Origin: a virus
Lineage: Duplodnaviria; Caudoviricetes
Virus record (IMG/VR): IMGVR_UViG_3300041973_000006
Location: 1 to 60,513 of that record
Length of the DNA: 60,513 nt
Direction: 5' to 3' (one strand)
Shown here: one piece after another, positions 1 through 60,513 of the stretch
How positions within the stretch are numbered: the stretch's first letter is position 1
Layout of the letters: every line of letters begins with the position of its first letter
The notes under the pieces: generated by a model
Seen by the model: the letters and a program-made list of their open reading frames with translations, nothing else
Told to the model about the DNA's origin: nothing
The model's database searches: none
Position numbers and translations under genes: made by a program

Positions 1-53
1 GCCCCCCCCCGCCCCCCGGCCCCCCCCCCCCCCCACGCAACAGTCGAGCAGCG

Positions 54-413
54 ATGGAACTGCACGCCGAGCTCTCCGCCCATCGACTCGAAGTCGTCCT
101 TATTCCTGCGCCCGACCCGCGCCACCGCAACCACAAGGTCCGCTGCGTGCAGGACCAGAACCCGCGCTGGTACCAGTCTCTTTGCGACCGGCACCAGTCC
201 TCGCGCCGCCGCCGCTCTTTCAAGTCGGACACCAGGATCAGGCGGGAGCACACGCTCCGAGCGCTCGAACGAATCGCGGGCGGCGACACGCGAGGCTCAT
301 ACGCCGAGAGGCTCGCCCCTTACGTCGAGGCGAAGGTTAAGGAGCTACGAGGATGCAGCGGGAAGCGCAAGCCGCCAGCGCTGGAGACATGGGCATGGTT
401 AGCTGCGACCTGA
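54..413 (+). CDS. Hypothetical basic protein
   Basis: 119 aa ORF co-oriented with and overlapping the RNase H gene. Confidence 0.55.
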   Translation: MELHAELSAHRLEVVLIPAPDPRHRNHKVRCVQDQNPRWYQSLCDRHQSSRRRRSFKSDTRIRREHTLRALERIAGGDTRGSYAERLAPYVEAKVKELRGCSGKRKPPALETWAWLAAT

Positions 414-1141
414 CGCAGGTCGTCGCGCTTTACGCTGACGGCGGCTGCATCAGGAAGAACCCGAGCCCTTTCGGCGGCACTTGGGCGTGGTGCGGAGTAA
501 GCGCCGCGGGCGAGCGCATCATCGAGCGCGGCGGCGTGGTCGAGGCCAAGCCTGGTCAGTTTATTACGAACAATCACATGGAGCAGATCGCGATCACGCT
601 TGCGCTCGAAGCAATGCCGGAGGGCTGGTCGGGGCGCGTGCTGTCGGATTCGCAGGTCGCGCTCGGGCGAGTCTTCAGAGGCTGGGCGAGACGGAACCTG
701 CCGCGCAACGTGTCAGAGCGCAGCGCCCGCGCCGTCAAACGACTAGGCCGAATCGAGACGGTGCTTCTCCAGGGCCACCCGACGCGCGCGGACCTCGAAG
801 CGGGGACTGGTAAGAAGCGAGGTCTACCGGTCAGCGAGCACAACGTCTGGTGCGACGGCGAGTGCTCACGCCGCGCCGCGCTCTTCATGGCCGAGGCGTT
901 CCCCGCGACGGAGACGTTGCCGGCGATTCATACGGCGGAAGCCTCGCCGGCCGGCGCGAAATGTAAGGGCTGCGGCTCGACGACCGCGGAGACGGCCTTC
1001 AACTGCCGTATCTGCGCGGAGCGGGTCTGCGTCGAGTGCGAGCTCGACGACGAGCGCACTACCGGCGCCTGCTGGCCATGTCTCGACTTTACGCCCGAAG
1101 GCAAGAGGCTCAAACCCCTTTCAGCCCGGCGGCGCTACTGA
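395..1141 (+). CDS. Ribonuclease HI-like protein with C-terminal Cys-rich zinc-finger extension
   Basis: LYADGGC..NP, TNNHMEQIA, SDSQ, GH..HNVWCD motifs of RNase H; C-terminal CxxC pairs; GGAG upstream of ATG 395. Confidence 0.85.
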   Translation: MVSCDLTQVVALYADGGCIRKNPSPFGGTWAWCGVSAAGERIIERGGVVEAKPGQFITNNHMEQIAITLALEAMPEGWSGRVLSDSQVALGRVFRGWARRNLPRNVSERSARAVKRLGRIETVLLQGHPTRADLEAGTGKKRGLPVSEHNVWCDGECSRRAALFMAEAFPATETLPAIHTAEASPAGAKCKGCGSTTAETAFNCRICAERVCVECELDDERTTGACWPCLDFTPEGKRLKPLSARRRY

Positions 1142-1155
1142 AGGAGGCTCGCGGT

Positions 1156-1302
1156 ATGTATGAGTTGTTCGACGGCCAGGAAGTAGGTCTCCCCGAAGGC
1201 GAAAGGCGTGAGCGGGCGAGCTTGCCCCGCGACCGAATGCGCGTCATGGATACGGTGCTCGCTCTCGTCGTCGGCATGTTACTCGCGATCTTTACCCAGT
1301 GA
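1156..1302 (+). CDS. Small membrane protein
   Basis: AAGGAGG RBS before ATG 1156; hydrophobic C-terminus. Confidence 0.5.
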   Translation: MYELFDGQEVGLPEGERRERASLPRDRMRVMDTVLALVVGMLLAIFTQ

Positions 1303-1652
1303 AGCACGGCGGCATCAATTACGAGAGGTTAAGGTCGGCCGTGCGCGCGCGTGTGGCCGGCATGACGCTGCGGGAAGCTGAAGTGGAGAGCGGAGTCAGC
1401 GCCTCCACTCTCACGAAGTTCCTGCGCGGCCGAAATGGGCTCTCTCGCGAGACCTTCACGAGGCTGGTCGAGTGGATAGGCGTGCCGGCCGAAAGCTTTG
1501 TCGGAAATGGGCAGCGCTGCCAGCCGGAAGGTGCGACGCCCGACAAGATCGAGTGGGCGATCTACGACGACCCGGCGCTCGACGAGAATGCGGCGCGCGT
1601 GCTGGCGAATTTGATGCGCGAAGCGTACGCACGAGCGGAGAAGCCCGAATGA
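1299..1652 (+). CDS. XRE-family HTH DNA-binding protein
   Basis: MTLREAEVESGVSASTLTKFLRG helix-turn-helix; GTGA overlap with the upstream ORF. Confidence 0.8.
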   Translation: MKHGGINYERLRSAVRARVAGMTLREAEVESGVSASTLTKFLRGRNGLSRETFTRLVEWIGVPAESFVGNGQRCQPEGATPDKIEWAIYDDPALDENAARVLANLMREAYARAEKPE

Positions 1653-1943
1653 GCCGCGTCCGCACGTACCAGCTCCCCCCCGTCGAACGACGCCCGCCTC
1701 AGGCTCTACGCGGAGATCGAGCGCGACGCGTCGGCCGTGCTTCGCGCGCACGGCTTTTACATCCGTGACGCGCACCGCAAGGCGTGGGCGGCTATGAGCA
1801 TGACAAATCTTGAGAAGTGCCGCGACGCGTGGAGACGAAGCGCGGCACGCCGGGGCTTCGGAAGCAGCGGCGGGGATCGGGAGCTACCCGCTACCCGCCG
1901 CCCGCTCCTGAGGCCCCGGCCCATAACGTTATGGGAGGAGTGA
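1649..1943 (+). pseudogene. Hypothetical protein split by a +1 frameshift in a C7 run
   Basis: ATG 1649 overlaps the upstream stop; removing one C at 1675-1681 joins it to ORF 1737..1943. Confidence 0.45.
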
Positions 1944-2291
1944 TTGCACAGACCAATACCTAACGGCCACCGCGGCGCCATCGCCACCCTCCTGATCGCC
2001 CCGCGCACGTGGAGCTACTACATCTGCGGGGCTTGCCTGAGGGAGCTGTACTTCACATACGCGGGCGAGTCCTGCCCGCACTGCGACAGCACGGACCTCT
2101 GGTACGACGAAGGGGGCCTGCCGGGCGAGCGCGGCGGCCTCAGGAAAGAGTTTCGAGCCGAAGCCCACTCTACCCCTGCGCTCGACGTGAGCGCGGCCAG
2201 ACCGGCAAACGGTAACGGGGGAAGGCGGCGAAGTGGGAAGCGGCCCCGAAGGAATCGGGGAGGCGGGCGAGAGAGGAGCGTGCCGGCGTGA
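1944..2291 (+). CDS. Zinc-ribbon protein
   Basis: CGAC...CPHC; GGAGGAG upstream. Confidence 0.45.
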   Translation: MHRPIPNGHRGAIATLLIAPRTWSYYICGACLRELYFTYAGESCPHCDSTDLWYDEGGLPGERGGLRKEFRAEAHSTPALDVSAARPANGNGGRRRSGKRPRRNRGGGRERSVPA

Positions 2292-2444
2292 GGACACTTA
2301 TTCCTCCACGGGCAAACCGTCACCATGGTCCCCTTTGCGGGTATGACGGCGATGGACGGTCAAGGCCGCGCTGCCGCGTTAGCTCTCTCGCTTCACTATT
2401 CATTCAATCGTTGCGTTTAGCCACCGATGTGAAAGGACATAAAG

Positions 2445-2633
2445 ATGATTATCTCTGCTACTCAAGAGCAACTTGCAAAAGCCTTCACTGAATGGGATCG
2501 GCGGTATCGAGAGGAGCCCGAACGCTTCCAGTCAGAATCTGAAAGGCTCCTGAAAGAGACGCCGGAAACGTACGGCGAAGCCTGCGCCCCGTACCTAATT
2601 CAAATCCTAGACGAACTGGGGGAAGGCGATTGA
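2445..2633 (+). CDS. Hypothetical phage protein
   Basis: AAAGGA RBS; 62 aa. Confidence 0.55.
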   Translation: MIISATQEQLAKAFTEWDRRYREEPERFQSESERLLKETPETYGEACAPYLIQILDELGEGD

Positions 2634-2990
2634 GGTCGCACCTCTCTCGCTTCGCTAACGGTGTCCGATAACACTCATGTCGCAAGGTTCGCTTTCCAAT
2701 GGGAAAGAAGGGCCTTCGTTCCTGCGCACGGGTCCGCTCGTGCATCGCTTTCCGAGGGCCTTCTTATGAAGCGGCTCAATTCCAACTCGGCGGCGCGGCC
2801 TATTCCGCCTTATCTGTCTCGCGGGACCGGTCAGGTGGAAGCCTTCGCGGACGCCGTGCGCTTTATGAACCGGCACGAATTGAACTCCACCGGCTACGGG
2901 TACTGTCTCGGCTGCCGTGGCTACCACACGTGGCTCGCAGGCAAACATCTGGGGTGCGCACCCGCCCCTCGCAAGGAGCACCTGAACTGA

Positions 2991-4070
2991 ATGTCTAATG
3001 AAACCGGTTCTTTGCCCGGCCCTAAAAAGCGTAAGGATGCCACATTCATCCTTAACAGCTTTCAGACGCCTAATGATTACGTCGACCAGTTCATGTACCT
3101 GCTGACCGGCGACGAGTGGAAGGTCCTCTCATACACCGTACGCCGCATCTTCGGGTTTCATGAGCGGGAAGACTGTGTCAGCCTCACGCAGTATCAATTC
3201 GGCATCGCCTCTGAGGACGGCGCTCGCCTGGACTTCGGCACCGGCCTCTCCCGTCCCACGATCGTCAAGGCGCTTGCCTACCTGATTAAGGTCAACCTCA
3301 TCATCCTCGTCGCCCCTAACGACCCTCGCGTTGATGAAGGAGCCCGTTACGCGCTTCAGCTCGACGCCTCCAAGGTTGACATGGCGGAGCTGCTCAGGCG
3401 CGCCGAGGAGCGCCGTCAGATCAATCTCAACCGTACGGAGAAGGCCCGTCTGGCCTCTCCTCGAAGTGGCAAAAGACACACACACACAGACCTCTCCCGC
3501 TTATCGGACTCCGGTAAGTCCCACTTACCGGGCTCGGCCCCTACTGCGGTAAGTCCCACTTACCAGTCTCGGTCAGTCCCACTTACCAATGGCGGTAAGT
3601 CCCACTTACACACAAAAATCAGTAAGAAATCCAGGGGAAATCCAGACACACACACACCGCACCCGCCGCGCGCCCCGGAGCACCCGCCTCCACAGGGTGA
3701 TGTGTGCGTGTGTGAATCAATCGAACATGACGACTATGTTGACTTCGCCAAGTCCAAGTCGAGCTTCACGGAGCCGGAGGCGTGGGCTGCTGTCCACTGG
3801 CCTATTCGGCACAAGGAGCACCACATCTGTAAGCAGGTCCACGAGTGGAAACAGCGGCGACAGGCTGCTCTCGACGGCAAGGTCGAGGAAAAGCCGAAGC
3901 GCACGCCCTTCCATGCCGCTGCGCAGGCCGTCAACTCCGTCGCGCAGGTGCCCGGCTACGACGTGCGGGGCTTCATCGAGCAGTTGACCGATGTGGACGA
4001 GGAGACAAGAGCACGGCTCTTCGAACAGTTCTGTCCTCCGGAGCCGGCCAGCGCCGCGCGTGCGCCGTGA
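2991..4070 (+). CDS. Lambda-O-like phage replication initiator
   Basis: N-terminal FQTPNDYVD..LTGDEWKVLSYTVRRIFGF..SLTQ..TGLSRPTIVKAL winged HTH; central iteron-encoded low-complexity segment. Confidence 0.8.
   Translation: MSNETGSLPGPKKRKDATFILNSFQTPNDYVDQFMYLLTGDEWKVLSYTVRRIFGFHEREDCVSLTQYQFGIASEDGARLDFGTGLSRPTIVKALAYLIKVNLIILVAPNDPRVDEGARYALQLDASKVDMAELLRRAEERRQINLNRTEKARLASPRSGKRHTHTDLSRLSDSGKSHLPGSAPTAVSPTYQSRSVPLTNGGKSHLHTKISKKSRGNPDTHTPHPPRAPEHPPPQGDVCVCESIEHDDYVDFAKSKSSFTEPEAWAAVHWPIRHKEHHICKQVHEWKQRRQAALDGKVEEKPKRTPFHAAAQAVNSVAQVPGYDVRGFIEQLTDVDEETRARLFEQFCPPEPASAARAP
3512..3610. repeat. Four 18 bp iterons CGGTAAGTCCCACTTACC (lytic origin candidate)
   Basis: Copies at 3512, 3547, 3570 (1 mismatch) and 3593 (1 mismatch), each with internal dyad GGTAAG/CTTACC; A-rich tract follows. 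Confidence 0.85.
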
Positions 4071-4200
4071 TTTACGTTGCATTTCCTTGCCGATTTCGAG
4101 GTCGGCGGTCCAGCAGTAAACCGCTGAAGACAGTGTGGATAAGTCCAGAAACTGGGCCGGTTTTCAGGTGATGCCGGCAACGTGAATTCGGAGGTGAATC

Positions 4201-4671
4201 GTGGCGGAGACCAACTACGACATGGAGTCTGAACGGTTCAGACACGTGGACCGATTCAGGCTCCGCGCCTGGGGTGGGCGGCGCATGTGGACGCTCGAAG
4301 AGCTGGCGCCGGAGATGCTCATGATGCTCCTTTACGGCGACCTGCCGGGCTGGACGCTGATGCAGTCCACCGGCCTGGTCGGCAAGGACGGTGTGCTCGT
4401 CTTCGAGGGCGACATCGTCGAGGCGTGGTCGCAAGGCGCGTGCGCCACGTTCGAGGTCGTCTGGCGGCAGGAAGGTCACCCCTGCCTCATCCTCTGGCCT
4501 GCGTGGCAAAACGGGGATTTCTGGCACATGCACGGCTCCCGGGTTGGCGAGCGCGATGGGCGTTGGCACGACGATCTGCGCGTGCTCGGCAATGTCTTCG
4601 AGAACCCGGATCTGCGGCCGGCGCGGGCGGGGCTGACCCAAAACGTTATAGGTCCGGAGGTGAACTCTTGA
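4201..4671 (+). CDS. YopX-family phage protein
   Basis: FRLRAW..LMQSTGLVGKDGVLVFEGDIV..VLGNVFENPDL signature. Confidence 0.85.
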   Translation: MAETNYDMESERFRHVDRFRLRAWGGRRMWTLEELAPEMLMMLLYGDLPGWTLMQSTGLVGKDGVLVFEGDIVEAWSQGACATFEVVWRQEGHPCLILWPAWQNGDFWHMHGSRVGERDGRWHDDLRVLGNVFENPDLRPARAGLTQNVIGPEVNS

Positions 4672-4848
4672 GTCGCGACTTCAAGGACGCTTGCTTGATC
4701 GGGCTCGGAATGCTCGCGGCCGCGCTCTTCTTCGCGATGCTGCTTGGTGGAGCTGCCGGGCTTTCCGATATCTCGCCGCGCGTCGTGAGGCCCCCGGCTT
4801 CAGACGGAGGTAAGTAACGACCGGCCAGCGCCGGATGAAAGGTTAACC

Positions 4849-5277
4849 ATGCACACTTTTCAATTTCCAGAGCCAGTCAATGTTCAGGACGTCCGCGGCC
4901 TCGTCGCTTTCCTCTACATCCTGCTCCGTGATTATCTGCCCGCCGGTTCAGTCGAGAAGATCATGGTCGAGCACGTTGAGCCGTACCTCGATCAGGAACT
5001 CATACTCTCTAATGAGCACCTGGAGGCGTACGCCAGAGAACTGGCCGCACGTTTGGTCAGGGAGTGGAAGGCGCCTCTCTCCGTTACGGTCGAATCAATG
5101 CCTCCTGGAGCGGACCCACAAGAAGTAGAGGAAAGACTTGAAGACTCGTTAATTACAGCCGGATTGCTGAAACAGCGCAGGGCACCTATCACAGACCTTT
5201 CCCCGTACCGCGACAGGCAGCCTATCGAAGTGCAGGGCGAGCCCGTCTCCGAAACCATCATTAAAGACCGCCGATGA
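4849..5277 (+). CDS. Hypothetical protein with antitoxin-like C-terminus
   Basis: GAAAGG RBS; C-terminal ...PIEVQGEPVSETIIKDRR resembles ends of small antitoxins that precede PIN toxins. Confidence 0.5.
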   Translation: MHTFQFPEPVNVQDVRGLVAFLYILLRDYLPAGSVEKIMVEHVEPYLDQELILSNEHLEAYARELAARLVREWKAPLSVTVESMPPGADPQEVEERLEDSLITAGLLKQRRAPITDLSPYRDRQPIEVQGEPVSETIIKDRR

Positions 5278-5380
5278 AAGGAGCCAGTACTTGTCCTCCT
5301 ATCCCTCGATTCAGCCGATGCTGGCACCAATCGTCATGCTGTCCAAAGGACTCCCATCTGACGGATCCGTGAGGCCCCCT

Positions 5381-5683
5381 ATGACAAAGCGAGAGCGCCT
5401 GCGCGCCGAGGGGAAGTGCGTCAACTATGACCGTTGCGGCAACCAGCTCGGTACGGATGGCACGAGCACTGAGTGTCGCTCGTGTGCCCGGACCAGAAAT
5501 CAGGCTCAAAAGGTACGCATTGCCGCTCTCAGAAGGCGTCTCTCTCACAAAGGCTTGTGCATAGAAGGTTGTGGCGACAAGGCCGAACCTGGCCGCAAGC
5601 GATGTAAGCATCACCTCGCCGCCTTCGCAGAGGATCAGCGTCGCCGCCGTCTACGTCAGGCCCAGCGTCGCCCGCGCGCGTAG
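5381..5683 (+). CDS. Basic Cys-rich zinc-binding protein, candidate late-gene activator
   Basis: Two repeats of G-x-C..C..C..C/H with Arg-rich spacers; last gene before the late promoter element. Confidence 0.55.
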   Translation: MTKRERLRAEGKCVNYDRCGNQLGTDGTSTECRSCARTRNQAQKVRIAALRRRLSHKGLCIEGCGDKAEPGRKRCKHHLAAFAEDQRRRRLRQAQRRPRA

Positions 5684-5734
5684 TGTTGCGCGTAGTGTTG
5701 CGCCGCCAGGCGGACCCTGCGCTGCCCTCATAAT
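5675..5734 (+). promoter_or_regulatory. Putative late promoter 1 (tandem GCGTAGTGTTGC repeat plus CATAAT -10)
   Basis: 33 bp identical to 16507-16539; CATAAT starts 22 bp after its end; precedes the endolysin RBS. Confidence 0.75.
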
Positions 5735-5757
5735 CTCCTTAGTAAGGAGAGGAATCT

Positions 5758-7014
5758 ATGGCCTCAAAGTTCACCGACAGGGACAAGACGGCGGCACGCA
5801 TCATCGTCTCGATCTTCGAGACGGGAACGGCCGCGGGCAATTACTCGGAAGTGGCTGTCCTTGCCGACGGCGCCGGTATCTCCTACGGGGCGCATCAGGG
5901 CACTCACCGCTCCGGCACCTTGCTCAAGATCGTGCAGCGGTACTGTGAGCTGAAGCCTGAGGCCACCGCCGCTTTCGCGGAGTATCTCCCGAAGCTCGGC
6001 GACGATTCCGATAAATCGGTCGCTGCCCTGTCGCGGAACGCAAAGCTCAAGAGTCTGCTGCGTCAGGCCGGCAGAGACCCGTTGATGCGTCGCGCGCAGG
6101 ACGAGGTCTTCGACAGTGCCTACATGCGCAAGGCTGAGGCCGTCTGTGAAGGGTCGAACTTCGTCTTTCCCTTAACGCTCGCTGTCATCTACGACTCGCA
6201 CATCCACGGCTCCTGGGCGCGCATCCGCGACCGAGTTCCCGCCGGACTCCCCGAAAAGCAATGGATCGCGCGCTATATCGCTGAGCGGCGCGCCTGGCTG
6301 GCCGGACATAAGAACCCGCTGTTGCGGAAGACCGTCTACCGGATGGACGCCTTCCAGAAGCTCGTCGCGACCGCCAACTGGCATCTCCAGCCGCCTTTTA
6401 CCGTGCGCGGCGTCCGCGTCACCTCTGCGCTCCTCGACGGCCCTCAACCCGACGTTGCCCCTATACCTTCGGCGCCGCCGGCCGGCGGCGCCGCAAGTCT
6501 TTCCGCCGATGAGGCGTCGGACCCTCAAGCAGAGGCCGGAGGGGTGAACCCTGACACCCCTCCGGCTCTCACCACAGAGCGTTCCGTGAGACGTGTCCCG
6601 CCGCCGGAGCCTCCCACCGACCGCATCAGCCCCGCAGGGCCGGAGGTCGAGCACACGTCTCCTGTGCAGCCGCAGCAGGCAGCCGTTACGGTCGAGGCCG
6701 CACGCGCAGACACGCTTCGCAATAAGGTCAACGTCTGGGTCGCCGCCATCATCGCCACTCTCTCAGGTGTCTGGGCAGCGGCATCCGCCTTCCTCGGCGG
6801 AATGGCCGAGTACTTCAGAGCAAACCCCATGATGGCTGTCCTGGCCGCGGGTGCGCTCGTCGGCCTTGCGGTGATAGCGAAGACTATCATAGATCGGCAG
6901 ACGGCTCTTGAGTTGGAGAAGAAACGCCAGGCTCACGACATCACGCTGACCACGGCACAGCTCGCCGCCGACCCAACCAAGTCGAACGTCGAGATTGTGC
7001 GGAGTTGGAGGTGA
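5758..7014 (+). CDS. Endolysin, GH46 chitosanase-like lysozyme fold with Pro-rich linker and two C-terminal TM helices
   Basis: IVSIFETG, DGAGISYG.HQ, AQDEVFD..YM, LAVIYDSHIHG, YRMDAF motifs; hydrophobic helices near the C-terminus. Confidence 0.75.
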   Translation: MASKFTDRDKTAARIIVSIFETGTAAGNYSEVAVLADGAGISYGAHQGTHRSGTLLKIVQRYCELKPEATAAFAEYLPKLGDDSDKSVAALSRNAKLKSLLRQAGRDPLMRRAQDEVFDSAYMRKAEAVCEGSNFVFPLTLAVIYDSHIHGSWARIRDRVPAGLPEKQWIARYIAERRAWLAGHKNPLLRKTVYRMDAFQKLVATANWHLQPPFTVRGVRVTSALLDGPQPDVAPIPSAPPAGGAASLSADEASDPQAEAGGVNPDTPPALTTERSVRRVPPPEPPTDRISPAGPEVEHTSPVQPQQAAVTVEAARADTLRNKVNVWVAAIIATLSGVWAAASAFLGGMAEYFRANPMMAVLAAGALVGLAVIAKTIIDRQTALELEKKRQAHDITLTTAQLAADPTKSNVEIVRSWR

Positions 7015-7649
7015 TGATGGGAGTCAAATGCTTCTTGATCGTCCCGTCTGACATGGTCGAGCGCAGGCTACGGCGCTACACGTCCGGTGATGGTAATCCC
7101 TGCCCGCGCGTTCCCGGCCAGTACAGTTATCACGACGCGTCAGCGGCCATCGACAGAATCGAATCGTCCTTCCGAGGCCTCGACGGAGAGGTCGCCTCGT
7201 CTTCGGTTGAGGCATGGGACCGGACCGACGAGCGCTGGCCTAAAGCATGCCGCTGCAATTACGTCTTCGTGGAGGATGACGAGTGGCAATACAGCCCTGA
7301 GCGGCTATGGCGACGCGAAGACACGGGCGAGTTGCTTCTGCTGCGCGATGCGCCGCCGGGTGCGATGTACGACGCTTACTGGTACCACGCCATGCCCGAG
7401 TACTGCGGGCTCGATGGCCGGGCGCTCATTGTGAAGCTCCCAAACGGTGTGCCCTGGCACATCGACGGCTGCGCGAACAACTGCACCGACCAGGCCGACT
7501 TCCATCGCGGCGGCCACAAGTGCTGGGTTCGGCACGGCGAGCCGCCCCTTATCACCGTCGACAAGGCGGGAAAGACCTGCGGCGCCGGAGCCGGCTCTAT
7601 CCTCAGCGGCAATTACCACGGATTTCTTCGGCAGGGAGTCTTTACCTGA
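7014..7649 (+). CDS. Conserved Cys/His/Trp-rich phage protein
   Basis: C-terminal W.RHGEPPLITV..SI...YHGFL; coupled between lysin and spanin. Confidence 0.6.
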   Translation: MMGVKCFLIVPSDMVERRLRRYTSGDGNPCPRVPGQYSYHDASAAIDRIESSFRGLDGEVASSSVEAWDRTDERWPKACRCNYVFVEDDEWQYSPERLWRREDTGELLLLRDAPPGAMYDAYWYHAMPEYCGLDGRALIVKLPNGVPWHIDGCANNCTDQADFHRGGHKCWVRHGEPPLITVDKAGKTCGAGAGSILSGNYHGFLRQGVFT

Positions 7650-8140
7650 TGAACCCCTACGTCCTGAATCCCTGGCGCGCCTTCCTCGGCCTGTCGCCTG
7701 TTTGGAAGCTGGTCGCGGCCCTTTTCCTGCTCATGTGCCTGACGGGCCTCTGGGGCTGGTATCACACCGCCAGCTACAACCGCGACCGCGCCGAGTTCGA
7801 GCGCCAGCGTGAGGAGTTCCGGCTGCGTGACGCAGAGCGCGCCTCGGAGCGTGACCAACTGATCGGGCGGGCGCTCGAAGCGGAAAGACAGCTTCCGCCG
7901 CTGCTCAAGGCCAACGAGGAGCTGCGTAGCTCGCTCGCGGAGTTCGGCGCGCGGGGCCGCGCGGCAGTCGCCGAACAGGAGGAGGCGAAGAGGACTTATG
8001 AGGCTGAACTGGCTGAAATCGCCCGTACTTCTGACAACTGTGCTCTGTGCCGCAGGCTTTGCGCAGAGCGCGCAAACGACCCCAACCCCAGATACCGGTG
8101 CGCCTCGGACAAATGCGACGTCTTCTGCGCCAGCCGCTGA
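7649..8140 (+). CDS. i-spanin (Rz-like)
   Basis: N-terminal TM, long coiled coil, C-terminal Cys; position in the lysis block. Confidence 0.6.
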   Translation: MNPYVLNPWRAFLGLSPVWKLVAALFLLMCLTGLWGWYHTASYNRDRAEFERQREEFRLRDAERASERDQLIGRALEAERQLPPLLKANEELRSSLAEFGARGRAAVAEQEEAKRTYEAELAEIARTSDNCALCRRLCAERANDPNPRYRCASDKCDVFCASR

Positions 8141-8504
8141 CGACCTGCGCGCGCAGGCCGAGATGTACGCGGAAGTCAGGATGCTCCGGGCTGTCAACGC
8201 CGCGCTTGGGCGCGAGATAGAGGCCCTGAAGGGCGAGAACGCCGCGCTGAAGAAGCTCGACGAGCGCAGTGAGCAGATCATCGCGCTCGCGCAGACGGCC
8301 ATTACCGCGCGATCTGGCGCTAACCAGATAGACGACCTCCGTGTGAAGGATTGTCAGCAGCAGCTTGCGCGCGCCGACCAGATGATCGCCCGGCAGGATG
8401 CTGAGATACACAGGCTTCGCAACCCCGGATTCTTCCGCGAGATGTTCAGCCCCGACACGCTCTGGAAATTCGGCGCCGGCTTCGCCGTGGGTCGTGCACG
8501 CTAA
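7998..8504 (+). CDS. o-spanin-like exported coiled-coil protein overlapping the i-spanin
   Basis: Starts inside the Rz-like gene in another frame; signal peptide; no clear lipobox. Confidence 0.5.
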   Translation: MRLNWLKSPVLLTTVLCAAGFAQSAQTTPTPDTGAPRTNATSSAPAADDLRAQAEMYAEVRMLRAVNAALGREIEALKGENAALKKLDERSEQIIALAQTAITARSGANQIDDLRVKDCQQQLARADQMIARQDAEIHRLRNPGFFREMFSPDTLWKFGAGFAVGRAR

Positions 8505-8561
8505 TTACTTCGTAACCGGCTTTATCGCTTCGACCCTGACAGTCTGAAAGGAGTACGTGCC

Positions 8562-8921
8562 TTGAGACGAATCTTTGTAACGACCCTCGCCGTGATCAGC
8601 CTGATTGCGGCAACGGTCCCCATGAGTTACCTGTCGCCGCCGGCCGAGGCCGAGCAGGCCGCTTACGCGCAAACCTTCGACGACACCTCCATCGAACAGC
8701 CCGGCACGCCCGCCGCCAGCGACGCCTACGAGATCGACGAGCAGGCGCGCCCGCTCGCGCAGGCGGCCCGTCACGTCCCCGACGTCTTCAGTCACTTGAA
8801 CTTTTACAGGAATATGCAGCCGGACGAACGCGCGGCCCCGGACAAGGGGAACGGCAGCAACACGGCGGGCGCCTACAACTACGTTGCCGGCAAGAGGCCG
8901 GCACACCCCCTGCGCTGTTGA
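8562..8921 (+). CDS. Exported hypothetical protein
   Basis: AAAGGAG RBS; N-terminal signal/TM segment. Confidence 0.5.
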   Translation: MRRIFVTTLAVISLIAATVPMSYLSPPAEAEQAAYAQTFDDTSIEQPGTPAASDAYEIDEQARPLAQAARHVPDVFSHLNFYRNMQPDERAAPDKGNGSNTAGAYNYVAGKRPAHPLRC

Positions 8922-9072
8922 CAGTTGCCGGTCTGAATTGAAGGTTTTCGAAGTCGAAAGACTTGGGGGACGGGACCGGGTGGTGCGGCTAACACCATCC
9001 GGCCCCTAAACCGAGAGGCGCACCCGTCCAAGAAGCGCGCCCCGCGGTCTGCGGTGACACTACCATTTAGCC

Positions 9073-9336
9073 ATGAAAATAACACGCCGAGTGTGGCTCG
9101 CAACCGCCCTCGCCGCTCTGCTAGTCGAAAGGAGAAACCCCTTGAGAGAGCACCCCCAGACCAACAGCACCGAGCCCGTCGAAGAGGCCGAACCCCGGGA
9201 CGAAATCCCCGGCGCGGAGCCACCCCCGACGTATGACGAAACGTCGACGGAGGGAGTCTCCGGCGCGGAGCCTCCGCCGACCAGCCAGGAGATGCCCGAC
9301 ACGGGTCGAGGCATCGTCGTCGAAGGACCTCTGTAA
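9073..9336 (+). CDS. Acidic Pro-rich small protein with signal-like N-terminus
   Basis: MKITRRVWLATALAALLV; internal repeat GAEPPPT x2. Confidence 0.4.
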   Translation: MKITRRVWLATALAALLVERRNPLREHPQTNSTEPVEEAEPRDEIPGAEPPPTYDETSTEGVSGAEPPPTSQEMPDTGRGIVVEGPL

Positions 9337-9341
9337 AAGAG

Positions 9342-9863
9342 ATGGTCGCGCGCTCACTACCACTGGCGCATGTCAAGACTCGTGCGGTCGAGGTCGGGGC
9401 CGTGTCGCCCGAAGTACGGCTGACCTGGCTCTACGGCCGGCTCCGTTACACGGACGCCGCGCCCCGGCCGACGCGCCTGCGAGAGAGGGTTTGGCGCTGG
9501 GCGGCGCAGTTCTGGTATGGCTGGCTTCACCAGCCGCGCGTCTCGACCGACTCTCAGCCCGTGCTGCCTGACTTCCGGGGTTCTTACAGCAGCCGTGCCG
9601 AAGCCCGAAGCTACTGTCGCGACGGGAATTGTTTCGTTCTTGCCATTCAGTTCGGCGCCCCACCTCTTGGCGACGACATCACGCGCAGCCCGACCTTCTG
9701 CCGGCCCCTGCACCCCGACTACCGTAAACAGGACTTGCAGGACGCTCTCATCTACACGCAGGACCTGGAGGAGCAACTGGTCGAGGCCGCACGGGTCAAC
9801 GAGGAAATTCTGAGGGAAGCGCATAGGGTCATCGAGCAGGCGCGGCGCGATCTCAGCGCATGA
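9342..9863 (+). CDS. Hypothetical protein with C-terminal coiled coil
   Basis: Tightly packed between neighbours in the late operon. Confidence 0.5.
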   Translation: MVARSLPLAHVKTRAVEVGAVSPEVRLTWLYGRLRYTDAAPRPTRLRERVWRWAAQFWYGWLHQPRVSTDSQPVLPDFRGSYSSRAEARSYCRDGNCFVLAIQFGAPPLGDDITRSPTFCRPLHPDYRKQDLQDALIYTQDLEEQLVEAARVNEEILREAHRVIEQARRDLSA

Positions 9864-9864
9864 A

Positions 9865-10260
9865 ATGGCGGACTCTAACTCAACCGAAATCCTCACGCGC
9901 TGGGTCGTCGGCCTCGTCCTCACGTTGCTTGGCGGAGGCGGCCTACTGGGCTGGGCGAAATTTTACCGTGAGGGTAAACGGCAGGCGGCCGATATCCACC
10001 TCGCGGGTGCGCAGGCAGAGGTCCAGCTCGCCACCGCCGAGAAAACCCGGGCGGAAGGTCAGAAGCTCCTGCTCGACGGATTGCTCGCCGCGGCGCAGGC
10101 GTTAGCGAGCGACGTAGCGCGGCTGAGAGCCGACCGTGAGGCATTGCTGATTGAGAATGAGGAATTGAAGCGTCGTGCCGAGCGGGCCGAAGCCGCCGAG
10201 AAGCTGCTTGAACAGCAGAACAAAGATCTTGCAGCCAGACTGCAAGTAAAGGGGAAGTGA
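9865..10260 (+). CDS. Holin-like protein (one N-terminal TM plus coiled coil)
   Basis: WVVGLVLTLLGGGGLLGW followed by K/R and a coiled coil. Confidence 0.55.
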   Translation: MADSNSTEILTRWVVGLVLTLLGGGGLLGWAKFYREGKRQAADIHLAGAQAEVQLATAEKTRAEGQKLLLDGLLAAAQALASDVARLRADREALLIENEELKRRAERAEAAEKLLEQQNKDLAARLQVKGK

Positions 10261-10781
10261 TGGACCACGGTTTATTCGACATCCCGGCGCGGGCGGTCTG
10301 CTGGCAATACAACTGGTGGCTGCTCGTCCCCTTTATGCTTGGCAATCTCTTCACGGCCACCGCCTACTTTCACATCCCGTGGAGCCTGTTTCGGATAGTT
10401 CGCGGCCGGCCAGGTAAGTGGCTCTCAGCCGACGTAGGACTCGCCGCCGCTTTCATCGCGCTGTGCGGAGGCGGGCACTTCATCGGCGGCGCCCTGCTCG
10501 TCTTCTGGGGCCTCTACCCGTTCGCGGTGACATGGGATTTCCTGACGGGCGTCGTCTCCTGGGTGTTCGCCATCCGGCTGCGGCGCAAGCTCGCACACAT
10601 CATCACGGCCCCGGACGTGCAGGATATCGTAAAACTTCGGGATTTCTGGGAGGAGAGGCGTGCGGAACTGGCGGCGCACCCACTGACTGAGCGCCCGACG
10701 GATTTCCAGGTGCGGCACCAGATCGACCTGACTATTAACCTCCTCGACCGTGCCATGGTGCAGGCGGGCGTGACTACGTGA
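10260..10781 (+). CDS. Three-TM ethylene-receptor (ETR1)-like sensor domain, no kinase domain
   Basis: GNLFTATAYFHIPWSL / AFIALCGGGHF / LTGVVSW align with ETR1-type SD.FIA.AYFSIP / AFIVLCGATH / LTA.VS motifs. Confidence 0.75.
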   Translation: MDHGLFDIPARAVCWQYNWWLLVPFMLGNLFTATAYFHIPWSLFRIVRGRPGKWLSADVGLAAAFIALCGGGHFIGGALLVFWGLYPFAVTWDFLTGVVSWVFAIRLRRKLAHIITAPDVQDIVKLRDFWEERRAELAAHPLTERPTDFQVRHQIDLTINLLDRAMVQAGVTT

Positions 10782-10787
10782 AGCCGT

Positions 10788-11213
10788 TTGGAATACGTGG
10801 ACCTCATTCTGACGAGGGTCGTCCCCGTGCTCAGCGCGCTCGGCCTTGGGCTGGGCTGGTTCTTTGAGCGACGCAAGCGTCGGGCTGAAGCCAGGAAAGT
10901 CGAGGCGGATGCCAGTCACCGCGAAGCGGAGACGCGCAATCTCGACGTCGAGCAGGAGATCAAGCGGGACGATGCTACGGTGTCACACGTAGACAAGCTG
11001 CTCGACAAGGCCGAGCGGGTTTCAGAACGGCTGCTGGCGGTCCACGCCGAACTGATGGGATGCCGGGTTGAGGTGACAAAACGCGATCTCAGGATCATGG
11101 AGCTGGAGGCCGACGCCAACCACATGAAGGTCGCAATGCAACTGGTTCGTGACGAGAACACCGCGCAGGAAGAGATGATTGCGCAATACCGGGAAAAGTA
11201 TGGGAGCCTCTAA
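10788..11213 (+). CDS. Holin-like protein (one N-terminal TM plus coiled coil)
   Basis: VVPVLSALGLGLGWFFERRKRRAE followed by a coiled coil; same architecture as 9865..10260. Confidence 0.55.
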   Translation: MEYVDLILTRVVPVLSALGLGLGWFFERRKRRAEARKVEADASHREAETRNLDVEQEIKRDDATVSHVDKLLDKAERVSERLLAVHAELMGCRVEVTKRDLRIMELEADANHMKVAMQLVRDENTAQEEMIAQYREKYGSL

Positions 11214-11619
11214 AGCAACAGCCCCGATCGTGATCGTGGCCGACGATTACGACGACATCCGCAGAAGCCTGCGCCTGCTGCTCGAAGCGGAAGGGTTCGA
11301 GGTGCACGAGGCCCGTGACGGCAGAGAGGCTGTCGCTACGTTCACGCGGCTCCTCAGTGAAGGCGTCCACGTGGACGCTGCCATCCTCGACCACATGATG
11401 CCCCACCTGAAGGGTGACGTGGCCGCGGTCATGATGCGCGAACATGCCGAAAAAGCAGGCATCGCTCCGCCGAGGATTCTGCCGCTGACCGGCTCGAAGG
11501 ATGGCGATCTGGTGGCGAGGTGGCAGGCAGCCGGCGTCCATCAGATGTTCATCAAGCCGGGCTTCGAGGAGTTGTTGAACTGCATCAAGGGGCGACCGTT
11601 GGTCGCTGCCCGAAGGTGA
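11200..11619 (+). CDS. Stand-alone CheY-like response regulator receiver domain
   Basis: IVADD, phosphoacceptor ILDHMMP..G, LTG and FIKP all conserved. Confidence 0.9.
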   Translation: MGASKATAPIVIVADDYDDIRRSLRLLLEAEGFEVHEARDGREAVATFTRLLSEGVHVDAAILDHMMPHLKGDVAAVMMREHAEKAGIAPPRILPLTGSKDGDLVARWQAAGVHQMFIKPGFEELLNCIKGRPLVAARR

Positions 11620-11742
11620 GGGGCACCGGATGGAAGGCTGCTCCTGCACGTCGGCCGTCGTCATTACCGTCCCCGTCACGCTGGGGACGGTTTTTCTGAT
11701 TGCGGTTTTAGCCGGCCTGGGTCGCCGACGCCGGGGTAAGGA

Positions 11743-12363
11743 ATGAACCGGCCGTTTCCTCCAGAGCAGCTCCTCGACGAATTGGAGGCCGAGTTCGTGC
11801 CGGCTCCCGATGTGCTGGAGTGGGCGCTTGAGGCTTTCGTTGAGCCGGGAGGACCTTTCTATGACGAAGGGCACGAGCACCTGCTCGATGCGCAGCTGGG
11901 CTTTCTCTGGACCAGCGCGGCCAACTCCAGGCGCGGCGTCAGCGTCGCCGGCGATGCCTCGATGCCCCAGAGCGTCGCCCGGCGCCTCGGCGGATGGGAA
12001 AAGGAGATGTACCTGTGGAACCTGCGACGCTGGTTCGGTACCGACAGGCTCGACTTCCTGATCCGCCTCTCGGCCCCTATCTCGGCCGAGTACTCGGACC
12101 TATCTTTCTGTGCGCTGGTGAAGCATGAACTTTGTCACTGCGCGCAGGCCCTGAAGGACGGTCGGTTGTGGTTTAAGAAAGATGGCAGCCGCGTCTTTAC
12201 TCTGGTGGGACATGACGTCGAGCAGCACATCGCGGTTGTTCGTGACTTCGGCCCGGTCGGCCGCAACGTCAAAAGCTTCGTCGAGGCCGCGACCTCTCCC
12301 CCACGGTTCGGGGAAGCCGACGTCGAGATTGCCTGTGGTAACTGTCTCAGGCTCGCCGCATGA
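11743..12363 (+). CDS. Putative phage metallopeptidase
   Basis: ALVKHELCHC...GHDVEQH..VVRDFG, typical of the family found next to terminase genes. Confidence 0.8.
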   Translation: MNRPFPPEQLLDELEAEFVPAPDVLEWALEAFVEPGGPFYDEGHEHLLDAQLGFLWTSAANSRRGVSVAGDASMPQSVARRLGGWEKEMYLWNLRRWFGTDRLDFLIRLSAPISAEYSDLSFCALVKHELCHCAQALKDGRLWFKKDGSRVFTLVGHDVEQHIAVVRDFGPVGRNVKSFVEAATSPPRFGEADVEIACGNCLRLAA

Positions 12364-12371
12364 GTGGCGTG

Positions 12372-12389
12372 ACCTATAACGTTATAGGT
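12372..12389. promoter_or_regulatory. Perfect 18 bp palindrome ACCTATAACGTTATAGGT overlapping the terS RBS (member of a dispersed family)
   Basis: Direct reading; related copies at about nine other sites. Confidence 0.8.
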
Positions 12390-12394
12390 GCTAT

Positions 12395-12973
12395 GTGGCT
12401 GACGAGAAGACCCGGAACGGGGAACAGAAAAAGCCTCTCAGACTCACGGAGAAGCAGAAGCGCTTCGTCGTCGAGATGCTGGCCTGCCACGAGCCGCCGC
12501 TGGAGGTTGTGAAAGCTCTCAAGCTCGAATTCAAGCTGGACGTCACCCGGCAGGCAGTCGAGCGTTACGACCCAACCACCGCGGCCGGGCAGGAGTTGAG
12601 CGAGAAGCTGAAGGATTACTTCTGGGAGGTGCGTCAGAAGTGGGATGAGCAGGCCGAACAGGACCTGATCGGCAATATCAAGCACCGCCTCGGCGTCTAC
12701 CGGTCGATCCTGAGGCGTGCCGTCAACCGGGGTGATGATCGCCTCGCTCTCGAAGTGATGAAACAGACCGCTCAGGATAAGGGCGGCGCATTCACTAATC
12801 GGAGAGTGTTAGACGGTAAGGTGGAATTATCTACCGAGGAGCAGAAGCGTGAGTTGGCGGCAGCCATGCTGAAGAAGTTAGTGGCGGAGGGGAAGAGTAA
12901 AGTCGAGGCGCGGACCGAACTGATTAGGATGGGCGTAGATGAGCGGCACCTCCCAACCCTACAAGATAGTTGA
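12395..12973 (+). CDS. terS: Terminase small subunit (DUF2280-like)
   Basis: LTEKQKRFVVEMLAC..P..V...LK.EF..DVTRQAVERYDPT..QTAQDKGGAFTNRR; upstream of terL. Confidence 0.8.
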   Translation: MADEKTRNGEQKKPLRLTEKQKRFVVEMLACHEPPLEVVKALKLEFKLDVTRQAVERYDPTTAAGQELSEKLKDYFWEVRQKWDEQAEQDLIGNIKHRLGVYRSILRRAVNRGDDRLALEVMKQTAQDKGGAFTNRRVLDGKVELSTEEQKRELAAAMLKKLVAEGKSKVEARTELIRMGVDERHLPTLQDS

Positions 12974-14696
12974 GCGCGAACTCTTCGAGTACTTCGCACT
13001 CGGCGACGAAGGCTTCGCTCTGCCCGAGGACTTCAATACGCCTATTTGCGATTTGCCGCCTCTTGCCTGGGCCGAAGCTCACCGCCGGCTCGAAGGCCGC
13101 CAGTTCTCTCTCGACTATATACCCGAGCTTAACGAAGGCTACGAGCCGCTAAAGGACATCTACAACGATACACATCCCTTCATCGTCATCATGAAGCCTG
13201 CGCAGGTCGGTGTCTCGGAGCTGGCCATCTGCCGGGCTCTGCACGCGCTCGACGTCGGCGCACGCTTCTATAACACCCAGAGCGATGGTCTAAACGTCGG
13301 TTATCTCTTTCCAACGCAGGACGCGCTGCTCGACTTCACCAAAGAGCGCTTCGATGGTATCAAGGGCGAGACCGACTATCTGGGGGCGCTCTTCACGGAT
13401 GTGGACAACGCCAGGCTGAAGAAGGCCAGAAACAGCTACCTCTACCTGCGCGGGGCGTGGTCCACGAAGGCCGTGAAGTCTTTCAAGGCCGATCTCCTCA
13501 TCCTCGATGAGCGCGACGAGATGCTCTCGTCTGCCGTCGCGCTTGCCGAGAAGCGCCTGCGGCACAGTCGTATCAAGATGCAGTTTCGGCTCTCAACCCC
13601 GACGAAGCCGGGTAAGGGCATCCATGCCGATTATTTAAGGTCGGACCAGCGCGTCTGGGAGGTGAATTGCTCCGCCTGCGGTGAGTGGAACGAGCTCAAC
13701 TTCTTCCGGGACGTTAAATGCGACGGCGCCGATTACGAAGACTGGAAGCTCTGGGAGCCGGAGCGAGTCCACACGGCGGAGGTCGCCGTATGCTGTCCGT
13801 CATGCCACCACCCGCTCTGTGATGCCGACAGGTTCGGCCCCGGCCGGTGGGTGGCGCGCCAGCCGGAAGTCACCGCCATCCGCGGCTACCACGTCCCGGC
13901 ACTCTCCTTCCCGCGGGTCGACATCCGAAAGCTCTGCGTCACCGCTATCAGCGATGAGCCCCAACAGGTCCTCGAATTCTTCCGCTCGGACCTCGGCGTC
14001 CCGTACGAGCAGGAGGGGAGCAGCATCACCGAGACCATGCTCAAAAAGCTGAGCTCGGACCTACCCGGCGGCCGCCTACCCGAAGGCGTCAAGTGGCGCA
14101 AGGTCACGATGGGCGTGGACGTGGGCAAGCGCTTCCATTTCCGTATCTCAGGGACAGGTCCTGATAACAGGCGCTACGTTCTGAAGATGGGATGGGTCAG
14201 GGGCTGGGATGAACTCGACGCACTGATGGAAGAGTTCGGTGTGCGCCACTGCGTCATCGACAAGGACCCGGAGCTTTCGGCCTGTGAGGCGTGGGCGACA
14301 AAGCACAAGGGCAAGGTGACGCGCGCCCACTATCCGACCGGCGCGAACGCGTTAAAGGGTGTCCTCTTTGCCCCAGAGGCGGAGAAGATCGAAGGGCTCG
14401 TTCAGATCAACCGTACGATGGCGATGGATACCGTTTACAGCATTGTCGCGACGGGTAAAGAGGTCTGGCCGACGCAGATACACAATGATCCTGAAGTGAT
14501 TTCGCACATGACGGCGCCGACGCGCGTCATCGTCGAGAATGATGAAGGGCAGCCGCGCGCAACGTGGGTTCACACCAAGCGCGACGATTTATTTCACGCC
14601 TGCGTCTACGACCATATTGCGCTGGCCACTCTACCGAAGAAGCTGCCGGGAGTCGCTCTGGGCTTAGGTAGCGCAAGAGGATGGGGCTTCGACTGA
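12939..14696 (+). CDS. terL: Terminase large subunit (lambda GpA-like)
   Basis: MKPAQVGVSE Walker A, LILDERD Walker B, LSTPT, Zn-finger CxxC, MGVDVG nuclease motif. Confidence 0.92.
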   Translation: MSGTSQPYKIVERELFEYFALGDEGFALPEDFNTPICDLPPLAWAEAHRRLEGRQFSLDYIPELNEGYEPLKDIYNDTHPFIVIMKPAQVGVSELAICRALHALDVGARFYNTQSDGLNVGYLFPTQDALLDFTKERFDGIKGETDYLGALFTDVDNARLKKARNSYLYLRGAWSTKAVKSFKADLLILDERDEMLSSAVALAEKRLRHSRIKMQFRLSTPTKPGKGIHADYLRSDQRVWEVNCSACGEWNELNFFRDVKCDGADYEDWKLWEPERVHTAEVAVCCPSCHHPLCDADRFGPGRWVARQPEVTAIRGYHVPALSFPRVDIRKLCVTAISDEPQQVLEFFRSDLGVPYEQEGSSITETMLKKLSSDLPGGRLPEGVKWRKVTMGVDVGKRFHFRISGTGPDNRRYVLKMGWVRGWDELDALMEEFGVRHCVIDKDPELSACEAWATKHKGKVTRAHYPTGANALKGVLFAPEAEKIEGLVQINRTMAMDTVYSIVATGKEVWPTQIHNDPEVISHMTAPTRVIVENDEGQPRATWVHTKRDDLFHACVYDHIALATLPKKLPGVALGLGSARGWGFD

Positions 14697-16258
14697 TGAG
14701 TAAAATAAACCCCCTTGGTCTGCTCGACTATGATGAGCAGCCGGCCGAGAGAAGCGGCGTCAACCCTCTCGGCCTCACGGTCTCAGAGCGTTCCTATACG
14801 TCTCACGGACCGCGAAAGCACAAGCCCGTCGAGGCCGAGCCCGTCACACCGCGCGCGGCGGAGGTCTCCACTACTACGCTGGGCCGATCCGTAGCCGGCG
14901 GCAGAATCTCCATCGACCGGCCGGATGATGCGTTCTTCGGTAATTCACTGGCCACGTTCGTCACCCAAAACTCCGAGGCAAATATATTTCGGTCCGAGAA
15001 GTTCGATGCGCGCGCCCTCGCGCGCATGCCGGTCTCCCGGCTGATGGAACTGCTCGCCGATAACTCCCCCGAGGTCTCCCGTGCTCTCTGGGATTTTCTG
15101 CTCTTCTGCAATCCCGGCTGGAAGGCGAAGGCTTTCAAACCCGGAACTGAGGAAGTCGACAAGCAGGCACAGGCGGCGCTCGACGAGTTCCTTTCCAATC
15201 TCCACGGCCCGTTCGCCGCACCTCACGTCATGCCGGCCGACGTGGTCATCGCATCGCTCTTCATGACGCTTTTCATGCGTGGGTGCGTGCTTGCCGAGCT
15301 CGTCCTCGACGAAGCCGGCCGGATGCCTCTGGAGATTGCCACTCCTGACCCCATTACGCTCCAGTTCCGGCGCGGCGCGGACCCGGCCAGAGGCAAGGTC
15401 TGGCTCGTCGGACAACAGCAGGGCTCCGACTTCGTCGTGCTCGACCGCCCGACGGTCTGCTACGTGCCGCTTCATCCTTTTCCTGGCTCGGCGCAAGGAA
15501 GGCCTATCGCCGCCTCCGCAATTTTCTCGGCGCTTTTCCTGATAGGGATGCTCTATGACCTGAAGCGTGTAGTGCAGCAGCAGGGGTACCCCCGGCTTGA
15601 CATCGCCATAGACGTAGAGAAGCTCAAGGACCTGCTTGAAGACGACGAGGCTTTCAGCAGCTTTGATAAGTTTAACGAAGTGGTGGACGAGATCACGTCT
15701 CAGGTGGCGAAGCATTACGCGAGTCTTCAAGCCGATGATGCTTACGTCCACACCACGGTGGTCAGTGTGGATATGCCTGTCGGCGCCGTCGATTCGCGGA
15801 GCCTCGGCGCGGTCGACGGTCTGCTGCGCGCGATTGAGCGAATGACTGTCAGGGCGCTGAAGTCGATGCCACTGCTCTTCGGTATCAACGAAGCAGTAGC
15901 TGAGACACACGCCAACCGCCAGTGGGAGATCCACGTCGCCGGCATCAAGTCGGTTCAGCACCTCGTTGAATTCGTCCTGGAGCGTCTTTGTGGGCTTGGC
16001 CTCCAGGCCCGCGGTATTGCCGCCATAGTTCGGTTCAGGTTCGCGGAGCTGCGGGCGGCGGAGATGCTACGTGACGCGCAGACCGAACAGACGAGAATCA
16101 ACAACGCGGTCAGGAAAAGAGACGAAGGCTTCATCACCCAGAACGAGGCATCGCAGGAGATCACCGGCAAGGATGCCGCTGCCGCTGGGCCCGTGCGAGA
16201 GACAAAGTCAGGCTCGGCCGGCGCCAACGTCGAGCCCGAGCCTGGAAGTAATCGCTAA
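14696..16258 (+). CDS. Portal protein
   Basis: About 520 aa directly after terL; position and size. Confidence 0.75.
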   Translation: MSKINPLGLLDYDEQPAERSGVNPLGLTVSERSYTSHGPRKHKPVEAEPVTPRAAEVSTTTLGRSVAGGRISIDRPDDAFFGNSLATFVTQNSEANIFRSEKFDARALARMPVSRLMELLADNSPEVSRALWDFLLFCNPGWKAKAFKPGTEEVDKQAQAALDEFLSNLHGPFAAPHVMPADVVIASLFMTLFMRGCVLAELVLDEAGRMPLEIATPDPITLQFRRGADPARGKVWLVGQQQGSDFVVLDRPTVCYVPLHPFPGSAQGRPIAASAIFSALFLIGMLYDLKRVVQQQGYPRLDIAIDVEKLKDLLEDDEAFSSFDKFNEVVDEITSQVAKHYASLQADDAYVHTTVVSVDMPVGAVDSRSLGAVDGLLRAIERMTVRALKSMPLLFGINEAVAETHANRQWEIHVAGIKSVQHLVEFVLERLCGLGLQARGIAAIVRFRFAELRAAEMLRDAQTEQTRINNAVRKRDEGFITQNEASQEITGKDAAAAGPVRETKSGSAGANVEPEPGSNR

Positions 16259-16319
16259 AGACGTGGCCCCCATCTATCAACCCAATCCCGCTACGCGGGG
16301 CTAACGAGGAGGAAAACCA

Positions 16320-16502
16320 GTGGCCTTTGAAGGAGTGAAACCTGTCCGGAGCGACTCGGGAGAGAAGTTCGAGTTGCACTGGGGCGGTAAGGTAGAGACG
16401 TACGATAACCGTGGAGAGGCCGAGCGCGAGCTTCTGAAACGGATGCAATTAGCAGCCGGCCGTGAGCAGCCGGCACCCGAGATTCGGAGCGAGGAAAGCT
16501 AG
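16320..16502 (+). CDS. Small hypothetical protein
   Basis: GAGGAGG RBS; 60 aa. Confidence 0.5.
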   Translation: MAFEGVKPVRSDSGEKFELHWGGKVETYDNRGEAERELLKRMQLAAGREQPAPEIRSEES

Positions 16503-16506
16503 ACGC

Positions 16507-16565
16507 CGCGCGTAGTGTTGCGCGTAGTGTTGCGCCGCCTCAGAACTCATTCTTCACATCATAAT
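16507..16565 (+). promoter_or_regulatory. Putative late promoter 2
   Basis: 33 bp identical to 5675-5707; CATAAT starts 21 bp after its end; followed by a 14 bp stem hairpin (16563-16600). Confidence 0.75.
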
Positions 16566-16606
16566 GCGCCAGTGCGTGAGTCCATCCGCACTGGCGCATT
16601 TCCTTT

Positions 16607-16789
16607 ATGAGCAAAGCCACAGCAACCTCTCGTTACTGTCCAAGCTGCCATCTGCGGGTAAGCACCGCGGCGACGAGCGTCTGTACTAACTGCGGCGCGC
16701 GGCTTTCTCAGCCTGATCCCCGCCGCGTCCGCGCGGAAGATCCGAGGCGCGGTAAGCCCGCCGCCAATCAGAGACGGAGGCCCTTGTGA
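16607..16789 (+). CDS. Small zinc-ribbon protein
   Basis: CPSC...CTNC; GTGA overlap with the protease gene. Confidence 0.45.
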   Translation: MSKATATSRYCPSCHLRVSTAATSVCTNCGARLSQPDPRRVRAEDPRRGKPAANQRRRPL

Positions 16790-18150
16790 GCGACACCGCG
16801 AATATGTTGTTTGCCCACCCGGCCGCCTGTTCCCAGCGTGCCACGACGACCGAACTGTTGGAGATCGCCCGGACTCGCCGCGCTTTGAACGCCGAGGTCT
16901 TCGAGAGGCACAAGCCGTTCTTCTGGACGGCTGAGATCTCCAGCGGCCGCCTCGACGCCTACTACACCCGAATGGCCGTCTCGACCCTCAAGAATTACGC
17001 GGCCGACGCGGAGGCGGGCGTGGCCTTTCAGAACAGCCATAGGACGCGCGAACTCAGCCTCGGTCGTTCTCTCACTGGCCAATTCATAGGCGGACAGGGC
17101 AACGGCATCGCGCGAGTCGTCGCAGACTTCTACACCGTCTCGGGCCTCCAGCTCGGCGAGGTTCCTACCGACCAGATCATCACCGGCATTGAGACCGGGA
17201 TTCTTTCCGACGTTTCCGTCGGCTTCTACGGCGGCCGCTTCGTCTGCTCCATCTGCGGGCGCGACATGCTTCGCGACTGGGACTGCTGGCACATCCCCGG
17301 CTGGGAGGAGGAGGTCGAAGGTGACGGTCAGGTCCGCAAGGTCATAGCGGAAGCGACCGTCGAGGATGCGCACCTCGCGGAAGTGAGCGTTGTCTATGAC
17401 GGGGCCACACCGGGCGCCGCGATTCTCAAGGCACAGTCCGAGGCCGAGTCCGGGCGAATCCGTCCCGAAGCGAAGCGCTTAATCGAACAGCGCTACCGCA
17501 TCAACCTGCCGGACAAGCGAGTCATCGTTCCCGGCCACAACAACGGAGAGAGGCAGATGTCACAGCGAAGGGACAATGACCCCGCCGCGCCGCCGACAAC
17601 CGACCCCACTGCACCGCCGCCCGCGGACCCGGCTCCGCAACCCACTCCGGACCCGGCTCCCGCGCCCGCTCCAAGCCCGGCGCCCAGCCCTGAGCCCGCT
17701 CCGGCGCCCGCCCCGGAACCGGCGCCCGCCCCGGAGCCGACACCCGCTCCCGTCGAGGGAGAGGTCATTCCGGTGGAGGAGGCTACCCGGCAACTGCCGG
17801 CAGTGCGCACGCTGCTCGTCGCTGCCGGAGTCCCCGATACCGGGTCTCTCTTGAATCGCATCAACGCGCTCGTCGAGCGCGCGCGTGACGGCGCGGCCTA
17901 CCGCACCAGTCTGATTGAAGAGGCCCTCCAGGAGGGCGTGCGCGCCTTAGGCGCCAGCTTCAATCAGGAAGCATACCGCCGCACGCTGGAGGCGTCCTCG
18001 ATAGACGTCATCAAGCTGATGCGCGATGACTGGGCGCGCGCCGCGAAGAGCAACTTCGCGGGCGGTCGTCAAACGGTCGAGGGTGATCGTGGCGTCGAGG
18101 CTGAGGCGGCGCCGGTCGAGGTTCATGAGTCCGCCTTCGCGGGGGCGTAA
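16786..18150 (+). CDS. Prohead protease/scaffold fusion
   Basis: FQNSH, DVSVGF..CSICG, AEVSVVYDGATPGA; Pro/Ala linker then helical scaffold-like C-terminus. Confidence 0.8.
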   Translation: MSDTANMLFAHPAACSQRATTTELLEIARTRRALNAEVFERHKPFFWTAEISSGRLDAYYTRMAVSTLKNYAADAEAGVAFQNSHRTRELSLGRSLTGQFIGGQGNGIARVVADFYTVSGLQLGEVPTDQIITGIETGILSDVSVGFYGGRFVCSICGRDMLRDWDCWHIPGWEEEVEGDGQVRKVIAEATVEDAHLAEVSVVYDGATPGAAILKAQSEAESGRIRPEAKRLIEQRYRINLPDKRVIVPGHNNGERQMSQRRDNDPAAPPTTDPTAPPPADPAPQPTPDPAPAPAPSPAPSPEPAPAPAPEPAPAPEPTPAPVEGEVIPVEEATRQLPAVRTLLVAAGVPDTGSLLNRINALVERARDGAAYRTSLIEEALQEGVRALGASFNQEAYRRTLEASSIDVIKLMRDDWARAAKSNFAGGRQTVEGDRGVEAEAAPVEVHESAFAGA

Positions 18151-18223
18151 GAGCCTCCACTGTAAGGTGGTCAGTTAACGCGCGCTGCTTTCGCGGCAGG
18201 CGCCCACAGGAGGAGAGAGCGTC

Positions 18224-18652
18224 ATGGCAGACCCGAGAGACGAGGCCGCGTACGACGGCATCGCCGCGCACTACACCACTTACGAGCACGATAACACCAT
18301 CGTCTTCGACGCGACCAAAACCGGCGGCTCGGAGCAGGCGGGGCTTGCCGTCACCATCGTCGACGATAAGAAGGTCGGCCTCGTCGGCGACGGGCAGGCC
18401 GTGAAGGGCAAGCTGATCCTCGTCGAGGCGGGCGGGATGTGCAACGTCCAGGACGAGGGCTATCTGACCGGGATGAAGGTGGGCGACGGCGGAGCGCTCA
18501 CGCCCGGCGCGAAGGTCGTCGGCGACCTCGGGCCCGCGAACGCCAAGGGCTACATCCGCGACGTGAATGCGGCCGTCGCCGCCGAGTTGCTTGCGGCGCG
18601 CGGCGAGGTCATTGATGCGACGGACGCGGCGGACGCCACCGTCAAGCTGTAA
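18224..18652 (+). CDS. Head decoration/cement protein
   Basis: Small Gly/Ala-rich beta protein between protease and capsid genes. Confidence 0.65.
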   Translation: MADPRDEAAYDGIAAHYTTYEHDNTIVFDATKTGGSEQAGLAVTIVDDKKVGLVGDGQAVKGKLILVEAGGMCNVQDEGYLTGMKVGDGGALTPGAKVVGDLGPANAKGYIRDVNAAVAAELLAARGEVIDATDAADATVKL

Positions 18653-18721
18653 ACCCCGAGCCGCTCGGCCTCGGGCAGGGGCCTCCGGCGCACGCACCCT
18701 CTGAAGGAGACTGAAGAAGCG

Positions 18722-19954
18722 ATGACCAGACGACGCTACCAACTCGCAAGCACGACCCCCGAGGGGCGCCCGCAGGAGCTGCTCCGTGCCATGTCGGCCG
18801 ACCGCTATTCCGAGGCCTATGACAACGGGATGAGCCTCTCGGCTTATCTTGAGACGCTCGACCCTTCCAGAGACCACCCGGGCGGCCTCGACGCCTTCCA
18901 GCGGCTCCTGCGGGTCGCCGGAATCCGCACGCAGACCATCTCGGAGATGGGCGTCGTGGCCGACGAGTTCGGCGCCATCAGCGAGGGGCCGGACTATCTG
19001 CGCGCGCTCGCGCCCGAGCTCGTCGCCCGCATGTGGCGGCGCGCCGTGACCGGCAGGGACGCGTCCACGCGTGCCCTCAGCACGAGCGCCGACCAGCCGA
19101 GCCAACTCCTCAACCCCACGGTGACGGCCGAGCAGGTCCGGGGCCAGCAGATCGCGCCCGCCATCCCCATCTCCAGTCTCGTCGCGCTGCGGTCCGGTAT
19201 CAACAGCGGCGCCTACGAGGCCTTCTATCTGGAGAACGAGACCGAAGAGCTGCGCATGAAGCGCGTCGTCGAGGGCACCGAGGTTCCGAAGGCGAAGCTG
19301 CGCGCCGGCCGTCACACGATCCGGCTGAAGAAGTTCGGGCGCGCCATCGAGATTACCTACGAGCAGCTCCGGCGCATGAAGATAGACCTTCTGGCGCTCC
19401 ACATCGCGCGCATCGCGGTTCAGGCCGAGGCCGACAAGATTCCCGCCATCTCGGACGTCATCGTCAACGGGGACGGCAATCCGAACACCGCCGCGCTGGT
19501 CTACGACCTGACGGACCTCGACCCGGCCGCCAACGTCGGCGATCTCACCTTCAAGGCGTGGATCAGGTTCCTGATGAAGTTCAAGAACCCGTACATGCTG
19601 ACGGCCACCCTCGGCACGACCGAGAGCATTCACGACATGCTCACGATGGACGTCGGCACGGCCAACTTCCTCTTCATGCAGCTCGCCAAGCAGCTTGGCT
19701 TCGGCGGCTTCCGCCCGCTCAATCAGGGGCTCGACGAGTCGGTCGGCGTCGGCTGGGACGACGAGCTGCCCGCCTCCAAGCTCATCTCCATCGATGCCAG
19801 ATTCGCGGTCGAGCAGGTCTACGAAATCGGCGGCAATATCACCGAGGTTCAGCGCTGGGCCAACCGGCAGACGCAGGAACTCGTGATGACCGAGGTCGAG
19901 GGCTTCGCGAAGTTCGAGGCCGAGGCTTCGAAGGTCCTGAACCTCGCGGCGTAA
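18722..19954 (+). CDS. Major capsid protein (HK97 fold)
   Basis: RVVEGTEVP..IRLKKFGRAIEITYE; strong codon bias; AAGGAG RBS. Confidence 0.85.
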   Translation: MTRRRYQLASTTPEGRPQELLRAMSADRYSEAYDNGMSLSAYLETLDPSRDHPGGLDAFQRLLRVAGIRTQTISEMGVVADEFGAISEGPDYLRALAPELVARMWRRAVTGRDASTRALSTSADQPSQLLNPTVTAEQVRGQQIAPAIPISSLVALRSGINSGAYEAFYLENETEELRMKRVVEGTEVPKAKLRAGRHTIRLKKFGRAIEITYEQLRRMKIDLLALHIARIAVQAEADKIPAISDVIVNGDGNPNTAALVYDLTDLDPAANVGDLTFKAWIRFLMKFKNPYMLTATLGTTESIHDMLTMDVGTANFLFMQLAKQLGFGGFRPLNQGLDESVGVGWDDELPASKLISIDARFAVEQVYEIGGNITEVQRWANRQTQELVMTEVEGFAKFEAEASKVLNLAA

Positions 19955-20052
19955 GGAAGCCGCGACCGCAACTGTGATCGAACATTCGCGGTGAACGCCG
20001 GGCGGCCACCCATAACGTTATGAGTGGCCGCCCGCGAGAAGGAGCAAAACAA

Positions 20053-20484
20053 ATGTCCGAACCCGAGAGGATTTTCGTCAAGTCCACTCTCCCCGTACGC
20101 AAGGATGGGGGCAGCCCCGTGGCCTTTACCGAGACCAATACCGCGCACCCCAATGGTGAAGCGTTCGTGGCCGGCAAAAAGCCGGTCGAGGTGGCGAGCA
20201 CGGCCGCCGTCCTCGCCGCGCTGCGGGAGGGCCGCATCGAGAAGACCGCGGCGCCGGCGAAGAGCCCCGCCCCGGCCTCGAAGGAGTCGCAGCAATCGTC
20301 GGCGACCAGCGGCGTGGATTTGCCGGAGAGCCTGCCGCATCACGACGACCTTGTAGCCGCCGGCATCAAGACCCGGAGTCAGGTGGCGCGCATGACGGAC
20401 GCCGCCCTTATCGCTCTTCCGGCCATCGGCAAGGCCGGCGTGGCGGAAATCCGCAAGGTCATCCCCGCGGAAGGCGCGAAGTAG
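20053..20484 (+). CDS. Head-associated protein with C-terminal HhH-like motif
   Basis: LVAAGIKT...LIALPAIGKAGVAEI; AAGGAG RBS. Confidence 0.55.
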   Translation: MSEPERIFVKSTLPVRKDGGSPVAFTETNTAHPNGEAFVAGKKPVEVASTAAVLAALREGRIEKTAAPAKSPAPASKESQQSSATSGVDLPESLPHHDDLVAAGIKTRSQVARMTDAALIALPAIGKAGVAEIRKVIPAEGAK

Positions 20485-20518
20485 GAACGGGCGCAGCGGC
20501 AGACCTAAAACGTTTTAG

Positions 20519-20560
20519 GTGCTCAAGGCGACTCCCACCTCGGCGAGTCGCCTTGAGCAC
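20519..20560. terminator. 16 bp stem hairpin (terminator or RNA processing site)
   Basis: GTGCTCAAGGCGACTC / GAGTCGCCTTGAGCAC; no U-tract. Confidence 0.5.
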
Positions 20561-20582
20561 TACGGACTAGCGGAGGTGACTG

Positions 20583-21005
20583 TTGGCGCTCAACGCATTG
20601 ATCAACCCGAAGAGCGTACGGCGTGCGATTGACACCTCGTGGGGGATTAAAGATCTGCCGGACGACGTGATTTCGGACCCCGTATTCGTCAGCCCTGCCA
20701 TATCCGAACTGCTCTCGATTGACCCGAAAGCCGCGGAGCGTGAAGGGGAAGAACAGGCGACCGTGGGCTCGGCGCTAAACCTGCTCCTCGCCGCGAGAGT
20801 CCTCCCATCAGCGCCCCTGCTCACCAAAGAGGATTTTGGTGACGGCGGAGGTTACACCCGCCAGGCTGTGGACGTGGCGAGCCGGGTCGCACTGTTGAGG
20901 CAGCAGGCCGTCGACTTGCTGCTGACGTTACCGAAGGAGGGGGGCAGCACGGCAAATCGCCTCCCTACGTTCTTCACGCTCGCCAGAGCGCGGAGGCACG
21001 CATAA
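20583..21005 (+). CDS. Head-tail connector (adaptor) candidate
   Basis: Position and size; GGAGG RBS. Confidence 0.55.
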   Translation: MALNALINPKSVRRAIDTSWGIKDLPDDVISDPVFVSPAISELLSIDPKAAEREGEEQATVGSALNLLLAARVLPSAPLLTKEDFGDGGGYTRQAVDVASRVALLRQQAVDLLLTLPKEGGSTANRLPTFFTLARARRHA

Positions 21006-21018
21006 CCGGAGATACGGC

Positions 21019-21423
21019 GTGACCATAAGGCGCTCGGACTTCTTTCGCGGCAGACGCGGCCCCGCCGGGCCTCTTGTCTTTCTGCGGTCGAAGGGGCAAG
21101 GCGAGTACGAGAAGCTCTTTGAGGTCGCGGACGGATGGGCGGCCTGGCCGGAGCGGCAGATAGACGGTGTCGACGACCGCGTGCCGGTCATGCAAATCGA
21201 GATCGAAGAGAGGGCGGACCCGGCGGCCGAGGCGCAGTTGGCCGCGGTTCTCAAGACCCCTCTTGAAGCAGAGGCCGCGGAGGCAGGCGCAACCGCCGAT
21301 TCGGTAGCCATCGAGGGAACGGTTTACGTGATAGAGCGGGAACACACAGCCGTCCCTACCCTGGAGCCCCGGCGCTGGAAGCTGCGGGCCTACAGCTCGG
21401 AAGGGCGGTGGCAAGGTGAGTAG
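21019..21423 (+). CDS. Head-closure protein candidate
   Basis: Position; beta-rich. Confidence 0.45.
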   Translation: MTIRRSDFFRGRRGPAGPLVFLRSKGQGEYEKLFEVADGWAAWPERQIDGVDDRVPVMQIEIEERADPAAEAQLAAVLKTPLEAEAAEAGATADSVAIEGTVYVIEREHTAVPTLEPRRWKLRAYSSEGRWQGE

Positions 21424-21841
21424 CGTCGACGGCATGGCCTCCTTGCTCGCGCACCTTACCGGGCTCGCAGCTCGGGCCCGTGACATGCGGGCGCCGCTGA
21501 AAGAATCGGGTAGGGAGATCGTCGACTCCATTCAGCGGACGTTCGACGCAGGTGGTCGCCCGGCATGGCCCGGACTGGCTAAGAGCACTCTGCGCACACC
21601 AGGCTCAATCCTCAACCGCAGCGGGAGACTGCGAGGTTCGTTCGAGCCGCACGTCGAGGGGCAGAGCGTGAGCGCCGATTCCGACACTGTCTATGGGCCG
21701 CGCCAGAACTTCGGTTACGACCCGGCAGGGAAGACAGGCCCGGGTCAAGTTAAAACGCCTGCGAGACGCTTCGCCTACATTCCGGATGAGGACGTTCCGC
21801 TCGTGGTGGACCCGCTGAAGCGGTACCTCTGGGGGAGATGA
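21416..21841 (+). CDS. Phage virion morphogenesis protein (Mu gpG-like)
   Basis: W.GLAKST..ILNRSGRLRGS..YG..QNFG..TPARRF. Confidence 0.8.
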   Translation: MSSVDGMASLLAHLTGLAARARDMRAPLKESGREIVDSIQRTFDAGGRPAWPGLAKSTLRTPGSILNRSGRLRGSFEPHVEGQSVSADSDTVYGPRQNFGYDPAGKTGPGQVKTPARRFAYIPDEDVPLVVDPLKRYLWGR

Positions 21842-22506
21842 TGGGACAGGATTTCACCTTCCACGTCAGGGGCATCGAGGACGCAATCATTGCAGCCCTT
21901 CAGGAACGCGTGGGCGGGCCTACCGGCTACGCGAAGACGATCGTCCCCTATGCGGGTGAACTCGACGCGGAAGAGTTGCGCAAGGAATCAAGGGGCGCCC
22001 TCTCGAAGCTGGTCTCCAGAGTCCCCTTATTCCTCGTGGCGTACATGGATGGGCGCGACGAGGATATGGCTGGCGACCCGTGGATGTCCGACGAGCCTCG
22101 CGAGGTGATGCACAGATGCACTTTCGTCGTCATCTGCTGCGCGCCCGACGCGAGAGGCGCAAGGCCTGGCCAGACGGCTTCAGCGGCCGGCGTCGGTGCA
22201 TACCGCATGGTAGCCGACGCCCAGACGGCGCTCTACGGCCGTCAGTTCGTTCAGAAGGTGGACGATGAAGATGTGGTCCTGAATTCCGACCGGCTCATAC
22301 CGGCGCGGCAGCCACAGAACGTCGTCCCCCTGATGCGGATGAATGAAGTGACCGCTTTCGCGGTCTACTTCGACACCAGCTTCGTTTACACGACGCTCAA
22401 TCGCCAACCAGAGGCAACAGCAATAGAGGAGGTCGTTTTCTCCATCGATCCGCTCAACCCCGAGAGTGGGCCGGGCGGGTTACCAGGTGTCCACTTCGAA
22501 CAGTAA
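21838..22506 (+). CDS. Tail terminator (Mu gp37/DUF1834-like)
   Basis: IEDAIIAAL..YAGELD..P..LVAY..GAYRMV. Confidence 0.65.
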   Translation: MMGQDFTFHVRGIEDAIIAALQERVGGPTGYAKTIVPYAGELDAEELRKESRGALSKLVSRVPLFLVAYMDGRDEDMAGDPWMSDEPREVMHRCTFVVICCAPDARGARPGQTASAAGVGAYRMVADAQTALYGRQFVQKVDDEDVVLNSDRLIPARQPQNVVPLMRMNEVTAFAVYFDTSFVYTTLNRQPEATAIEEVVFSIDPLNPESGPGGLPGVHFEQ

Positions 22507-22518
22507 GGAGCGCGAGCT

Positions 22519-22785
22519 ATGAGTGACACGGTCACAGTCATTAACCAGGGACGCGAACCGCTGATGCTGGAGGACGGCACCGTCCTCGGCGCGGCGTACA
22601 CGCCCGAGGCGAAGCGCGAGGGAGTGACCCTGAGCGCGAAGGACCGCAGGCACGTCGCCAGCGGGCGCCTTGTGATAGTCGAAACTCCGAAGCCCAAAGC
22701 GGAACCCCGGCCGGTCGAAGTTAAGCCCGCCGTGGCGAAGGGCTCGGCGAAGCCCGCTGACGACAGCGAGAGGAGGGACACCTAA
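22519..22785 (+). CDS. Small pre-sheath protein
   Basis: TAAGGAG RBS; position. Confidence 0.55.
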   Translation: MSDTVTVINQGREPLMLEDGTVLGAAYTPEAKREGVTLSAKDRRHVASGRLVIVETPKPKAEPRPVEVKPAVAKGSAKPADDSERRDT

Positions 22786-22787
22786 TC

Positions 22788-24362
22788 ATGCCATCGTTTA
22801 TCACCGGCGCAGCTGTGCCGGGAGTCCACGCGAGCGTTAATACGTCTCTTATCGGCGCGCCCGTGCAGCCCGGCGCATCGGACGCGCTTTTCTCCGTCAC
22901 CTACTCGGCATGGGGTCCGGTCAACGTGGCTAAGACCGTCACTGGCATCGCGGATCTGACTCGCCAATTCGGCGGCTTAAACGCTAACTCCCACGGCATC
23001 AACTCCCTGCACAACTTCTTCCGGCAGGGCGGCCGTCGCGCGTGGGTCGTACGCGTTGTCGGCGCCGCCGCCGCTGTAGCCACGGCCACTCTAAACGACC
23101 GCGCTGGCGTTCCCGTCGCGACCGTTCGGGTTGATGCCAGGTACCCCTCGTCCACGGTGGACGTGCGGCGCAAGGTCGAGACCGGCTCGACGGCGAACAC
23201 CGTCAAGCTCACTTTCCGCAGCGTGAAGCTGAACGTGATCGAGGTCTTCGATAACTTCAAGCTGACCTTCACGCAGCAGGAAATCGACGATATCAATGCC
23301 GGGCGGTCGGTCCTGACCAGGATTCAGGATGTTAACGACCGCTCGCAGCTCGTGAAGCTGACGGACCTCGCCAGCGCGACCGCAGCGCCGAACAACCTGC
23401 CGGCGCTGGCGGCCGAGGCCGTGCTTGCCGGCGGCAACGATGACTTCGCGGGCATCACCGACGCGACCTTCATCGGCGCCGACAACGGCCTGGAGAAGAC
23501 CGGCCTTCATGTCTTCAACAGCGAGGAGTTCGGCACGGGACAGGTGGCGCTGCACGGCGTGACCACGCAGGCCGCGCACGCGGCGTTGATCGCGCACGCG
23601 GAGACCTATAAGCGGTTCGCCCTCCCCGACCCGGCCTTCGGCGACGACAGGGATGAGGTCGTCGCCGCGCGCAAGCTACACGGCTCGCCCTACGCGGCCA
23701 TCTACTGGCCGTGGGTCGAGCAACTGGATCTCGAAGGCACCGGCGTCCGGAAGTTCTACCCGCCGTCGGGCTTCGTCGCCGGCATCTTCGCCCGCGCCGA
23801 AAACGAGGTCGGCGTCCACAAGGCGCCCGCGAACTACCTCGTGCGGGGAGTGCTCGACGTGGAGCGTGCGCCGAACGGCTCGCCGCAGGTGGACGAGGCC
23901 ACGCGCGCCTTCCTCAACAGGAACGAAGTGAACGTTATCGCCCCGTTGCAGGAGCAGGGCATCAAGGTCTACGGCGCGCGGGTGATGATGTCGTTCGGCC
24001 GCGTCACGGCCGTCCACCAGCAGAGGATCCTCAACCGCATCTACTACGACCTGAAGCCGGCTTATCAGGAACTGCCCTTCGCCACCTACGACGCCGAGGG
24101 GCGCGTCTTCCGGGTGGCCGCCTCCGTCTCGGAACAGTATCTGCGGTTGCTGTACCGCTCGGGCGCGCTGACGAGCACGACGGGCAGGGAGGAGGACGCC
24201 TTCAAGGTCATCTGCGACTCGTCGAACAATCCGCCGGAGACCATTGACCAGAAGCAGCTCTACGTGGACGTCTACGTCCACCTCGTGGAGATGGTCGAGA
24301 TGGTCCTCCTGAGCATCAACAACGTGCCGTTGGCGACGAGCCTCGCGGCGTTTCAGGAGTGA
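22788..24362 (+). CDS. Tail sheath protein
   Basis: PGV, WGPVN, FFRQGG, YAAIYWPW, PPSGFVAG, GVHKAPAN, VYGAR motifs. Confidence 0.95.
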   Translation: MPSFITGAAVPGVHASVNTSLIGAPVQPGASDALFSVTYSAWGPVNVAKTVTGIADLTRQFGGLNANSHGINSLHNFFRQGGRRAWVVRVVGAAAAVATATLNDRAGVPVATVRVDARYPSSTVDVRRKVETGSTANTVKLTFRSVKLNVIEVFDNFKLTFTQQEIDDINAGRSVLTRIQDVNDRSQLVKLTDLASATAAPNNLPALAAEAVLAGGNDDFAGITDATFIGADNGLEKTGLHVFNSEEFGTGQVALHGVTTQAAHAALIAHAETYKRFALPDPAFGDDRDEVVAARKLHGSPYAAIYWPWVEQLDLEGTGVRKFYPPSGFVAGIFARAENEVGVHKAPANYLVRGVLDVERAPNGSPQVDEATRAFLNRNEVNVIAPLQEQGIKVYGARVMMSFGRVTAVHQQRILNRIYYDLKPAYQELPFATYDAEGRVFRVAASVSEQYLRLLYRSGALTSTTGREEDAFKVICDSSNNPPETIDQKQLYVDVYVHLVEMVEMVLLSINNVPLATSLAAFQE

Positions 24363-24414
24363 GGGCAGGCTCCGCATAGAGCCTCGGCAGCACCAGTAAA
24401 GGAGAGCGCGACAC

Positions 24415-24855
24415 ATGACACCCCAATCGCGGATCACTTCCGCCAACCGCTACCGCATTGAGATAGATTTCATGCCGGAAATCTTCGCGACGCAGGCGGA
24501 CTTACCCGAGAAGAAGGCCAACCTGCACGAGCACCAGCCGGGCACGCAGACGCACCCCGAATACGGCGCCTCGACGGTGACGGTGGGCGAGTTCTCATTC
24601 CGCCACGCGACCGGCAAGAACAACGTGGACCGTGCCCTCGATCAGTGGTTCAACCGCTTCCACAGAGAGGGTATCGAGGACAAGCGTAACGCCCGCGTCG
24701 TGGTCTATGACCACACCGGCCGCATCCCGCTGCGCACGTACCAGATGCGGAACTGCTGCCCGACCACCTTCAAGGGAGAGCCACATGAGGGCAGGAGCAC
24801 CGACACCTCGGAGTTTTCTTTCACCCTTCAGCCCGAAGACTGGGATCTGGTTTAA
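24415..24855 (+). CDS. Tail tube protein (T4 gp19-like)
   Basis: Follows the sheath; W...KRNARVVVYD..Y..NCCPT. Confidence 0.85.
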   Translation: MTPQSRITSANRYRIEIDFMPEIFATQADLPEKKANLHEHQPGTQTHPEYGASTVTVGEFSFRHATGKNNVDRALDQWFNRFHREGIEDKRNARVVVYDHTGRIPLRTYQMRNCCPTTFKGEPHEGRSTDTSEFSFTLQPEDWDLV

Positions 24856-24887
24856 CTCACACCCCCTGAAGAAAGGCGGATGCTTTG

Positions 24888-25610
24888 ATGGCAACAAACG
24901 AGCAGGAAGTAAAAATCAGGCTCATATTCGGTTACACGGGGCATGACGGGAATGTCCACCGGGACGTAATCATCGGTCGCCGGGTAACGGGTGCCGATCT
25001 GTTCAAGATCAGCGACCAGGCCGAGAGCGAGAAGGCGACACAGCAGCAACTCATGCTGATTCAGTCTGCTATCACCGGCTTCGGCAGCATCATGATGCCC
25101 GTCCCGCTCAACGTGCTCCTTAGTCTCAAGAGCGTGGACCGAAGACGCCTTGCAAAGGCGAACAACGATCACCTCAGGCTCACCGGCGAGAATCGCCAGA
25201 CGGAGAAACTGAGCGATAGCCGTTGCAGACTAGCCTTCGGCTTTAATCTAGGTGGGCAGGTCTATGACGTGGTCGAGTTCGGTAACCTGCTCGATGGCTA
25301 CGCTGAGATGGAGGCTGATGACTTGCCCGGCTGGCGACAGGCATGTTTTCTGTTGGGCAAGCAGATAACGCGGCTGTCACAGTCCTCCGGCCCGGCCACC
25401 AAAGAAGGTCCGCTCTCCGTTGAGGCTTTCGAGACGCTCGACGCCACCGACATCTTCGCCCTTCAGGGCTTCAACGGAGAATGGCTAGACTCCTTTCGTT
25501 TACCCGAGGGAGATGAAATTCCGAAAGATGCTGGCAGCGGAGGTGACCTTCCTCCTTCGCCACACCGGCCTGACGGAGCGGGAGATTCTCAGCCTGTCGC
25601 CGGTGCGTAG
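24888..25610 (+). CDS. Tail assembly chaperone (G product)
   Basis: Position between tube and TMP; internally duplicated L.FG motif. Confidence 0.7.
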   Translation: MATNEQEVKIRLIFGYTGHDGNVHRDVIIGRRVTGADLFKISDQAESEKATQQQLMLIQSAITGFGSIMMPVPLNVLLSLKSVDRRRLAKANNDHLRLTGENRQTEKLSDSRCRLAFGFNLGGQVYDVVEFGNLLDGYAEMEADDLPGWRQACFLLGKQITRLSQSSGPATKEGPLSVEAFETLDATDIFALQGFNGEWLDSFRLPEGDEIPKDAGSGGDLPPSPHRPDGAGDSQPVAGA

Positions 25611-25659
25611 GCAAACCTACGTAGACGTGCTTTTGGAGCAGCTAAAGCCAAAGAAATGA
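25495..25659 (+). CDS. Tail assembly chaperone GT extension (+1 frame)
   Basis: +1 frame reads FVYPREMKFRKMLAAEVTFLLRHTGLTEREILSLSPVRRQTYVDVLLEQLKPKK*, typical of gpT/GpE' domains; opens just upstream of TCC TTT CGT. Confidence 0.7.
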   Translation, partial: FVYPREMKFRKMLAAEVTFLLRHTGLTEREILSLSPVRRQTYVDVLLEQLKPKK

Positions 25660-25955
25660 TAGAACTTCGCTGCGGCGCTCCGCATACCAGCCCCGCTAAG
25701 ATTATGATTCAAATACGCTGCAAAGCCTGTAAGCGCCTTAACCTTGAAGTCAGCGCGGATACAGTTGGCACAATCCGTGTTGTCTGTAAGCGTCAGACTT
25801 GCAAGCGTACTTTCACGGTGACTCTGCCCGCGAGAGAATGTTCAGAGCCGCGTTATGGTCACGGTGAAGGGTTAGCCCACACTGACAACGGTGTTCGCGC
25901 TCGGCCAGAGACTTTAGAACACGCTGGCCGCATTGTGAGCACTCTTGAGATGTGA
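25656..25955 (+). CDS. Mu Com-like zinc-finger regulator with foreign C-terminal extension
   Basis: MIQIRCKACKRL..GTIRVVCKRQTCK. Confidence 0.65.
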   Translation: MIELRCGAPHTSPAKIMIQIRCKACKRLNLEVSADTVGTIRVVCKRQTCKRTFTVTLPARECSEPRYGHGEGLAHTDNGVRARPETLEHAGRIVSTLEM

Positions 25956-26002
25956 AGCGAGCGGGAACCTTCACGACACGACGGCCAGCACTCTCAGCCT
26001 TC
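25813..26002 (-). pseudogene. tnpB: C-terminal fragment of IS200/IS605 TnpB
   Basis: KAESAGRRVVKVPARFTSQECSQCG..HRCQCGLTLHRDHNAALNI zinc-ribbon/RuvC-III signature; rest of the gene absent. Confidence 0.8.
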
Positions 26003-26224
26003 CCATACATGGCTGCGCCAGTCGGGGCCGATGATACCGTCCCGCAAGGCCGACGCAATCATTCCCCGGTGCGAGATAAAAAGAATAAAGGGTATCTTTT
26101 AACTTCTACCGAGCTTGCCAATGAATGTATCAAACTTTTGTTCAAGGCTTTAGATTATGAAAGCCGGAGAAGGAAATAAGCTGCTTTCGGGTAGGAAGAT
26201 GTCTGCTTTTAAACCATATATTCA

Positions 26225-26253
26225 TTGACACCCCTCCTCGCCTGACATATCTT
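26225..26253 (+). promoter_or_regulatory. Sigma70-type promoter of moron
   Basis: TTGACA-17 bp-TATCTT. Confidence 0.6.
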
Positions 26254-26327
26254 CTCGGCGCTTCATGTTATGGGTTCATCGGCCCCACAAATCAATCATT
26301 AGAATTAAAGTAGTGGGTATTTCGCCC

Positions 26328-27302
26328 ATGTCACAGCCTAATCCTAATTTACGGCCCTGCATGGAATGTGGACATTTGCTCAGCAAAGCTGCTGCGAAGT
26401 GTGTAAATTGTGGGGCCGGAACTCCTTTTGGAGCATACTGTGAATTGTGTGGAGCAAAAGATAAGTTCAGTAATGTAGCTTCTCGCTATCACAGTTCTTG
26501 CAAAGAAAGTATTTTAGCACCCCTGAAGAAAAATCTTATTTGTCCTGGATGTAATCAGGTCATTGGAGAGTTTAAAGACGAATACTTAGACCATTCTAAG
26601 AGAATGTGTAAACACTGTGGCTCACGTCGGGTGTTTATGTATCAAGGAATGCCTGTAGTTAAGCTTAAAAACTGTATAAATTGTGGTTTGCAGATTATTG
26701 CGCCATTTCATCAAAGCCATAATTCCGAAATGAGTCTTCATGATGTGTGTCTTCCATTCTATGAAAAGAAATATCCTGAATTAGCAAAAGAGATTCGTCT
26801 GCTGAAAATGAAAGACGAAGCCGAGGACAGGGAAAGAAATTATCTTAGTTATAAAGATAATATCGATAGAGCCATTAAAATAATGGAAGAATGGGTTGAT
26901 ATAATAGATGGTCAATCTTCTAGGAAAATTGAGTACTGGCGAGATAGAGACCGAGCATTTGTACTTTGGTGTCCCAGGTTCATTAATGGGAGCAATGCTA
27001 ATCGGGGCATTATCTTCAACTTCAGGGGAATGCATTTTGAAATCGTATTTTGGTCATCCTCAGATGCTGAGTACTTTGATAGTTACGTCGCATACGGGAG
27101 TAAGAAGATACGTACTGACAGCATTACGAAAGCACATTTCAATGTGTGGCTGTATTGGCTGCATACCGGAGAACCAGAGCCAGTACATCTCCTAAATGCA
27201 GAAGGGCGAAAAAACGAGAAAGCTGATAACGGGTGTCTTATTGTAGTAGCTTCACTTATAGGTTTGTTAGTGTTTCTTGCAATACTTGATTTGTTATTTT
27301 AA
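26328..27302 (+). CDS. AT-rich moron: multi-zinc-ribbon protein with C-terminal TM anchor
   Basis: Several CxxC pairs; terminal hydrophobic helix; visibly lower GC than flanks. Confidence 0.75.
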   Translation: MSQPNPNLRPCMECGHLLSKAAAKCVNCGAGTPFGAYCELCGAKDKFSNVASRYHSSCKESILAPLKKNLICPGCNQVIGEFKDEYLDHSKRMCKHCGSRRVFMYQGMPVVKLKNCINCGLQIIAPFHQSHNSEMSLHDVCLPFYEKKYPELAKEIRLLKMKDEAEDRERNYLSYKDNIDRAIKIMEEWVDIIDGQSSRKIEYWRDRDRAFVLWCPRFINGSNANRGIIFNFRGMHFEIVFWSSSDAEYFDSYVAYGSKKIRTDSITKAHFNVWLYWLHTGEPEPVHLLNAEGRKNEKADNGCLIVVASLIGLLVFLAILDLLF

Positions 27303-27331
27303 TAGGGCTCCTAAATCTTCCAGCAAAGCGT

Positions 27332-27371
27332 GAGCGCCCCGTTGATGCCATAGACGCATTGCGGGGCGCTC
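27332..27371. repeat. Hairpin copy 1 with loop CATAGAC
   Basis: GAGCGCCCCGTTGATGC-CATAGAC-GCATTGCGGGGCGCTC; homologous to 28041-28083. Confidence 0.75.
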
Positions 27372-27541
27372 TCGCGTAATGCTGCGCCGCGCAGATGGCG
27401 AACGCTCTAAAGCGCGCGTTGATTAAGTTCGGATTGTGCGAGTAGGTATAACGTTATACATAAGTTTCTAGTGACAACTCCCCACACCTAAGCTAACATC
27501 CGTCCCGACAACTAGCAGCCCGCCACGAAGGGGAATCAATA

Positions 27542-27766
27542 GTGAGCGCAGACCGCACGACGGAAATCCTCAACTACCTATCAGCCATCAGCCGCGAAGT
27601 GGGCGAGATGCGGCAGGAGATGAACGCGCGGCTCTCTCGTCTTGAATCCGACGTGCGCGGGATTCACACAAGGCTTGACCGGCTAGAGGCTCGCATATTG
27701 GACGGGCGCGCGGACCAGCGCGAACTGGAAGATAGGGTTTCGGCTTTAGAATCCGGCTCGCGTTGA
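27542..27766 (+). CDS. Small coiled-coil protein
   Basis: Heptad pattern; AAGGGGA RBS. Confidence 0.6.
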   Translation: MSADRTTEILNYLSAISREVGEMRQEMNARLSRLESDVRGIHTRLDRLEARILDGRADQRELEDRVSALESGSR

Positions 27767-27794
27767 CGGGCGCGTGCGCGGTAGAATCCGCCGC

Positions 27795-27977
27795 ATGGCT
27801 CTCACTACATGCCCCGAATGTCAAGCCGCTATATCCGACGAGGCGCAAGCCTGCCCAAACTGTGGAAAGCCAAACGCGACCATTGCAGGGCGAAAGCGCC
27901 GAGAGGAAACGCTAGTTGGCCTGCTCTGCCTTTGCGGATTCATCGTATTTATCTTGTATCTGTTCGGCTGGTTGTGA
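27795..27977 (+). CDS. Zinc-ribbon plus TM moron protein
   Basis: MALTTCPECQAAISDEAQACPNCG, C-terminal TM; TAGAAT 7 bp upstream (possibly leaderless). Confidence 0.7.
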   Translation: MALTTCPECQAAISDEAQACPNCGKPNATIAGRKRREETLVGLLCLCGFIVFILYLFGWL

Positions 27978-28040
27978 TGCTATAATCCGCGCCTGACAGC
28001 AGCAGCCCGAAAGCGGCTCTAATATCCTTTCTAGCGGGCC

Positions 28041-28083
28041 GACAGCGCCCCTTGATGCCATAGACGCATCAAGGGGCGCTGTC
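28041..28083. repeat. Hairpin copy 2 (perfect 18 bp stem) just upstream of the TMP RBS
   Basis: GACAGCGCCCCTTGATGC-CATAGAC-GCATCAAGGGGCGCTGTC. Confidence 0.8.
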
Positions 28084-28099
28084 TCTTTATTGGAGGCTT

Positions 28100-31000
28100 A
28101 TGGCCGGTAAGAGCGCAAGCTATACGTTGAGCGTAGTTCTAAGGCTTACCGACCGATTGAGCGGTAAGATAGATAAGAGTCTATCCGCTCTAAAGGCGCT
28201 CGAAAAACAATCCAATAAGACGCTGAAGGCGCTCTCCGCTCTCAGCAAAGCCAAGTCTCCGCAATTCCCCGCCGCACCTAAGAAGGCCGCGCCCGACCTA
28301 CTACCAAAGCCACCACGTGCCCCGAAGACCGGAGCGCGAGAGTACGCCGAAGCCTCGCGCGTGCTTGGCCTCAAGAGGCAAGAGACGGCACTAGAGCGCG
28401 AGCAAACCCGACTGGCAAGAGAGCAAGCGAAGCTGGCGACCGATGCGGCCTCGCTCTCTCTCAGGCTCCAACGTGAAGAAACCCGGTTAGAGCAGGATGC
28501 GGCGCGAGCGAGACAGGCGAGCGCCCGCGCGTCGAACACCGCCGAACTAGGCGACCTTAGAATCCAGCGCGAGCGCATAAGGCTTCAACGCGAAGCCGAC
28601 AGCTACAACCGTTACAGGCGCGACGGCGGCGTGCTAGGGCGCGTTGATAGATTCGGCCGTCGAGCAGACGAACTCCGCAACGCGACGGGAGACTTTAGAA
28701 GCGCATACGGAACAGTAAGCGAGTTTGCGCGGCCCGCGATTGAGCAGATAAGAACGGAGGCCCGTTACCGCGTCATGGGGCATCCCGCGCAACAGACCAG
28801 CGCGGGGTTAACGGCCGTCGAGCAGACTTTAAAGAACGTGCGCGGCGTCAATCGCGCCGAAGCCCTTGAAAGTCTGACGGCCCTGACTGGCGTGTTCGGA
28901 GACATCGAACAAGCGACGATGTTCCTGCCTATCACCGCGCGCTACATGGCGAACATGAAGGCGCTTTACGGTGACAGATACAGCCCGGCCGAACTAGGGC
29001 GGCAAGTCCAGAACAATTTTAAGAGCATGGAACTGCTCGGCGTTGACCGTCCGACGGGGCCGGGCGGCACGTTCACGAATGAAGACCGCGCGAGGATGGA
29101 GAATTACTTTGACTTGTTCGCGCGAGCGCAGGCGACAACGGGCGGCGACATCAACCCGGCAGAGATTAAAGCCTTCACGAAATACGCGCGCATGTCGGCG
29201 CTCGGTATCACGCCGGAAGGCATGGTTAAGCTGACGCCTCTAATTTCACAGATGGGCGGCGCGCAGCTTGGCACGGCGCTAATGACGCTCTCGCAAAACC
29301 TCGCGGGCGGGCAGATGCCAGCCTACAAAATACGCGAGTGGGACCGTTACGGCATGGTCCGTCACAAGGATGAGAAGGGGCAACCGCTAGTTGAATACAC
29401 GAAGGACGGCCAGATTAAGAGGATGCGGCCGGGTGCTATACCTCTTGCGGACCTTGCTCTAAAAGACCCGGTGGCGGCCTCTGATGAGTTGGCAAAGATA
29501 TTAAAGAGTAGGGGTGTAGATACGTCGGATTTCAAAGAGACGAACAAGGCTCTATACGGTCTATTTGCTAACCGTACATCGTCGGGCGTGATGTCTCAAA
29601 TGATTAACTTCCGCGAAGCCTTACGGAAGGAAAGCGGGAATTTTGAGCGGGCGCTAAACATTAACGACACGTACAAAATGCTATATGAAGGCCAAAGCCC
29701 GCTCGCGGCCTACTTGGATTTACAGGCGAAGGGTGTAGATGCTCAGGCGCGGGCCGCGATGGACCTTGTTAACAAGACGGGCGGCATCGCTGGCGGCGTG
29801 GCCGATTGGATGGGACAGCACCCCGAAATGGCGGCGACGCTTTCGGGGCTGCAAATGCTCGCAACGGCTTCGCTGGAAGCGGCTGGCGGCCTCGGCTCTC
29901 TCGTCTCTGTGTTACCGGCCGGCGGCGGGCATGGCGGCGGAAGTGGGGCGAGCGGTCTTTTAGGTAGTGGCATTAGTTTTACTGATGCGGCGGCCGGCGG
30001 CTGGATGGGTTATCGCGGTCTTAGGTTCCTGCCCCGTTTAGGTCTGCCCGGCATGGTAGCGGCGGCGGGCGCGGGTAGTGTTTACATTCTCCACGAACAG
30101 TACGAGGCCGGAAAGAAAGAGCGTGCCGACGCCGCACAGACCGGCGCGTCTCAGCTTGAAAAGATTAAGGCTTTACGCGACCAGCACGGCGGGAAGCTGC
30201 CGCCCGAAGTGGCGCGCGTGCTGGCCTCTGAAACCTTCCCCGGCCTTAATCGCGCCTCCCTTCTCTATTCGTTAGAGCCTAAAGTACAGACGGCGGGCTA
30301 TCCCGGTGTAAGCGTCGGCCCGACGCGCGAGAAGATGCAGGGCACGGTTGCGGGCGAGTTCTCACGCCGCGCGCCGCAACTGCAATTCCCTGAAATCATG
30401 GCGGGATGGATCTCCGATACGAACCGCCTTGTAGAGTCTCGCGTGATAACGAAGGGCGCGGGCGCGCAGCAACTAGAGATTGCGAAACTGGCCTTCCCTG
30501 AAAGCTACAAGACGGCTTCTGACGACCTCGCCGCGCAAACGGCCGCGCTCGCGGCCTCGCTCGCCAAAGCTAACGAAGGCATCGCTGGCAATCCCTTTCT
30601 AACTAATAACCCGCTCGCTCAACTTTTTGACGGCACGGCCTTTCAACAGGCGGGTGAAGGGGCGCGGCTTCTGGCCGAGCAATCGAAGGCGGCAGGCGAT
30701 GGCCTAACGGACGCGGCGCGTGCGAGCGACAGGCTTCCGGCTTCGCTTTACAGATTTGAGGGGAGTCTAAACGCGGTCGCGGCCCGCCTGTATAATCTCG
30801 ACTTCGACATCAAAATCCCGTCCTTCGACATCAGCAGGCCGACGCCGAGCCACAACCCGCCCGCCTCGCCCTCGCCGCGCCCGCCGTTCGCTCGCTCGAT
30901 ACCAAAGAGCGCCATCGGCAGCGTGATCGAGAGTGACGGCCTTGTGAATCTACACAGGGGCAACGTCGTTACGCCCGCGAAGCTCTCCCGTAGGAAGCCG

Positions 31001-31336
31001 GGCGATTGGCTGGACGCTGCCACGACCATGACGAGGGCGCTCGACGCCGACAGGCGGGTCGCACAGCTTACGCGTGAGACGGGCGCGCCCGCGTTCGGCG
31101 GCTCTTACGGTGAGTTTTACGAGTCTTCGGAATCTTCCATCACCGTTTCGCCTGTCTATCAGATAAAGGTTGAGGCCGGGCCGGGCTCTGACACTGACGT
31201 GATAGTTGCGAAGCTGCACGCCGAGATGGAACGTAGCAACGCGCAGCTTCTGGATGAGGTGCAGCGGCTGACACACCCGCGCCGCATCAACCGTCACGTC
31301 AAAGGCAGGATGTCGCGCGAGTCGGAGGTGAGCTAA
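28100..31336 (+). CDS. Tape measure protein
   Basis: 1078 aa Ala/Gly-rich helical protein; L.VVLRLTDRLS start; position. Confidence 0.85.
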   Translation: MAGKSASYTLSVVLRLTDRLSGKIDKSLSALKALEKQSNKTLKALSALSKAKSPQFPAAPKKAAPDLLPKPPRAPKTGAREYAEASRVLGLKRQETALEREQTRLAREQAKLATDAASLSLRLQREETRLEQDAARARQASARASNTAELGDLRIQRERIRLQREADSYNRYRRDGGVLGRVDRFGRRADELRNATGDFRSAYGTVSEFARPAIEQIRTEARYRVMGHPAQQTSAGLTAVEQTLKNVRGVNRAEALESLTALTGVFGDIEQATMFLPITARYMANMKALYGDRYSPAELGRQVQNNFKSMELLGVDRPTGPGGTFTNEDRARMENYFDLFARAQATTGGDINPAEIKAFTKYARMSALGITPEGMVKLTPLISQMGGAQLGTALMTLSQNLAGGQMPAYKIREWDRYGMVRHKDEKGQPLVEYTKDGQIKRMRPGAIPLADLALKDPVAASDELAKILKSRGVDTSDFKETNKALYGLFANRTSSGVMSQMINFREALRKESGNFERALNINDTYKMLYEGQSPLAAYLDLQAKGVDAQARAAMDLVNKTGGIAGGVADWMGQHPEMAATLSGLQMLATASLEAAGGLGSLVSVLPAGGGHGGGSGASGLLGSGISFTDAAAGGWMGYRGLRFLPRLGLPGMVAAAGAGSVYILHEQYEAGKKERADAAQTGASQLEKIKALRDQHGGKLPPEVARVLASETFPGLNRASLLYSLEPKVQTAGYPGVSVGPTREKMQGTVAGEFSRRAPQLQFPEIMAGWISDTNRLVESRVITKGAGAQQLEIAKLAFPESYKTASDDLAAQTAALAASLAKANEGIAGNPFLTNNPLAQLFDGTAFQQAGEGARLLAEQSKAAGDGLTDAARASDRLPASLYRFEGSLNAVAARLYNLDFDIKIPSFDISRPTPSHNPPASPSPRPPFARSIPKSAIGSVIESDGLVNLHRGNVVTPAKLSRRKPGDWLDAATTMTRALDADRRVAQLTRETGAPAFGGSYGEFYESSESSITVSPVYQIKVEAGPGSDTDVIVAKLHAEMERSNAQLLDEVQRLTHPRRINRHVKGRMSRESEVS

Positions 31337-31878
31337 TGCAGGGATTGAAGAAGCCTCCGCGCCGAGAGTTCCCGTTCGTGCTGATTAATTTGTTAAACGG
31401 ACAGGGGTTCACCTTTATTTTTCCGACAGAAATATCTCTGAGTGCGCGGGCCGACTGGCGGGCTCAAAACATTACGGCCGGCAGTAAGCCGCTCCTCTAC
31501 GGCAACACTGAGCCGGAAGAACTTCGTTTCGACAGTCTCTGGCTTGACTCTGTGGCTGCGGGTGAATCTCTGTCGCCGCTCATAGTTAAGTTAGTAGAAC
31601 TTACCAAGAAGATGGAAGGGGCCGGCACACCGCCGCCGCTGCTTGCGAGTTGGGGCGACACTGAGTTCCTGTGCGTCATGCAGGAGGTGACCATTAAAGA
31701 GAAGTTCTTCAACTCGGAAGGTAAGCCGTTGCGCGCTGAAGTGAGCATGACGCTCCTCGAACTTCAGGAAGAAAACCAGCCGCAGACTTCACAGCCTTCT
31801 CAAACCGTCTCGTCTTCGCCATCTGCATTCCCGAGCGGGCAGGTATCGTCAGGGAGTGTCTTTGGTCCTGAGCCATGA
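31336..31878 (+). CDS. Tail tube initiator / CIS-tube-like protein
   Basis: PPPLLASWG..CVMQEVTI...FNSEGKPLRAEVSMTL.E. Confidence 0.8.
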   Translation: MQGLKKPPRREFPFVLINLLNGQGFTFIFPTEISLSARADWRAQNITAGSKPLLYGNTEPEELRFDSLWLDSVAAGESLSPLIVKLVELTKKMEGAGTPPPLLASWGDTEFLCVMQEVTIKEKFFNSEGKPLRAEVSMTLLELQEENQPQTSQPSQTVSSSPSAFPSGQVSSGSVFGPEP

Positions 31879-32126
31879 AGAGAAGCATTCCCCCTTTCGA
31901 GAGGCACAGCGTCTACCTGCCCGAAACCGATGGTAGGTTGACCGTCCATTTCTACGCCGAGTTCGAGACGCTAACGGGCCTCGCTCAGAGGTATTACGGA
32001 GACTGGCGCCTTTGGAGACTAATCGCTAACCGTAACAACATCGTGGACGCACGCCGCATCGTGCCTGGCACGCAACTCTTTATTCCGGCACGCCCAGCGC
32101 AGGACGGGGCCTTCGAGGTTCTGTGA
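31875..32126 (+). CDS. LysM/tail X protein
   Basis: ETLTGLAQRYYGD..LWRLIANRN.I..PG..L.IP. Confidence 0.85.
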   Translation: MKRSIPPFERHSVYLPETDGRLTVHFYAEFETLTGLAQRYYGDWRLWRLIANRNNIVDARRIVPGTQLFIPARPAQDGAFEVL

Positions 32127-33157
32127 GCACTCCTTACGATCCGCACCTCGTTATTGAGATCGGCAGCCGCACGATTGATTCGTGGGCTGAGGACAGCCGT
32201 GTTGAGGGCGCGGAGGTTGAATTGGTGACGGGGGCCACCTCACAGGCAGAGTTCCGTCTCTTCGACCCCGATCCGGATTTTCCTTTCATCTCGTCTCTAA
32301 CGAAGGCCAGCGAGGTTACCTCTTCAACCGTTAGAGTGTGGTTGGGGTTCGGCCCACGCGCTGAGTTGGGAGAGCCTATCTTCAAAGGACTGCTCGCCCG
32401 AGTCGAGTACCACATGGGAGTGACGGCCGTTTGTGCCTTCGACATGGGATTCCGGATGAAGAAGGTCCAGAAGACCGAGTATCACTACAAGTTAACGGAC
32501 CTTCAGCTAATTGAGAAACTTGCTCGTCGCAATGGCCTCGGCTTCGAAGGTCCGGACGCGCCTGTCTCGCTCGACAAAATCCCTTCTTACAAGCAGGAGG
32601 CTCGCACGGACTGGGATGAGGCGTTGGCGGCCGCCGAGCGCTGCGCGCTCGGGATCTATGTCCGTGATGACACTCTCTTCGCGAAAGAGGCCGCGAAGAC
32701 GGCGCCGACGCCGCTGCACATCTTCAATTACCGCCGAGACTTCATGCTGCTAGATGATTTCCACCTGCGCTATCGCGTACCGGAAAACCAGGAAGGCCGG
32801 CCCGCAATCATCAAGACTCGCACGCGTGGCCGGGGTGGCAAGCGGCTTGAAGGCCAATCCGAGGAGCACGAGCGAGGCACGCAGCAGGTAGCGCTGAAGC
32901 GGGATCTGCACGTTAAAAGCAAAAAGCATGCTGACAAGCGAGCAGAGGCGCGCAAACTCCTCAAGCGCGAGCACACATTTGAGGGGTCGATCTCAGTCCT
33001 TCCGAGTTATAGAGGCGAGCGGACCCGACCGCGCTCTACGATAGCACTTGGAGGTCTCCCGGGATTCTTCAGCGGAAAGTGGCTCGTCGAGCGTGTTACT
33101 CACATCTTGGAGCCGGGTGAACTGACTGCCGAAATGGATGTGTATAGGGAGAAATAA
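32123..33157 (+). CDS. Baseplate hub (late control D-like)
   Basis: VWLGF..IFKG, TD..LI..LA, QEARTDW, FSGKWLVERVTH. Confidence 0.85.
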   Translation: MSTPYDPHLVIEIGSRTIDSWAEDSRVEGAEVELVTGATSQAEFRLFDPDPDFPFISSLTKASEVTSSTVRVWLGFGPRAELGEPIFKGLLARVEYHMGVTAVCAFDMGFRMKKVQKTEYHYKLTDLQLIEKLARRNGLGFEGPDAPVSLDKIPSYKQEARTDWDEALAAAERCALGIYVRDDTLFAKEAAKTAPTPLHIFNYRRDFMLLDDFHLRYRVPENQEGRPAIIKTRTRGRGGKRLEGQSEEHERGTQQVALKRDLHVKSKKHADKRAEARKLLKREHTFEGSISVLPSYRGERTRPRSTIALGGLPGFFSGKWLVERVTHILEPGELTAEMDVYREK

Positions 33158-33185
33158 ACTCTACTATCCCCGTCCGCTAAAGACT

Positions 33186-33824
33186 ATGCCACAACGATAC
33201 AGCCAACTCGCGCGGCAACAGGTGACTGACCACGAAGACCGGGAAGACTGGTTTAGCGGAGTTGCGGCGATTGTTGCAGAGGCGGACCCGGCGACGATGA
33301 GCGTCAAGTGCGTCATCCCGGAGATAGACGAGCATCGTGTTCATGACGAGTGGATTCCGGTCCTAACACCCTTTGTGGGGAAACCCGGCTACGGTGCCGC
33401 CTTCATCCCGGCGCTCGGTTCCGAAGTCGTCCTGTTCAGCTGGGGCAGCGAGGGTTTGACGCTCTATGCCATACCGCGCTTCAACGAGCTTTATACAGCC
33501 CCGCCAGAATTTGCTGACGGTAGCCGCGGCTGCAAGTGCGACACCGTCCTGCGGCTGCTCTGTGACCTGCTAATCGAGATCAGGAGTCAGACACAGGTAC
33601 AGGTGCAGGCCGGGCAGGAGGTGAATGCCGATGCTCCGGATGTGCGGCTTCGGGCGGGCGGCGCTGTTGGCGTCCACACGCAGGGTGCGAAGGTCGGATT
33701 CCTTGGGGCCGCGCCGGTCGCACGCCAGCAGTTGCCGGGGCCGGCTGTGGACCTTGAGACGTGCAAGACGCTCGCAAATGCCCTTCGTGCGGCGCTTATT
33801 AGCTTCGGACTTGGAGGAGGTTGA
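33186..33824 (+). CDS. Baseplate spike (GpV-like OB fold)
   Basis: VKCVIP..WIPVLTPFVG..YG..FIP.LGSEV. Confidence 0.85.
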   Translation: MPQRYSQLARQQVTDHEDREDWFSGVAAIVAEADPATMSVKCVIPEIDEHRVHDEWIPVLTPFVGKPGYGAAFIPALGSEVVLFSWGSEGLTLYAIPRFNELYTAPPEFADGSRGCKCDTVLRLLCDLLIEIRSQTQVQVQAGQEVNADAPDVRLRAGGAVGVHTQGAKVGFLGAAPVARQQLPGPAVDLETCKTLANALRAALISFGLGGG

Positions 33825-33831
33825 GGCGTTT

Positions 33832-34215
33832 ATGAGCATTCACGGAACCAGTCTCTCTCATCCTTTCCGCCCTGACTCGCGCGGGTCGTTGGCGACGGTA
33901 AGCACTCCGAAAGACATCTTGACGGATGCACTTCTATCAATTCTTCAGACGCGCCAGGGTGAACGCGTAATGATGCCTGATTATGGGTTACCTGACTCAA
34001 TCTTCTCAGTGAAAGGCGCAGGGTTCGTCCGACTGCTCGGCTTCTACCTGAAGCAACAGGTCGAACGATACGTGCCTGGCATCGCCTCGGTAGAAGTAGC
34101 GGAGCAGCCAGGTGCTGGCGAGCATGAATCGATTTTACTCGTCACATGGACGGAGCGCGGAACCAATGTCCCGCATAACTTAGTCTATCCGACGAGACAA
34201 TTGGTGGGAGGTTGA
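33832..34215 (+). CDS. Baseplate wedge gp25/GpW-like protein
   Basis: ILQTRQGERVMMPDYG. Confidence 0.9.
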   Translation: MSIHGTSLSHPFRPDSRGSLATVSTPKDILTDALLSILQTRQGERVMMPDYGLPDSIFSVKGAGFVRLLGFYLKQQVERYVPGIASVEVAEQPGAGEHESILLVTWTERGTNVPHNLVYPTRQLVGG

Positions 34216-34219
34216 GCAC

Positions 34220-34540
34220 ATGAATGATGCGATTCAGAAAAATTCGGAGCAAGCAGCGCCGGCAGCCGTGGAGGTCAATTCCCTCGTGCAGATGCTGGAA
34301 GGCCGCGTGCGCGAGCGCGCGGCTGCGCTCGAAGTCCTTGGCCAGCGCCGACACGTGATCGCGGGCACAATCTCGGACCTTAAAGACGATTTGGCCGACG
34401 TTGAAACGAGGATCGCGCAGACGAGCGGGGAGCTACAAGAGGCGCAGACCTTATTACGTCTCGTGCGCGAGGCCAAGCCTGCGCCGGCCGAAGCGCTGAC
34501 TGCGAGCCGGAGCCGAAAGGGAGAGGGCAAGCATGGCTGA
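34220..34540 (+). CDS. Coiled-coil hypothetical protein
   Basis: Between gp25 and baseplate J genes; RBS present. Confidence 0.55.
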   Translation: MNDAIQKNSEQAAPAAVEVNSLVQMLEGRVRERAAALEVLGQRRHVIAGTISDLKDDLADVETRIAQTSGELQEAQTLLRLVREAKPAPAEALTASRSRKGEGKHG

Positions 34541-35738
34541 GTTGGTGCCGCCACCGGACCTGGATATCAGAGACGAGGAGCAGATCGCCGCGCAGGCCAT
34601 TGGCTTCACTTGCGCGCCGCAGACACTTCCGCGCATTGATTTTCAGATCGGCGTCATGCGTGAGCTGCGCGCACGGGTCGAGGCCGGGATGGACCCGCCA
34701 CCAGTCTGCCCTGAACTCACGAATGCCAATCCCGATAAACCCCACGTTGTGCTTCTGGAAGTGATGTCATGGCTAATTGCCATCATCGCTCGACGCATCA
34801 ATCGTCTTCCCGTCAAGGTGCAGGTGGAGTTCGCCCGCCTCTTCGGCGTCGAGTTAAGAGAAGCAACGCTCGCGGAGACTACTCTACGCTTCACTGTGGC
34901 ACCACCCGATGGCGAGGGGGCTGTGATTCCTGTCGACACGACAGTTAGAAGCGCAGACGGCGCATACACATTCCTGACCATTGAGGAGCTTGTGCTGGCC
35001 CCGGGAGTAAACGTCGGCGACGTGGCCGCTCGGCGAAACGTGGCTGGCGCAACGACGCTCGCGCCTGACGTATTGACAGTCCTCACCGACCCGGTTGCAT
35101 GGGTCGAGTCCGTGACTAATCCTGAGGCTGTCGAGTCGGGTACTGACGCCGAGACAGTTGAATCGGCTCTGGCGCGCGCGCGGCGTTACCAGCGAAGGGG
35201 CGAGCGGTTGGTCTCAGCACAAGATTTGGAGGAGGCAATCCTCGACGACGTACTCCTCGGTAACGGCATCGTGAGAGCCTTCCCTTTTATCATGGACGGA
35301 GTTTGGGATGAGTTGACGTCCGGGCACACGACCATTGTCGTGATGACGCGGGCAGGCGCGCCTGTGAGCGACGCTGCCAAGCAGCAAATCGCTACAACCA
35401 TGCAGCAGGCGGTTGGGACGCAGTTCATCTACGTCAAGGATCCGGAGTTCGTCGAGTTCAATATCTCGGCGGCCGTGCGCCTGGAGGGCCTCACTCCTCA
35501 GGATGCAATCATAGCGGGTGTTAAGAAGAGGCTCGAAGCGTTCTACGCACCGACGGCACAAAACTTTGGCAAGTCCGCTTTCCAGTCAGACATCATCGGG
35601 CTTATCGAAGGTAGCCCCGGGGTGGAGCGGATTGAGCGGCAGCCGGGCGGCGAGTTGTTGGCCGCGCCGGCGGATGACGTGGAGGTCGCTCCCTATCAAA
35701 TGCCTCGGCTCGGAACGGTGACACTCAATGTCATTTAG
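34533..35738 (+). CDS. Baseplate J/gp47 protein
   Basis: VTNPEAVESGTDAET..R..RLVSAQDLE. Confidence 0.9.
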   Translation: MAELVPPPDLDIRDEEQIAAQAIGFTCAPQTLPRIDFQIGVMRELRARVEAGMDPPPVCPELTNANPDKPHVVLLEVMSWLIAIIARRINRLPVKVQVEFARLFGVELREATLAETTLRFTVAPPDGEGAVIPVDTTVRSADGAYTFLTIEELVLAPGVNVGDVAARRNVAGATTLAPDVLTVLTDPVAWVESVTNPEAVESGTDAETVESALARARRYQRRGERLVSAQDLEEAILDDVLLGNGIVRAFPFIMDGVWDELTSGHTTIVVMTRAGAPVSDAAKQQIATTMQQAVGTQFIYVKDPEFVEFNISAAVRLEGLTPQDAIIAGVKKRLEAFYAPTAQNFGKSAFQSDIIGLIEGSPGVERIERQPGGELLAAPADDVEVAPYQMPRLGTVTLNVI

Positions 35739-36363
35739 GAACAATTTAGAGTACCTCTACGAGCGCCTGCCCGGCTTCATGCGGCGTGAAGATGCCACCA
35801 CGCCCACCGTAGCGGCGCCGCTGTTTTTGAAACGCTTCATCAGCTTTTTTGCCGGCGAGATGGACGCCTTCGACCGTGTAGTTGACACGCTTCATGAGCG
35901 TGTCGCGCCGGAGACGGCCTCGGAGGAGTTCCTGAACTGGTGGCTGTGGGCGTTCTTCGGATGGGCATGGTTTCCGGTCTGGATGACGCTCGACCGCAAG
36001 CGCGCCTTCTACCGGGACGTGGCGGTTCACTATGCCCGGCGCGGCACGGCGCGTGGGATCAAGGAATTCCTTGCGGCGTTCGGCATCACGGCGCGCGTCT
36101 TCGCCGCGCCTCAGTTCCACGGCGAATCTACGACCGGAGAGGACGATTGGGTCATTACAGGGCCGAACGTCATCGTGGTGCAGATCTATCCGCAGACCGC
36201 GGCGCTTGCCGAGGACCTCTCTTTCTATGGTGAGTGGACCACAGGTGAGGACGTAATCGCCAACCCGGCGCTGACAGTCACAAGGACAGACGTAGACGCG
36301 TTACTGAGATTTCAACAACCCATCGGTCAACACATCATCGTCGTCGAGCTGACGGCGGGCTAG
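35728..36363 (+). CDS. Phage tail protein I (baseplate wedge)
   Basis: LYERLP..PETASEEFLNW..RRGTARGI. Confidence 0.85.
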   Translation: MSFRNNLEYLYERLPGFMRREDATTPTVAAPLFLKRFISFFAGEMDAFDRVVDTLHERVAPETASEEFLNWWLWAFFGWAWFPVWMTLDRKRAFYRDVAVHYARRGTARGIKEFLAAFGITARVFAAPQFHGESTTGEDDWVITGPNVIVVQIYPQTAALAEDLSFYGEWTTGEDVIANPALTVTRTDVDALLRFQQPIGQHIIVVELTAG

Positions 36364-36375
36364 AGAGGGGAAGAA

Positions 36376-37830
36376 ATGTCCAGAAAAGTCAGGATCGCGC
36401 ACTTCGTCGCCGGTGGCGTAGAGTACGGCCGCGTCGTACAACCGTCCGAGCACATGGATATGCAGCACTACGCGCACCGCCACGTGGAACTGGTGACGCG
36501 TGACAAGCTGACCGGCGGCGGAGCAGTCGAGGTTTCAGGATTTGATTACGCTCTTCCTGGGGGGATGAACTTCTCGGTTGGCGAAGGTCACGCCCTCGAC
36601 GGCGACGGCTTGAGCTATCACACCTTCCCCGAGGGAGAGGCCTCGGTCGTAGCCATTCCCGCAGCACACCCGGCGCAACCACGAATTGATTTAGTCGTGG
36701 CCACGTTGCAGGCCGAAGTCGAGACCGAGAACGGCCCGCTCGCCCATCGCAGGCTCCGCACAACATTGGAGTTGCAGGCGGGCGCTGACCCATACCCGAT
36801 AGAGAATCAGAACGTCGCCACGGAGATTCAGAACCGCGCGACTATTCAAGTCATTCAAGGTGTGGCGGGAGTGGCCCCCGTTGCTCCTGCTGCGGGGGCA
36901 GGACAGGTAGCGCTCTACCGAGTGCGCGTTGAGGCAGCGGCCGGCGCCATCACTGCTGACAAAGTGACGGACGTCCGAAATCTCATGCGGTCGCTTCACG
37001 ACGCACTGACTGAACTCGACACTCTCAGCGCGAGCCCGGCAATCGCAGACCTCGGCGCGGCGCTTAATGATCGAGTAGCAGTCGCCGGTACTCTACAGAA
37101 GAACTACGCTGGCGGGATACTGACGCTGTCCTCACCGCCGGTGGACCTCTCGACGAGAGTCGCAAAAGCTGGCGATACGATGACTGGTCAACTCATCCTG
37201 CCGGCGAATGGCCTCGTGATTGGCGGCCCCGGCGGCACGCAGCTCGTCGCCGCAGGCGGCAAGATCGGTCTCGGCATCGCCGCCCCGGAGACGGCCCTAC
37301 ACCTCTACGGGCAGCAGAACTTCGTGCCGGTGGCCATTATTCACGGCGTCGGCGCGAGCGAGGGCATCCAGGTCAAGACGGACGCCAGCAACGTGAAGTT
37401 GGCCGAGTTTATTTCGAACGGCAATCAACTGATGCTGCTGCACGGCGGGCCGGGCACCTCGACCGTGGTCATCTCAAAGATTGTCAATGACAAATACGGC
37501 CTGGAGATCGCTAACGGGGGTGACAGGGGTCATGGCCTTTACGTGCATACCGGCGCATCGGGAGCGGAGCCGCTCGCTCTCTTTCATTCCATCCTCGGCG
37601 ATGCGCTCAAGATACAGGCGAACGGGAAGGTCGGCGTAGGCACTAACAATCCTGTGCTGAGTGGAGTCGGCAAACTGCACGTCGCGGGTGACGTGATCCG
37701 CCTCGATACTCCCCGCACGCCTGGCGCGGCCAGCTCCGGCAACCCTGGAGAGTTCTGCTGGGATGCCGGATTCCTATATATCTGTGTTAGCGCCAATACG
37801 TGGAAACGTGTTGCGTTGGTCGCCTACTGA
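36376..37830 (+). CDS. Tail fibre protein
   Basis: PRIDLVV N-terminal domain; KAGDTMTG, GKIGLG..P..LH repeats; GEFCWD..FLYICV..NTWKRVAL end. Confidence 0.85.
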   Translation: MSRKVRIAHFVAGGVEYGRVVQPSEHMDMQHYAHRHVELVTRDKLTGGGAVEVSGFDYALPGGMNFSVGEGHALDGDGLSYHTFPEGEASVVAIPAAHPAQPRIDLVVATLQAEVETENGPLAHRRLRTTLELQAGADPYPIENQNVATEIQNRATIQVIQGVAGVAPVAPAAGAGQVALYRVRVEAAAGAITADKVTDVRNLMRSLHDALTELDTLSASPAIADLGAALNDRVAVAGTLQKNYAGGILTLSSPPVDLSTRVAKAGDTMTGQLILPANGLVIGGPGGTQLVAAGGKIGLGIAAPETALHLYGQQNFVPVAIIHGVGASEGIQVKTDASNVKLAEFISNGNQLMLLHGGPGTSTVVISKIVNDKYGLEIANGGDRGHGLYVHTGASGAEPLALFHSILGDALKIQANGKVGVGTNNPVLSGVGKLHVAGDVIRLDTPRTPGAASSGNPGEFCWDAGFLYICVSANTWKRVALVAY

Positions 37831-37844
37831 GGAGGGCAGTAATC

Positions 37845-38249
37845 ATGGCATTCGTTTCATTTCACATTAACCGCTACGACAAGCGCATGACGGGCGGAAA
37901 TGTCGAGACAGGGATCTTCGTCGCCGGTTACGTCTTCGATGATGCCTGGGAAGAACCGCGTCGCTCCATCGAGTTCTGGATCGAAGGGCCGGAGCACACG
38001 GCACTGCCTGCTGGCCAGCCCGCACGGAATGACGCGCTGGTTGCCATCATCAAGCGCGAAGTGGCCGCGAAACATGCCGTTTTGGATGCGGCTATCGCGG
38101 CTGAGGGCGGCGCCTTCATAGACTCGGCCGAGAATGTTGAGACGGAATTGGGAGTGAGTGAGATCGAAGACCTCCTCAATCCGGCTCCACCGTTCGAAGG
38201 TGGCGGTGGTGGCGAGGAGGGCGAGGGTGGCGGTCCACTTGGACCCTAA
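37845..38249 (+). CDS. Tail-fibre-associated hypothetical protein
   Basis: GAGGAGG RBS; last gene of the structural operon. Confidence 0.55.
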   Translation: MAFVSFHINRYDKRMTGGNVETGIFVAGYVFDDAWEEPRRSIEFWIEGPEHTALPAGQPARNDALVAIIKREVAAKHAVLDAAIAAEGGAFIDSAENVETELGVSEIEDLLNPAPPFEGGGGGEEGEGGGPLGP

Positions 38250-38297
38250 GGGGATGCTAATTCCCGATAACACAGCATAAGTGGTCTGCTCACGTAT

Positions 38298-38344
38298 GAG
38301 AGGCAACAGGGGGAGGGCAGTCAGCCCTCCCCCTGTTGCCTCTC
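38298..38344. terminator. 21 bp perfect-stem hairpin closing the late operon
   Basis: GAGAGGCAACAGGGGGAGGGC-AGTCA-GCCCTCCCCCTGTTGCCTCTC. Confidence 0.65.
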
Positions 38345-38426
38345 CCAATCTAGTCTTCCAACCGTAACAAACATGATGTAGAATCCGCCGCGTTCTTCGC
38401 AACCTACCTCACTTGGAGAGTCTTCC

Positions 38427-39002
38427 ATGATCAAACCGCCTGCAAGTTTATTAGCCCTTCTAATCTCGGCAGCATTGTCGTCATGCAGTTCATCTGCGCC
38501 ATCGAGCAACACATCTAATTCGGCAATCGCGTCACCTGAATTTACCGTACAGTCATCTCATCAGCCGGGTCAGCAGCCTACCCCTGCTTCCCTGCCTCCT
38601 GCTTACGATCCGCTAAACGATAGAAGTGAGGAAGGTATACGCCAAAATATTGAGGACACAAATAAGTCTATCACTTATGCGCACCTAAAAAAGAATGCTG
38701 AAAGATATCATGGAGAGCCATGGTCTTTCACTGGGAAGATCCAACAAATTTTTGAGTCTGATGGTAAGACAACTGCCCTGATTTCTCTTGACGATTGGGG
38801 TAGTAAACCGATCTGGGTTAGAGCAAACTTTACGACAGAATTCATAGAGAACAACCGGGTGTTCGTCGTCGGCTACCTCTCAGGCAATTACTCTTATACT
38901 TCAATAGCTGGCTGGAATATGACCGTACCTGCGCTTGACGCTCGTGCAATGTTAAAGCCTAACGAAGTAGCTAAGTACCGTTCGATAAAGAAAACCCGCT
39001 AA
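38427..39002 (+). CDS. AT-rich lipoprotein moron (OB-fold-like)
   Basis: Lipobox LSSC, Ser/Pro linker, FTGKIQQI..VVGYLSGNYSYTS..VPA. Confidence 0.75.
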   Translation: MIKPPASLLALLISAALSSCSSSAPSSNTSNSAIASPEFTVQSSHQPGQQPTPASLPPAYDPLNDRSEEGIRQNIEDTNKSITYAHLKKNAERYHGEPWSFTGKIQQIFESDGKTTALISLDDWGSKPIWVRANFTTEFIENNRVFVVGYLSGNYSYTSIAGWNMTVPALDARAMLKPNEVAKYRSIKKTR

Positions 39003-39046
39003 GTTGAGATGTGTCGCTCTCGAATGCTGTATTCTTCAATCTATCA

Positions 39047-39463
39047 CTTCCCTCACCTATAACGTTATGGCCCCGCGCTTCTCGCGCTCCAGCCGATTCA
39101 GGTAGGCGAAGACCTCCGCGGCCTCATCTTCCGTTCGCAGGGGGTAAGCGTCGTCCGCGTCACGGGCGGCAAGCATCCTGGCGGGGATGTCGGCATGTCT
39201 CGTCGTCTCCCAGTAGGCAAGGCGTTCGAGGTAGTAGTTGATGTGGGCTTGCTGGCGGTCGTTCATGGTTTGATGCGGCGGCCACGGCTACTAACGTAGC
39301 AGCGGGGTGGTCCAAGTTCCCCGCCTCCGCACCCTTACGAGATGCGGCACCCCACACGCACGAAGGCGTCGCGACTGCTAAAGATAGTAACACGCACTGG
39401 CTATTTTCTGAGTTACTTCATAAGGCGCGCCTCTCCGCTTCCCTTACCTATAACGTTATGGCC
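39047..39463. repeat. 26 bp direct repeat CTTCCCTYACCTATAACGTTATGGCC at 39047 and 39438
   Basis: One mismatch; each copy contains the dispersed palindrome; upstream of the ATPase-Rep pair. Confidence 0.85.
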
Positions 39464-39557
39464 AAGGCATCAGCCAGCCCTTTTCGCGGTCCGATTTGCC
39501 ACCCCCTCCCTAAAATGAATATTGAAATACATGGGCGGGTATGCTATACACCCGCTC

Positions 39558-40361
39558 ATGCTCCCTGAAACTCTCGTCACTCCGCCCTTCTCCATCAACC
39601 CGGATCCGAGTCTGCTGCACCTGACGCCCGGCCTTGAGGCCGCACTTCATAAGACGCGCTACGTGATTGAGCGCCGGCAGGGGCTGACGGCTATCCTCGG
39701 CGATGTGGGTCTCGGAAAATCTACCGTACTCAGGTACCTCTACCAGAGCTACGCCTCGCGTGACGATGCGTCGGTCGCCTTTATCCATACTCCGACGTTC
39801 AAGTCGGAGTTCGCCTTCCTGAAGGCGATCTGCTCTGAGTTCGGCCTGCCGGTCAGGCCCTCCCAGCAGCGGCAGGAATCGGAGTTGAATGACTTTCTGA
39901 TCTCGGAATATTCCGCTAACAGGCTCGTCGTCGTCTTCGTGGACGAGGCGCAGAAGCTGCCTGGCGCGCAGCTCGAACTCGTCCGCACGCTCCTCAATTT
40001 CGAGACGGGAAAGGTGAAGCTCATCCAGATCGTGCTTGCGGCGCAATTGGAGATTCGGCAGAAGCTCGCCGACCCGTCGAAAAAGGCGATCCGCTCAAGA
40101 ATCTTCGCCCCTTCCCTGCTGGAGCCGCTCACGCTTTCCGAGACGCAGGAGATGATCGAGTACCGCTGCCGGCGGTCCGGGATCGAGAATCCGTTTTCAC
40201 CGGATGCGGTTGAAGCTGTCTACCGATTGACCGGCGGCGTGCCGCGCGAGGTGCTGAAGACCTGCGCGATCGCCGTCGAGCTAACGGAGGCGCAAGGGCT
40301 GGAGCGTGTCCCGCCAGATCTAGTGGATAGCCTGCACGCGGAGGCAGTCTATGCGGAGTGA
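39558..40361 (+). CDS. ExeA/GspA-type AAA+ ATPase
   Basis: PFSINPDP, GDVGLGKST, VFVDEAQ, LEPLT..ET, TGGVPRE; start could be 39522 or 39531. Confidence 0.9.
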   Translation: MLPETLVTPPFSINPDPSLLHLTPGLEAALHKTRYVIERRQGLTAILGDVGLGKSTVLRYLYQSYASRDDASVAFIHTPTFKSEFAFLKAICSEFGLPVRPSQQRQESELNDFLISEYSANRLVVVFVDEAQKLPGAQLELVRTLLNFETGKVKLIQIVLAAQLEIRQKLADPSKKAIRSRIFAPSLLEPLTLSETQEMIEYRCRRSGIENPFSPDAVEAVYRLTGGVPREVLKTCAIAVELTEAQGLERVPPDLVDSLHAEAVYAE

Positions 40362-41388
40362 TCCCAACAAAAAGATCGTCAGCTTTAAGGATCTTTACGC
40401 CGCGCAACGTGCCCGCGAGGGGGCGAATTCTTCGCCTGAAACGGAGTCGAAGACGGGGCCGCCCACGCCTGTAGCGGCCTCGCCGCACCCCTATGTCCCT
40501 CTGCCCCCCTCTGATGGACAGACCCCCTCTGGGGGACATAGGGGTGCGGCGCCCGCAAGAGACTTCAACCGCAGAGCCAATTCGATTGAGCGCGACGTCC
40601 TGCCAGCCGGCAAATTCCCGGGCGCAAGCAAAAAGGTCTATGACGCGCTTTACCTGCGCACGCGCGGAGCCGTCAAGCCAACACGAGAGATTACGGCTAC
40701 CAAACGTCAGCTCGCTGAATGGTCGGGGGTCAAGAACAGAAAAACGATAGATGGCCACCTTCGCTATCTTGAAACCTGTGGCCTGCTGGTCCGGCAGTGG
40801 GACCTAGGAAGCAACGAGGGCTACACTTTCGAAGTGCTTCTGCCTGAAGAGACCTCTCTGGTGGACAGGGGGACAGAGGGGGACAGAGGGGCAGAGGGGA
40901 CAGACCAGAAAAGGGACAGAGGGACAGACCAGAAAAGGGACAGAGGGGGACAGAGTCAAACCTCTGATTTACAAGACACTTCCGACCTTCCTAAGACTTT
41001 TAAGACTAATAGAGAGAAAGATGATGATGAGCCTGCGGCGCGGCTGCTCGCGGCGCTGGCTCGGGCGGCCAGGGAGATCACCGGCAGGGAGCCGTCGTCG
41101 GCCGAAGCCGAGCGCTGGCAGGAACTGGGCGAGCTACTGGCCACCGAACTCAAGATCGCCGCCGGCCGCACCACCGTCAGTAGTGTCCCGGCCTTCCTGA
41201 CCGAGCACCTGCGGCGCCGCCTCTGGAAGAAAGAGAAGCGCCAGATTGAGGCCGAGCGCGCGGAGGCGCCGAAAGACGCCGTACCGCCCGTGGATGCCTC
41301 GCAGTGCCCGGATTGCTTCGGCACGGGGATGTGGTACCCAGAAGGCTATGACAAGGGGGTCGCTAAGTGCCGCCACGATCGACTGTGA
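40351..41388 (+). CDS. Plasmid-type HTH replication initiator candidate
   Basis: KKVYDALYLRTRG..LAEWSGVKNRKTIDGHLRYLETCGL wHTH; internal GGGACAGA repeats; C-terminal CPDC. Confidence 0.65.
   Translation: MRSDPNKKIVSFKDLYAAQRAREGANSSPETESKTGPPTPVAASPHPYVPLPPSDGQTPSGGHRGAAPARDFNRRANSIERDVLPAGKFPGASKKVYDALYLRTRGAVKPTREITATKRQLAEWSGVKNRKTIDGHLRYLETCGLLVRQWDLGSNEGYTFEVLLPEETSLVDRGTEGDRGAEGTDQKRDRGTDQKRDRGGQSQTSDLQDTSDLPKTFKTNREKDDDEPAARLLAALARAAREITGREPSSAEAERWQELGELLATELKIAAGRTTVSSVPAFLTEHLRRRLWKKEKRQIEAERAEAPKDAVPPVDASQCPDCFGTGMWYPEGYDKGVAKCRHDRL
40863..40955. repeat. Iteron-like GGACAG array with 24 bp tandem duplication (40897-40944)
   Basis: Eight GGACAG cores read directly. Confidence 0.75.
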
Positions 41389-41398
41389 CTCAAGAGGG

Positions 41399-41507
41399 TT
41401 GACGCCCCATCGCTTGCGTCGTATTCTGTGAGGGGCAAGACCTAATCCTTGTGGGGGGTAGGCAACAAAGACGCTCGGTTTCATCAGTACCGGGCGTCTT
41501 TGCTTTT
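41399..41507 (+). ncRNA. Candidate ~75 nt sRNA (promoter plus intrinsic terminator, no ORF)
   Basis: TTGACG-17 bp-TATTCT then CAAAGACGCTCGGT..ACCGGGCGTCTTTG-CTTTT. Confidence 0.5.
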
Positions 41508-41758
41508 GTCGTCACCCGGAACTCTGACCCGTGCGGCCGCTAAGGTGCGCCTGATGTGAAGTCGCCGCCATACGCTAACTTCTCATTTCAAAAGATGTTC
41601 CTCATTTAAGATTTTCACCATGCGATAGCGTGAACTCGCTATTTCCTGGCCGACGTGCCCGCAAACACCTTAGTTGTGAACTCGCGCCAAAATAATCTCA
41701 ACATACTTTCCGGTTTTCCGCCTCTCGGGCCATTGATAGGTGTAGGAGGACGGGAAAG

Positions 41759-41971
41759 ATGATTGACGAATACGGCGAACCTGAAATCTATGACACGGGC
41801 GAGCAAGTAGTAATTCTCTGGACGGTCTACGAGAGAGACACCGCCGCGGAGGAGCGCATCGTGCGGCGCGGGGTGGAGATCGCCAGTCGATTGCTCGCGA
41901 AAAGGGCTAGCCAGCCCCGAGGCGACGTTCAAGCGCCTCCAGGATCAGCCGCAGAGGGACGGGATTCTTAA
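41759..41971 (+). CDS. Small hypothetical protein
   Basis: AGGAGG upstream; converges on the HTH gene. Confidence 0.4.
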   Translation: MIDEYGEPEIYDTGEQVVILWTVYERDTAAEERIVRRGVEIASRLLAKRASQPRGDVQAPPGSAAEGRDS

Positions 41972-42125
41972 TCTCTTTGCGCCCGGACTCCAACAGGGAG
42001 ATGTAGGTTTGCGTGTAACCCAGCAGCGGACCTAATTGCACCTGGCTCAGCCCGAGCGCCTCCCGTCGGCGGCGCAACTCGGCACCGGGCATTTTTCGCG
42101 ATAGAGTACTGAGTCCCGGTATCAT
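41907..42125 (-). CDS. XRE-family HTH protein
   Basis: LRRRREALGLSQVQLG.LLGYTQTYISLLESG. Confidence 0.85.
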   Translation of the reverse strand: MIPGLSTLSRKMPGAELRRRREALGLSQVQLGPLLGYTQTYISLLESGRKEIKNPVPLRLILEALERRLGAG

Positions 42126-42943
42126 TTACCTGCCCTCACCAACTTTTTGAGCGCCGATATAGTCCCCACGCTGACCTGATACTTCTTTGATAGCTGCGCT
42201 CCGGGTTTGCCCTGACGTAATTCGAGCAGGATCGCCGATTTGGTGCCAGCATCAATCCCCTTGTGCCTGCCGGTCGATTTGCCGAGGGTCAGGTGGCCGG
42301 CAGCCACGCAGTCCGCATTCCCGCACGTCGTCAGCACGTCTCTGTCGGGGATCAGCGCGGGCGCGCCGCCACCGGGCGCCGCCTCACGCGTCGGCGCCTG
42401 TCCCGCGTGCTCCGGGCACAAATCCAGCTTACCCCTCTTGCGCCGGCACGCGCGACAGAGTCGGCGCGAGCACGTCGCCTTGCCCGTCCCCTCACAGCCG
42501 TCGTCTCCGGAGCAGGGGCGCTCCTCGACGATAGTCCCGCGAAAGCTCACCGGCTCAAGGGCCTTGCCTGTGCCTTTACATTTTTTGCAGGGGGCGCCCG
42601 TCGGTTGGTCGCAGAGGTATTCGCTCTTCCTTGAGCGGCAGACCTGGCAGCGCGGCCCCGAGCCGCGGCGACCGTAGCAGATAATTCCGTGAGAAACCTG
42701 ACCGGTCTCGCGGTTGGTGATACTGAAGCCGTGATCCCCCTGCTGGTGGTAGTCGAAACTGGTCAGGCGCGCGTCGGTGTAAATCTCCAGCGCTTCCTCC
42801 CTGAGGATTTCACCTGTGAGCTTGCGCCTGATGAGGTAGCCGTGCTCCTCCATCGCGGTGATGTAGCGCGTGGCGACCTCCTCAGGCGTCCCGCCGTCGG
42901 CCTCGGCCTGTTTCCAGAGCTGGTAGGGGAGTGGGCGGGTCAA
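42122..42943 (-). CDS. Cys-rich zinc-finger protein with C-terminal HTH
   Basis: CxxC and DnaJ-like CKKCKGTG motifs; GAQLSKKYQVSVGTIS. Confidence 0.6.
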   Translation of the reverse strand: MTRPLPYQLWKQAEADGGTPEEVATRYITAMEEHGYLIRRKLTGEILREEALEIYTDARLTSFDYHQQGDHGFSITNRETGQVSHGIICYGRRGSGPRCQVCRSRKSEYLCDQPTGAPCKKCKGTGKALEPVSFRGTIVEERPCSGDDGCEGTGKATCSRRLCRACRRKRGKLDLCPEHAGQAPTREAAPGGGAPALIPDRDVLTTCGNADCVAAGHLTLGKSTGRHKGIDAGTKSAILLELRQGKPGAQLSKKYQVSVGTISALKKLVRAGK

Positions 42944-43620
42944 TACTCTGTGGTGGCGAAGAAGCTGGGGAAAGTCGCGCCGGCCTGCTTCATGCGTTCA
43001 AGTTGCTGGCGAAAAGAAATAGGGCAGTCGGTGTCCTCCTGTCCTCTATCTCCGCTGGGGCATGGGTCGGACAAGTCGTGACTGTGGTGGAACATGAGCC
43101 GGTCGAGATCTGCGTCTGTGAGCTCCTCCGGCTCGAAACCCGGATTGTCTTTGCGCGCCTCCTCTACACCGTGAGGCGTAGTGGTGTCGTACCCCATGAA
43201 TTCGGCGAAGCCGCGCCACGCATCTTCGAGGTTGGCTGCTGCAATCCAGGTGCAGTCGTCCATGTTGAATACTTTGATTGAGATTTGCAGGCGCGCGCCT
43301 TCAGGTAGCTCCAGACTTTTCAGATAGTCGAGCGTGGCAGCGCCCGCGACGTACAGATCAATCGTGCAGTACCAGCCCGGCTTGGCTATGAGTTCTTCGG
43401 GAACAAACGCGCTGCGCTCCGAAGGTGACTCAGGATGCTGCGGGCTGCGGATGTAACCCACCAGGTCCTGCCTAAAGCATTGGCCCGTGTCGAGCACCCA
43501 GGCTTTAGCGGTGTAGTAGCAGCGTAGGGCGTGCTCGTAATCACCCTCTGAGAAAAGCACCTGCGCGTCCGGCTTCCGGCGCTCGACCTCAAGGCCGGGG
43601 TTCCAAGTAGTAGCTTGCAT
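42940..43620 (-). CDS. Hypothetical phage protein
   Basis: Purine-rich RBS before ATG 43620. Confidence 0.55.
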   Translation of the reverse strand: MQATTWNPGLEVERRKPDAQVLFSEGDYEHALRCYYTAKAWVLDTGQCFRQDLVGYIRSPQHPESPSERSAFVPEELIAKPGWYCTIDLYVAGAATLDYLKSLELPEGARLQISIKVFNMDDCTWIAAANLEDAWRGFAEFMGYDTTTPHGVEEARKDNPGFEPEELTDADLDRLMFHHSHDLSDPCPSGDRGQEDTDCPISFRQQLERMKQAGATFPSFFATTEY

Positions 43621-43810
43621 CTTCCTTTTCTCCCCTCTACGCCTCATCACGCTTACGCACGATGGCGAGGCGAATATTGTGATACGCCGACCAGTTCTCA
43701 GCGGCCTTTGCGATCCGTGCGAGGTGGCGCAGTTCCTTGTCTGAGAGCTTGCGCAACGCCTCCCATGACAGCGGCGCAGCCGGCGCTTTCTCTTTTGTTT
43801 CGTCGGCCAT

Positions 43811-44023
43811 TCAACTGACAACGAACTCGATTAGCACTAGCGCCACCAGCACGGCCGCCAGGAAGAGCGCGGCCGTGCACCAGAACATGGCCGCACGCCG
43901 CCAGCGCGCTGCCTCCCACCTCGCGTCGCCGAGGTCATCGTTGAGCACCTCGGGCCACGGCATGCGCTCGACCTCCATGCGGATGCGATTGGGAAACGCA
44001 GGGCGTTCGGTTGCATGGCTCAT
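43811..44023 (-). CDS. Small membrane protein
   Basis: C-terminal TM; ATGA coupling. Confidence 0.5.
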   Translation of the reverse strand: MSHATERPAFPNRIRMEVERMPWPEVLNDDLGDARWEAARWRRAAMFWCTAALFLAAVLVALVLIEFVVS

Positions 44024-44430
44024 TTGGCTCCTCCCCGTCGGCGCCGCTCTAATGCGCTGAGGGCATCAAGTTGGCTGCGAACCAGCCGCATCTCAGATTC
44101 AAACGCCTCGAACATTGTCCGCGCACTGGGCGGCAGCGACCCCGGTGTGAGCGCCGCGACGAATGCCCCGCCCGTGCGCAGCAGATCTTCGAGCTTCCTA
44201 CGGAAGCGCCCGGCCAGAATCTGAGGGGGTGGCAACACGTTAGGAGGTTCGTCGATGGGCGTCATCTTCGGCTCGACGGCCGCCGCGGCTTCGCGGAAGG
44301 CCTCGGCTATCTGAAGGCGCTGATCATCCGTGAGCATGCCGGCGAGCGTCTCAATGCGCCCGACGTTACCCGCGAGAAAGTAGGAGAAGATCGCTTGGGC
44401 ATCCCGGCTCAACATAGCTGGAAGTTTCAT
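44020..44430 (-). CDS. Hypothetical protein
   Basis: Coupled to neighbours. Confidence 0.55.
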   Translation of the reverse strand: MKLPAMLSRDAQAIFSYFLAGNVGRIETLAGMLTDDQRLQIAEAFREAAAAVEPKMTPIDEPPNVLPPPQILAGRFRRKLEDLLRTGGAFVAALTPGSLPPSARTMFEAFESEMRLVRSQLDALSALERRRRGGAK

Positions 44431-44654
44431 TAAATAAACTCCTGTAGCCTGCGCCGTGCGAGCGCGCTGCGCAGTTTCTTCATGGCGCTCTTCTCAAGAA
44501 GATAGATATAGGCCTTGGAGCAGCCGCACGCCCTCGCGATCTCTCCTTGTGACAGCGTCACGCCGCGCGGCGTGCGGGCCAGCAGCATGGCGAGCTCGGC
44601 GTCGATGCTGCCGTCCTCCTCCGGCCGGAACGGTCTAGGCTGACTTCCCGCCAT
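44430..44654 (-). CDS. Sigma70 region-4-like HTH protein
   Basis: TLSQGEIARACGCSKAYIYLLEKSAMKKLR. Confidence 0.75.
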   Translation of the reverse strand: MAGSQPRPFRPEEDGSIDAELAMLLARTPRGVTLSQGEIARACGCSKAYIYLLEKSAMKKLRSALARRRLQEFI

Positions 44655-44659
44655 GGCCG

Positions 44660-44887
44660 TTAGGCTTGCCCCTCCATCAGGGTGAAAACCTTGGTGGGCA
44701 GGCCGAACCGATTGCCGCACTTGCTACAGTGGACCGCCCGCGCGCCGGTCCCGACCCGCCGCACGTCTGTTTTGTCCCACCCTGTAGAAGGCGCGTAGTG
44801 CGGCGAAGGCTGTTCGGTGTGGCACTCCGGACAGGCGACTTTGACAATTACGTCCGCGACTTCAATTTCTGCTTTTTTAACCGGCAT
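44660..44887 (-). CDS. Zinc-ribbon protein
   Basis: CPEC..CSKC; GAGGAG RBS. Confidence 0.6.
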   Translation of the reverse strand: MPVKKAEIEVADVIVKVACPECHTEQPSPHYAPSTGWDKTDVRRVGTGARAVHCSKCGNRFGLPTKVFTLMEGQA

Positions 44888-44898
44888 GACGACTCCTC

Positions 44899-45873
44899 TT
44901 AAATTGCGGTCGCTCCAGCCCTCTCGGTGACGTTGGCAGCCACCGGTGACACCGCGGGAGGCTGGCCCATGACGTAGCTGACGGGCTTACCGATCACGCG
45001 CGCAACCTCATCGGGCGTGGCGTAGGTCGAGCGCATCGACCTCGCCGCCGTAGATAGCTCGGTTGCGAAGCACTTCAAATCGCGCGTCACCAAAAGCTGC
45101 GTCAGCGTGGTCGCGCCCTCGATGGCGACGCGCGCACCGACGTGCAGCGCAGCCTGGCCTCGTATAGCCATCTCGGCGCAGGAGAGGTTCGAGTCGTCGA
45201 ACTCCTCTGGCCGGGGCGTCAGCAGGTCGCGGAACTGGAGGGCGGGACTGGGGAGCGCAAGGCAGGTCTGCGAATCGGGGAAGGCGCCGCGCAGGTCCTC
45301 GAAGCTGTGGGCGTTGCCTAAGAGCACGCGGCCGACGTGTCCCGTTTTGCCTGAGCCGTTCGAGCAGTCGAGATACCAGAACTGAAGTGCGGAGCCCTGG
45401 TTCGATTCGAGCACGTCGTGGAGCTTCTGACGGGCGCGCGCATTATCCACGCCGCCGACGAGCACGGTGATGTCGCAGCCTATGATGAGCGACTCGTCGA
45501 ACTCGCCGACGACGTAGGAGCAGTTGATGCCCCACGCCTGACCGTAGCGACGAGCGAGCGCCGCCGCTTTCGGCACTCCGATCTCGGCGTCGCAGAAGTT
45601 CTGGCCGGCCTCGACGTTCTTCTCCTCGACGATGTCGGGGTCGCAGAGCGTGAGGTGGACGCCCTTGTGCAGGCGGTAGATGGCGCGCATCGTCCGCCCG
45701 ATGTGCTGCGCCAGATGAGAGCCGCCGCCGCCGAGACCGACGAGGATGATTTGACAGCGCTGCCACTCGCGCGTGCGGACGGTCGCGGCGCGCAGGTATG
45801 ACGTGTCAACGGTGGTGATGACTTCCGGCTTCTGAATTTCTATGCGGCGGAAGCCCTTCTTATTTTTTGGCAT
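44899..45873 (-). CDS. ThiF/E1-like ubiquitin-activating enzyme (PRTRC-type)
   Basis: LVGLGGGGS, DPDIVEEKNV..QNF..EIGVPKA, VDNARAR, WYLDCSN, LPSP, SCAE. Confidence 0.9.
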   Translation of the reverse strand: MPKNKKGFRRIEIQKPEVITTVDTSYLRAATVRTREWQRCQIILVGLGGGGSHLAQHIGRTMRAIYRLHKGVHLTLCDPDIVEEKNVEAGQNFCDAEIGVPKAAALARRYGQAWGINCSYVVGEFDESLIIGCDITVLVGGVDNARARQKLHDVLESNQGSALQFWYLDCSNGSGKTGHVGRVLLGNAHSFEDLRGAFPDSQTCLALPSPALQFRDLLTPRPEEFDDSNLSCAEMAIRGQAALHVGARVAIEGATTLTQLLVTRDLKCFATELSTAARSMRSTYATPDEVARVIGKPVSYVMGQPPAVSPVAANVTERAGATAI

Positions 45874-45893
45874 GATGACCTCGAAAAGTAGCG

Positions 45894-46115
45894 TTACTTT
45901 GGAGCGGGCGCTTTGAGCAGGACGCCTCTGGCTATGTTGTATTCCTGTACGTAGCCGGCCAGCGCATCACGCTGTTGCTGGAACTCTTCCACCAATTCAT
46001 CAACAGCCTCGATAACTTCGTCGGCCAAAGGCTCTTCGGAAAAATCGTGGTCTTTGAGGTGGCGGATAATCCAATCGAACGCCTTGAGCTTGTTTTCGGC
46101 TGACTCCACACTCAT
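45894..46115 (-). CDS. Small acidic helical protein between E2 and E1
   Basis: ATGA coupling to the E2 gene. Confidence 0.55.
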   Translation of the reverse strand: MSVESAENKLKAFDWIIRHLKDHDFSEEPLADEVIEAVDELVEEFQQQRDALAGYVQEYNIARGVLLKAPAPK

Positions 46116-46843
46116 CCCGGCATCACCCCCGTCTCGAAGAATCCCTCTATCGCCTTGTTGAGCGTCGTCCCATGCTCGGCGTCCTGCCTCCGCAGGTCGT
46201 CGGCCGGGTACGCCTCGCCGCTCGCCGCGAGCGCCCGGAGCAGCCGTCGGCAGTCGTCCGGCTCGCGCTTCGATTTAGCGTTCACGACGTGGTTGTTGAA
46301 GGTCGTCCGGTACGCGAAGAGCGCCCACGCCTCGCCGATGCCTTTCCCTGTCGCCTGCGGCTGCTTCGAGAGGCCCCAGCAGACCGAGCCGTCCTGCATG
46401 ACGTTCGGCAGGGGCGCTCGATAGAGTTCCTGCCCCGGATCGAGGTGCGGCGTCTTCACGGCGAAGGCGAAGTACTGCGTGCCGAAGCCGCACCAGACCA
46501 TGCCGGGCAGCGGAGCGTTCACGCGCGAGGTCACTTCCTCGGGCGTGCCGTCGTGCTCGGTCAACTCAAGGTTGTGGACGGCGGGCGGCAGGTACATCAC
46601 CGCCCACTCGACGCCGCGAAAGACGCCCCAGCGCACGACGCCTCCGCAGTGGAGGTTCGGCGCGAGCCACCCCGTATCCACAGGGATACCGGTGAAGGCT
46701 TCGCGCACGGCGGCCGCTGAGCGGAACTGCTCGATGACCTGACCCTGCTCGCCGACGGCGCGGAAGAGAAACTGCCCGTTGGCGATCTCTATCGTGGGGT
46801 TGGCGTGGCCGTTTTGAGTGAGTTTCATGCCTGGTGCGTTCAC
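46112..46843 (-). CDS. Prokaryotic E2 family D protein (PRTRC protein B-like)
   Basis: PLPGMVW..FAFAVK..LYRAPLPNVMQDGSVCWG..TTFN.H. Confidence 0.85.
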   Translation of the reverse strand: MNAPGMKLTQNGHANPTIEIANGQFLFRAVGEQGQVIEQFRSAAAVREAFTGIPVDTGWLAPNLHCGGVVRWGVFRGVEWAVMYLPPAVHNLELTEHDGTPEEVTSRVNAPLPGMVWCGFGTQYFAFAVKTPHLDPGQELYRAPLPNVMQDGSVCWGLSKQPQATGKGIGEAWALFAYRTTFNNHVVNAKSKREPDDCRRLLRALAASGEAYPADDLRRQDAEHGTTLNKAIEGFFETGVMPG

Positions 46844-47808
46844 AGTCTTTCCTCCATCTGTGCGTACAGTTCGGGCAGTTCGGGAATGACGAAGAACTCG
46901 CCGTCGGGGCCGACTGTATCCGGGTGCGGCGACTGGGCCTCTATCTCCGCAGCGGCGTTCCACATCGCCACAGCCGTCCCGACGTGCAGCCGCGGCGCTG
47001 CATCCAGCCATTCCTCACAGGCCGCGACCGCCGCGAGGACCTCGCTCGCGCGCTGGCGCGCGACGAGCAGCTTCGCCACGTTCTGCCCGGTCCATTCGAG
47101 CCCGAACGTGCCGCCCGGCACGTCGAGGTAGACGCTTCCCGTGCTGTAGTTGGTCAGCTCGAATGCGAGCGGCAGATACTGAAGCGCCGAGCCCGAGACC
47201 GCGCAGGAGTACTTAAAGAGTTGCCAGCCGACGGCGCAGAGCGGCGGCGCCGGCCGAAGCGCTGATAGCTCAGGGCCGAGGTCGTGCAGCGCCGCGAACT
47301 CGCGCCAGCCGTAGCCGCCCGTGAGCGTCCAGGCGCGCCCCGAGAGAACCTGCGCGAGCTGGCAGGCCGTGCCAATCCGTCGGAAGTCGAACGCACCCTG
47401 TCGCCAGTCGTGCGCCTGCATGCTCTCGACGGTGATGCCGGGCATGAAGAAGGTCGGCGCCTTGCGAATCGCGTCCTCTACGTCGCCGAGCGGGAAGAGG
47501 TGACGGTTGACGAGGACATAAAACTCCTGCTCGCGGGCGAGCGAGTAGAGCGGCGCCTGCGAGGCGGCGTACTGGCGGGGGAAGAGCGTGCGGTAGAGGT
47601 CGCAGACGCGCACGGCCACGTCGAGGCGCTCTTCGTATGTGTCGCGCGACCAGAGGGCGTTCATCTCAAGGTACTCGGCGGCGCCCATCGGCGTGCGCGC
47701 ACGCAGACGGCCGGCGAGGTACTTCGTCGCGCGGTCGAGGTCGAGCAGGCTGCGGTCGGCGAGGAGCGCGGGCGCGAGGTCGTGTTGCTGGATTGTGAGC
47801 GCGGTCAT
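46840..47808 (-). CDS. PRTRC-associated protein (protein F position)
   Basis: Directly upstream of and coupled to E2; STGSVYLD motif. Confidence 0.5.
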   Translation of the reverse strand: MTALTIQQHDLAPALLADRSLLDLDRATKYLAGRLRARTPMGAAEYLEMNALWSRDTYEERLDVAVRVCDLYRTLFPRQYAASQAPLYSLAREQEFYVLVNRHLFPLGDVEDAIRKAPTFFMPGITVESMQAHDWRQGAFDFRRIGTACQLAQVLSGRAWTLTGGYGWREFAALHDLGPELSALRPAPPLCAVGWQLFKYSCAVSGSALQYLPLAFELTNYSTGSVYLDVPGGTFGLEWTGQNVAKLLVARQRASEVLAAVAACEEWLDAAPRLHVGTAVAMWNAAAEIEAQSPHPDTVGPDGEFFVIPELPELYAQMEERL

Positions 47809-48236
47809 TCGCTCTCCTGTAGCTGGAACTCGCGCTTGCAGTGAGGGCACTCGACCGTCGTCCCGGTAGTGACGAGCAGGGTTTCACGTCGATGCGCGAA
47901 GCCGTCTTCGCCGATGACCACTTCCCACAGGTCGCCTATATCCTCGCCCTGCGCCCGCAGCGTGCCGGTCAGGCCGAAGTCCGGGTACGTCTTTCGCATC
48001 TCGCGGATGACGACGTTGACGAGACCGTCCATCTCGTAGGTCGTCTCCTGGCCGTTCCATTCGAGCCCGGTACCCTCCTCGTTAATCTCCAGATTTATCC
48101 AGGTCAGTTCGGGAGCACCCCACTCCGGATGTTCGCGGCAGTCTTCGCCCAGGATGGTTTGCAGCTTGGCGAGCATCCCAGGGGTCGGTGTGGCCGTGAA
48201 CTCCAGCGTTCCCTCAAAATCCGTGTTGTATCCCAT
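47805..48236 (-). CDS. Conserved phage hypothetical protein
   Basis: MGYNTDFEG..LEWNG.E..L.G...AQGED..D.W; terminal CPHC. Confidence 0.65.
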   Translation of the reverse strand: MGYNTDFEGTLEFTATPTPGMLAKLQTILGEDCREHPEWGAPELTWINLEINEEGTGLEWNGQETTYEMDGLVNVVIREMRKTYPDFGLTGTLRAQGEDIGDLWEVVIGEDGFAHRRETLLVTTGTTVECPHCKREFQLQESE

Positions 48237-48246
48237 AAGCCTCCTC

Positions 48247-48504
48247 TCAGAATCCGTCCGGTACGGTCTTACTCGCCGCCGGTGTCGCCCGCGCCAGCAT
48301 CCCCAGCGCGCGTGAGACGGCCTCGCCCTCGCGCTGCCCCTCGGCGATGGCGCGCTCGACGGCGCCGCTTTTTGTGGCGCGCGCGAGGAAGTCGGCGTCT
48401 CCCGAAAGTTCCGCCCGCTGCGCGGCGGCCGCGAGAGCTATCGTCGGGTTGACGTACTCGGGGGCGGCCAGAAGGCGCGCGACTATTTCGTCTTGCCAAT
48501 TCAT
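48247..48504 (-). CDS. Hypothetical protein
   Basis: Coupled to neighbours. Confidence 0.5.
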   Translation of the reverse strand: MNWQDEIVARLLAAPEYVNPTIALAAAAQRAELSGDADFLARATKSGAVERAIAEGQREGEAVSRALGMLARATPAASKTVPDGF

Positions 48505-48725
48505 TAGCTCTTGCCTACCCCCTTCCCGACGCTGTCAGCTTTTAAGTTGGCGAGGCGCGAGGATTCGCGCAGAATCTCTTTCGTGACTTCTGCGATGTTG
48601 CCGTCCACGTCGAACGGGTCAGCTTCACGATGGGGATTTGAGTCGCACCACTGGCGAGCGAACGATTCGCTACTCACTACCGCCTTAACAACCCCGTCCG
48701 CATCCAGCAAAACGTAAACCTGCAT
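48504..48725 (-). CDS. Hypothetical protein
   Basis: GGGAGG RBS. Confidence 0.5.
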   Translation of the reverse strand: MQVYVLLDADGVVKAVVSSESFARQWCDSNPHREADPFDVDGNIAEVTKEILRESSRLANLKADSVGKGVGKS

Positions 48726-48744
48726 GATTTCCTCCCTTCACCCC

Positions 48745-48954
48745 TCAGTGCTTAGTGGTCGCCGCCGAGCGCGACGTGATAACAGCCGGCGCGCGCTCAG
48801 TGACCCGCGCCGCCTCCTGCCCGACTATGTGGAAGTCCATCGTCGCGGCGTCGGGGAAGCTCGCCGCGAGCGCCGCGCGGATAACGTCCTCGCCCGCCTC
48901 GACGATCTTGTCGTCGAGATGAATCGGTTTGCCTTTGACCTGAATCGTGGCCAT
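48745..48954 (-). CDS. Ubiquitin-like protein (PRTRC protein C-like) ending in ...ATTKH
   Basis: 69 aa; IRAALAASFPDAAT pattern; position between ParB-like gene and E2/E1. Confidence 0.6.
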   Translation of the reverse strand: MATIQVKGKPIHLDDKIVEAGEDVIRAALAASFPDAATMDFHIVGQEAARVTERAPAVITSRSAATTKH

Positions 48955-48959
48955 GTCCT

Positions 48960-51900
48960 TTATCGCCCCCTATCGTTGGCCGTCTTGACGTTCTTCTTCC
49001 GAGGCCCACGCTCCGGATTCTTCGTGGCGCTCGGCTTCTTCGGAGCTACCGCCCTAGCAGCCTTCTTCGCCGGTGCTTTCTGAGCAGCCTTCTTCGAGCC
49101 GGCTTTGGTGGCCGCCTTCTTCGTCGCCACAGACTTCTTCGCACCTTTCGCCGCTGTCTTCGCCTTGTCCTTCTCGGCATCGAGACGCTGAACAATCAAC
49201 TCGTATTCGTTGTCTCCGAGCGGCATCATCTTCACGGGGAAGAGCGAACTGTTGAGCGCATCCGATGGTTCGCTGCCGGCGAGGTTGACGGTGATCTGCA
49301 CGCCCAGGCCCTTGAGGAGCGTGTGCGTGACGACGAGCGAGCGGCCGTTCAGACGCTTCTCTATCTCGGCCAACCGGTCGGGCTTCTGCGGGGCTGCGGT
49401 CGCCGTCGGAGGAGGCGTCGCACGGTTCGTGAGTATGTCGCTTCGCACCTCGTGCGCGGCGTCGGCGAAGCGACGACGGTCGTTTACAACCACCGCCGGC
49501 TCAACTTCAGCGGACTCCGGACCTTTGGCTTCCTGCTCCGCTTTTCGTCTCTCCTGCTCTTCGCGCCACGCCTCATCGGCGTTGGCTTCATTGACCGGAT
49601 CGTAGTCTCTGGCGGCACGCTCCTCTTCGAGGGCTTCCACTTCCAGATTGCCGCTCGGGTCGAGCATGTCGAGCGTCGCAGTGCGCCGCGTGTCGTCTTC
49701 GAAAGCCTCGCCCTCGAAAAGCGAAGGGCTCGCTTCGACCGGCGCAACGCTGTAGGTGCGACCGTCCGTGCTCACGCGCTCCTCGGCGCGGGCCATAACG
49801 TTATGGGCGAGCGCCTCGCGCTGTTCGGCCGAGAGCCTGCGCACGATACGCACGAGCCCGGCCGGCGCCCCCGACTCGGCGGCCAGTTGCGCGACAGCTT
49901 CGTCGGTGCCGGCCGGCGCGCCTGCGAGCAGCGGCAGGAGTTTTTCAAGCGCCGCCTGAACCTTGCCGACGAAGGGCTGGCTGACCTCGGCCAGGTGCGA
50001 GATCGCGGTGTCGCTCTGCCGGCTCCACTCGGAGTCACAGAAGACCGTCACGACCGCGAGACGTTTGTCATCGTCGGTGCGCTTCAGGCCGTGCTGCGCG
50101 TTGGCGCGGACGGCGTGGAGGATGGCGTCCCGGAGCGTGCCCTTGTGCAGGTTGATGTCGAGCGGTTTAGCTTCGAGCAGGCAAGCCTCTCGGCGGTGGT
50201 TGCCCTCGGCCAACCAGTAACGTTCCCCGTCGAAATAGACCTCGGCCGGGTCTCTGAACGCGCCGCCCGCCCGGAGCACGGCGCGCAGGTCCTCGACGTG
50301 CACGCGGTCGAGGCCGCCTGCCCGCATGAGTAGTGACGGGTGCGTGCTGATTAGCCCCGGGTGCATCTGCTGGCGCAGCACGGGCGTTGTATGTTCGGCG
50401 AAGAGCGAGGCGGCAGGCGCGGGAGCGGGAGCGGTTACAGGGGTCGGCTCTACGGTTGCAGGAGTGCCGGCCGGCTCGGGCTCGGAAGAGGACGCTTCCG
50501 TTTCAGGTTCGCCGAAGAACATCTCTTCCGCGGCGGCGGCCGCCTCGTCGGTCTCGTCCGTGGCCGGCGTCATGCCGAGAGCGCGGGCGCGCTCGCCGAG
50601 CGCCTCCTGAATCTCTATGACCTCGGCGAGCGTGAACCTTTCGGGGTCGGCGCCGCCGGCCATGATCTCGTCGAGGCGGTAGTTTTTGACGACGGCCTGA
50701 AACTCGGGGAGAGTCTGCACGTCGTCACGGAGCCGGCTGATGATTGTCTCGCCGAGTGTCGGCGCGAGGAGCGAAACCTGAAGCGGGCACTGCTCTCCGG
50801 AGGGCCATACGGCCAGGTAGATGCCCTGAGACTGGGCGATGCCGCTCAGGCGCTCTTCCCCTCCGGCGACTGCGCGGCAGACGAGGATCATGTGACTCGG
50901 CGGAGACTCGGGAGATTTATCGAACGAGGCCGCTCTCGCAGCCTTCAGCGCATCGGCCTCGTTGAAGATGGACTGCGTCGAGACGCTCTCGCGGACGAGA
51001 ACGAGCGCCTTCTCGGTGGCAACGTCTATGATTGCTTCGCCACGGAACGCATCCTGTTCGTAAGCGATGCCCTGCTCGTCGAGCCATTGCCGCAACTCGG
51101 CCGCGAGCGCCTCCTGCCCGGAGAAGAGGTCGGCCCCGTCTTCGACGGTCGCCGACTCTCCCGCGCTCTGCGCCTCGCTTTCGGTCGTCTCGTCAACTTG
51201 CGCGGGGGCATCCGCCAGCGCGACGAGCGCCACGCGCGCGACCGCGTACTTCTCAGGAGTGTCTATCCCCGCCTCGACGAACTGGTCGTAGGTGTAGCCC
51301 TCAAGCTCAGGGTCGGGGAAGTGCTCGGAGCCGAGCAGTCGCATCACGTCCGCGCGCTCGCGCAGGCCGTGGAGCTCCGGGGCGAGCGTGCCGGCCTCAA
51401 TCGCATCGGCGATACGGGTGCAGGCGAGCCCGACGCGCCTGTAGGTTGTGGCGCGGTCAGGCCGCATCGTCTCGGCTCGCTCGTAAGTCTCGCGCGCCGT
51501 CTCGCGCCAGAAGGCGGCGTCGCGGGCCGGAGAGGGGGGGACATCATCTTCGATGGCTTCCGGCGCAGCGACCGGCGTCTCTTCTTCTACTTCGACCCGG
51601 GCAGGCTTGTGCTTGCCCTCGCGCGCCTGGAGCCTGCGCGCGGCAGCGAAGGCCATCTCGGGGTCACTGAAGATGCTGGTGCCGATTTTAAGGCCGGCGT
51701 GCCTGCAACGGACTGAGCCGGGCACCAGAGCCTCTTCGGCTACCTCGATCATCCAGCCGGCGGAGGCTAAGTCGTCAGGCACGGGCGGCAGGGAAGCGAC
51801 GTTCTCGACCTCGTCCGTCTCTTCGCAATCGGGAGCCGGCCCTTCAGTCTCTATCGCTTCCTGAATCCGGCGGGCTGCTGCCTGAGCGTCGTCGATGCGC

Positions 51901-52031
51901 TTGAAGAGGACCGTCCGCCTGCCCGACGGGTGGATGTAGTACCACCTGTTATTCACCTTGTCCCTCCTCGGTCTCCATCCGAGATCACGTAACTGCACCG
52001 TGGTTTCACCGCCCGCGACTGTTTCCTGCAT
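48960..52031 (-). CDS. Large multidomain ParB-like protein (ParB-N plus HTH, acidic N-terminal region, Lys/Ala-rich tail)
   Basis: YFDGERYWLAEGNHRREA..ANAQHGLKRT..DKR..SDTAISHLAEVSQPFVGKV. Confidence 0.8.
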   Translation of the reverse strand: MQETVAGGETTVQLRDLGWRPRRDKVNNRWYYIHPSGRRTVLFKRIDDAQAAARRIQEAIETEGPAPDCEETDEVENVASLPPVPDDLASAGWMIEVAEEALVPGSVRCRHAGLKIGTSIFSDPEMAFAAARRLQAREGKHKPARVEVEEETPVAAPEAIEDDVPPSPARDAAFWRETARETYERAETMRPDRATTYRRVGLACTRIADAIEAGTLAPELHGLRERADVMRLLGSEHFPDPELEGYTYDQFVEAGIDTPEKYAVARVALVALADAPAQVDETTESEAQSAGESATVEDGADLFSGQEALAAELRQWLDEQGIAYEQDAFRGEAIIDVATEKALVLVRESVSTQSIFNEADALKAARAASFDKSPESPPSHMILVCRAVAGGEERLSGIAQSQGIYLAVWPSGEQCPLQVSLLAPTLGETIISRLRDDVQTLPEFQAVVKNYRLDEIMAGGADPERFTLAEVIEIQEALGERARALGMTPATDETDEAAAAAEEMFFGEPETEASSSEPEPAGTPATVEPTPVTAPAPAPAASLFAEHTTPVLRQQMHPGLISTHPSLLMRAGGLDRVHVEDLRAVLRAGGAFRDPAEVYFDGERYWLAEGNHRREACLLEAKPLDINLHKGTLRDAILHAVRANAQHGLKRTDDDKRLAVVTVFCDSEWSRQSDTAISHLAEVSQPFVGKVQAALEKLLPLLAGAPAGTDEAVAQLAAESGAPAGLVRIVRRLSAEQREALAHNVMARAEERVSTDGRTYSVAPVEASPSLFEGEAFEDDTRRTATLDMLDPSGNLEVEALEEERAARDYDPVNEANADEAWREEQERRKAEQEAKGPESAEVEPAVVVNDRRRFADAAHEVRSDILTNRATPPPTATAAPQKPDRLAEIEKRLNGRSLVVTHTLLKGLGVQITVNLAGSEPSDALNSSLFPVKMMPLGDNEYELIVQRLDAEKDKAKTAAKGAKKSVATKKAATKAGSKKAAQKAPAKKAARAVAPKKPSATKNPERGPRKKNVKTANDRGR

Positions 52032-52069
52032 CTCTTCTCCTCCGCTTCGACGATTTAAGAATTATTGAA

Positions 52070-52711
52070 TCAAGCCACCTTTTCTTCGGCCGCAGCTCGC
52101 GCGTCGGCGTGCGCCTTATTCGCGTCGCGCAAACGCACGAAGATCGCCCGCAACATCTGCTCGTCGGCGCGTGAGAGGTCGCCGGAGAGGTCCGTTGGCG
52201 CGATGCCGGGCGTGCCGATCTCGCGGGCGAGCTTCCGTTGCGCGGTGATGTTGGCGAGTGCCGCGTTACGGTCGAAGGATTTGGCGCGCTGCTCCGTGGT
52301 CTTCTGCTCGGCGGCCTGCTCCGTGGGGCGCGGGCCGGGCTTTGTGGGCGCCGACTGCTGCTCGCGACCGGCGCTCTGGCGCTGCGAGTCGCGGTCGCGC
52401 TTGACCTCGAAACCGAGCAGGGCCAGAGCGCGCCCGACGGCCGAGGTCTCGCAGTTCTCGACGTAACTCGTCTTATTCACATAGGACTCGCCGCGCAGCT
52501 CGAAGGCGTGGCCCGTGGCCGAGGCTTCGGCGTCGTCCGAGCCGCGGAAGACCTCGGCGCGGAAGAGGATGAAGCCCGAGTCGGCGTCGTGCTCAATGAT
52601 CTGCGTCGTGATGCGCCCCTGCGGGTACGCCTGATAGAACTGGCCTATCCGCTCGGCGACGGTGACGTAGCTGTCGAGGGCGTTCGCTTTGTTCTGCTGA
52701 CCTTGAGGCAT
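52070..52711 (-). CDS. Sak/Rad52-like ssDNA annealing protein
   Basis: YVTVAERI..ATGHAFE..VENCETSAVGRALALLG. Confidence 0.75.
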   Translation of the reverse strand: MPQGQQNKANALDSYVTVAERIGQFYQAYPQGRITTQIIEHDADSGFILFRAEVFRGSDDAEASATGHAFELRGESYVNKTSYVENCETSAVGRALALLGFEVKRDRDSQRQSAGREQQSAPTKPGPRPTEQAAEQKTTEQRAKSFDRNAALANITAQRKLAREIGTPGIAPTDLSGDLSRADEQMLRAIFVRLRDANKAHADARAAAEEKVA

Positions 52712-52727
52712 GACTCTGTGCTCCTTC

Positions 52728-53060
52728 TTACGCCGCCTGCACGCGGGCGAGATACGCTGCGCTCTGCCGCCCGCATTCCTTGTCGCACCAGACGTTATGG
52801 ATTGAGACCGGAAGGCCGCGCTTCTTACCCGTGCCGGCTGCGCCCGCTCTGAGCATCGAGAGCTTGAACTCGCCGCGCGCGATGATGTCGTCAAGTTCCT
52901 CAATCTTCGCGCGCAGCTTCGGCGAGTCCTTCTCCGCGCAGAGCCCGACGTAGGTCAGGCGGATCGAGCGCAGCCGGTCGAGGTTCGAGCGGAGGCGACC
53001 GGCGTCGTCCGTCGTGATGTAGAACTCTTCCTGGGCCTGTTGATAGGTTGGCTCTTTCAT
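52728..53060 (-). CDS. Hypothetical protein fused to an RNase H C-terminal fragment
   Basis: AGTGKKRGLPVSIHNVWCDKEC is 20/22 identical to residues of ORF 395..1141. Confidence 0.6.
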   Translation of the reverse strand: MKEPTYQQAQEEFYITTDDAGRLRSNLDRLRSIRLTYVGLCAEKDSPKLRAKIEELDDIIARGEFKLSMLRAGAAGTGKKRGLPVSIHNVWCDKECGRQSAAYLARVQAA

Positions 53061-53422
53061 TTGGCTGCCACCTGTTGAATGAACGCCGATATGTCGGCCA
53101 CGCGGACGAGCACCGTCGCGTCGCAGTAACGCGGCGCGCAGGCACAGACGAAGCGAGCCCAACGGAAGCCGTCGGAGCGCTTCTGCCCAGCCGCGTCACG
53201 CCACTCTTCAGAGTTGGTGCGCTCAAGCTCTTCGAGGTCGTCGGCGAGCACCGGCCTCCAAAGTCCGCCCTCCGCGCCATCCCTCTCGTCGCCGATGAGG
53301 ATGCACGTCGCTGAATGTTCCTTTTCGACGTAGACGCAAAATGGCAACCACGTTGATGAGTCATTGCCGTTCAGATGGGGCGTGAACGTATCCCCATAGG
53401 GACCGCGTTTTACGGGCTTCAT
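53057..53422 (-). CDS. Hypothetical protein
   Basis: ATGA coupling on both sides. Confidence 0.5.
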   Translation of the reverse strand: MKPVKRGPYGDTFTPHLNGNDSSTWLPFCVYVEKEHSATCILIGDERDGAEGGLWRPVLADDLEELERTNSEEWRDAAGQKRSDGFRWARFVCACAPRYCDATVLVRVADISAFIQQVAAK

Positions 53423-53708
53423 TCGCCTCCCCCTTTCGCCGAGCGAGTTATCTTCACGAGCACGCGACCGTCGGACATCTCCTCGCGCGGGCCGATGGTC
53501 GTGCCGTAGCGAGCGTGCGGGTAGAGGCTCAAATACCAGCCCACGAACGCGGACAGCCCCATGAGCGAGCCGCGCACGCGGCCGGCGAGCAGGCCCGGCA
53601 GGAGAGGCACCTGTGGCAGCGACGGCAGAGGTCGATGACGGAGAAGCCGAGGCCGCAGCCGGGGCACTTTCGAGGAGTGTATTTCTTCATTTCAATTTCC
53701 CGGGCAGG

Positions 53709-54113
53709 TTAAGGGAGCGGCGTGGCGGATTGTCGCGCCCAGCGCCTGACGCTCTGCGGATAGCGGAAACGTACCCACCAGCGATGCAGGGCCAGTTCGT
53801 TCAACTTGAACTCGCGCCGCAGGCGAGTCTCCAACGCTGATTGAAGCGAATGACGGAGCCAGTACAGGGTTTGCGACTTCGGCTCCGTGTGGAAGGGTGC
53901 GTACTTCATCTCGGCCCACAATCGAAGCGTGCGGCCGAATGAAAGATGCTCGACGAGCGGAGCCACGTCCCACTCGTGGAAGATGATGGAGAAGCGTTTG
54001 CCGCCGCAGGAATTGCACGGGCCTCGGTAGTTACGAGACAGGAACGGCTCGCCCTCCCAGTGCCAGTGTTCGCCGCGCTCGTCACAGGAATGGCATTTAG
54101 CTTCGTGGGGCAT
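53709..54113 (-). CDS. Zinc-ribbon hypothetical protein
   Basis: CHSC..CNSC. Confidence 0.5.
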   Translation of the reverse strand: MPHEAKCHSCDERGEHWHWEGEPFLSRNYRGPCNSCGGKRFSIIFHEWDVAPLVEHLSFGRTLRLWAEMKYAPFHTEPKSQTLYWLRHSLQSALETRLRREFKLNELALHRWWVRFRYPQSVRRWARQSATPLP

Positions 54114-54128
54114 AGCTACTCGTCTCCA

Positions 54129-54338
54129 TTACCCTCTGATCGTGGTGGAACGGGTGAACGTCTCGCCGCAGTTGCGGCAGCGGCGGGTCTCGGTGTCGGC
54201 GCGGCGGTCGGTCGAGACGAGGTCGCTTCGGAAGTGTGGACAGGGCTCGGGCTGCTGCTGGCCGGCGCGCCGCTCGGCTTCTACTCGCGCCCGTACCTCC
54301 CGGCGTAGCTGGTCCCAGTCAATCCCGGTGGTAGCCAT
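54129..54338 (-). CDS. Small zinc-ribbon protein
   Basis: CPH..CRNC; GAGGGA RBS. Confidence 0.5.
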   Translation of the reverse strand: MATTGIDWDQLRREVRARVEAERRAGQQQPEPCPHFRSDLVSTDRRADTETRRCRNCGETFTRSTTIRG

Positions 54339-54348
54339 AACGCGTCCC

Positions 54349-54609
54349 TCAAGCGACCTTCCGGCCGTACTTCTCGATCATCGCCTCGGCGTTTGAGCGC
54401 GCCGCTGCAATCGCCTCCGCTTCCGTGTCGCCGTAGCCTGAGCAGGAGTAGCCGTCGAGCGTGAAGAGCGCGCGGTAAGCTCTGGCCGCCGCGTGCCAGC
54501 GGACCTCCGACTGGCCTTCGGCCGGGCCGCGCGTGCCATAGGTGTAGCTCGTGACGGAGCGGTGCGCTTCGGTGGAGCGGGTTTGGCTGTAGGTGCGGCG
54601 GGCCGACAT
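54349..54609 (-). CDS. First gene of the leftward early operon
   Basis: AAGGAGG RBS downstream of PL. Confidence 0.6.
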   Translation of the reverse strand: MSARRTYSQTRSTEAHRSVTSYTYGTRGPAEGQSEVRWHAAARAYRALFTLDGYSCSGYGDTEAEAIAAARSNAEAMIEKYGRKVA

Positions 54610-54630
54610 TGTCTATATCCTCCTTCAAGG

Positions 54631-54751
54631 CAATATGGATTCTATATAGAAACTATATAGTTGTCAAGATAAAAATATCCCTGCCCGCCGCAACAGGGGA
54701 AAGGAAATTAAGGCTTGCTTTCTATATAGTTACAATATAGAATCTATACAG
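54631..54751 (-). promoter_or_regulatory. Leftward promoter PL with CTATATAG operator boxes
   Basis: TTGACA (54667-54662)-17 bp-TAGAAT; boxes at 54631/54642/54653 and 54722/54733/54744 with an 11 bp period. Confidence 0.85.
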
Positions 54752-54944
54752 CCTCTTAGGGGATTAAATCCATAATCTTGGACGCAATATCCAGTTGAAT
54801 AAAATGTTAAATCCGTGTACTCTGCCGGGCACGCTTCAGGGCTCTCCGTGTCGCATCTTCGGCACTCCTGAATCCGCTCCCCAAGCACACGAATATCGGG
54901 CCGCCGAAAGGCAGCCTGCGTCAACTCAATTTATTGCGTTTAGG

Positions 54945-55214
54945 TTAGGCGCCGAACCACACACTGACCATCGTTTCGATGAACAGCATGTAAGCGTCCG
55001 GGTCTGTGGTGTCGTCTGCGTTGGTCTGGCCGCCGCCGTCGTCAGGGCAATCCGTGTTTACGGCGGGGTCACAGGGCGGGGGCAGAGGGCAAGTAGCCGT
55101 TACGGTGGGGTCGCACGGTTCCGTGCGAGGCTCGCGTATGACGCCTGCGTTAGTCGAGGCCGCGAACAGAAAAACGAAGGCGAGGATAAGGGGCAAGAAT
55201 CTGCGCTGTGTCAT
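54945..55214 (-). CDS. Small secreted peptide precursor
   Basis: Signal peptide ending ASTNA, mature GVIREP, twin PCDP..CP repeats, acidic linker, hydrophobic C-terminus; GGAG RBS. Confidence 0.7.
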   Translation of the reverse strand: MTQRRFLPLILAFVFLFAASTNAGVIREPRTEPCDPTVTATCPLPPPCDPAVNTDCPDDGGGQTNADDTTDPDAYMLFIETMVSVWFGA

Positions 55215-55313
55215 TGTCTACTCCGTATGGTGTGTTGTCAGGGGGACAGCCCTGCACGACCACTATACAGAATTTTCAAATTTTCTTGAAAATCATTTCG
55301 GAGTGCTAACAGC

Positions 55314-57074
55314 ATGCGACAAGTCGAAGCGTCTGCAATAGTTTACGATTGCGAAGTGGCGCGCCAGATTGAGGATGCTGGCGACTTTGCGAGGGCGAAA
55401 GAGTATATATACGAAGCTTGGCAGCACCTAGACGATCTGCCGACAATAGCGCGCGCGGAAATTCTCTTGCGGATGGGTAGCATTGCCAGCCGCGCGGGGA
55501 GCGCGAACATATTAGGTGCCGAACAGGACTCGGCAAAGGATTTACTTACGGAAAGCCTCCGTCTATTTGAGGCAGAGGGCAACCGCTCGAAAATAGCCGA
55601 AGCCAGTCTTGGGCTGGCATTATGCTGCTGGCAGGAAGGGGCCTTTGAGGATGCCCATGTATGGCTCGGGCAATCGGCAACTTATACGCCAAGCTCGGAT
55701 ACGTCTCTAAAATTCAGATGGAGCATATTAAGTGCAATAGTAGAAGAGAACGCAGGCCATATATATCGTGCCCATGACATATTGCGTTCCATCGCGCCAC
55801 TATGCAATGGGCTTGATAATCACCTTCTTCTCGGTAAGTATCACAATCAATATCAAATCGTTCTCATGCATTTAGCGGCAGAGACCGACGACTATGATTA
55901 CTATGACCGGGCTCTTGTTGAAAATGCGGCGTCGTCATTTCACTTTGAAAGTGGAGGTAATAAAAGGGCGGCAATTTCAGTTAAAAACAATGCCGGCAAT
56001 ATACTCACACTCATGGGGCGTCCGGCCGATGCTCTCAAACCTATTGATGAAGCCATACACATGGCAGAGCGCCTTAAAGATAGAACAAGGCTGGCGCAAT
56101 GCCTAGAGACTCGCGCTCAGGCGTTGCTCGCTTTGCGTCGGTACGCGGAAGCCGAGAAAGCGGCCCGGCGCTCCGTACAACTACTGCGCATCGGTGGCGA
56201 GCGGAGCCTGCTGTGCGAATCGTTAATCACTCTCGGCCGCTGTCACGCCCGCATGGGTAACAAGGCGCTGGCCGTCCAGTGCTTTGATGAAGCGGTAGAG
56301 GTCGCGGAGTTCATCGGCTACAAAGAGGGGCGCGGTCTTGTATCACTCGCCACGTTAGAAGAGTTTGACGACCTCGACATAGAGGCGCGCCGCGCGCATC
56401 ACGCAATCATCGCCACTGACCTTAAAACGACACAGGACGCCGCGCTGCGCCGCCGGGCTGAGTCTTGCCTGCAACGCACCTGTGACCTGATGCGAGCAGA
56501 ATACGCTCTGCCGAGTCCTTCCAAGCAGAAATTCACGTTTCCGAAAGACTTTTCGTTAAAGCAATTTATTGACGAGATAGAAGGGGAAGTTATACGGCAG
56601 GCGTTCGTATATGCTGGCGGGTGTCAGCGGATCGCCGCCCGCACACTCGGCGTCTCGGATTCTAATCTAAACGCCAAGCTTAAAGGTAAGCATAAGAGTA
56701 TCAAGGCGCTTCAAACAAAGGGCCATTATCGCGTCGGAGATGTCGGCGCGGATATTGAGGCGATACTTAACATTGATAGCCACAAGATGCCGGATGATTC
56801 TCTGTGCGGCTTCGGGATTTTTGAACATGACTTCGTGGTCGTAAGGCGCGGGGTGCCAGCCGCCTCGGGCTCTCCTGTGGCCGTGCGCTCAAGAGGGCAC
56901 GTCTACATCGGCGTGCTTTCGCACATTCCGGGCGGCATCGAGCTTCTATCCACGGACGAAACAGACGAGTCGTGGGAGCTTCCCGACAAGGATGTTGAGG
57001 CGGTGGAATTAGTGGTGGGCTGGATAAAGCATGAGGAAATAGACGGCGGGATTGATGCGGTTCGCAGTTTATGA
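55314..57074 (+). CDS. TPR-repeat / Fis-type HTH / S24-like (LexA CTD) regulator
   Basis: Many TPR helices (NNAGNILTLMGR, ETRAQALLA); IRQAF..AGGCQRIAARTLGVS; DDSL..GI..HDFVVV..G.PVAV. Confidence 0.8.
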   Translation: MRQVEASAIVYDCEVARQIEDAGDFARAKEYIYEAWQHLDDLPTIARAEILLRMGSIASRAGSANILGAEQDSAKDLLTESLRLFEAEGNRSKIAEASLGLALCCWQEGAFEDAHVWLGQSATYTPSSDTSLKFRWSILSAIVEENAGHIYRAHDILRSIAPLCNGLDNHLLLGKYHNQYQIVLMHLAAETDDYDYYDRALVENAASSFHFESGGNKRAAISVKNNAGNILTLMGRPADALKPIDEAIHMAERLKDRTRLAQCLETRAQALLALRRYAEAEKAARRSVQLLRIGGERSLLCESLITLGRCHARMGNKALAVQCFDEAVEVAEFIGYKEGRGLVSLATLEEFDDLDIEARRAHHAIIATDLKTTQDAALRRRAESCLQRTCDLMRAEYALPSPSKQKFTFPKDFSLKQFIDEIEGEVIRQAFVYAGGCQRIAARTLGVSDSNLNAKLKGKHKSIKALQTKGHYRVGDVGADIEAILNIDSHKMPDDSLCGFGIFEHDFVVVRRGVPAASGSPVAVRSRGHVYIGVLSHIPGGIELLSTDETDESWELPDKDVEAVELVVGWIKHEEIDGGIDAVRSL

Positions 57075-57341
57075 GCCCTTACTGCCCGTTTTCTTTGTTG
57101 CCTTCTTAGGTCGCTTAACCGGCTTGTCGCCGCCATTTACATCTTTTGTTTTAGCAAGTCTCAAGGCTTCCGCGCGTTCGGCGGCACTAAGGCTTTCAAT
57201 GTCATAACGCTGCTTCAATATCTCTTCCAACTGCCTCGGCGGTGTTCGCCCTTCCTTCTCAGCCTCTTTCTTTAGTAATCCCCACAACTCGTCTTTGAAA
57301 TCCCAAAGCAGGCGGTTTCGTTTGTTATCGTCGGGAGCCAA
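57069..57341 (-). CDS. Ribbon-helix-helix repressor (CI-equivalent candidate)
   Basis: RLLWDFKDELWGLLKKEAEKEGRTPPRQLEEILKQRY; AAAGGAG RBS. Confidence 0.65.
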   Translation of the reverse strand: MAPDDNKRNRLLWDFKDELWGLLKKEAEKEGRTPPRQLEEILKQRYDIESLSAAERAEALRLAKTKDVNGGDKPVKRPKKATKKTGSKGS

Positions 57342-57370
57342 TTTGAATCTCCTTTCAGTATACGGCCAGT

Positions 57371-57463
57371 CTATATAACAACTATATCGTTTTTATATCA
57401 CAGCTATATAGAAACGTACAACGGCAAATTTCGGTTGACAACTATATAGTTTCTATATAGTAT
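57371..57463 (+). promoter_or_regulatory. Rightward promoter PR with CTATATAG operator boxes
   Basis: TTGACA (57435)-17 bp-TAGTAT; boxes at 57371/57382/57393/57404 and 57442/57453. Confidence 0.85.
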
Positions 57464-57484
57464 TCGCGCGGAGGTAATCCGCGT

Positions 57485-57691
57485 ATGGCAACTGCCGAAA
57501 CAATGGAACTCAAAAGCGGGCTAATTTCGATTAATAGGCTCTTAATGGATTGTCTGGACGAGGAAGGGGAGCAGGAAGGTCGAAGCCGCTCCAAACAACT
57601 TGAGGCCATTCTGCGCGAGCGATACAGAGACAAAATCGCCGCCCTTGAATCAAGCAAGGCCAGCCCCACGCCGAGACGTAAGACGGCTTAA
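57485..57691 (+). CDS. Ribbon-helix-helix protein (Cro-equivalent candidate)
   Basis: GLISINRLLMDCLDEEGEQEGRSRSKQLEAILRERY; GGAGG RBS; similar to 57069..57341. Confidence 0.65.
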   Translation: MATAETMELKSGLISINRLLMDCLDEEGEQEGRSRSKQLEAILRERYRDKIAALESSKASPTPRRKTA

Positions 57692-58209
57692 GGGTGCTGC
57701 CATGACCACCACCACCCCACCCTCCACCGAATTCGCGCGGGCGCCCCTCGCCCTGTAGTGAGTCTAGGTATGCACGATCACGCCCCTACACGGCCCCGTC
57801 TCAATCACCCCCGCCCAAACGGCAGGGGTGTGAGAATCGCCAAACGCGGGCTCCCGGATGTCTCCGAGAGCGAGGGGGTCGCGAATCACTCCGCAACCAA
57901 GAGCGCCGGCTCGTGCGCGTCGTCAGCCACGTCCGTGTGTATAACGCCAAATACCGGCATCTGCATGATGCCGAACGTCATTTCGCTGCTTTGAATTTGC
58001 ATGTGGATCCTCGGGGTGTGTCGCCCTCGCGCTATAGGGCAGCCGGCCAACGTCGGTGCTCCGGGGCGGGAGCGGGGAGGGGACGTTGCTTCGCGGCTTT
58101 GCGTCGGGGCGAGATGGTTGATCTTTGGCGTCGCCGGGACCGCGCGACGCCGGGGCTAAGGCGACGGATTCTACACTGCGGGGAGCAAGTTTGAAAAGGT
58201 TTCCAGGCC

Positions 58210-58650
58210 ATGAAAATCTATATCGCCAGTAGCTGGAAGAACGTCCACGCCGTCGAGATGCTGACTGCTCTTCTGCGCGAGCGCGGCCACGAAGTCCTGT
58301 CTTTCGTCGAGAACAACCACGGCGAGAATCCCAACTCGGCAGTAAACGAGCGGGCGGGCGAAAAGCCCGTGCCCTTCGATGAATGGTGCGCTTCGGCGGA
58401 CGGCCGCCGCTCTTTCGAGTACGACACGAGCGGCGCCACTCAGTCGGACCTCGTGATCTACGTCGGACCGTCGGGCACGGATGCGTGGGCAGAGGTCGGG
58501 GCGGCCTGGGCGAGCGGTCGAGCAGTGCTCGGTTTATGGGCTAAAGGCGAGCCGGTTGGCCTTATGCGCCGCATGGTCGAGTGGTTTGAAGACTACCGCG
58601 CGTTGCTCAAGGCCGTTGACGAATGTGCCCGCCCGCACGTGGCGGCATGA
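58210..58650 (+). CDS. Nucleoside 2-deoxyribosyltransferase-like protein
   Basis: MKIYIASSWKN..FEYD..SDLVIYVGPSG..AWAEVGAA. Confidence 0.75.
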   Translation: MKIYIASSWKNVHAVEMLTALLRERGHEVLSFVENNHGENPNSAVNERAGEKPVPFDEWCASADGRRSFEYDTSGATQSDLVIYVGPSGTDAWAEVGAAWASGRAVLGLWAKGEPVGLMRRMVEWFEDYRALLKAVDECARPHVAA

Positions 58651-58661
58651 ACGCAGTTCGG

Positions 58662-59473
58662 TTTCCGCGTCGCTAACGGCCGCACCTCCGGGCAGGCGGC
58701 CGGCCCGAGGGGGGCTCGCGGCGGCGACGCGGAAAACAGATTGAAAGCGTGCGGGGCTCCCCTGAGGTGAAACGTCCCCCGCACTACGGAAGGCACGGCC
58801 ACGCCATAAGCCCGTGCCTTCGCTCGCGGCGGGCGCGCTGGTCACTTCCGGGGTGCGCCCGCCGCTACCCATAACGTTTTAGCTCTTTCAGTCGAGGCCG
58901 GGGAGCGGCATTCAGAAGCCGGTTTCACCAAACCGGGGTAAGCCAGTTGAAAGAGACTGGCCCGTAGTACCAGAGGGGCCGCCATGCCGGGACGAGGCAA
59001 GCCCGGCACAAGTTTGGGGCGCGCGAGGGGCAGTTAAGTCAGCCAGCCGTCACAGAGGCCGACCTAGCCGAATTCAACGGACGACGTGCGGCGCTAGTCG
59101 GCGGGTAGCGTCCCCGAACTCAGTTCTTTGCAGTTTCAATTTCGAGCGGCGGTCAGGGGCACGCGCCCCGGCGCGGCGGAAGAGCAGAGGTTGCAGACAC
59201 TCCCCGGCCGCGTTCACCGCAACGACAAGCCAGTCCGCCGCTCGAATCACTTTCGCCGCTCACGTCGGGGGTCGTGAGCGGCCATTCGGGGCCGGGCCCT
59301 GACCCTCGGCGCGTATCGCACGCGTCTTCCTCCTGTATCACCCGGCCCCGCTTTTGAAATTACGCCGAGGCTCGCGCTCTCCCCGCAGGCGGGCCTCACT
59401 AGTGCGGCCGGACTCCCCGCCGGTCGCACGCGTCAGCGCCGGGAGAGAAGCGAGGGGGCCTCTCTCCCGGCGC
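58662..59473 (+). ncRNA. Array of GC-rich stem-loop modules, candidate structured ncRNA(s)
   Basis: No convincing ORF; closing stems e.g. 58662-58673/58724-58735 and 59141-59152/59235-59246. Confidence 0.5.
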
Positions 59474-59493
59474 CAGCTGGAAATGGAGCGGCA

Positions 59494-59709
59494 ATGCCAA
59501 AGATGTCAGTAGAAGAGGACAGTAAAAGAGCGCATGTAGAAGCTGAGGGCGTCACTCTTACCGATGGGACTAAAAACGACATTCTCATTGAGACTCCAAC
59601 CCAGTTCTTCTCGCTGAGAGAACTCCTTCAGCCATTCATGCATAACGCGGCGGGCGTGAAGCTTAGTCTGCGCGTCGAGCTCATGCCGCCCGCTTCGCCG
59701 AAGAAATGA
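59494..59709 (+). CDS. Hypothetical protein
   Basis: GGAG RBS. Confidence 0.5.
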   Translation: MPKMSVEEDSKRAHVEAEGVTLTDGTKNDILIETPTQFFSLRELLQPFMHNAAGVKLSLRVELMPPASPKK

Positions 59710-60069
59710 GGTGACTGTGCCGGTAGGACTCGAAGCGGACCACATCCTCGGAAAATCCGAGGCGCAGCGCGAGCGCGAGGCTCGCGAGAGACAGGAGAGA
59801 GGCGATGTCGACATGCGAAGTGAGACCGGACATCCGCGGGAAGAGGCCGCTCAGGCCAGTTGATGATCGCGTCTTCTATCTCGTCACGCGCGAGGGCGGA
59901 CGTGCCTACGTCAGAGCTTCGGCCATTACGGCCGTCGAGGTCGAACAGTTCTCCGATGCCGACGTGGTAACGATCCACTACGGCTCGCATGGCTATCTTC
60001 AATGCAGCTTAGCGGCGGCTACCGAAGCGCTCAAATACTTCGCGGCGCTCGTCGAGGCACAGGAGATTT

Positions 60070-60411
60070 ATGCCGAAGGATTTAACGATTCGGGAGCTTC
60101 AGACTCAACTCCCTTGGACAGTTCACTATCACCATGACTTCCGCGCGTCCCCGATGGCGCACAAGGATTTCGCTCACGCGTTGCTGCACGTTCAGAAGGC
60201 GGCGGGGAAGCTCGCGGCCGTGGTAAACGACGCCGAGCATGGCGGCAGCGAGTTCAAGCCCGAAGAGGTGGACCGCTTCGTCGCCGACCTAGTCGTCTGC
60301 GCCCTCCGCATGGCTAACACCTGCCCTGGCCGCACCATCGATTTACAGCGTGCTGTCGAGGACAGGATCGAGAACAAGAACCAGGCCGAGTTGAGGCGCG
60401 AGCCGCAGTAG
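60070..60411 (+). CDS. MazG-like all-alpha NTP pyrophosphohydrolase fold protein
   Basis: HALLHVQKAAGKLAAVV..VADLVVCALRMAN..IDLQRAVEDRIE; AGGAG RBS. Confidence 0.6.
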   Translation: MPKDLTIRELQTQLPWTVHYHHDFRASPMAHKDFAHALLHVQKAAGKLAAVVNDAEHGGSEFKPEEVDRFVADLVVCALRMANTCPGRTIDLQRAVEDRIENKNQAELRREPQ

Positions 60412-60513
60412 GGTGGCCTCTTAACTATCACGTGAGGATGCCTGAAGGCACGATAAATGCGGGGGGGGGGGGGGGGGGAATTAACAGTCGAGCACCCATG
60501 GAAATGAACCCCC

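Follow-up and report, generated by a model that had tools for sequence, protein, structure and literature searches.

The ethylene-binding domain (Pfam ETR1_N) is known as the head of sensor kinases in plants and bacteria. In the plant receptors ETR1 and ERS1 and the bacterial receptors SynEtr1 and AzoEtr1, an N-terminal domain of three membrane helices, with a cysteine ahead of helix 1, is fused to a GAF or phytochrome domain and a histidine kinase. Phages have sensors of other kinds: VqmA of phage VP882 and the phage LuxR-type receptors are reportedly soluble DNA-binding proteins for which ligand and output have been shown. Sensory input is also tied to lysis-timing membrane proteins in CidAB/LrgAB, controlled by LytSR, and in the antiholin–holin pair RI/T of phage T4. 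In the former LytS is a kinase; in the latter RI responds to superinfection through its periplasmic domain. Here we describe a phage-encoded protein of the ETR1_N family that stands alone, beside partners that are not kinases. It resembles VqmA and the LuxR-type receptors as a putative phage sensor of a small diffusible molecule with a possible part in life-cycle timing, but it is membrane-borne; LytSR–CidAB/LrgAB and RI/T are not known to have any sequence relation to its gene cassette. The window, by which we mean the whole stretch of DNA analysed, is a viral record of 60,513 bases with a CheckV completeness of 65%; its source may be the one sequencing run listed, of DNA, which carries the label soil metagenome, and no RNA run was listed. 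The features that concern us are:

5758..7014, plus strand: gene for a GH46 protein (lysozyme-superfamily chitosanase), 418 aa, with the GH46 domain at the N-terminus, then a Pro-rich linker and, at the C-terminus, two hydrophobic helices
9342..9863, plus strand: upstream ORF with no family assigned, 173 aa, its stop abutting the start of ORF 1
9865..10260, plus strand: ORF 1, 131 aa, with one N-terminal membrane helix (about residues 13–31) and a charged, coiled-coil-like tail
10260..10781, plus strand: ORF 2, stand-alone ETR1_N protein, 173 aa from ATG 10260
10788..11213, plus strand: ORF 3, 141 aa, with one N-terminal membrane helix (about residues 4–22), a strongly basic stretch and a coiled-coil-like tail
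11200..11619, plus strand: ORF 4, single-domain receiver (Response_reg, PF00072), 139 aa from ATG 11200
11666..11700, plus strand: intrinsic terminator, its stem of 10 pairs (7 of them G-C) closing on a loop of 6 nt and followed by a T-rich tail

An earlier note, made from the letters of the window, had described four ORFs between 9865 and 11619, with the motifs AYFHIP and AFIALCGGGH in the second, and all of these were recovered. ORF 2, which has AGGGGA 4 nt upstream of ATG 10260 (an alternative GTG at 10257 would give 174 aa), matched Pfam ETR1_N (PF25487) with E=4.2e-11 and 43.4 bits against a cut-off of 27, over profile positions 7–94 of 97; a six-frame search of the record gave an ETR1_N match at 44.5 bits. 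The AlphaFold2 model of ORF 2, built with 40 homologues (mean pLDDT 89.3), has membrane helices at residues 19–49, 56–82 and 86–116, and with the profile match it bears out the ETR1-type three-helix domain that the note had proposed. Two further helices (120–139 and 148–168) form a C-terminal hairpin that is modelled confidently through the protein end. Whereas ETR1-type receptors continue into GAF or phytochrome and kinase domains, the window protein has this 57-residue helical hairpin instead and ends in it at residue 173; GAF and kinase domains are absent, as had been claimed, and so is a fused receiver. No solved chain with an ETR1_N domain was found in the copy of the Protein Data Bank searched by sequence, profile and Foldseek, and VIA-align of the ORF 2 model returned generic helical bundles only, the best of which (Z 9.8, rmsd 3.1, 102 residues aligned) falls short of the level that the tool sets for noise among helical proteins.

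The key residues of ORF 2 are Cys14, Asn29, Tyr36, Ile39, Pro40, Ile66, Cys69, His73, Asp93 and Thr96; as in the known receptors, a cysteine precedes helix 1. The copper ligands of ETR1, Cys65 and His69, correspond to Cys69 and His73, the predicted ligands here, while ETR1 Tyr32, Ile35, Pro36 and Ile62, residues of helices 1 and 2 needed for ethylene binding, correspond to Tyr36, Ile39, Pro40 and Ile66. The spacing is likewise that of ETR1, with 40 residues from Asn29 to Cys69 and four from Cys69 to His73, as for Asp25, Cys65 and His69. Among 148 aligned relatives, Cys69 and His73 are conserved in 148/148, Tyr36 in 147, Thr96 in 146, Pro40 in 142, Ile66 in 141 and Ile39 in 138, the window protein carrying the majority residue at every one of these positions. 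This alignment confirmed the retained equivalents listed in the earlier note, together with the asparagine at the Asp25 position.

Both Asp25 of ETR1 and its polar partner Lys91 are replaced in ORF 2, by Asn29 and Asp93 respectively. Judged by these aligned residues, the window protein is a member of an Asn(TM1)/Asp(TM3) subtype (24/148 relatives) in which the canonical Asp25–Lys91 pair (Asp/Lys in 54/148) is exchanged, and because both equivalents are changed, ethylene may not be its ligand. Asparagine at the Asp25 position is a known natural variant of lower affinity (PMC10266040), and ETR1 Asp25Asn is a receptor that still functions with its affinity down about 100-fold (PMC11971883; PMC10266040). 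The Asn/Asp subtype offers a natural experiment on the Asp25–Lys91 bridge, a pair proposed to set both ethylene affinity and signal output.

Two genes on from ORF 2 lies the intact CheY-like receiver that had been reported. Its ATG at 11200 is preceded by GGGAAAAG, and an alternative TTG at 11179 would extend the protein to 146 aa. The receiver scored 50.3 bits against Response_reg (cut-off 30.2), also aligned to solved receivers, and has all the acceptor-pocket residues (Asp15/Asp16, Asp64, Thr97 and Lys119 in the 139-aa numbering). Asp16, Asp64, Thr97 and Lys119 are invariant in a three-sequence receiver alignment, and a single-domain relative with 50% identity (P0156, on a contig of 4,905 bases) keeps the Asp, Asp, Thr, Lys pocket. 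A Response_reg profile search found only this one receiver in the 60,513-base record. Searches of the same record (~65% complete) found no HATPase_c or HisKA match, in agreement with the earlier note, which had seen no histidine kinase in the genome; because the record is only ~65% complete, a kinase gene could sit in the missing part.

The genes are as tightly coupled as the earlier note had stated: ORF 1 and ORF 2 overlap where the one stops and the other starts, 6 nt separate ORF 2 from ORF 3, and the end of ORF 3 overlaps the receiver gene by 14–35 nt. Complex prediction for the ETR1_N protein with ORF 3 and the receiver gave no call either way (score 0.00; mark, 0.32). The description of ORFs 1 and 3 as holin-like was not supported. 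ORF 1 matched no Pfam or PHROGs family over threshold and ORF 3 gave sub-threshold matches only; no holin family of either database matched ORF 1, ORF 2 or ORF 3, and no spanin family matched ORFs 1 and 3, which are single-pass membrane proteins with coiled coils. A two-component i-spanin would have a membrane helix at its N-terminus, a coiled coil in the periplasm and the gene of a lipoprotein partner embedded in its own or next to it. ORFs 1 and 3 have a helix and a coiled coil; no lipoprotein-like start was seen in alternative-frame ORFs, and the basic stretch that follows the membrane helix suggests a cytoplasmic tail. Paralogy between ORFs 1 and 3 was rejected (E=0.85), as was homology of ORF 1 to gene 64 of Maribacter phage Molly (E=0.30).

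Gene order in the window runs from replication genes through the GH46 gene, the cassette and the terminator to terminase. This puts the cassette, 3 kb past the GH46 gene, in the slot where lambdoid phages have their lysis genes. The GH46 protein is the sole candidate wall hydrolase among 29 window ORFs compared with Pfam, 19 of these also with PHROGs, and we infer that it is the endolysin. Several ORFs without a known family lie between it and the cassette, and the upstream ORFs at 7005, 7998, 8562 and 9342 gave no family match over threshold. The terminator (11666–11691, or up to 11700 as listed above) begins 47 nt past the receiver stop, and metallopeptidase and terminase genes come after it. 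The term late operon used in the earlier note is therefore partly right, the terminator parting the cassette from the packaging genes.

A search at E<=1e-3 gave 213 relatives of ORF 2. Short forms (<=250 aa) account for 82 among the 150 relatives listed, and short stand-alone ETR1_N proteins are, on sequence grounds, a real class. The nearest ESM Atlas clusters hold ETR1_N proteins of 122–138 aa, Uroviricota being the commonest phylum in two. Two relatives, P0003 (on a JGI contig of 2,071 bases) and P0158 (15,313 bases), have the same length as ORF 2 and 58–61% identity, and they keep Cys69, His73, Asp93 and Thr96 as well as the C-terminal hairpin. A word-based protein search with the window protein returned only itself, and with P0003 as the query only P0003 and P0158; searches with single proteins and alignments found no relatives of the window clade in viral, metagenome or genome contigs. 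ETR1_N was found on 11 viral contigs, as short forms in 7/11. A tree of 162 core domains left 80/159 inner branches open and carried a flag on the long-branch join of Molly; it supports neither a single phage clade nor any donor.

The recurrence of stand-alone ETR1_N domains in phages and bacteria is new here. No homologue of ORF 1, ORF 3 or the receiver was found at the other phage ETR1_N loci, so that the four-gene set is so far unique. The open-access literature searched (the domain with phage or virus; the Pfam name and accession) turned up no paper that deals with a phage ETR1_N protein, in agreement with the note, whose author knew of no described phage system like it. ETR1_N proteins were, however, already to be found without comment in ESM Atlas clusters and in one cultured phage.

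The cultured phage is Maribacter phage Molly, whose gene 65 (289 aa; annotated as a hypothetical protein in Molly and Colly) matched ETR1_N with E=1.5e-16 and has an amidase gene directly downstream. Like the window protein it is of the Asn/Asp subtype, has terminase nearby and is preceded by a gene for a single-pass membrane protein (gene 64, with a helical tail by eye) that overlaps its start. It differs in an extra C-terminal domain of no known fold, in a Ser for the helix-1 Pro and in its marine flavobacterium host, and the 8.3 kb locus examined has nine annotated genes, none of them for a receiver. In locus L014 the order is ETR1_N gene, membrane protein and lysozyme-like gene (phrog_7 endolysin, E=5.4e-5); in a further phage lineage (L005/L015) the ETR1_N gene accompanies a membrane coiled-coil protein and lone PAS proteins. 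Single-pass membrane proteins with helical tails make up 5/50 genes within three genes of ETR1_N and 0/156 farther genes, a count in which L005, L012 and L015, as members of one lineage, are not independent and which leaves out Molly gene 64 and the L014 neighbour, which fail the strict filter. Family searches of the L012 neighbours gave nothing useful. A 161-aa protein of L015 was dropped as a candidate transglycosylase, its only match being phrog_3108 (function not known), and the neighbour in L004 is a DUF5675 protein with no known function.

Three bacterial loci (L017, L019 and L026) likewise have a stand-alone ETR1_N protein (132–157 aa) in a string of genes with a receiver domain. The short ETR1_N gene stands directly upstream of a kinase with PAS or CHASE, HisKA and HATPase_c domains; L017 and L026 have a single receiver of 146–148 aa, and L017 and L019 a receiver-kinase hybrid. 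They differ from the window in their canonical Asp/Lys pair, adjoining kinase and cellular context, and they lack flanking single-pass coiled-coil proteins. Our literature searches found no paper on these split operons. With the lone PAS proteins of the one phage lineage, the short ETR1_N proteins beside kinase and receiver in these three bacterial genomes give indirect support to the kinase-less signalling module that the earlier note had put forward.

We propose, tentatively and with a probability of about 0.4, that 9865–11619 is a kinase-less, copper-dependent membrane sensor module built on an ETR1_N core and probably acting on lysis timing. By analogy with the plant and bacterial receptors, the ETR1_N protein would hold Cu(I) on Cys69/His73, and it would sense ethylene or a similar small hydrophobic molecule, or else copper or redox state. 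Since asparagine at the Asp25 position lowers the affinity of ETR1, Asn29/Asp93 would be expected to give fast, low-affinity sensing or a shifted ligand preference. Movement of helix 3 would then reach both the cytoplasmic helical hairpin and the coiled-coil tails of the two single-pass partners, and the lone receiver, with its intact pocket, might form the link between the module and host kinases or small phosphodonors, or serve as its bound output.

The likeliest output would be control over when, late in infection, membrane and lysis events take place, which is favoured because the cassette sits between the replication genes and terminase, downstream of GH46, and because other phages have an ETR1_N gene next to an endolysin gene. 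The link to lysis suggested in the earlier note accordingly has support of a positional kind, from the Molly amidase, the lysozyme-like gene of L014 and the lambdoid slot in the window; against it, the bacterial short forms pair with kinases rather than lysis genes. If ORF 2 does bind copper and a small ligand, it would provide a compact system of ~170 residues for studying signalling by the domain, and phages would be able to read a gaseous or metal cue. As Molly is cultured, the idea is open to bench testing. A bolder extension, which we regard as quite unlikely, is that in several unrelated tailed phages a copper-containing ETR1_N protein is the holin or antiholin and, as such, a part of the lysis clock that is gated by ligand. 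Gas, copper or redox state would decide when it opens, and in the present case the receiver would add a tie to the host phosphorelay. If true, lysis control of this type would form a class of its own, not seen before, and ETR1_N would for the first time have a known job outside kinase or cyclase receptors.

A different account, which we think unlikely, makes the ETR1_N protein itself the holin or antiholin of a new family, with ORFs 1 and 3 as accessory lysis proteins, the receiver as an unrelated neighbour, and the Cys and His serving oligomerisation or gating instead of ligand sensing. Class I holins cross the membrane three times, from an N-terminus outside to a C-terminus inside, and the same topology, with a cytoplasmic tail, is expected of ORF 2 by analogy with ETR1. 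ORF 2 is moreover the only small multi-helix membrane protein among window ORFs with coding-like GC3, just as, of the six Molly genes inspected near the amidase, gene 65 alone encodes a multi-helix membrane protein, and no PHROGs holin match was found among 23 scanned neighbouring ORFs of the other loci. The Molly paper recognises the amidase alone as a lysis gene of that phage (PMC8776804). However, 40 short ETR1_N relatives gave no match to a holin family, as ORF 2 itself did not, and the same short proteins occur in bacterial kinase/receiver operons from which lysis genes are absent. The conservation pattern also argues against a holin: holins diverge fast, whereas Cys, His, Tyr, Ile-Pro and Thr are near-invariant across the 148 relatives, long kinases included, as expected of a cofactor site.

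Doubtful, too, is a reading of the cassette as a moron-like unit for host manipulation rather than lysis, in which the ETR1_N protein and the receiver would be a decoy, or a sink for phosphate, in a two-component pathway by which the host responds to ethylene or copper, and so alter biofilm, motility or surface properties while the phage infects or is lysogenic. Single-domain receivers can be phosphate sinks, the unit has its own terminator, and the phage looks temperate from its candidate markers: one gene is of the HTH_31 type, and another encodes a TPR protein of 586 aa that matches HTH_8 and Peptidase_S24 weakly, below threshold. The bacterial ETR1_N receptors studied so far control biofilm, surface and colonisation traits (PMC11819568; PMC6682694), which fits such a role. 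Against it, no promoter-like site for the unit was found (0 within 4000–13000), translational packing joins its genes to the ORFs before them, and these genes have the same GC3 as the genome.

That the ETR1_N gene is a functionless, decaying fragment of a captured host sensor-kinase gene is highly improbable: most genomic ETR1_N matches are long sensor forms and two genomic loci (L067 and L068) resemble broken long forms, but the same-length relatives retain the key residues and the hairpin, short forms are numerous among the relatives listed, the GC3 of the gene (0.80) matches the phage, and the fold is confidently modelled to the protein end. A search of BFVD with ORF 2 returned a single match, a 289-aa protein (E=1.9e-3, prob 1.00), which from its length we take to be a Molly-type protein.

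The four open reading frames proposed in the earlier note are real, tightly packed and all on the plus strand of a linear record of 60,513 bases, for which CheckV estimates a completeness of 65%. Their arrangement, with two neighbouring features, is as follows:

5758-7014: GH46 (chitosanase-family) protein, 418 aa, with a full-length GH46 domain
9865-10260, + strand: ORF 1, single-pass membrane protein, 131 aa
ATG at 10260, + strand: ORF 2, stand-alone ETR1_N (PF25487) protein, 173 aa; AGGGGA 4 nt upstream; alternative start GTG at 10257
10788-11213, + strand: ORF 3, single-pass membrane protein, 141 aa, 6 nt after ORF 2
ATG at 11200 (most likely start), + strand: ORF 4, receiver, 139 aa; GGGAAAAG upstream; overlaps the end of ORF 3
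11666-11691: hairpin of 10 pairs with a T-rich tail, downstream of the receiver stop

Both candidate starts of ORF 2 overlap the ORF 1 stop. Upstream of the cassette are an RNase H gene, an HTH gene, an O-like replication gene, a YopX gene and then the GH46 gene, and the hairpin is followed in order by a phage metallopeptidase, a DUF2280 protein, a gpA-type large terminase and structural genes. The hairpin and the gene order on both sides thus make the cassette the last part of the transcription unit preceding packaging; in lambdoid phages, lysis genes occupy the slot just before the packaging genes.

The ethylene-receptor-like domain that the earlier note had recognized in ORF 2 was borne out, since the protein scored 43.4 bits against Pfam ETR1_N (cut-off 27), keeps the key residues and was modelled by AlphaFold2 (40 homologues; pLDDT 89.3) as three long helices with a C-terminal two-helix hairpin. 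We searched 1.84 billion representatives exhaustively by HMMER with the ORF 2 protein as query, obtained 213 relatives at E<=1e-3 and aligned 148 of the 151 sequences carrying the Cys/His motif. Cys69 and His73 are invariant in these 148 relatives (all chosen for that motif), which also largely keep Tyr36 (147/148), Thr96 (146/148), Pro40 (142/148), Ile66 (141/148) and Ile39 (138/148); following the earlier note, we take the corresponding ETR1 numbers to be Tyr32, Ile35, Pro36 and Ile62. Searches by sequence, by profile, with Foldseek and with VIA-align turned up no solved chain of an ETR1_N domain. The spacing from Asn29 to Cys69 (40 residues) and from Cys69 to His73 (4) is the same as that of Asp25, Cys65 and His69 in ETR1, as numbered in PMC10266040. 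The identity of the domain is as safe as sequence evidence permits; its function we infer.

The alignment also revealed a new subtype, on which the earlier note had not remarked. Positions 29 (equivalent to ETR1 Asp25; codon 10344-10346) and 93 (codon 10536-10538) covary among the 148 relatives: Lys or Arg stands at 93 in 62 of the 79 sequences with Asp or Glu at 29 and in 5 of the 69 with neither, although relatedness among the sequences inflates the nominal Fisher p of 1e-19, and the set is biased because the window protein was the query. This covariation agrees with the coupling of Asp25 and Lys91 described for ETR1 (PMC10266040) and fixes position 93 as the counterpart of Lys91, the loop being two residues shorter. 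The Asp/Lys pair occurs in 54/148 relatives, and the second commonest pair, Asn/Asp (24/148), is enriched in short proteins (17 of the 24 in proteins of <=250 aa) and common to the window protein, its relatives P0158 and P0005, and the Maribacter phage protein described below. Asn at 29 and Asp at 93 therefore shift the carboxylate from helix 1 to helix 3, a relocation that, judged from the aligned sequences, seems to hold across the whole subfamily, including the window phage and Molly. An ETR1 Asp25Asn receptor still works, with ~100-fold lower affinity, according to PMC11971883 and PMC10266040.

ORF 4 is a Response_reg domain (50.3 bits; cut-off 30.2) that aligns to solved receivers, and its pocket residues Asp16, Asp64, Thr97 and Lys119 are shared with P0156, a single-domain relative 50% identical to it, and with a NarL-type regulator, in line with the earlier description of an intact receiver. 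Neither HATPase_c, HisKA nor a second receiver had a match in the record, so that the reported lack of a histidine kinase stands for these 60,513 bases; one could still be encoded in the third of the genome that the record lacks. In both ORF 1 and ORF 3, a single hydrophobic helix at the N-terminus leads into basic residues and a long charged helical tail. They have no family match above threshold in Pfam or PHROGs and no mutual similarity, and no embedded lipoprotein frame was seen among the ORFs of the region; "holin-like" is a guess from build. Because the basic stretch comes right after the helix, the tails are suggested to be cytoplasmic, the side expected for the ORF 2 hairpin and the receiver.

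By tblastn, eight of 50,697 GenBank phage records match, all from the cultured Maribacter phage Molly and from phage Colly. Their gene 65 (289 aa; ETR1_N E=1.5e-16) lies directly upstream of an amidase and overlaps the gene before it, which encodes a single-pass membrane protein with a helical tail. In the available text of the Maribacter phage paper, this amidase is the only lysis gene given for Molly, and ethylene is unmentioned (PMC8776804). A motif scan of IMG/VR, through alignment of stored proteins, yielded 32 pattern matches that reduced to 11 loci, seven with short forms (122-168 aa) and four with full-length sensors. The short forms, with a prophage-like locus (L015) from a bacterial genome scan, include:

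L014: ETR1_N, followed by a membrane protein of 100 aa and next by a lysozyme-like gene (phrog_7 endolysin, E=5.4e-5; Pfam Phage_lysozyme match below cut-off)
L004: ETR1_N, followed by a membrane protein with two helices and next by a DUF5675 protein and small membrane proteins
L005, L007, L012 and L015 (one lineage): tail protein, ETR1_N, membrane proteins with several helices, and a coiled-coil protein with a single membrane pass

Homologues of window ORF 1, ORF 3 or the receiver were absent from these other phage loci. Under a strict filter, 5 of the 50 genes lying no more than three genes from ETR1_N, and 0 of 156 farther away, encode single-pass membrane proteins with a helical tail (one-sided Fisher p=7e-4). 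Since three of the five belong to one lineage, the truly independent cases number two; by eye, Molly gene 64 and the neighbour in L014 are of similar build, but both failed the filter. Among ESM Atlas clusters, the nearest hold ETR1_N proteins of 122-138 aa, with Uroviricota the commonest phylum in two, an observation that we treat as a lead only. A tree of core domains did not resolve whether the phage forms have one origin.

Lone PAS proteins, all above Pfam cut-offs, lie beside the ETR1_N gene in L005 (two) and L015 (one). They are of 157-202 aa (L005:8108-9212, L015:10403-10876), belong to an alphaproteobacterial phage/prophage lineage and come after a tail gene with Phage-tail_3 and Rcc01698_C domains. 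The full-length sensors (479-568 aa; L008:6884-8323, also L010 and L011, and L013:6647-8353) are on putatively viral contigs of 49-61 kb and one of 488 kb, and by eye their C-terminal parts resemble PAS and histidine-kinase domains.

Among 63 bacterial loci, the gene was located by script in 59, mostly as sensors of 320 to 1,222 aa; the clean short forms are L015, L017, L019 and L026, and L067 and L068 resemble broken long forms. In L017:907-4992, L019:7992-12183 and L026:7917-10572, a stand-alone ETR1_N gene (132-157 aa), whose product has the canonical Asp/Lys pair, is directly upstream of a PAS or CHASE membrane histidine kinase. A single receiver (146-148 aa) comes next in L017 and L026, as does a receiver-kinase hybrid in L017 and L019. 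The layout resembles a two-component system of the ethylene-receptor-like type in split form, and these operons show that stand-alone ETR1_N with separate signalling proteins is a natural arrangement.

Our preferred, still tentative reading (probability about 0.4) is that the cassette is a kinase-less sensor module, in which the copper site of the ORF 2 protein would sense a small ligand or redox state, the helical tails would relay the signal, the receiver would connect the module to host phosphodonors, and the output would be the timing of lysis. We consider it unlikely that the ORF 2 protein is itself a holin or antiholin, and equally doubtful that the cassette is a host-manipulating decoy with no relation to lysis. 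That the ETR1_N gene is a dead fragment is very improbable, and the remaining weight falls to some explanation outside these four. The ETR1_N family itself was already known; new here are the stand-alone phage form with non-kinase partners and the Asn/Asp subtype. In the part of the open-access literature that we searched, no paper dealing with a phage ETR1_N protein came to light, in agreement with the earlier note, which knew of no comparable phage system.

The upstream GH46 protein matched solved chitosanases at E=3e-16, and as we read that alignment, Glu and Asp at what we take to be the catalytic positions appear kept. With a Pro-rich linker and two C-terminal hydrophobic helices, it is an unusual membrane-tethered candidate endolysin. 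Elsewhere in the window, a 586-aa protein (55314-57074) has TPR repeats and matches HTH_8 and Peptidase_S24 weakly; it may be a large repressor that cleaves itself and includes a sensor part, hinting at a temperate lifestyle. GC falls to 0.47 at 26000-28000 within a structural region otherwise of 0.6-0.67, where the ORF at 26265-27302 (345 aa; GC3 0.35), with a weak double zinc ribbon as its sole family match, is probably a recently acquired gene. The right arm encodes an AAA_22 ATPase (39522-40361) and a ThiF-family protein (44899-45873, minus strand).

What the first reader, a model, noticed from the sequence alone, without database searches (positions are those of the whole stretch)
54945..57074. 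Candidate arbitrium-like peptide communication system: secreted peptide plus TPR-HTH-S24 receptor inside the immunity region
Seen: an 89 aa precursor (signal peptide, mature N-terminus GVIREP, twin Cys-loop repeats, hydrophobic tail) is transcribed divergently from a 586 aa protein with a long TPR array, a Fis-like HTH and a LexA/S24-like C-terminal domain. That domain keeps the Ser (DDSL) but appears to lack the catalytic Lys. The pair lies between PL and the RHH repressor. Known: RRNPP receptors (AimR, Rap, NprR) are TPR proteins sensing re-imported peptides from adjacent small genes, described in Firmicutes, typically with an N-terminal HTH. Inference: a differently built peptide-sensing lysis/lysogeny control in a phage of a diderm host (spanin-like genes present), possibly integrating RecA signals through the S24-like domain. 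Alternatively it is a captured host regulator or defence gene.
Basis: partly seen in the sequence, partly recalled or inferred. Interest (0 to 1): 0.85.

Follow-up and report, generated by a model that had tools for sequence, protein, structure and literature searches.

The report
Phage-borne secreted-peptide plus TPR-sensor cassette
A soil phage carries a gene pair, a small secreted peptide and a cytoplasmic sensor-regulator, that belongs to a large and apparently undescribed family in Acidobacteria and looks like the peptide communication systems so far known only from Gram-positive bacteria and their phages.

Summary
An 89 aa signal-peptide ORF (54945-55214, minus) lies 99 bp from, and divergent to, a 586 aa protein (55314-57074) built of a TPR superhelix, a Fis-type HTH and a LexA-like C-terminal domain. 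In that domain the catalytic Lys is replaced by Gly.

A homologous small ORF sits divergently upstream of the receptor in 6 of 6 other viral loci. It is also there in 148 of 151 Acidobacteriota (mostly Pyrinomonadaceae) loci and next to 23 of 25 paralogues in three genomes. It accompanies the TPR module whatever the output domain: HTH, HTH+receiver, sigma54 activator, hybrid histidine kinase, or HTH+dead-S24. Many propeptides repeat a short paralogue-specific motif 2-4 times, as RRNPP propeptides do.

In the window the pair lies between two CTATATAG operator clusters with outward promoters, i.e. in an immunity region.

Peptide binding, export, re-import and any effect on lysis/lysogeny are not shown. 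RecA-driven self-cleavage is unlikely. No RRNPP sequence homology was found, and the fold match is generic TPR.

Verdict: a real, conserved cassette that probably senses a peptide. It is analogous to RRNPP but not a member.

The parts
54945..55214 (-). Propeptide gene, 89 aa (the stop codon is 54945-54947)
   Evidence: ORF. Best of the window's 515 ORFs against the family peptide HMM (17.7 bits). Divergent, 99 bp from the receptor gene, as in 6 of 6 other viral loci.
55146..55214 (-). Residues 1-23: signal-peptide-like N-terminus (MTQRR + hydrophobic core + TNA)
   Evidence: My own heuristic, plus alignment to the family's signal peptides. No SignalP was available, so the cleavage site is inferred.
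55125..55145 (-). Residues 24-30, GVIREPR: the window's copy of the family heptad G-x-[IVM]-x-x-P-[G/R/K] that directly follows the predicted cleavage site
   Evidence: G24 is invariant in the 7 viral peptides. Compare GEIQTPR, GEIHTPR and GQMETPR in G002 paralogues. Its role as the mature signal is inferred.
55047..55115 (-). Residues 34-56: two Cys-bounded 9-residue loops (CDPTVTATC, CDPAVNTDC) around a PLPPP spacer. This internal repeat is peculiar to the window's peptide.
   Evidence: Scored as a 2-copy 6-mer repeat (PCDPTV). P43 and P45 are invariant.
54948..54992 (-). Residues 75-89: hydrophobic C-terminal tail (YMLFIETMVSVWFGA)
   Evidence: A hydrophobic tail ends nearly all family members. 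The last residue is Y or F in 111 of 139 unique bacterial peptides. Its function is unknown.
55215..55313 (.). Divergent control region. Holds the perfect palindrome ATTTTCAA-N6-TTGAAAAT at 55272-55293, GGAG before each gene, and a weak promoter-like site 55241-55213 (-).
   Evidence: Sequence. The palindrome is unique in the window, with 0 in 100 shuffles. Promoter-like site scores 9/12. Bacterial loci have TGCAAG-N4-CTTGCA in the matching place in 40 of 137 unique intergenic regions. The operator role is inferred.
55314..57074 (+). Receptor-regulator gene, 586 aa
   Evidence: AlphaFold2 model with mean pLDDT 83.9.
55314..56513 (+). Residues 1-400: TPR superhelix of about 19 helices, the putative sensor module
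   Evidence: Pfam TPR families. Model helices 2-398. Fold matches: LGN Z 28.4, Rap Z 26.1 and 25.8, AimR 21.2, NprR 21.1. The same module is fused to five kinds of output domain.
56556..56705 (+). Residues 415-464: Fis-type helix-turn-helix
   Evidence: HTH_8 at 19.7 bits, below cut-off, but above cut-off in homologues. The profile hits the HTH of FleQ and ZraR. Model helices 415-464.
56763..57026 (+). Residues 484-571: LexA/S24-fold beta domain without the catalytic Lys (Ser496 at 56799-56801; Gly533 at 56910-56912 in place of Lys)
54639..54729 (.). Left operator/promoter cluster: CTATATAG x3 (54642, 54653, 54722) and a leftward TTGACA-17-TAGAAT site (54667-54639)
57404..57463 (.). Right operator/promoter cluster: CTATATAG x3 (57404, 57442, 57453) and a rightward TTGACA-17-TAGTAT site (57435-57463)
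57069..57341 (-). 90 aa RHH-like gene. It is convergent with the receptor gene and overlaps its end by 6 bp. Candidate switch repressor.
   Evidence: RHH_4 at E 0.068. Paralogue of the 68 aa gene (50% identity over 38 residues, E 1e-9).
57485..57691 (+). 68 aa RHH-like gene, first gene after the rightward promoter (Cro-like position)
   Evidence: RHH_1 at E 0.031.

Best explanation
The pair is a phage-borne copy of a two-gene signalling cassette native to Blastocatellia/Pyrinomonadaceae (Acidobacteriota). It consists of a Sec-exported small propeptide and a cytoplasmic sensor whose N-terminal ~400-residue TPR superhelix is the input domain.

Shown: (1) the two genes stay together, divergent and 30-165 bp apart, across hosts, paralogues and phages; (2) the peptide gene accompanies the TPR module whatever output domain follows it; (3) many propeptides repeat a short motif specific to their paralogue; (4) in this phage the cassette lies inside an operator-bounded immunity region; (5) the receptor ends in a LexA-fold domain with no catalytic Lys.

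Inferred mechanism: the propeptide is exported and cut. The candidate signal in the window is the heptad GVIREPR right after the signal peptidase site and/or the two Cys loops. The peptide accumulates outside cells in proportion to the number of infected or lysogenic cells, is taken up again (the host type has Opp/Dpp-type binding proteins) and binds the concave face of the TPR superhelix. Binding changes how the Fis-type HTH, held as a dimer by the dead LexA-like domain, occupies the palindrome ATTTTCAA-N6-TTGAAAAT in the divergent promoter region, and possibly other sites. The outcome feeds into the RHH/CTATATAG switch.

The LexA-like domain is read as an oligomerisation module, not a RecA-triggered autoprotease.
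For: Pairing.
- 6 of 6 other viral loci carry the divergent small ORF.
- 148 of 151 bacterial and metagenome loci with more than 330 bp upstream have a complete one. Of the 3 others, 2 hold cut or frame-broken copies and the third (L063) was found by HMM.
- The peptide HMM hits exactly one ORF per locus, in 149 loci among 12151 ORFs.
- In three genomes 23 of 25 family TPR genes have it: G002 10 of 10, G003 11 of 13, G001 2 of 2. Three sigma54-only loci without a TPR module have none.

The peptide goes with the sensor, not the output. It is adjacent to TPR-HTH, TPR-HTH-REC (L171, L177, L181), TPR-sigma54-HTH (L168) and a TPR-HisKA-HATPase-REC protein for which Pfam found no DNA-binding domain (L192). 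The module is also fused to GGDEF-EAL.

Repeats. 23 of 160 unique peptides hold 2 or more copies of a 6-mer, against 1.3% in shuffles. Examples are TGTISTT[KR] x4, DGNIPFG[RK] x3-4 and GDIGSPG x3. RRNPP propeptides are reported to carry intragenic duplications or multiple peptides (PMC10075063 section 15; PMC9765709 Discussion passage).

Fold. A peptide-binding type of TPR superhelix: LGN Z 28.4, Rap of phage phi105 with its peptide Z 26.1, RapI 25.8.

Family expansion. 10-13 copies per genome, confined to 5 of 201 sampled genomes of the phylum.

Phage side.
- Operator clusters bracket the cassette.
- In L005, L006 and L007 it lies by repressor-type regulators.
- Viral receptors fall in at least 4 places in a tree.
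- L004's receptor is 70% identical to chromosomal cassettes with a near-identical peptide core.

Uptake. G002 has 4 SBP_bac_5 proteins.

Dead protease.
Against: - No result here shows binding, export, processing or uptake.
- The signal peptide is called by my own heuristic, which was also the search criterion. That count is partly circular. The paralogue set used the HMM instead, but the HMM includes the signal peptide.
- The 148 of 151 loci are mostly one orthologous chromosomal locus with conserved flanks, so they are not independent events.
- The TPR fold match is generic: rank 50 still has Z 16, and LGN outranks Rap.
- No sequence homology to any RRNPP family appeared.
- The conserved hydrophobic C-terminal tail and the long mature part (40-65 aa) are not explained by a simple short-peptide model.
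- In the orthologous locus the heptad is conserved rather than diversified.
- The window's own peptide is a weak family member (17.7 bits) with a single heptad.
- Passage of a peptide across an outer membrane in both directions is unaddressed.
- No integrase, rve or resolvase was found, and the record is 65% complete, so temperate life is inferred from the operator layout only.
- In L003 and L004 the cassette sits between the portal and terminase genes, like a moron.
- One receptor (L169) is an orphan, and one tandem copy (in L190) shares a single peptide gene.
Confidence: 0.5

Rival explanations
1. Regulator plus regulated product. The small secreted protein is the output, not the input: an envelope, periplasmic or surface protein whose divergent promoter the TPR-HTH protein controls. 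The TPR domain senses something else, such as a protein partner or a metabolite.
For: - Divergent regulator-target pairs are common (general knowledge).
- A palindrome lies in the shared control region.
- The mature part is long and ends in a conserved hydrophobic tail, which suggests a membrane or structural role.
- By my reading of the sequences (not scanned against families), the chromosomal core locus lies among Tat and SurA/DsbA-like envelope genes.
- No binding was shown.
Against: - The small gene stays next to the TPR module where the protein has no Pfam-detectable DNA-binding domain (hybrid histidine kinase, L192), and also with sigma54 and receiver outputs.
- Each paralogue has its own short repeated motif. 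That is expected for a specific ligand and not for a generic envelope protein.
- 10-13 separate cassettes per genome.
Confidence: 0.25
2. Intracellular partner. The TPR domain binds the not-yet-exported precursor, through its signal peptide or hydrophobic tail, inside the producing cell. The cassette would then report secretion load or act as a partner switch, with no cell-to-cell signalling.
For: - TPR domains often bind hydrophobic or C-terminal peptides; the structural neighbours LGN and Tom70 do so.
- The most conserved parts of the small proteins are the signal peptide and the tail.
- No uptake step or outer-membrane crossing is needed.
Against: - The paralogue-specific repeated motifs lie in the exported middle part, not in the signal peptide or the tail.
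- A conserved A-x-A|G site argues that the product is exported and cut (heuristic).
Confidence: 0.12
3. Accessory moron. The phage copies are captured host cassettes that alter host physiology, jam or eavesdrop on host signalling, or exclude other phages. They have no role in the phage's own lysis/lysogeny switch.
For: - In L003 and L004 the pair lies between portal and terminase.
- L004's receptor is 70% identical to a chromosomal cassette, and the peptide core is nearly the same: GDMQGPG against GDMQAPG.
- GC of the 54-58 kb stretch is 0.55 against about 0.62 for the rest of the window.
- No lysogeny enzymes were found.
Against: - In the window the pair lies between the two operator clusters.
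- In L005, L006 and L007 it lies by repressor-like regulators and early genes.
- This rival is compatible with peptide sensing and differs only in the target.
Confidence: 0.1
4. The 89 aa ORF is a chance open frame and the real gene is the overlapping plus-strand ORF 54795-55289.
For: GC-rich DNA gives many spurious ORFs. The plus-strand ORF is longer, at 164 aa.
Against: - It is the top hit of 515 window ORFs to the family HMM.
- Position, orientation and architecture are the same in 6 of 6 viral loci and 148 of 151 bacterial loci.
- A GGAG precedes its start.
Confidence: 0.02

Closest known systems
RRNPP(A) receptor-propeptide cassettes of Firmicutes and their phages and plasmids (Rap-Phr, NprR-NprX, PlcR-PapR, AimR-AimP arbitrium)
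   Same: - A small Sec-type propeptide gene lies next to a cytoplasmic TPR receptor gene. Intergenic distance (99 bp) and propeptide length (89 aa) fall inside the RRNPP_detector ranges (PMC10075063 section 15, read).
- Propeptides carry internal duplications.
- Many paralogous cassettes per genome.
- Copies occur on phages near lysogeny control.
- The fold is close to Rap (Z 26), AimR and NprR (Z 21).
   Different: - No sequence homology was detected.
- The host phylum is diderm Acidobacteriota.
- The HTH is Fis-type and C-terminal to the TPRs, not XRE-type and N-terminal (the RRNPP layout is recalled).
- Outputs include a sigma54 activator, a histidine kinase and GGDEF-EAL.
- The window's receptor is 586 aa, over the 500 aa limit.
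- The propeptides have a conserved hydrophobic C-terminal tail.
- Binding and uptake are untested.
LexA / lambda CI / UmuD (peptidase S24 self-cleaving repressors)
   Same: - An HTH is followed by an S24-fold beta domain, in a gene inside a phage immunity region.
- The fold matches LexA, UmuD' and CI C-domains.
- Ser496 aligns with the catalytic Ser.
   Different: - The catalytic Lys is Gly in the window. Across 20 subfamily members none has Lys (19 Gly, 1 Ala) and Ser is kept in only 8.
- The HTH is Fis-type.
- A 400-residue TPR sensor precedes it.
- No Ala-Gly cleavage site was seen in the linker (by eye, in a low-confidence region).
Bacterial enhancer-binding proteins (NtrC/FleQ/ZraR type) with varied N-terminal sensor domains
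   Same: - The C-terminal HTH_8 matches FleQ and ZraR.
- Paralogues of the same TPR module are true sigma54 activators: Sigma54_activat plus HTH_8 in P0029, P0039 and L168.
   Different: The window's protein has no AAA+ sigma54 domain, so it would act as a plain DNA-binding regulator.
LGN/Pins and MalT domain III (peptide- or ligand-binding TPR superhelices)
   Same: They are among the best structural matches: LGN Z 28.4, Pins 27.6, MalT domain III 23.4. LGN holds extended peptides in its inner groove, going by the titles of its complex entries.
   Different: These are eukaryotic scaffolds or a STAND regulator. There is no adjacent peptide gene and no shared function.

Membership tests
RRNPP quorum-sensing systems (operational signature of RRNPP_detector, PMC10075063 section 15) | Receptor matches TPR HMMs | tested here: met
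   TPR_12 54.9 bits, with TPR_2, TPR_10, TPR_1 and TPR_8 all over their cut-offs.
RRNPP quorum-sensing systems (operational signature of RRNPP_detector, PMC10075063 section 15) | Receptor 250-500 aa | tested here: not met
   The window's receptor is 586 aa. Bacterial HTH-only homologues are 483-525 aa.
RRNPP quorum-sensing systems (operational signature of RRNPP_detector, PMC10075063 section 15) | Propeptide of 10-100 aa, directly adjacent, intergenic distance -60 to 400 bp | tested here: met
   89 aa, 99 bp, divergent. In the family the median is 78 aa, range 51-94.
RRNPP quorum-sensing systems (operational signature of RRNPP_detector, PMC10075063 section 15) | Propeptide predicted to be secreted (SignalP) | tested here: inconclusive
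   SignalP was not available. My own rule (basic N-end, hydrophobic core, A-x-A|G) is met.
RRNPP quorum-sensing systems (homology sense) | Sequence homology to Rap, NprR, PlcR, PrgX, Rgg or AimR | tested here: not met
   No such family appears in Pfam or NCBIfam. There is no RRNPP chain among the 60 best shown of 116 PDB sequence matches.
RRNPP quorum-sensing systems (homology sense) | Structural likeness of the TPR domain to RRNPP receptors | tested here: inconclusive
   Rap Z 26.1 and 25.8, AimR 21.2 and 19.5, NprR 21.1, PlcR 18.1. But LGN scores 28.4 and unrelated TPR proteins score Z 16-24. Foldseek gives the same order.
RRNPP quorum-sensing systems (homology sense) | Mature peptide binds the receptor's TPR groove and changes its activity | not testable with these tools
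   Needs binding assays. The one complex job gave no verdict and is listed only under Tried and rejected.
RRNPP quorum-sensing systems (homology sense) | Found in Firmicutes and their mobile elements | tested here: not met
   All named relatives are Acidobacteriota MAGs: Pyrinomonadaceae, Chloracidobacterium, Blastocatellia.
Arbitrium (AimR-AimP-AimX) | AimR-family receptor, C-terminal hexapeptide signal, and a downstream aimX-type regulator of lysogeny | tested here: not met
   There is no AimR sequence match. The gene order differs: divergent, with the peptide upstream. An aimX equivalent was not looked for. Processing cannot be tested here.
Peptidase S24 (LexA/CI/UmuD self-cleaving) | S24 beta fold | tested here: met
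   Profile against the LexA C-domain E 1.5e-6. Foldseek hits are almost all LexA, UmuD' and CI down to rank 47, TM up to 0.69.
Peptidase S24 (LexA/CI/UmuD self-cleaving) | Catalytic Ser | tested here: met
   Ser496 aligns with the Ser of GDSM. It is kept in only 8 of 20 subfamily members.
Peptidase S24 (LexA/CI/UmuD self-cleaving) | Catalytic Lys (general base) | tested here: not met
   Gly533 aligns with the LexA Lys. 0 of 20 members have Lys.
Sigma54 enhancer-binding proteins | AAA+ Sigma54_activat domain before HTH_8 | tested here: not met
   Absent from the window's protein. Present in the paralogues P0029, P0039 and L168.

The most novel reading that the evidence does not exclude
This is the first peptide-based, arbitrium-like communication system of a phage infecting a diderm bacterium, and it belongs to a large undescribed family of RRNPP-like propeptide/TPR-sensor cassettes in Acidobacteriota. 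The family would be either convergent with, or only very distantly related to, the Firmicutes systems. Its receptors drive not only HTH regulators but also sigma54 activators, histidine kinases and c-di-GMP enzymes. In the phage, the receptor sits in the CI-like slot of the immunity region on a LexA/CI-type scaffold whose autoprotease is dead. On this reading, a population-density peptide signal has replaced RecA/SOS as the input that decides lysogeny or induction.
Probability: 0.3. Interest if true: 0.92.

Novelty: new variant of a known kind. Interest (0 to 1): 0.8.

Why it matters
The papers I read describe re-imported-peptide quorum sensing (RRNPP, including phage arbitrium) as a trait of Gram-positive Firmicutes and their mobile elements (abstracts of PMC10075063 and PMC9765709).

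A conserved and highly expanded propeptide/TPR-sensor cassette in a diderm soil phylum, carried by at least seven phage contigs, would extend this signalling logic to a different cell envelope and to new outputs: sigma54 activators, histidine kinases and c-di-GMP enzymes.

It gives directly testable material. Each receptor has a short candidate peptide, dozens of natural cognate and non-cognate pairs exist within a single genome, and the phage has a defined immunity region.

It would also give Acidobacteria, which are abundant in soil and poorly understood, a candidate cell-cell communication system. And it offers an example of a LexA-fold domain reused without catalysis.

Tried and rejected
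- Complex prediction: whole receptor plus residues 24-89 of the peptide. No verdict (score 0.02, mark 0.32). Not evidence either way.
- Phage GenBank collection, tblastn with the receptor: no match.
- Viral contigs with the single receptor and with P0002: no relatives.
- Word-index search with the 89 aa peptide: found only itself.
- phmmer of the C-terminal 117 aa against PDB sequences: nothing. The 3-sequence profile then worked.
- Pfam, NCBIfam and PHROGs on the small proteins: no family. The best E-values (0.002-0.17) were far below the cut-offs.
- Sequencing runs: one DNA run, a soil metagenome that is the possible source. No RNA holder is listed.
- Integrase, rve and resolvase searches in the record: none found, but the record is 65% complete, so absence is not shown.
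- OMP beta-signal or exosortase-type sorting signal for the C-terminal tail: considered from recall and set aside. The tail is not alternating, has no PEP, GG or Cys motif, and ends in F/Y in some paralogues but in R or L in others. Not tested further.
- RecA-dependent cleavage: rejected on the missing Lys.
- Prophage origin of the G003 tandem cassettes: rejected. No L004 or other phage gene matched within 80 kb, apart from one partial hit of an L002 ORF.
- Receptor-peptide covariation: not attempted, because cassette duplication and shared ancestry would produce it under every model.
- Literature. 'RRNPP' with 'Acidobacteriota': 0 papers. 'Acidobacteria', 'quorum sensing', 'tetratricopeptide' and 'signal peptide' together: 0 papers. 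'Pyrinomonadaceae' with 'tetratricopeptide': 1 paper, unrelated by its listing. These searches cover only the held library. Supplements were not opened.
- The names of the flanking genes in the bacterial core locus (DNA ligase, TatA, TatC, SurA/DsbA-like, UbiB) are my reading of the sequences printed. They were not scanned.
- Tree: FastTree on the first 420 residues of 57 sequences, midpoint root, supports not inspected. Left out: L003 (cut), L185 and L194 (split or pseudogene), P0017 (fragment), and the 160 orthologous loci.

Full report
WHAT IS THERE. The window is one whole IMG/VR virus record: 60,513 bp, linear, estimated 65% complete. It is a contractile-tailed phage, with large terminase, portal, tail sheath, baseplate wedge and an O-like replication initiator. 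At the stated place there are two divergent ORFs 99 bp apart, an 89 aa ORF at 54945-55214 (minus) and a 586 aa ORF at 55314-57074 (plus). Each is preceded by GGAG.

THE LARGE PROTEIN. An AlphaFold2 model built on 12 homologues (mean pLDDT 83.9) shows three parts:
- a TPR superhelix, residues 1-400;
- a small helical DNA-binding unit, residues 415-464;
- a beta domain, residues 484-571.

The TPRs pass Pfam's cut-offs. HTH_8 and Peptidase_S24 fall just below theirs, but other results back both. The family profile matches the HTH of FleQ and ZraR, and HTH_8 is over cut-off in homologues. A profile of three C-terminal domains matches the LexA catalytic domain at E 1.5e-6. The domain folded alone returns almost only LexA, UmuD' and lambda CI C-domains, with TM up to 0.69. 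In the LexA alignment Ser496 pairs with the catalytic Ser, while the catalytic Lys pairs with Gly533. Among 20 proteins with this domain, none has Lys and 8 keep Ser. The domain is therefore an S24 fold without the dyad. I read it as an oligomerisation module.

THE SMALL PROTEIN. It has a basic N-end and a hydrophobic core, ending in TNA|G. The heptad GVIREPR follows, then two Cys-bounded loops (CDPTVTATC, CDPAVNTDC) around a proline spacer, an acidic stretch and a hydrophobic tail. No curated family matches it.

THE REFUTATION TEST. They do not lack them.
- Viral contigs. A profile search of viral contigs gave 6 loci. All 6 have a divergent small ORF directly upstream with the same build: signal peptide, G-[IVD]-[IMY], Pro-rich linker, acidic stretch, hydrophobic tail.
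- Species-representative genomes. The 80 kept are nearly all Pyrinomonadaceae, Chloracidobacterium or Blastocatellia MAGs.
- Metagenomes. 535 of 599 matches were relatives, and 80 were kept.
- Tally. Of these 166 loci, 151 have more than 330 bp upstream, and 148 of the 151 carry a complete divergent signal-peptide ORF. Two of the three others hold a cut or frame-broken copy, and the third was found by HMM.
- Specificity. An HMM of these peptides hits exactly one ORF per locus, in 149 loci among 12,151 ORFs. The window's ORF is the best of the window's 515 ORFs (17.7 bits; next best 8.0).

Two cautions apply. My signal-peptide rule was also the search criterion. And most of the 160 bacterial loci are a single orthologous chromosomal locus with conserved flanks, so they count as one old event rather than 148.

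THE STRONGER TEST. The library of 1.8 billion representatives holds 12,463 relatives at E <= 0.001 and 497 at E <= 1e-30. About 20 of the top 150 span the S24-like domain too. The same TPR module is fused to HTH alone, HTH+receiver, sigma54 AAA+ with HTH, GGDEF-EAL, and histidine kinase+receiver. That is how an input domain behaves.

Single genomes hold many copies. I fetched every family copy in three genomes and searched them with the peptide HMM:
- G002: 10 of 10 have an adjacent divergent peptide ORF.
- G003: 11 of 13. L169 is an orphan with a PadR-like gene upstream (my reading). One copy of the tandem pair in L190 has no peptide gene of its own.
- G001: 2 of 2.
- Three sigma54-only loci without the TPR module have none.

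The pairs include a sigma54 activator (L168), three HTH+receiver proteins (L171, L177, L181) and a hybrid histidine kinase for which Pfam found no DNA-binding domain (L192). This weakens the rival in which the small gene is merely the HTH protein's regulated target. It ties the small protein to the TPR module itself.

REPEATS. Many propeptides repeat a short motif peculiar to their paralogue:
- TGTISTT[KR] x4 (L192)
- DGNIPFG[RK] x3-4 (L185)
- GDMDNGR / GDMPNGK / ... (L183)
- SG[DE]M.T x4 (L181)
- GEIHTPR / GEIHNPK (L182)
- GDIGSPG x3 (L102)

By a crude count, 23 of 160 unique peptides hold 2 or more copies of a 6-mer, against 1.3% in shuffles. RRNPP propeptides are reported to have such intragenic duplications and multiple peptides (PMC10075063, section 15 read; PMC9765709, one Discussion passage seen). 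The window's GVIREPR fits the heptad pattern that follows the cleavage site. Its own internal repeat is the Cys-loop pair.

FOLD. Foldseek and an independent all-against-representatives alignment both rank the LGN/Pins TPR domains first (Z 28.4 and 27.6). Next come Rap of phage phi105 with its peptide (Z 26.1) and RapI (25.8). MalT domain III scores 23.4, AimR 21.2 and 19.5, NprR 21.1 and PlcR 18.1. Rank 50 still has Z 16, so this shows a peptide-binding type of superhelix, not membership. No sequence search linked the protein to an RRNPP family.

PHAGE CONTEXT. The palindrome CTATATAG occurs six times in the window (0.15 expected). Three copies are at 54642-54729 and three at 57404-57460. The left cluster lies over a leftward TTGACA-17-TAGAAT site, the right over a rightward TTGACA-17-TAGTAT site. 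Two paralogous RHH-like genes flank the right cluster. A perfect palindrome, ATTTTCAA-N6-TTGAAAAT, lies 21 bp before the receptor's start and is unique in the window. In the same place, 40 of 137 unique bacterial intergenic regions have TGCAAG-N4-CTTGCA.

In the other phages the cassette's position varies:
- L005, L006, L007: beside repressor-type regulators and early genes.
- L003, L004: between portal and large terminase.
(Both.)

L004's receptor is 70% identical to two tandem chromosomal cassettes of G003, with peptide cores GDMQGPG against GDMQAPG, and no phage genes lie nearby. In a quick tree, viral receptors sit in at least four places (supports not inspected). Phages seem to have taken the pair several times.

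No integrase, rve or resolvase was found in the incomplete record. Temperate life is therefore inferred, not shown.

DISTRIBUTION. Only 5 of 201 genomes sampled evenly across the phylum have a match at E <= 1e-30, and each has 1-7 copies. G002 has four Opp/Dpp-type binding proteins, so an uptake route is available. This is not specific evidence.

MECHANISM AND ODDS. Most likely (0.5): an RRNPP-like loop. The exported propeptide is cut to a short peptide or peptides, which are taken up and bound in the TPR groove. Binding changes DNA binding by the HTH, which is dimerised through the dead LexA-like domain, and in the phage this feeds the RHH switch.
- Shown: the pairing, its independence from the output domain, the repeats, the location and the dead dyad.
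- Inferred: export, cutting, uptake, binding and the target.
- Rivals: regulator plus secreted product (0.25); intracellular binding of the precursor (0.12); accessory moron acting on host signalling (0.10); chance ORF (0.02).
- Unexplained: the conserved hydrophobic tail, and how a peptide would cross the outer membrane.

KNOWN OR NEW. By function the cassette is closest to RRNPP/arbitrium. It is not a member: no homology was detected, the domain order and HTH type differ, and the phylum is different. My literature searches found no paper joining RRNPP with Acidobacteriota, and the RRNPP papers I read frame these systems as Firmicutes traits (abstracts). I rate it a new variant of a known kind, with high interest because it is directly testable.

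Supplements were not opened. The complex job gave no verdict.

Noticed in passing
window 54639-54729 and 57404-57463: Two clusters of three CTATATAG palindromes (6 in the window, 0.15 expected). Each lies over a strong outward sigma70-like site. Two paralogous RHH-like genes (57069-57341 minus, 57485-57691 plus) flank the right cluster. This looks like a ribbon-helix-helix based OL/OR switch.
   Followed up: partly
window 44899-47011 (minus strand): Adjacent genes with ThiF/E1-like (44899-45873) and Prok-E2_D (46112-47011) domains, i.e. a ubiquitin-like conjugation pair carried by a phage. Role unknown.
   Followed up: no
window 26000-28000: Low-GC island (GC 0.466 against about 0.62). ORF 26265-27302 has GC3 of 0.35 and no PHROG hit. 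Probably a recent acquisition inside the tail module.
   Followed up: no
window 48960-52031 (minus): A 1023 aa early-region protein with no Pfam hit at E <= 0.001. By eye it holds a ParB-like stretch. No integrase, rve or resolvase is present anywhere in the record.
   Followed up: partly
window 39522-40361 and 58210-58650: An AAA_22 ATPase and a nucleoside 2-deoxyribosyltransferase (phrog_12607, E 3e-14).
   Followed up: no
L004 9595-11401 and G003:C2:2424115-2427507 (L175, L186): The phage L004 receptor is 70% identical to two tandem chromosomal cassettes. The peptide cores are nearly the same (GDMQGPG against GDMQAPG), and no phage genes lie within 80 kb in the genome. This suggests recent exchange and possible phage-host cross-talk.
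   Followed up: partly
L169 (G003:C2:3897829-3902067) and L190 (G003:C2:2132055-2137805): L169 is an orphan receptor with a PadR-like gene upstream instead of a peptide gene. L190 holds a tandem receptor duplicate that shares one peptide gene.
   Followed up: partly
L192 340-3357 (G003:C1): A soluble-looking TPR-HisKA-HATPase-receiver hybrid kinase is paired with a propeptide carrying four copies of TGTISTT[KR]. It is a good first target for binding tests.
   Followed up: partly
bacterial core loci L008-L167: The orthologous cassette sits in conserved synteny: a ~565 aa gene upstream in 123 of 160 loci, and ~521 aa and ~557 aa genes downstream in 119 and 85 loci. By eye these are a DNA ligase, a SurA/DsbA-like protein and UbiB, with TatA and TatC further upstream (not scanned).
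   Followed up: partly
L006 7075-7968 and 11833-12561: The viral contig that also has an S24-like receptor (with Thr in place of Ser) carries a MuB-like DNA transposition protein and a 242 aa repressor-like gene beside the cassette.
   Followed up: no
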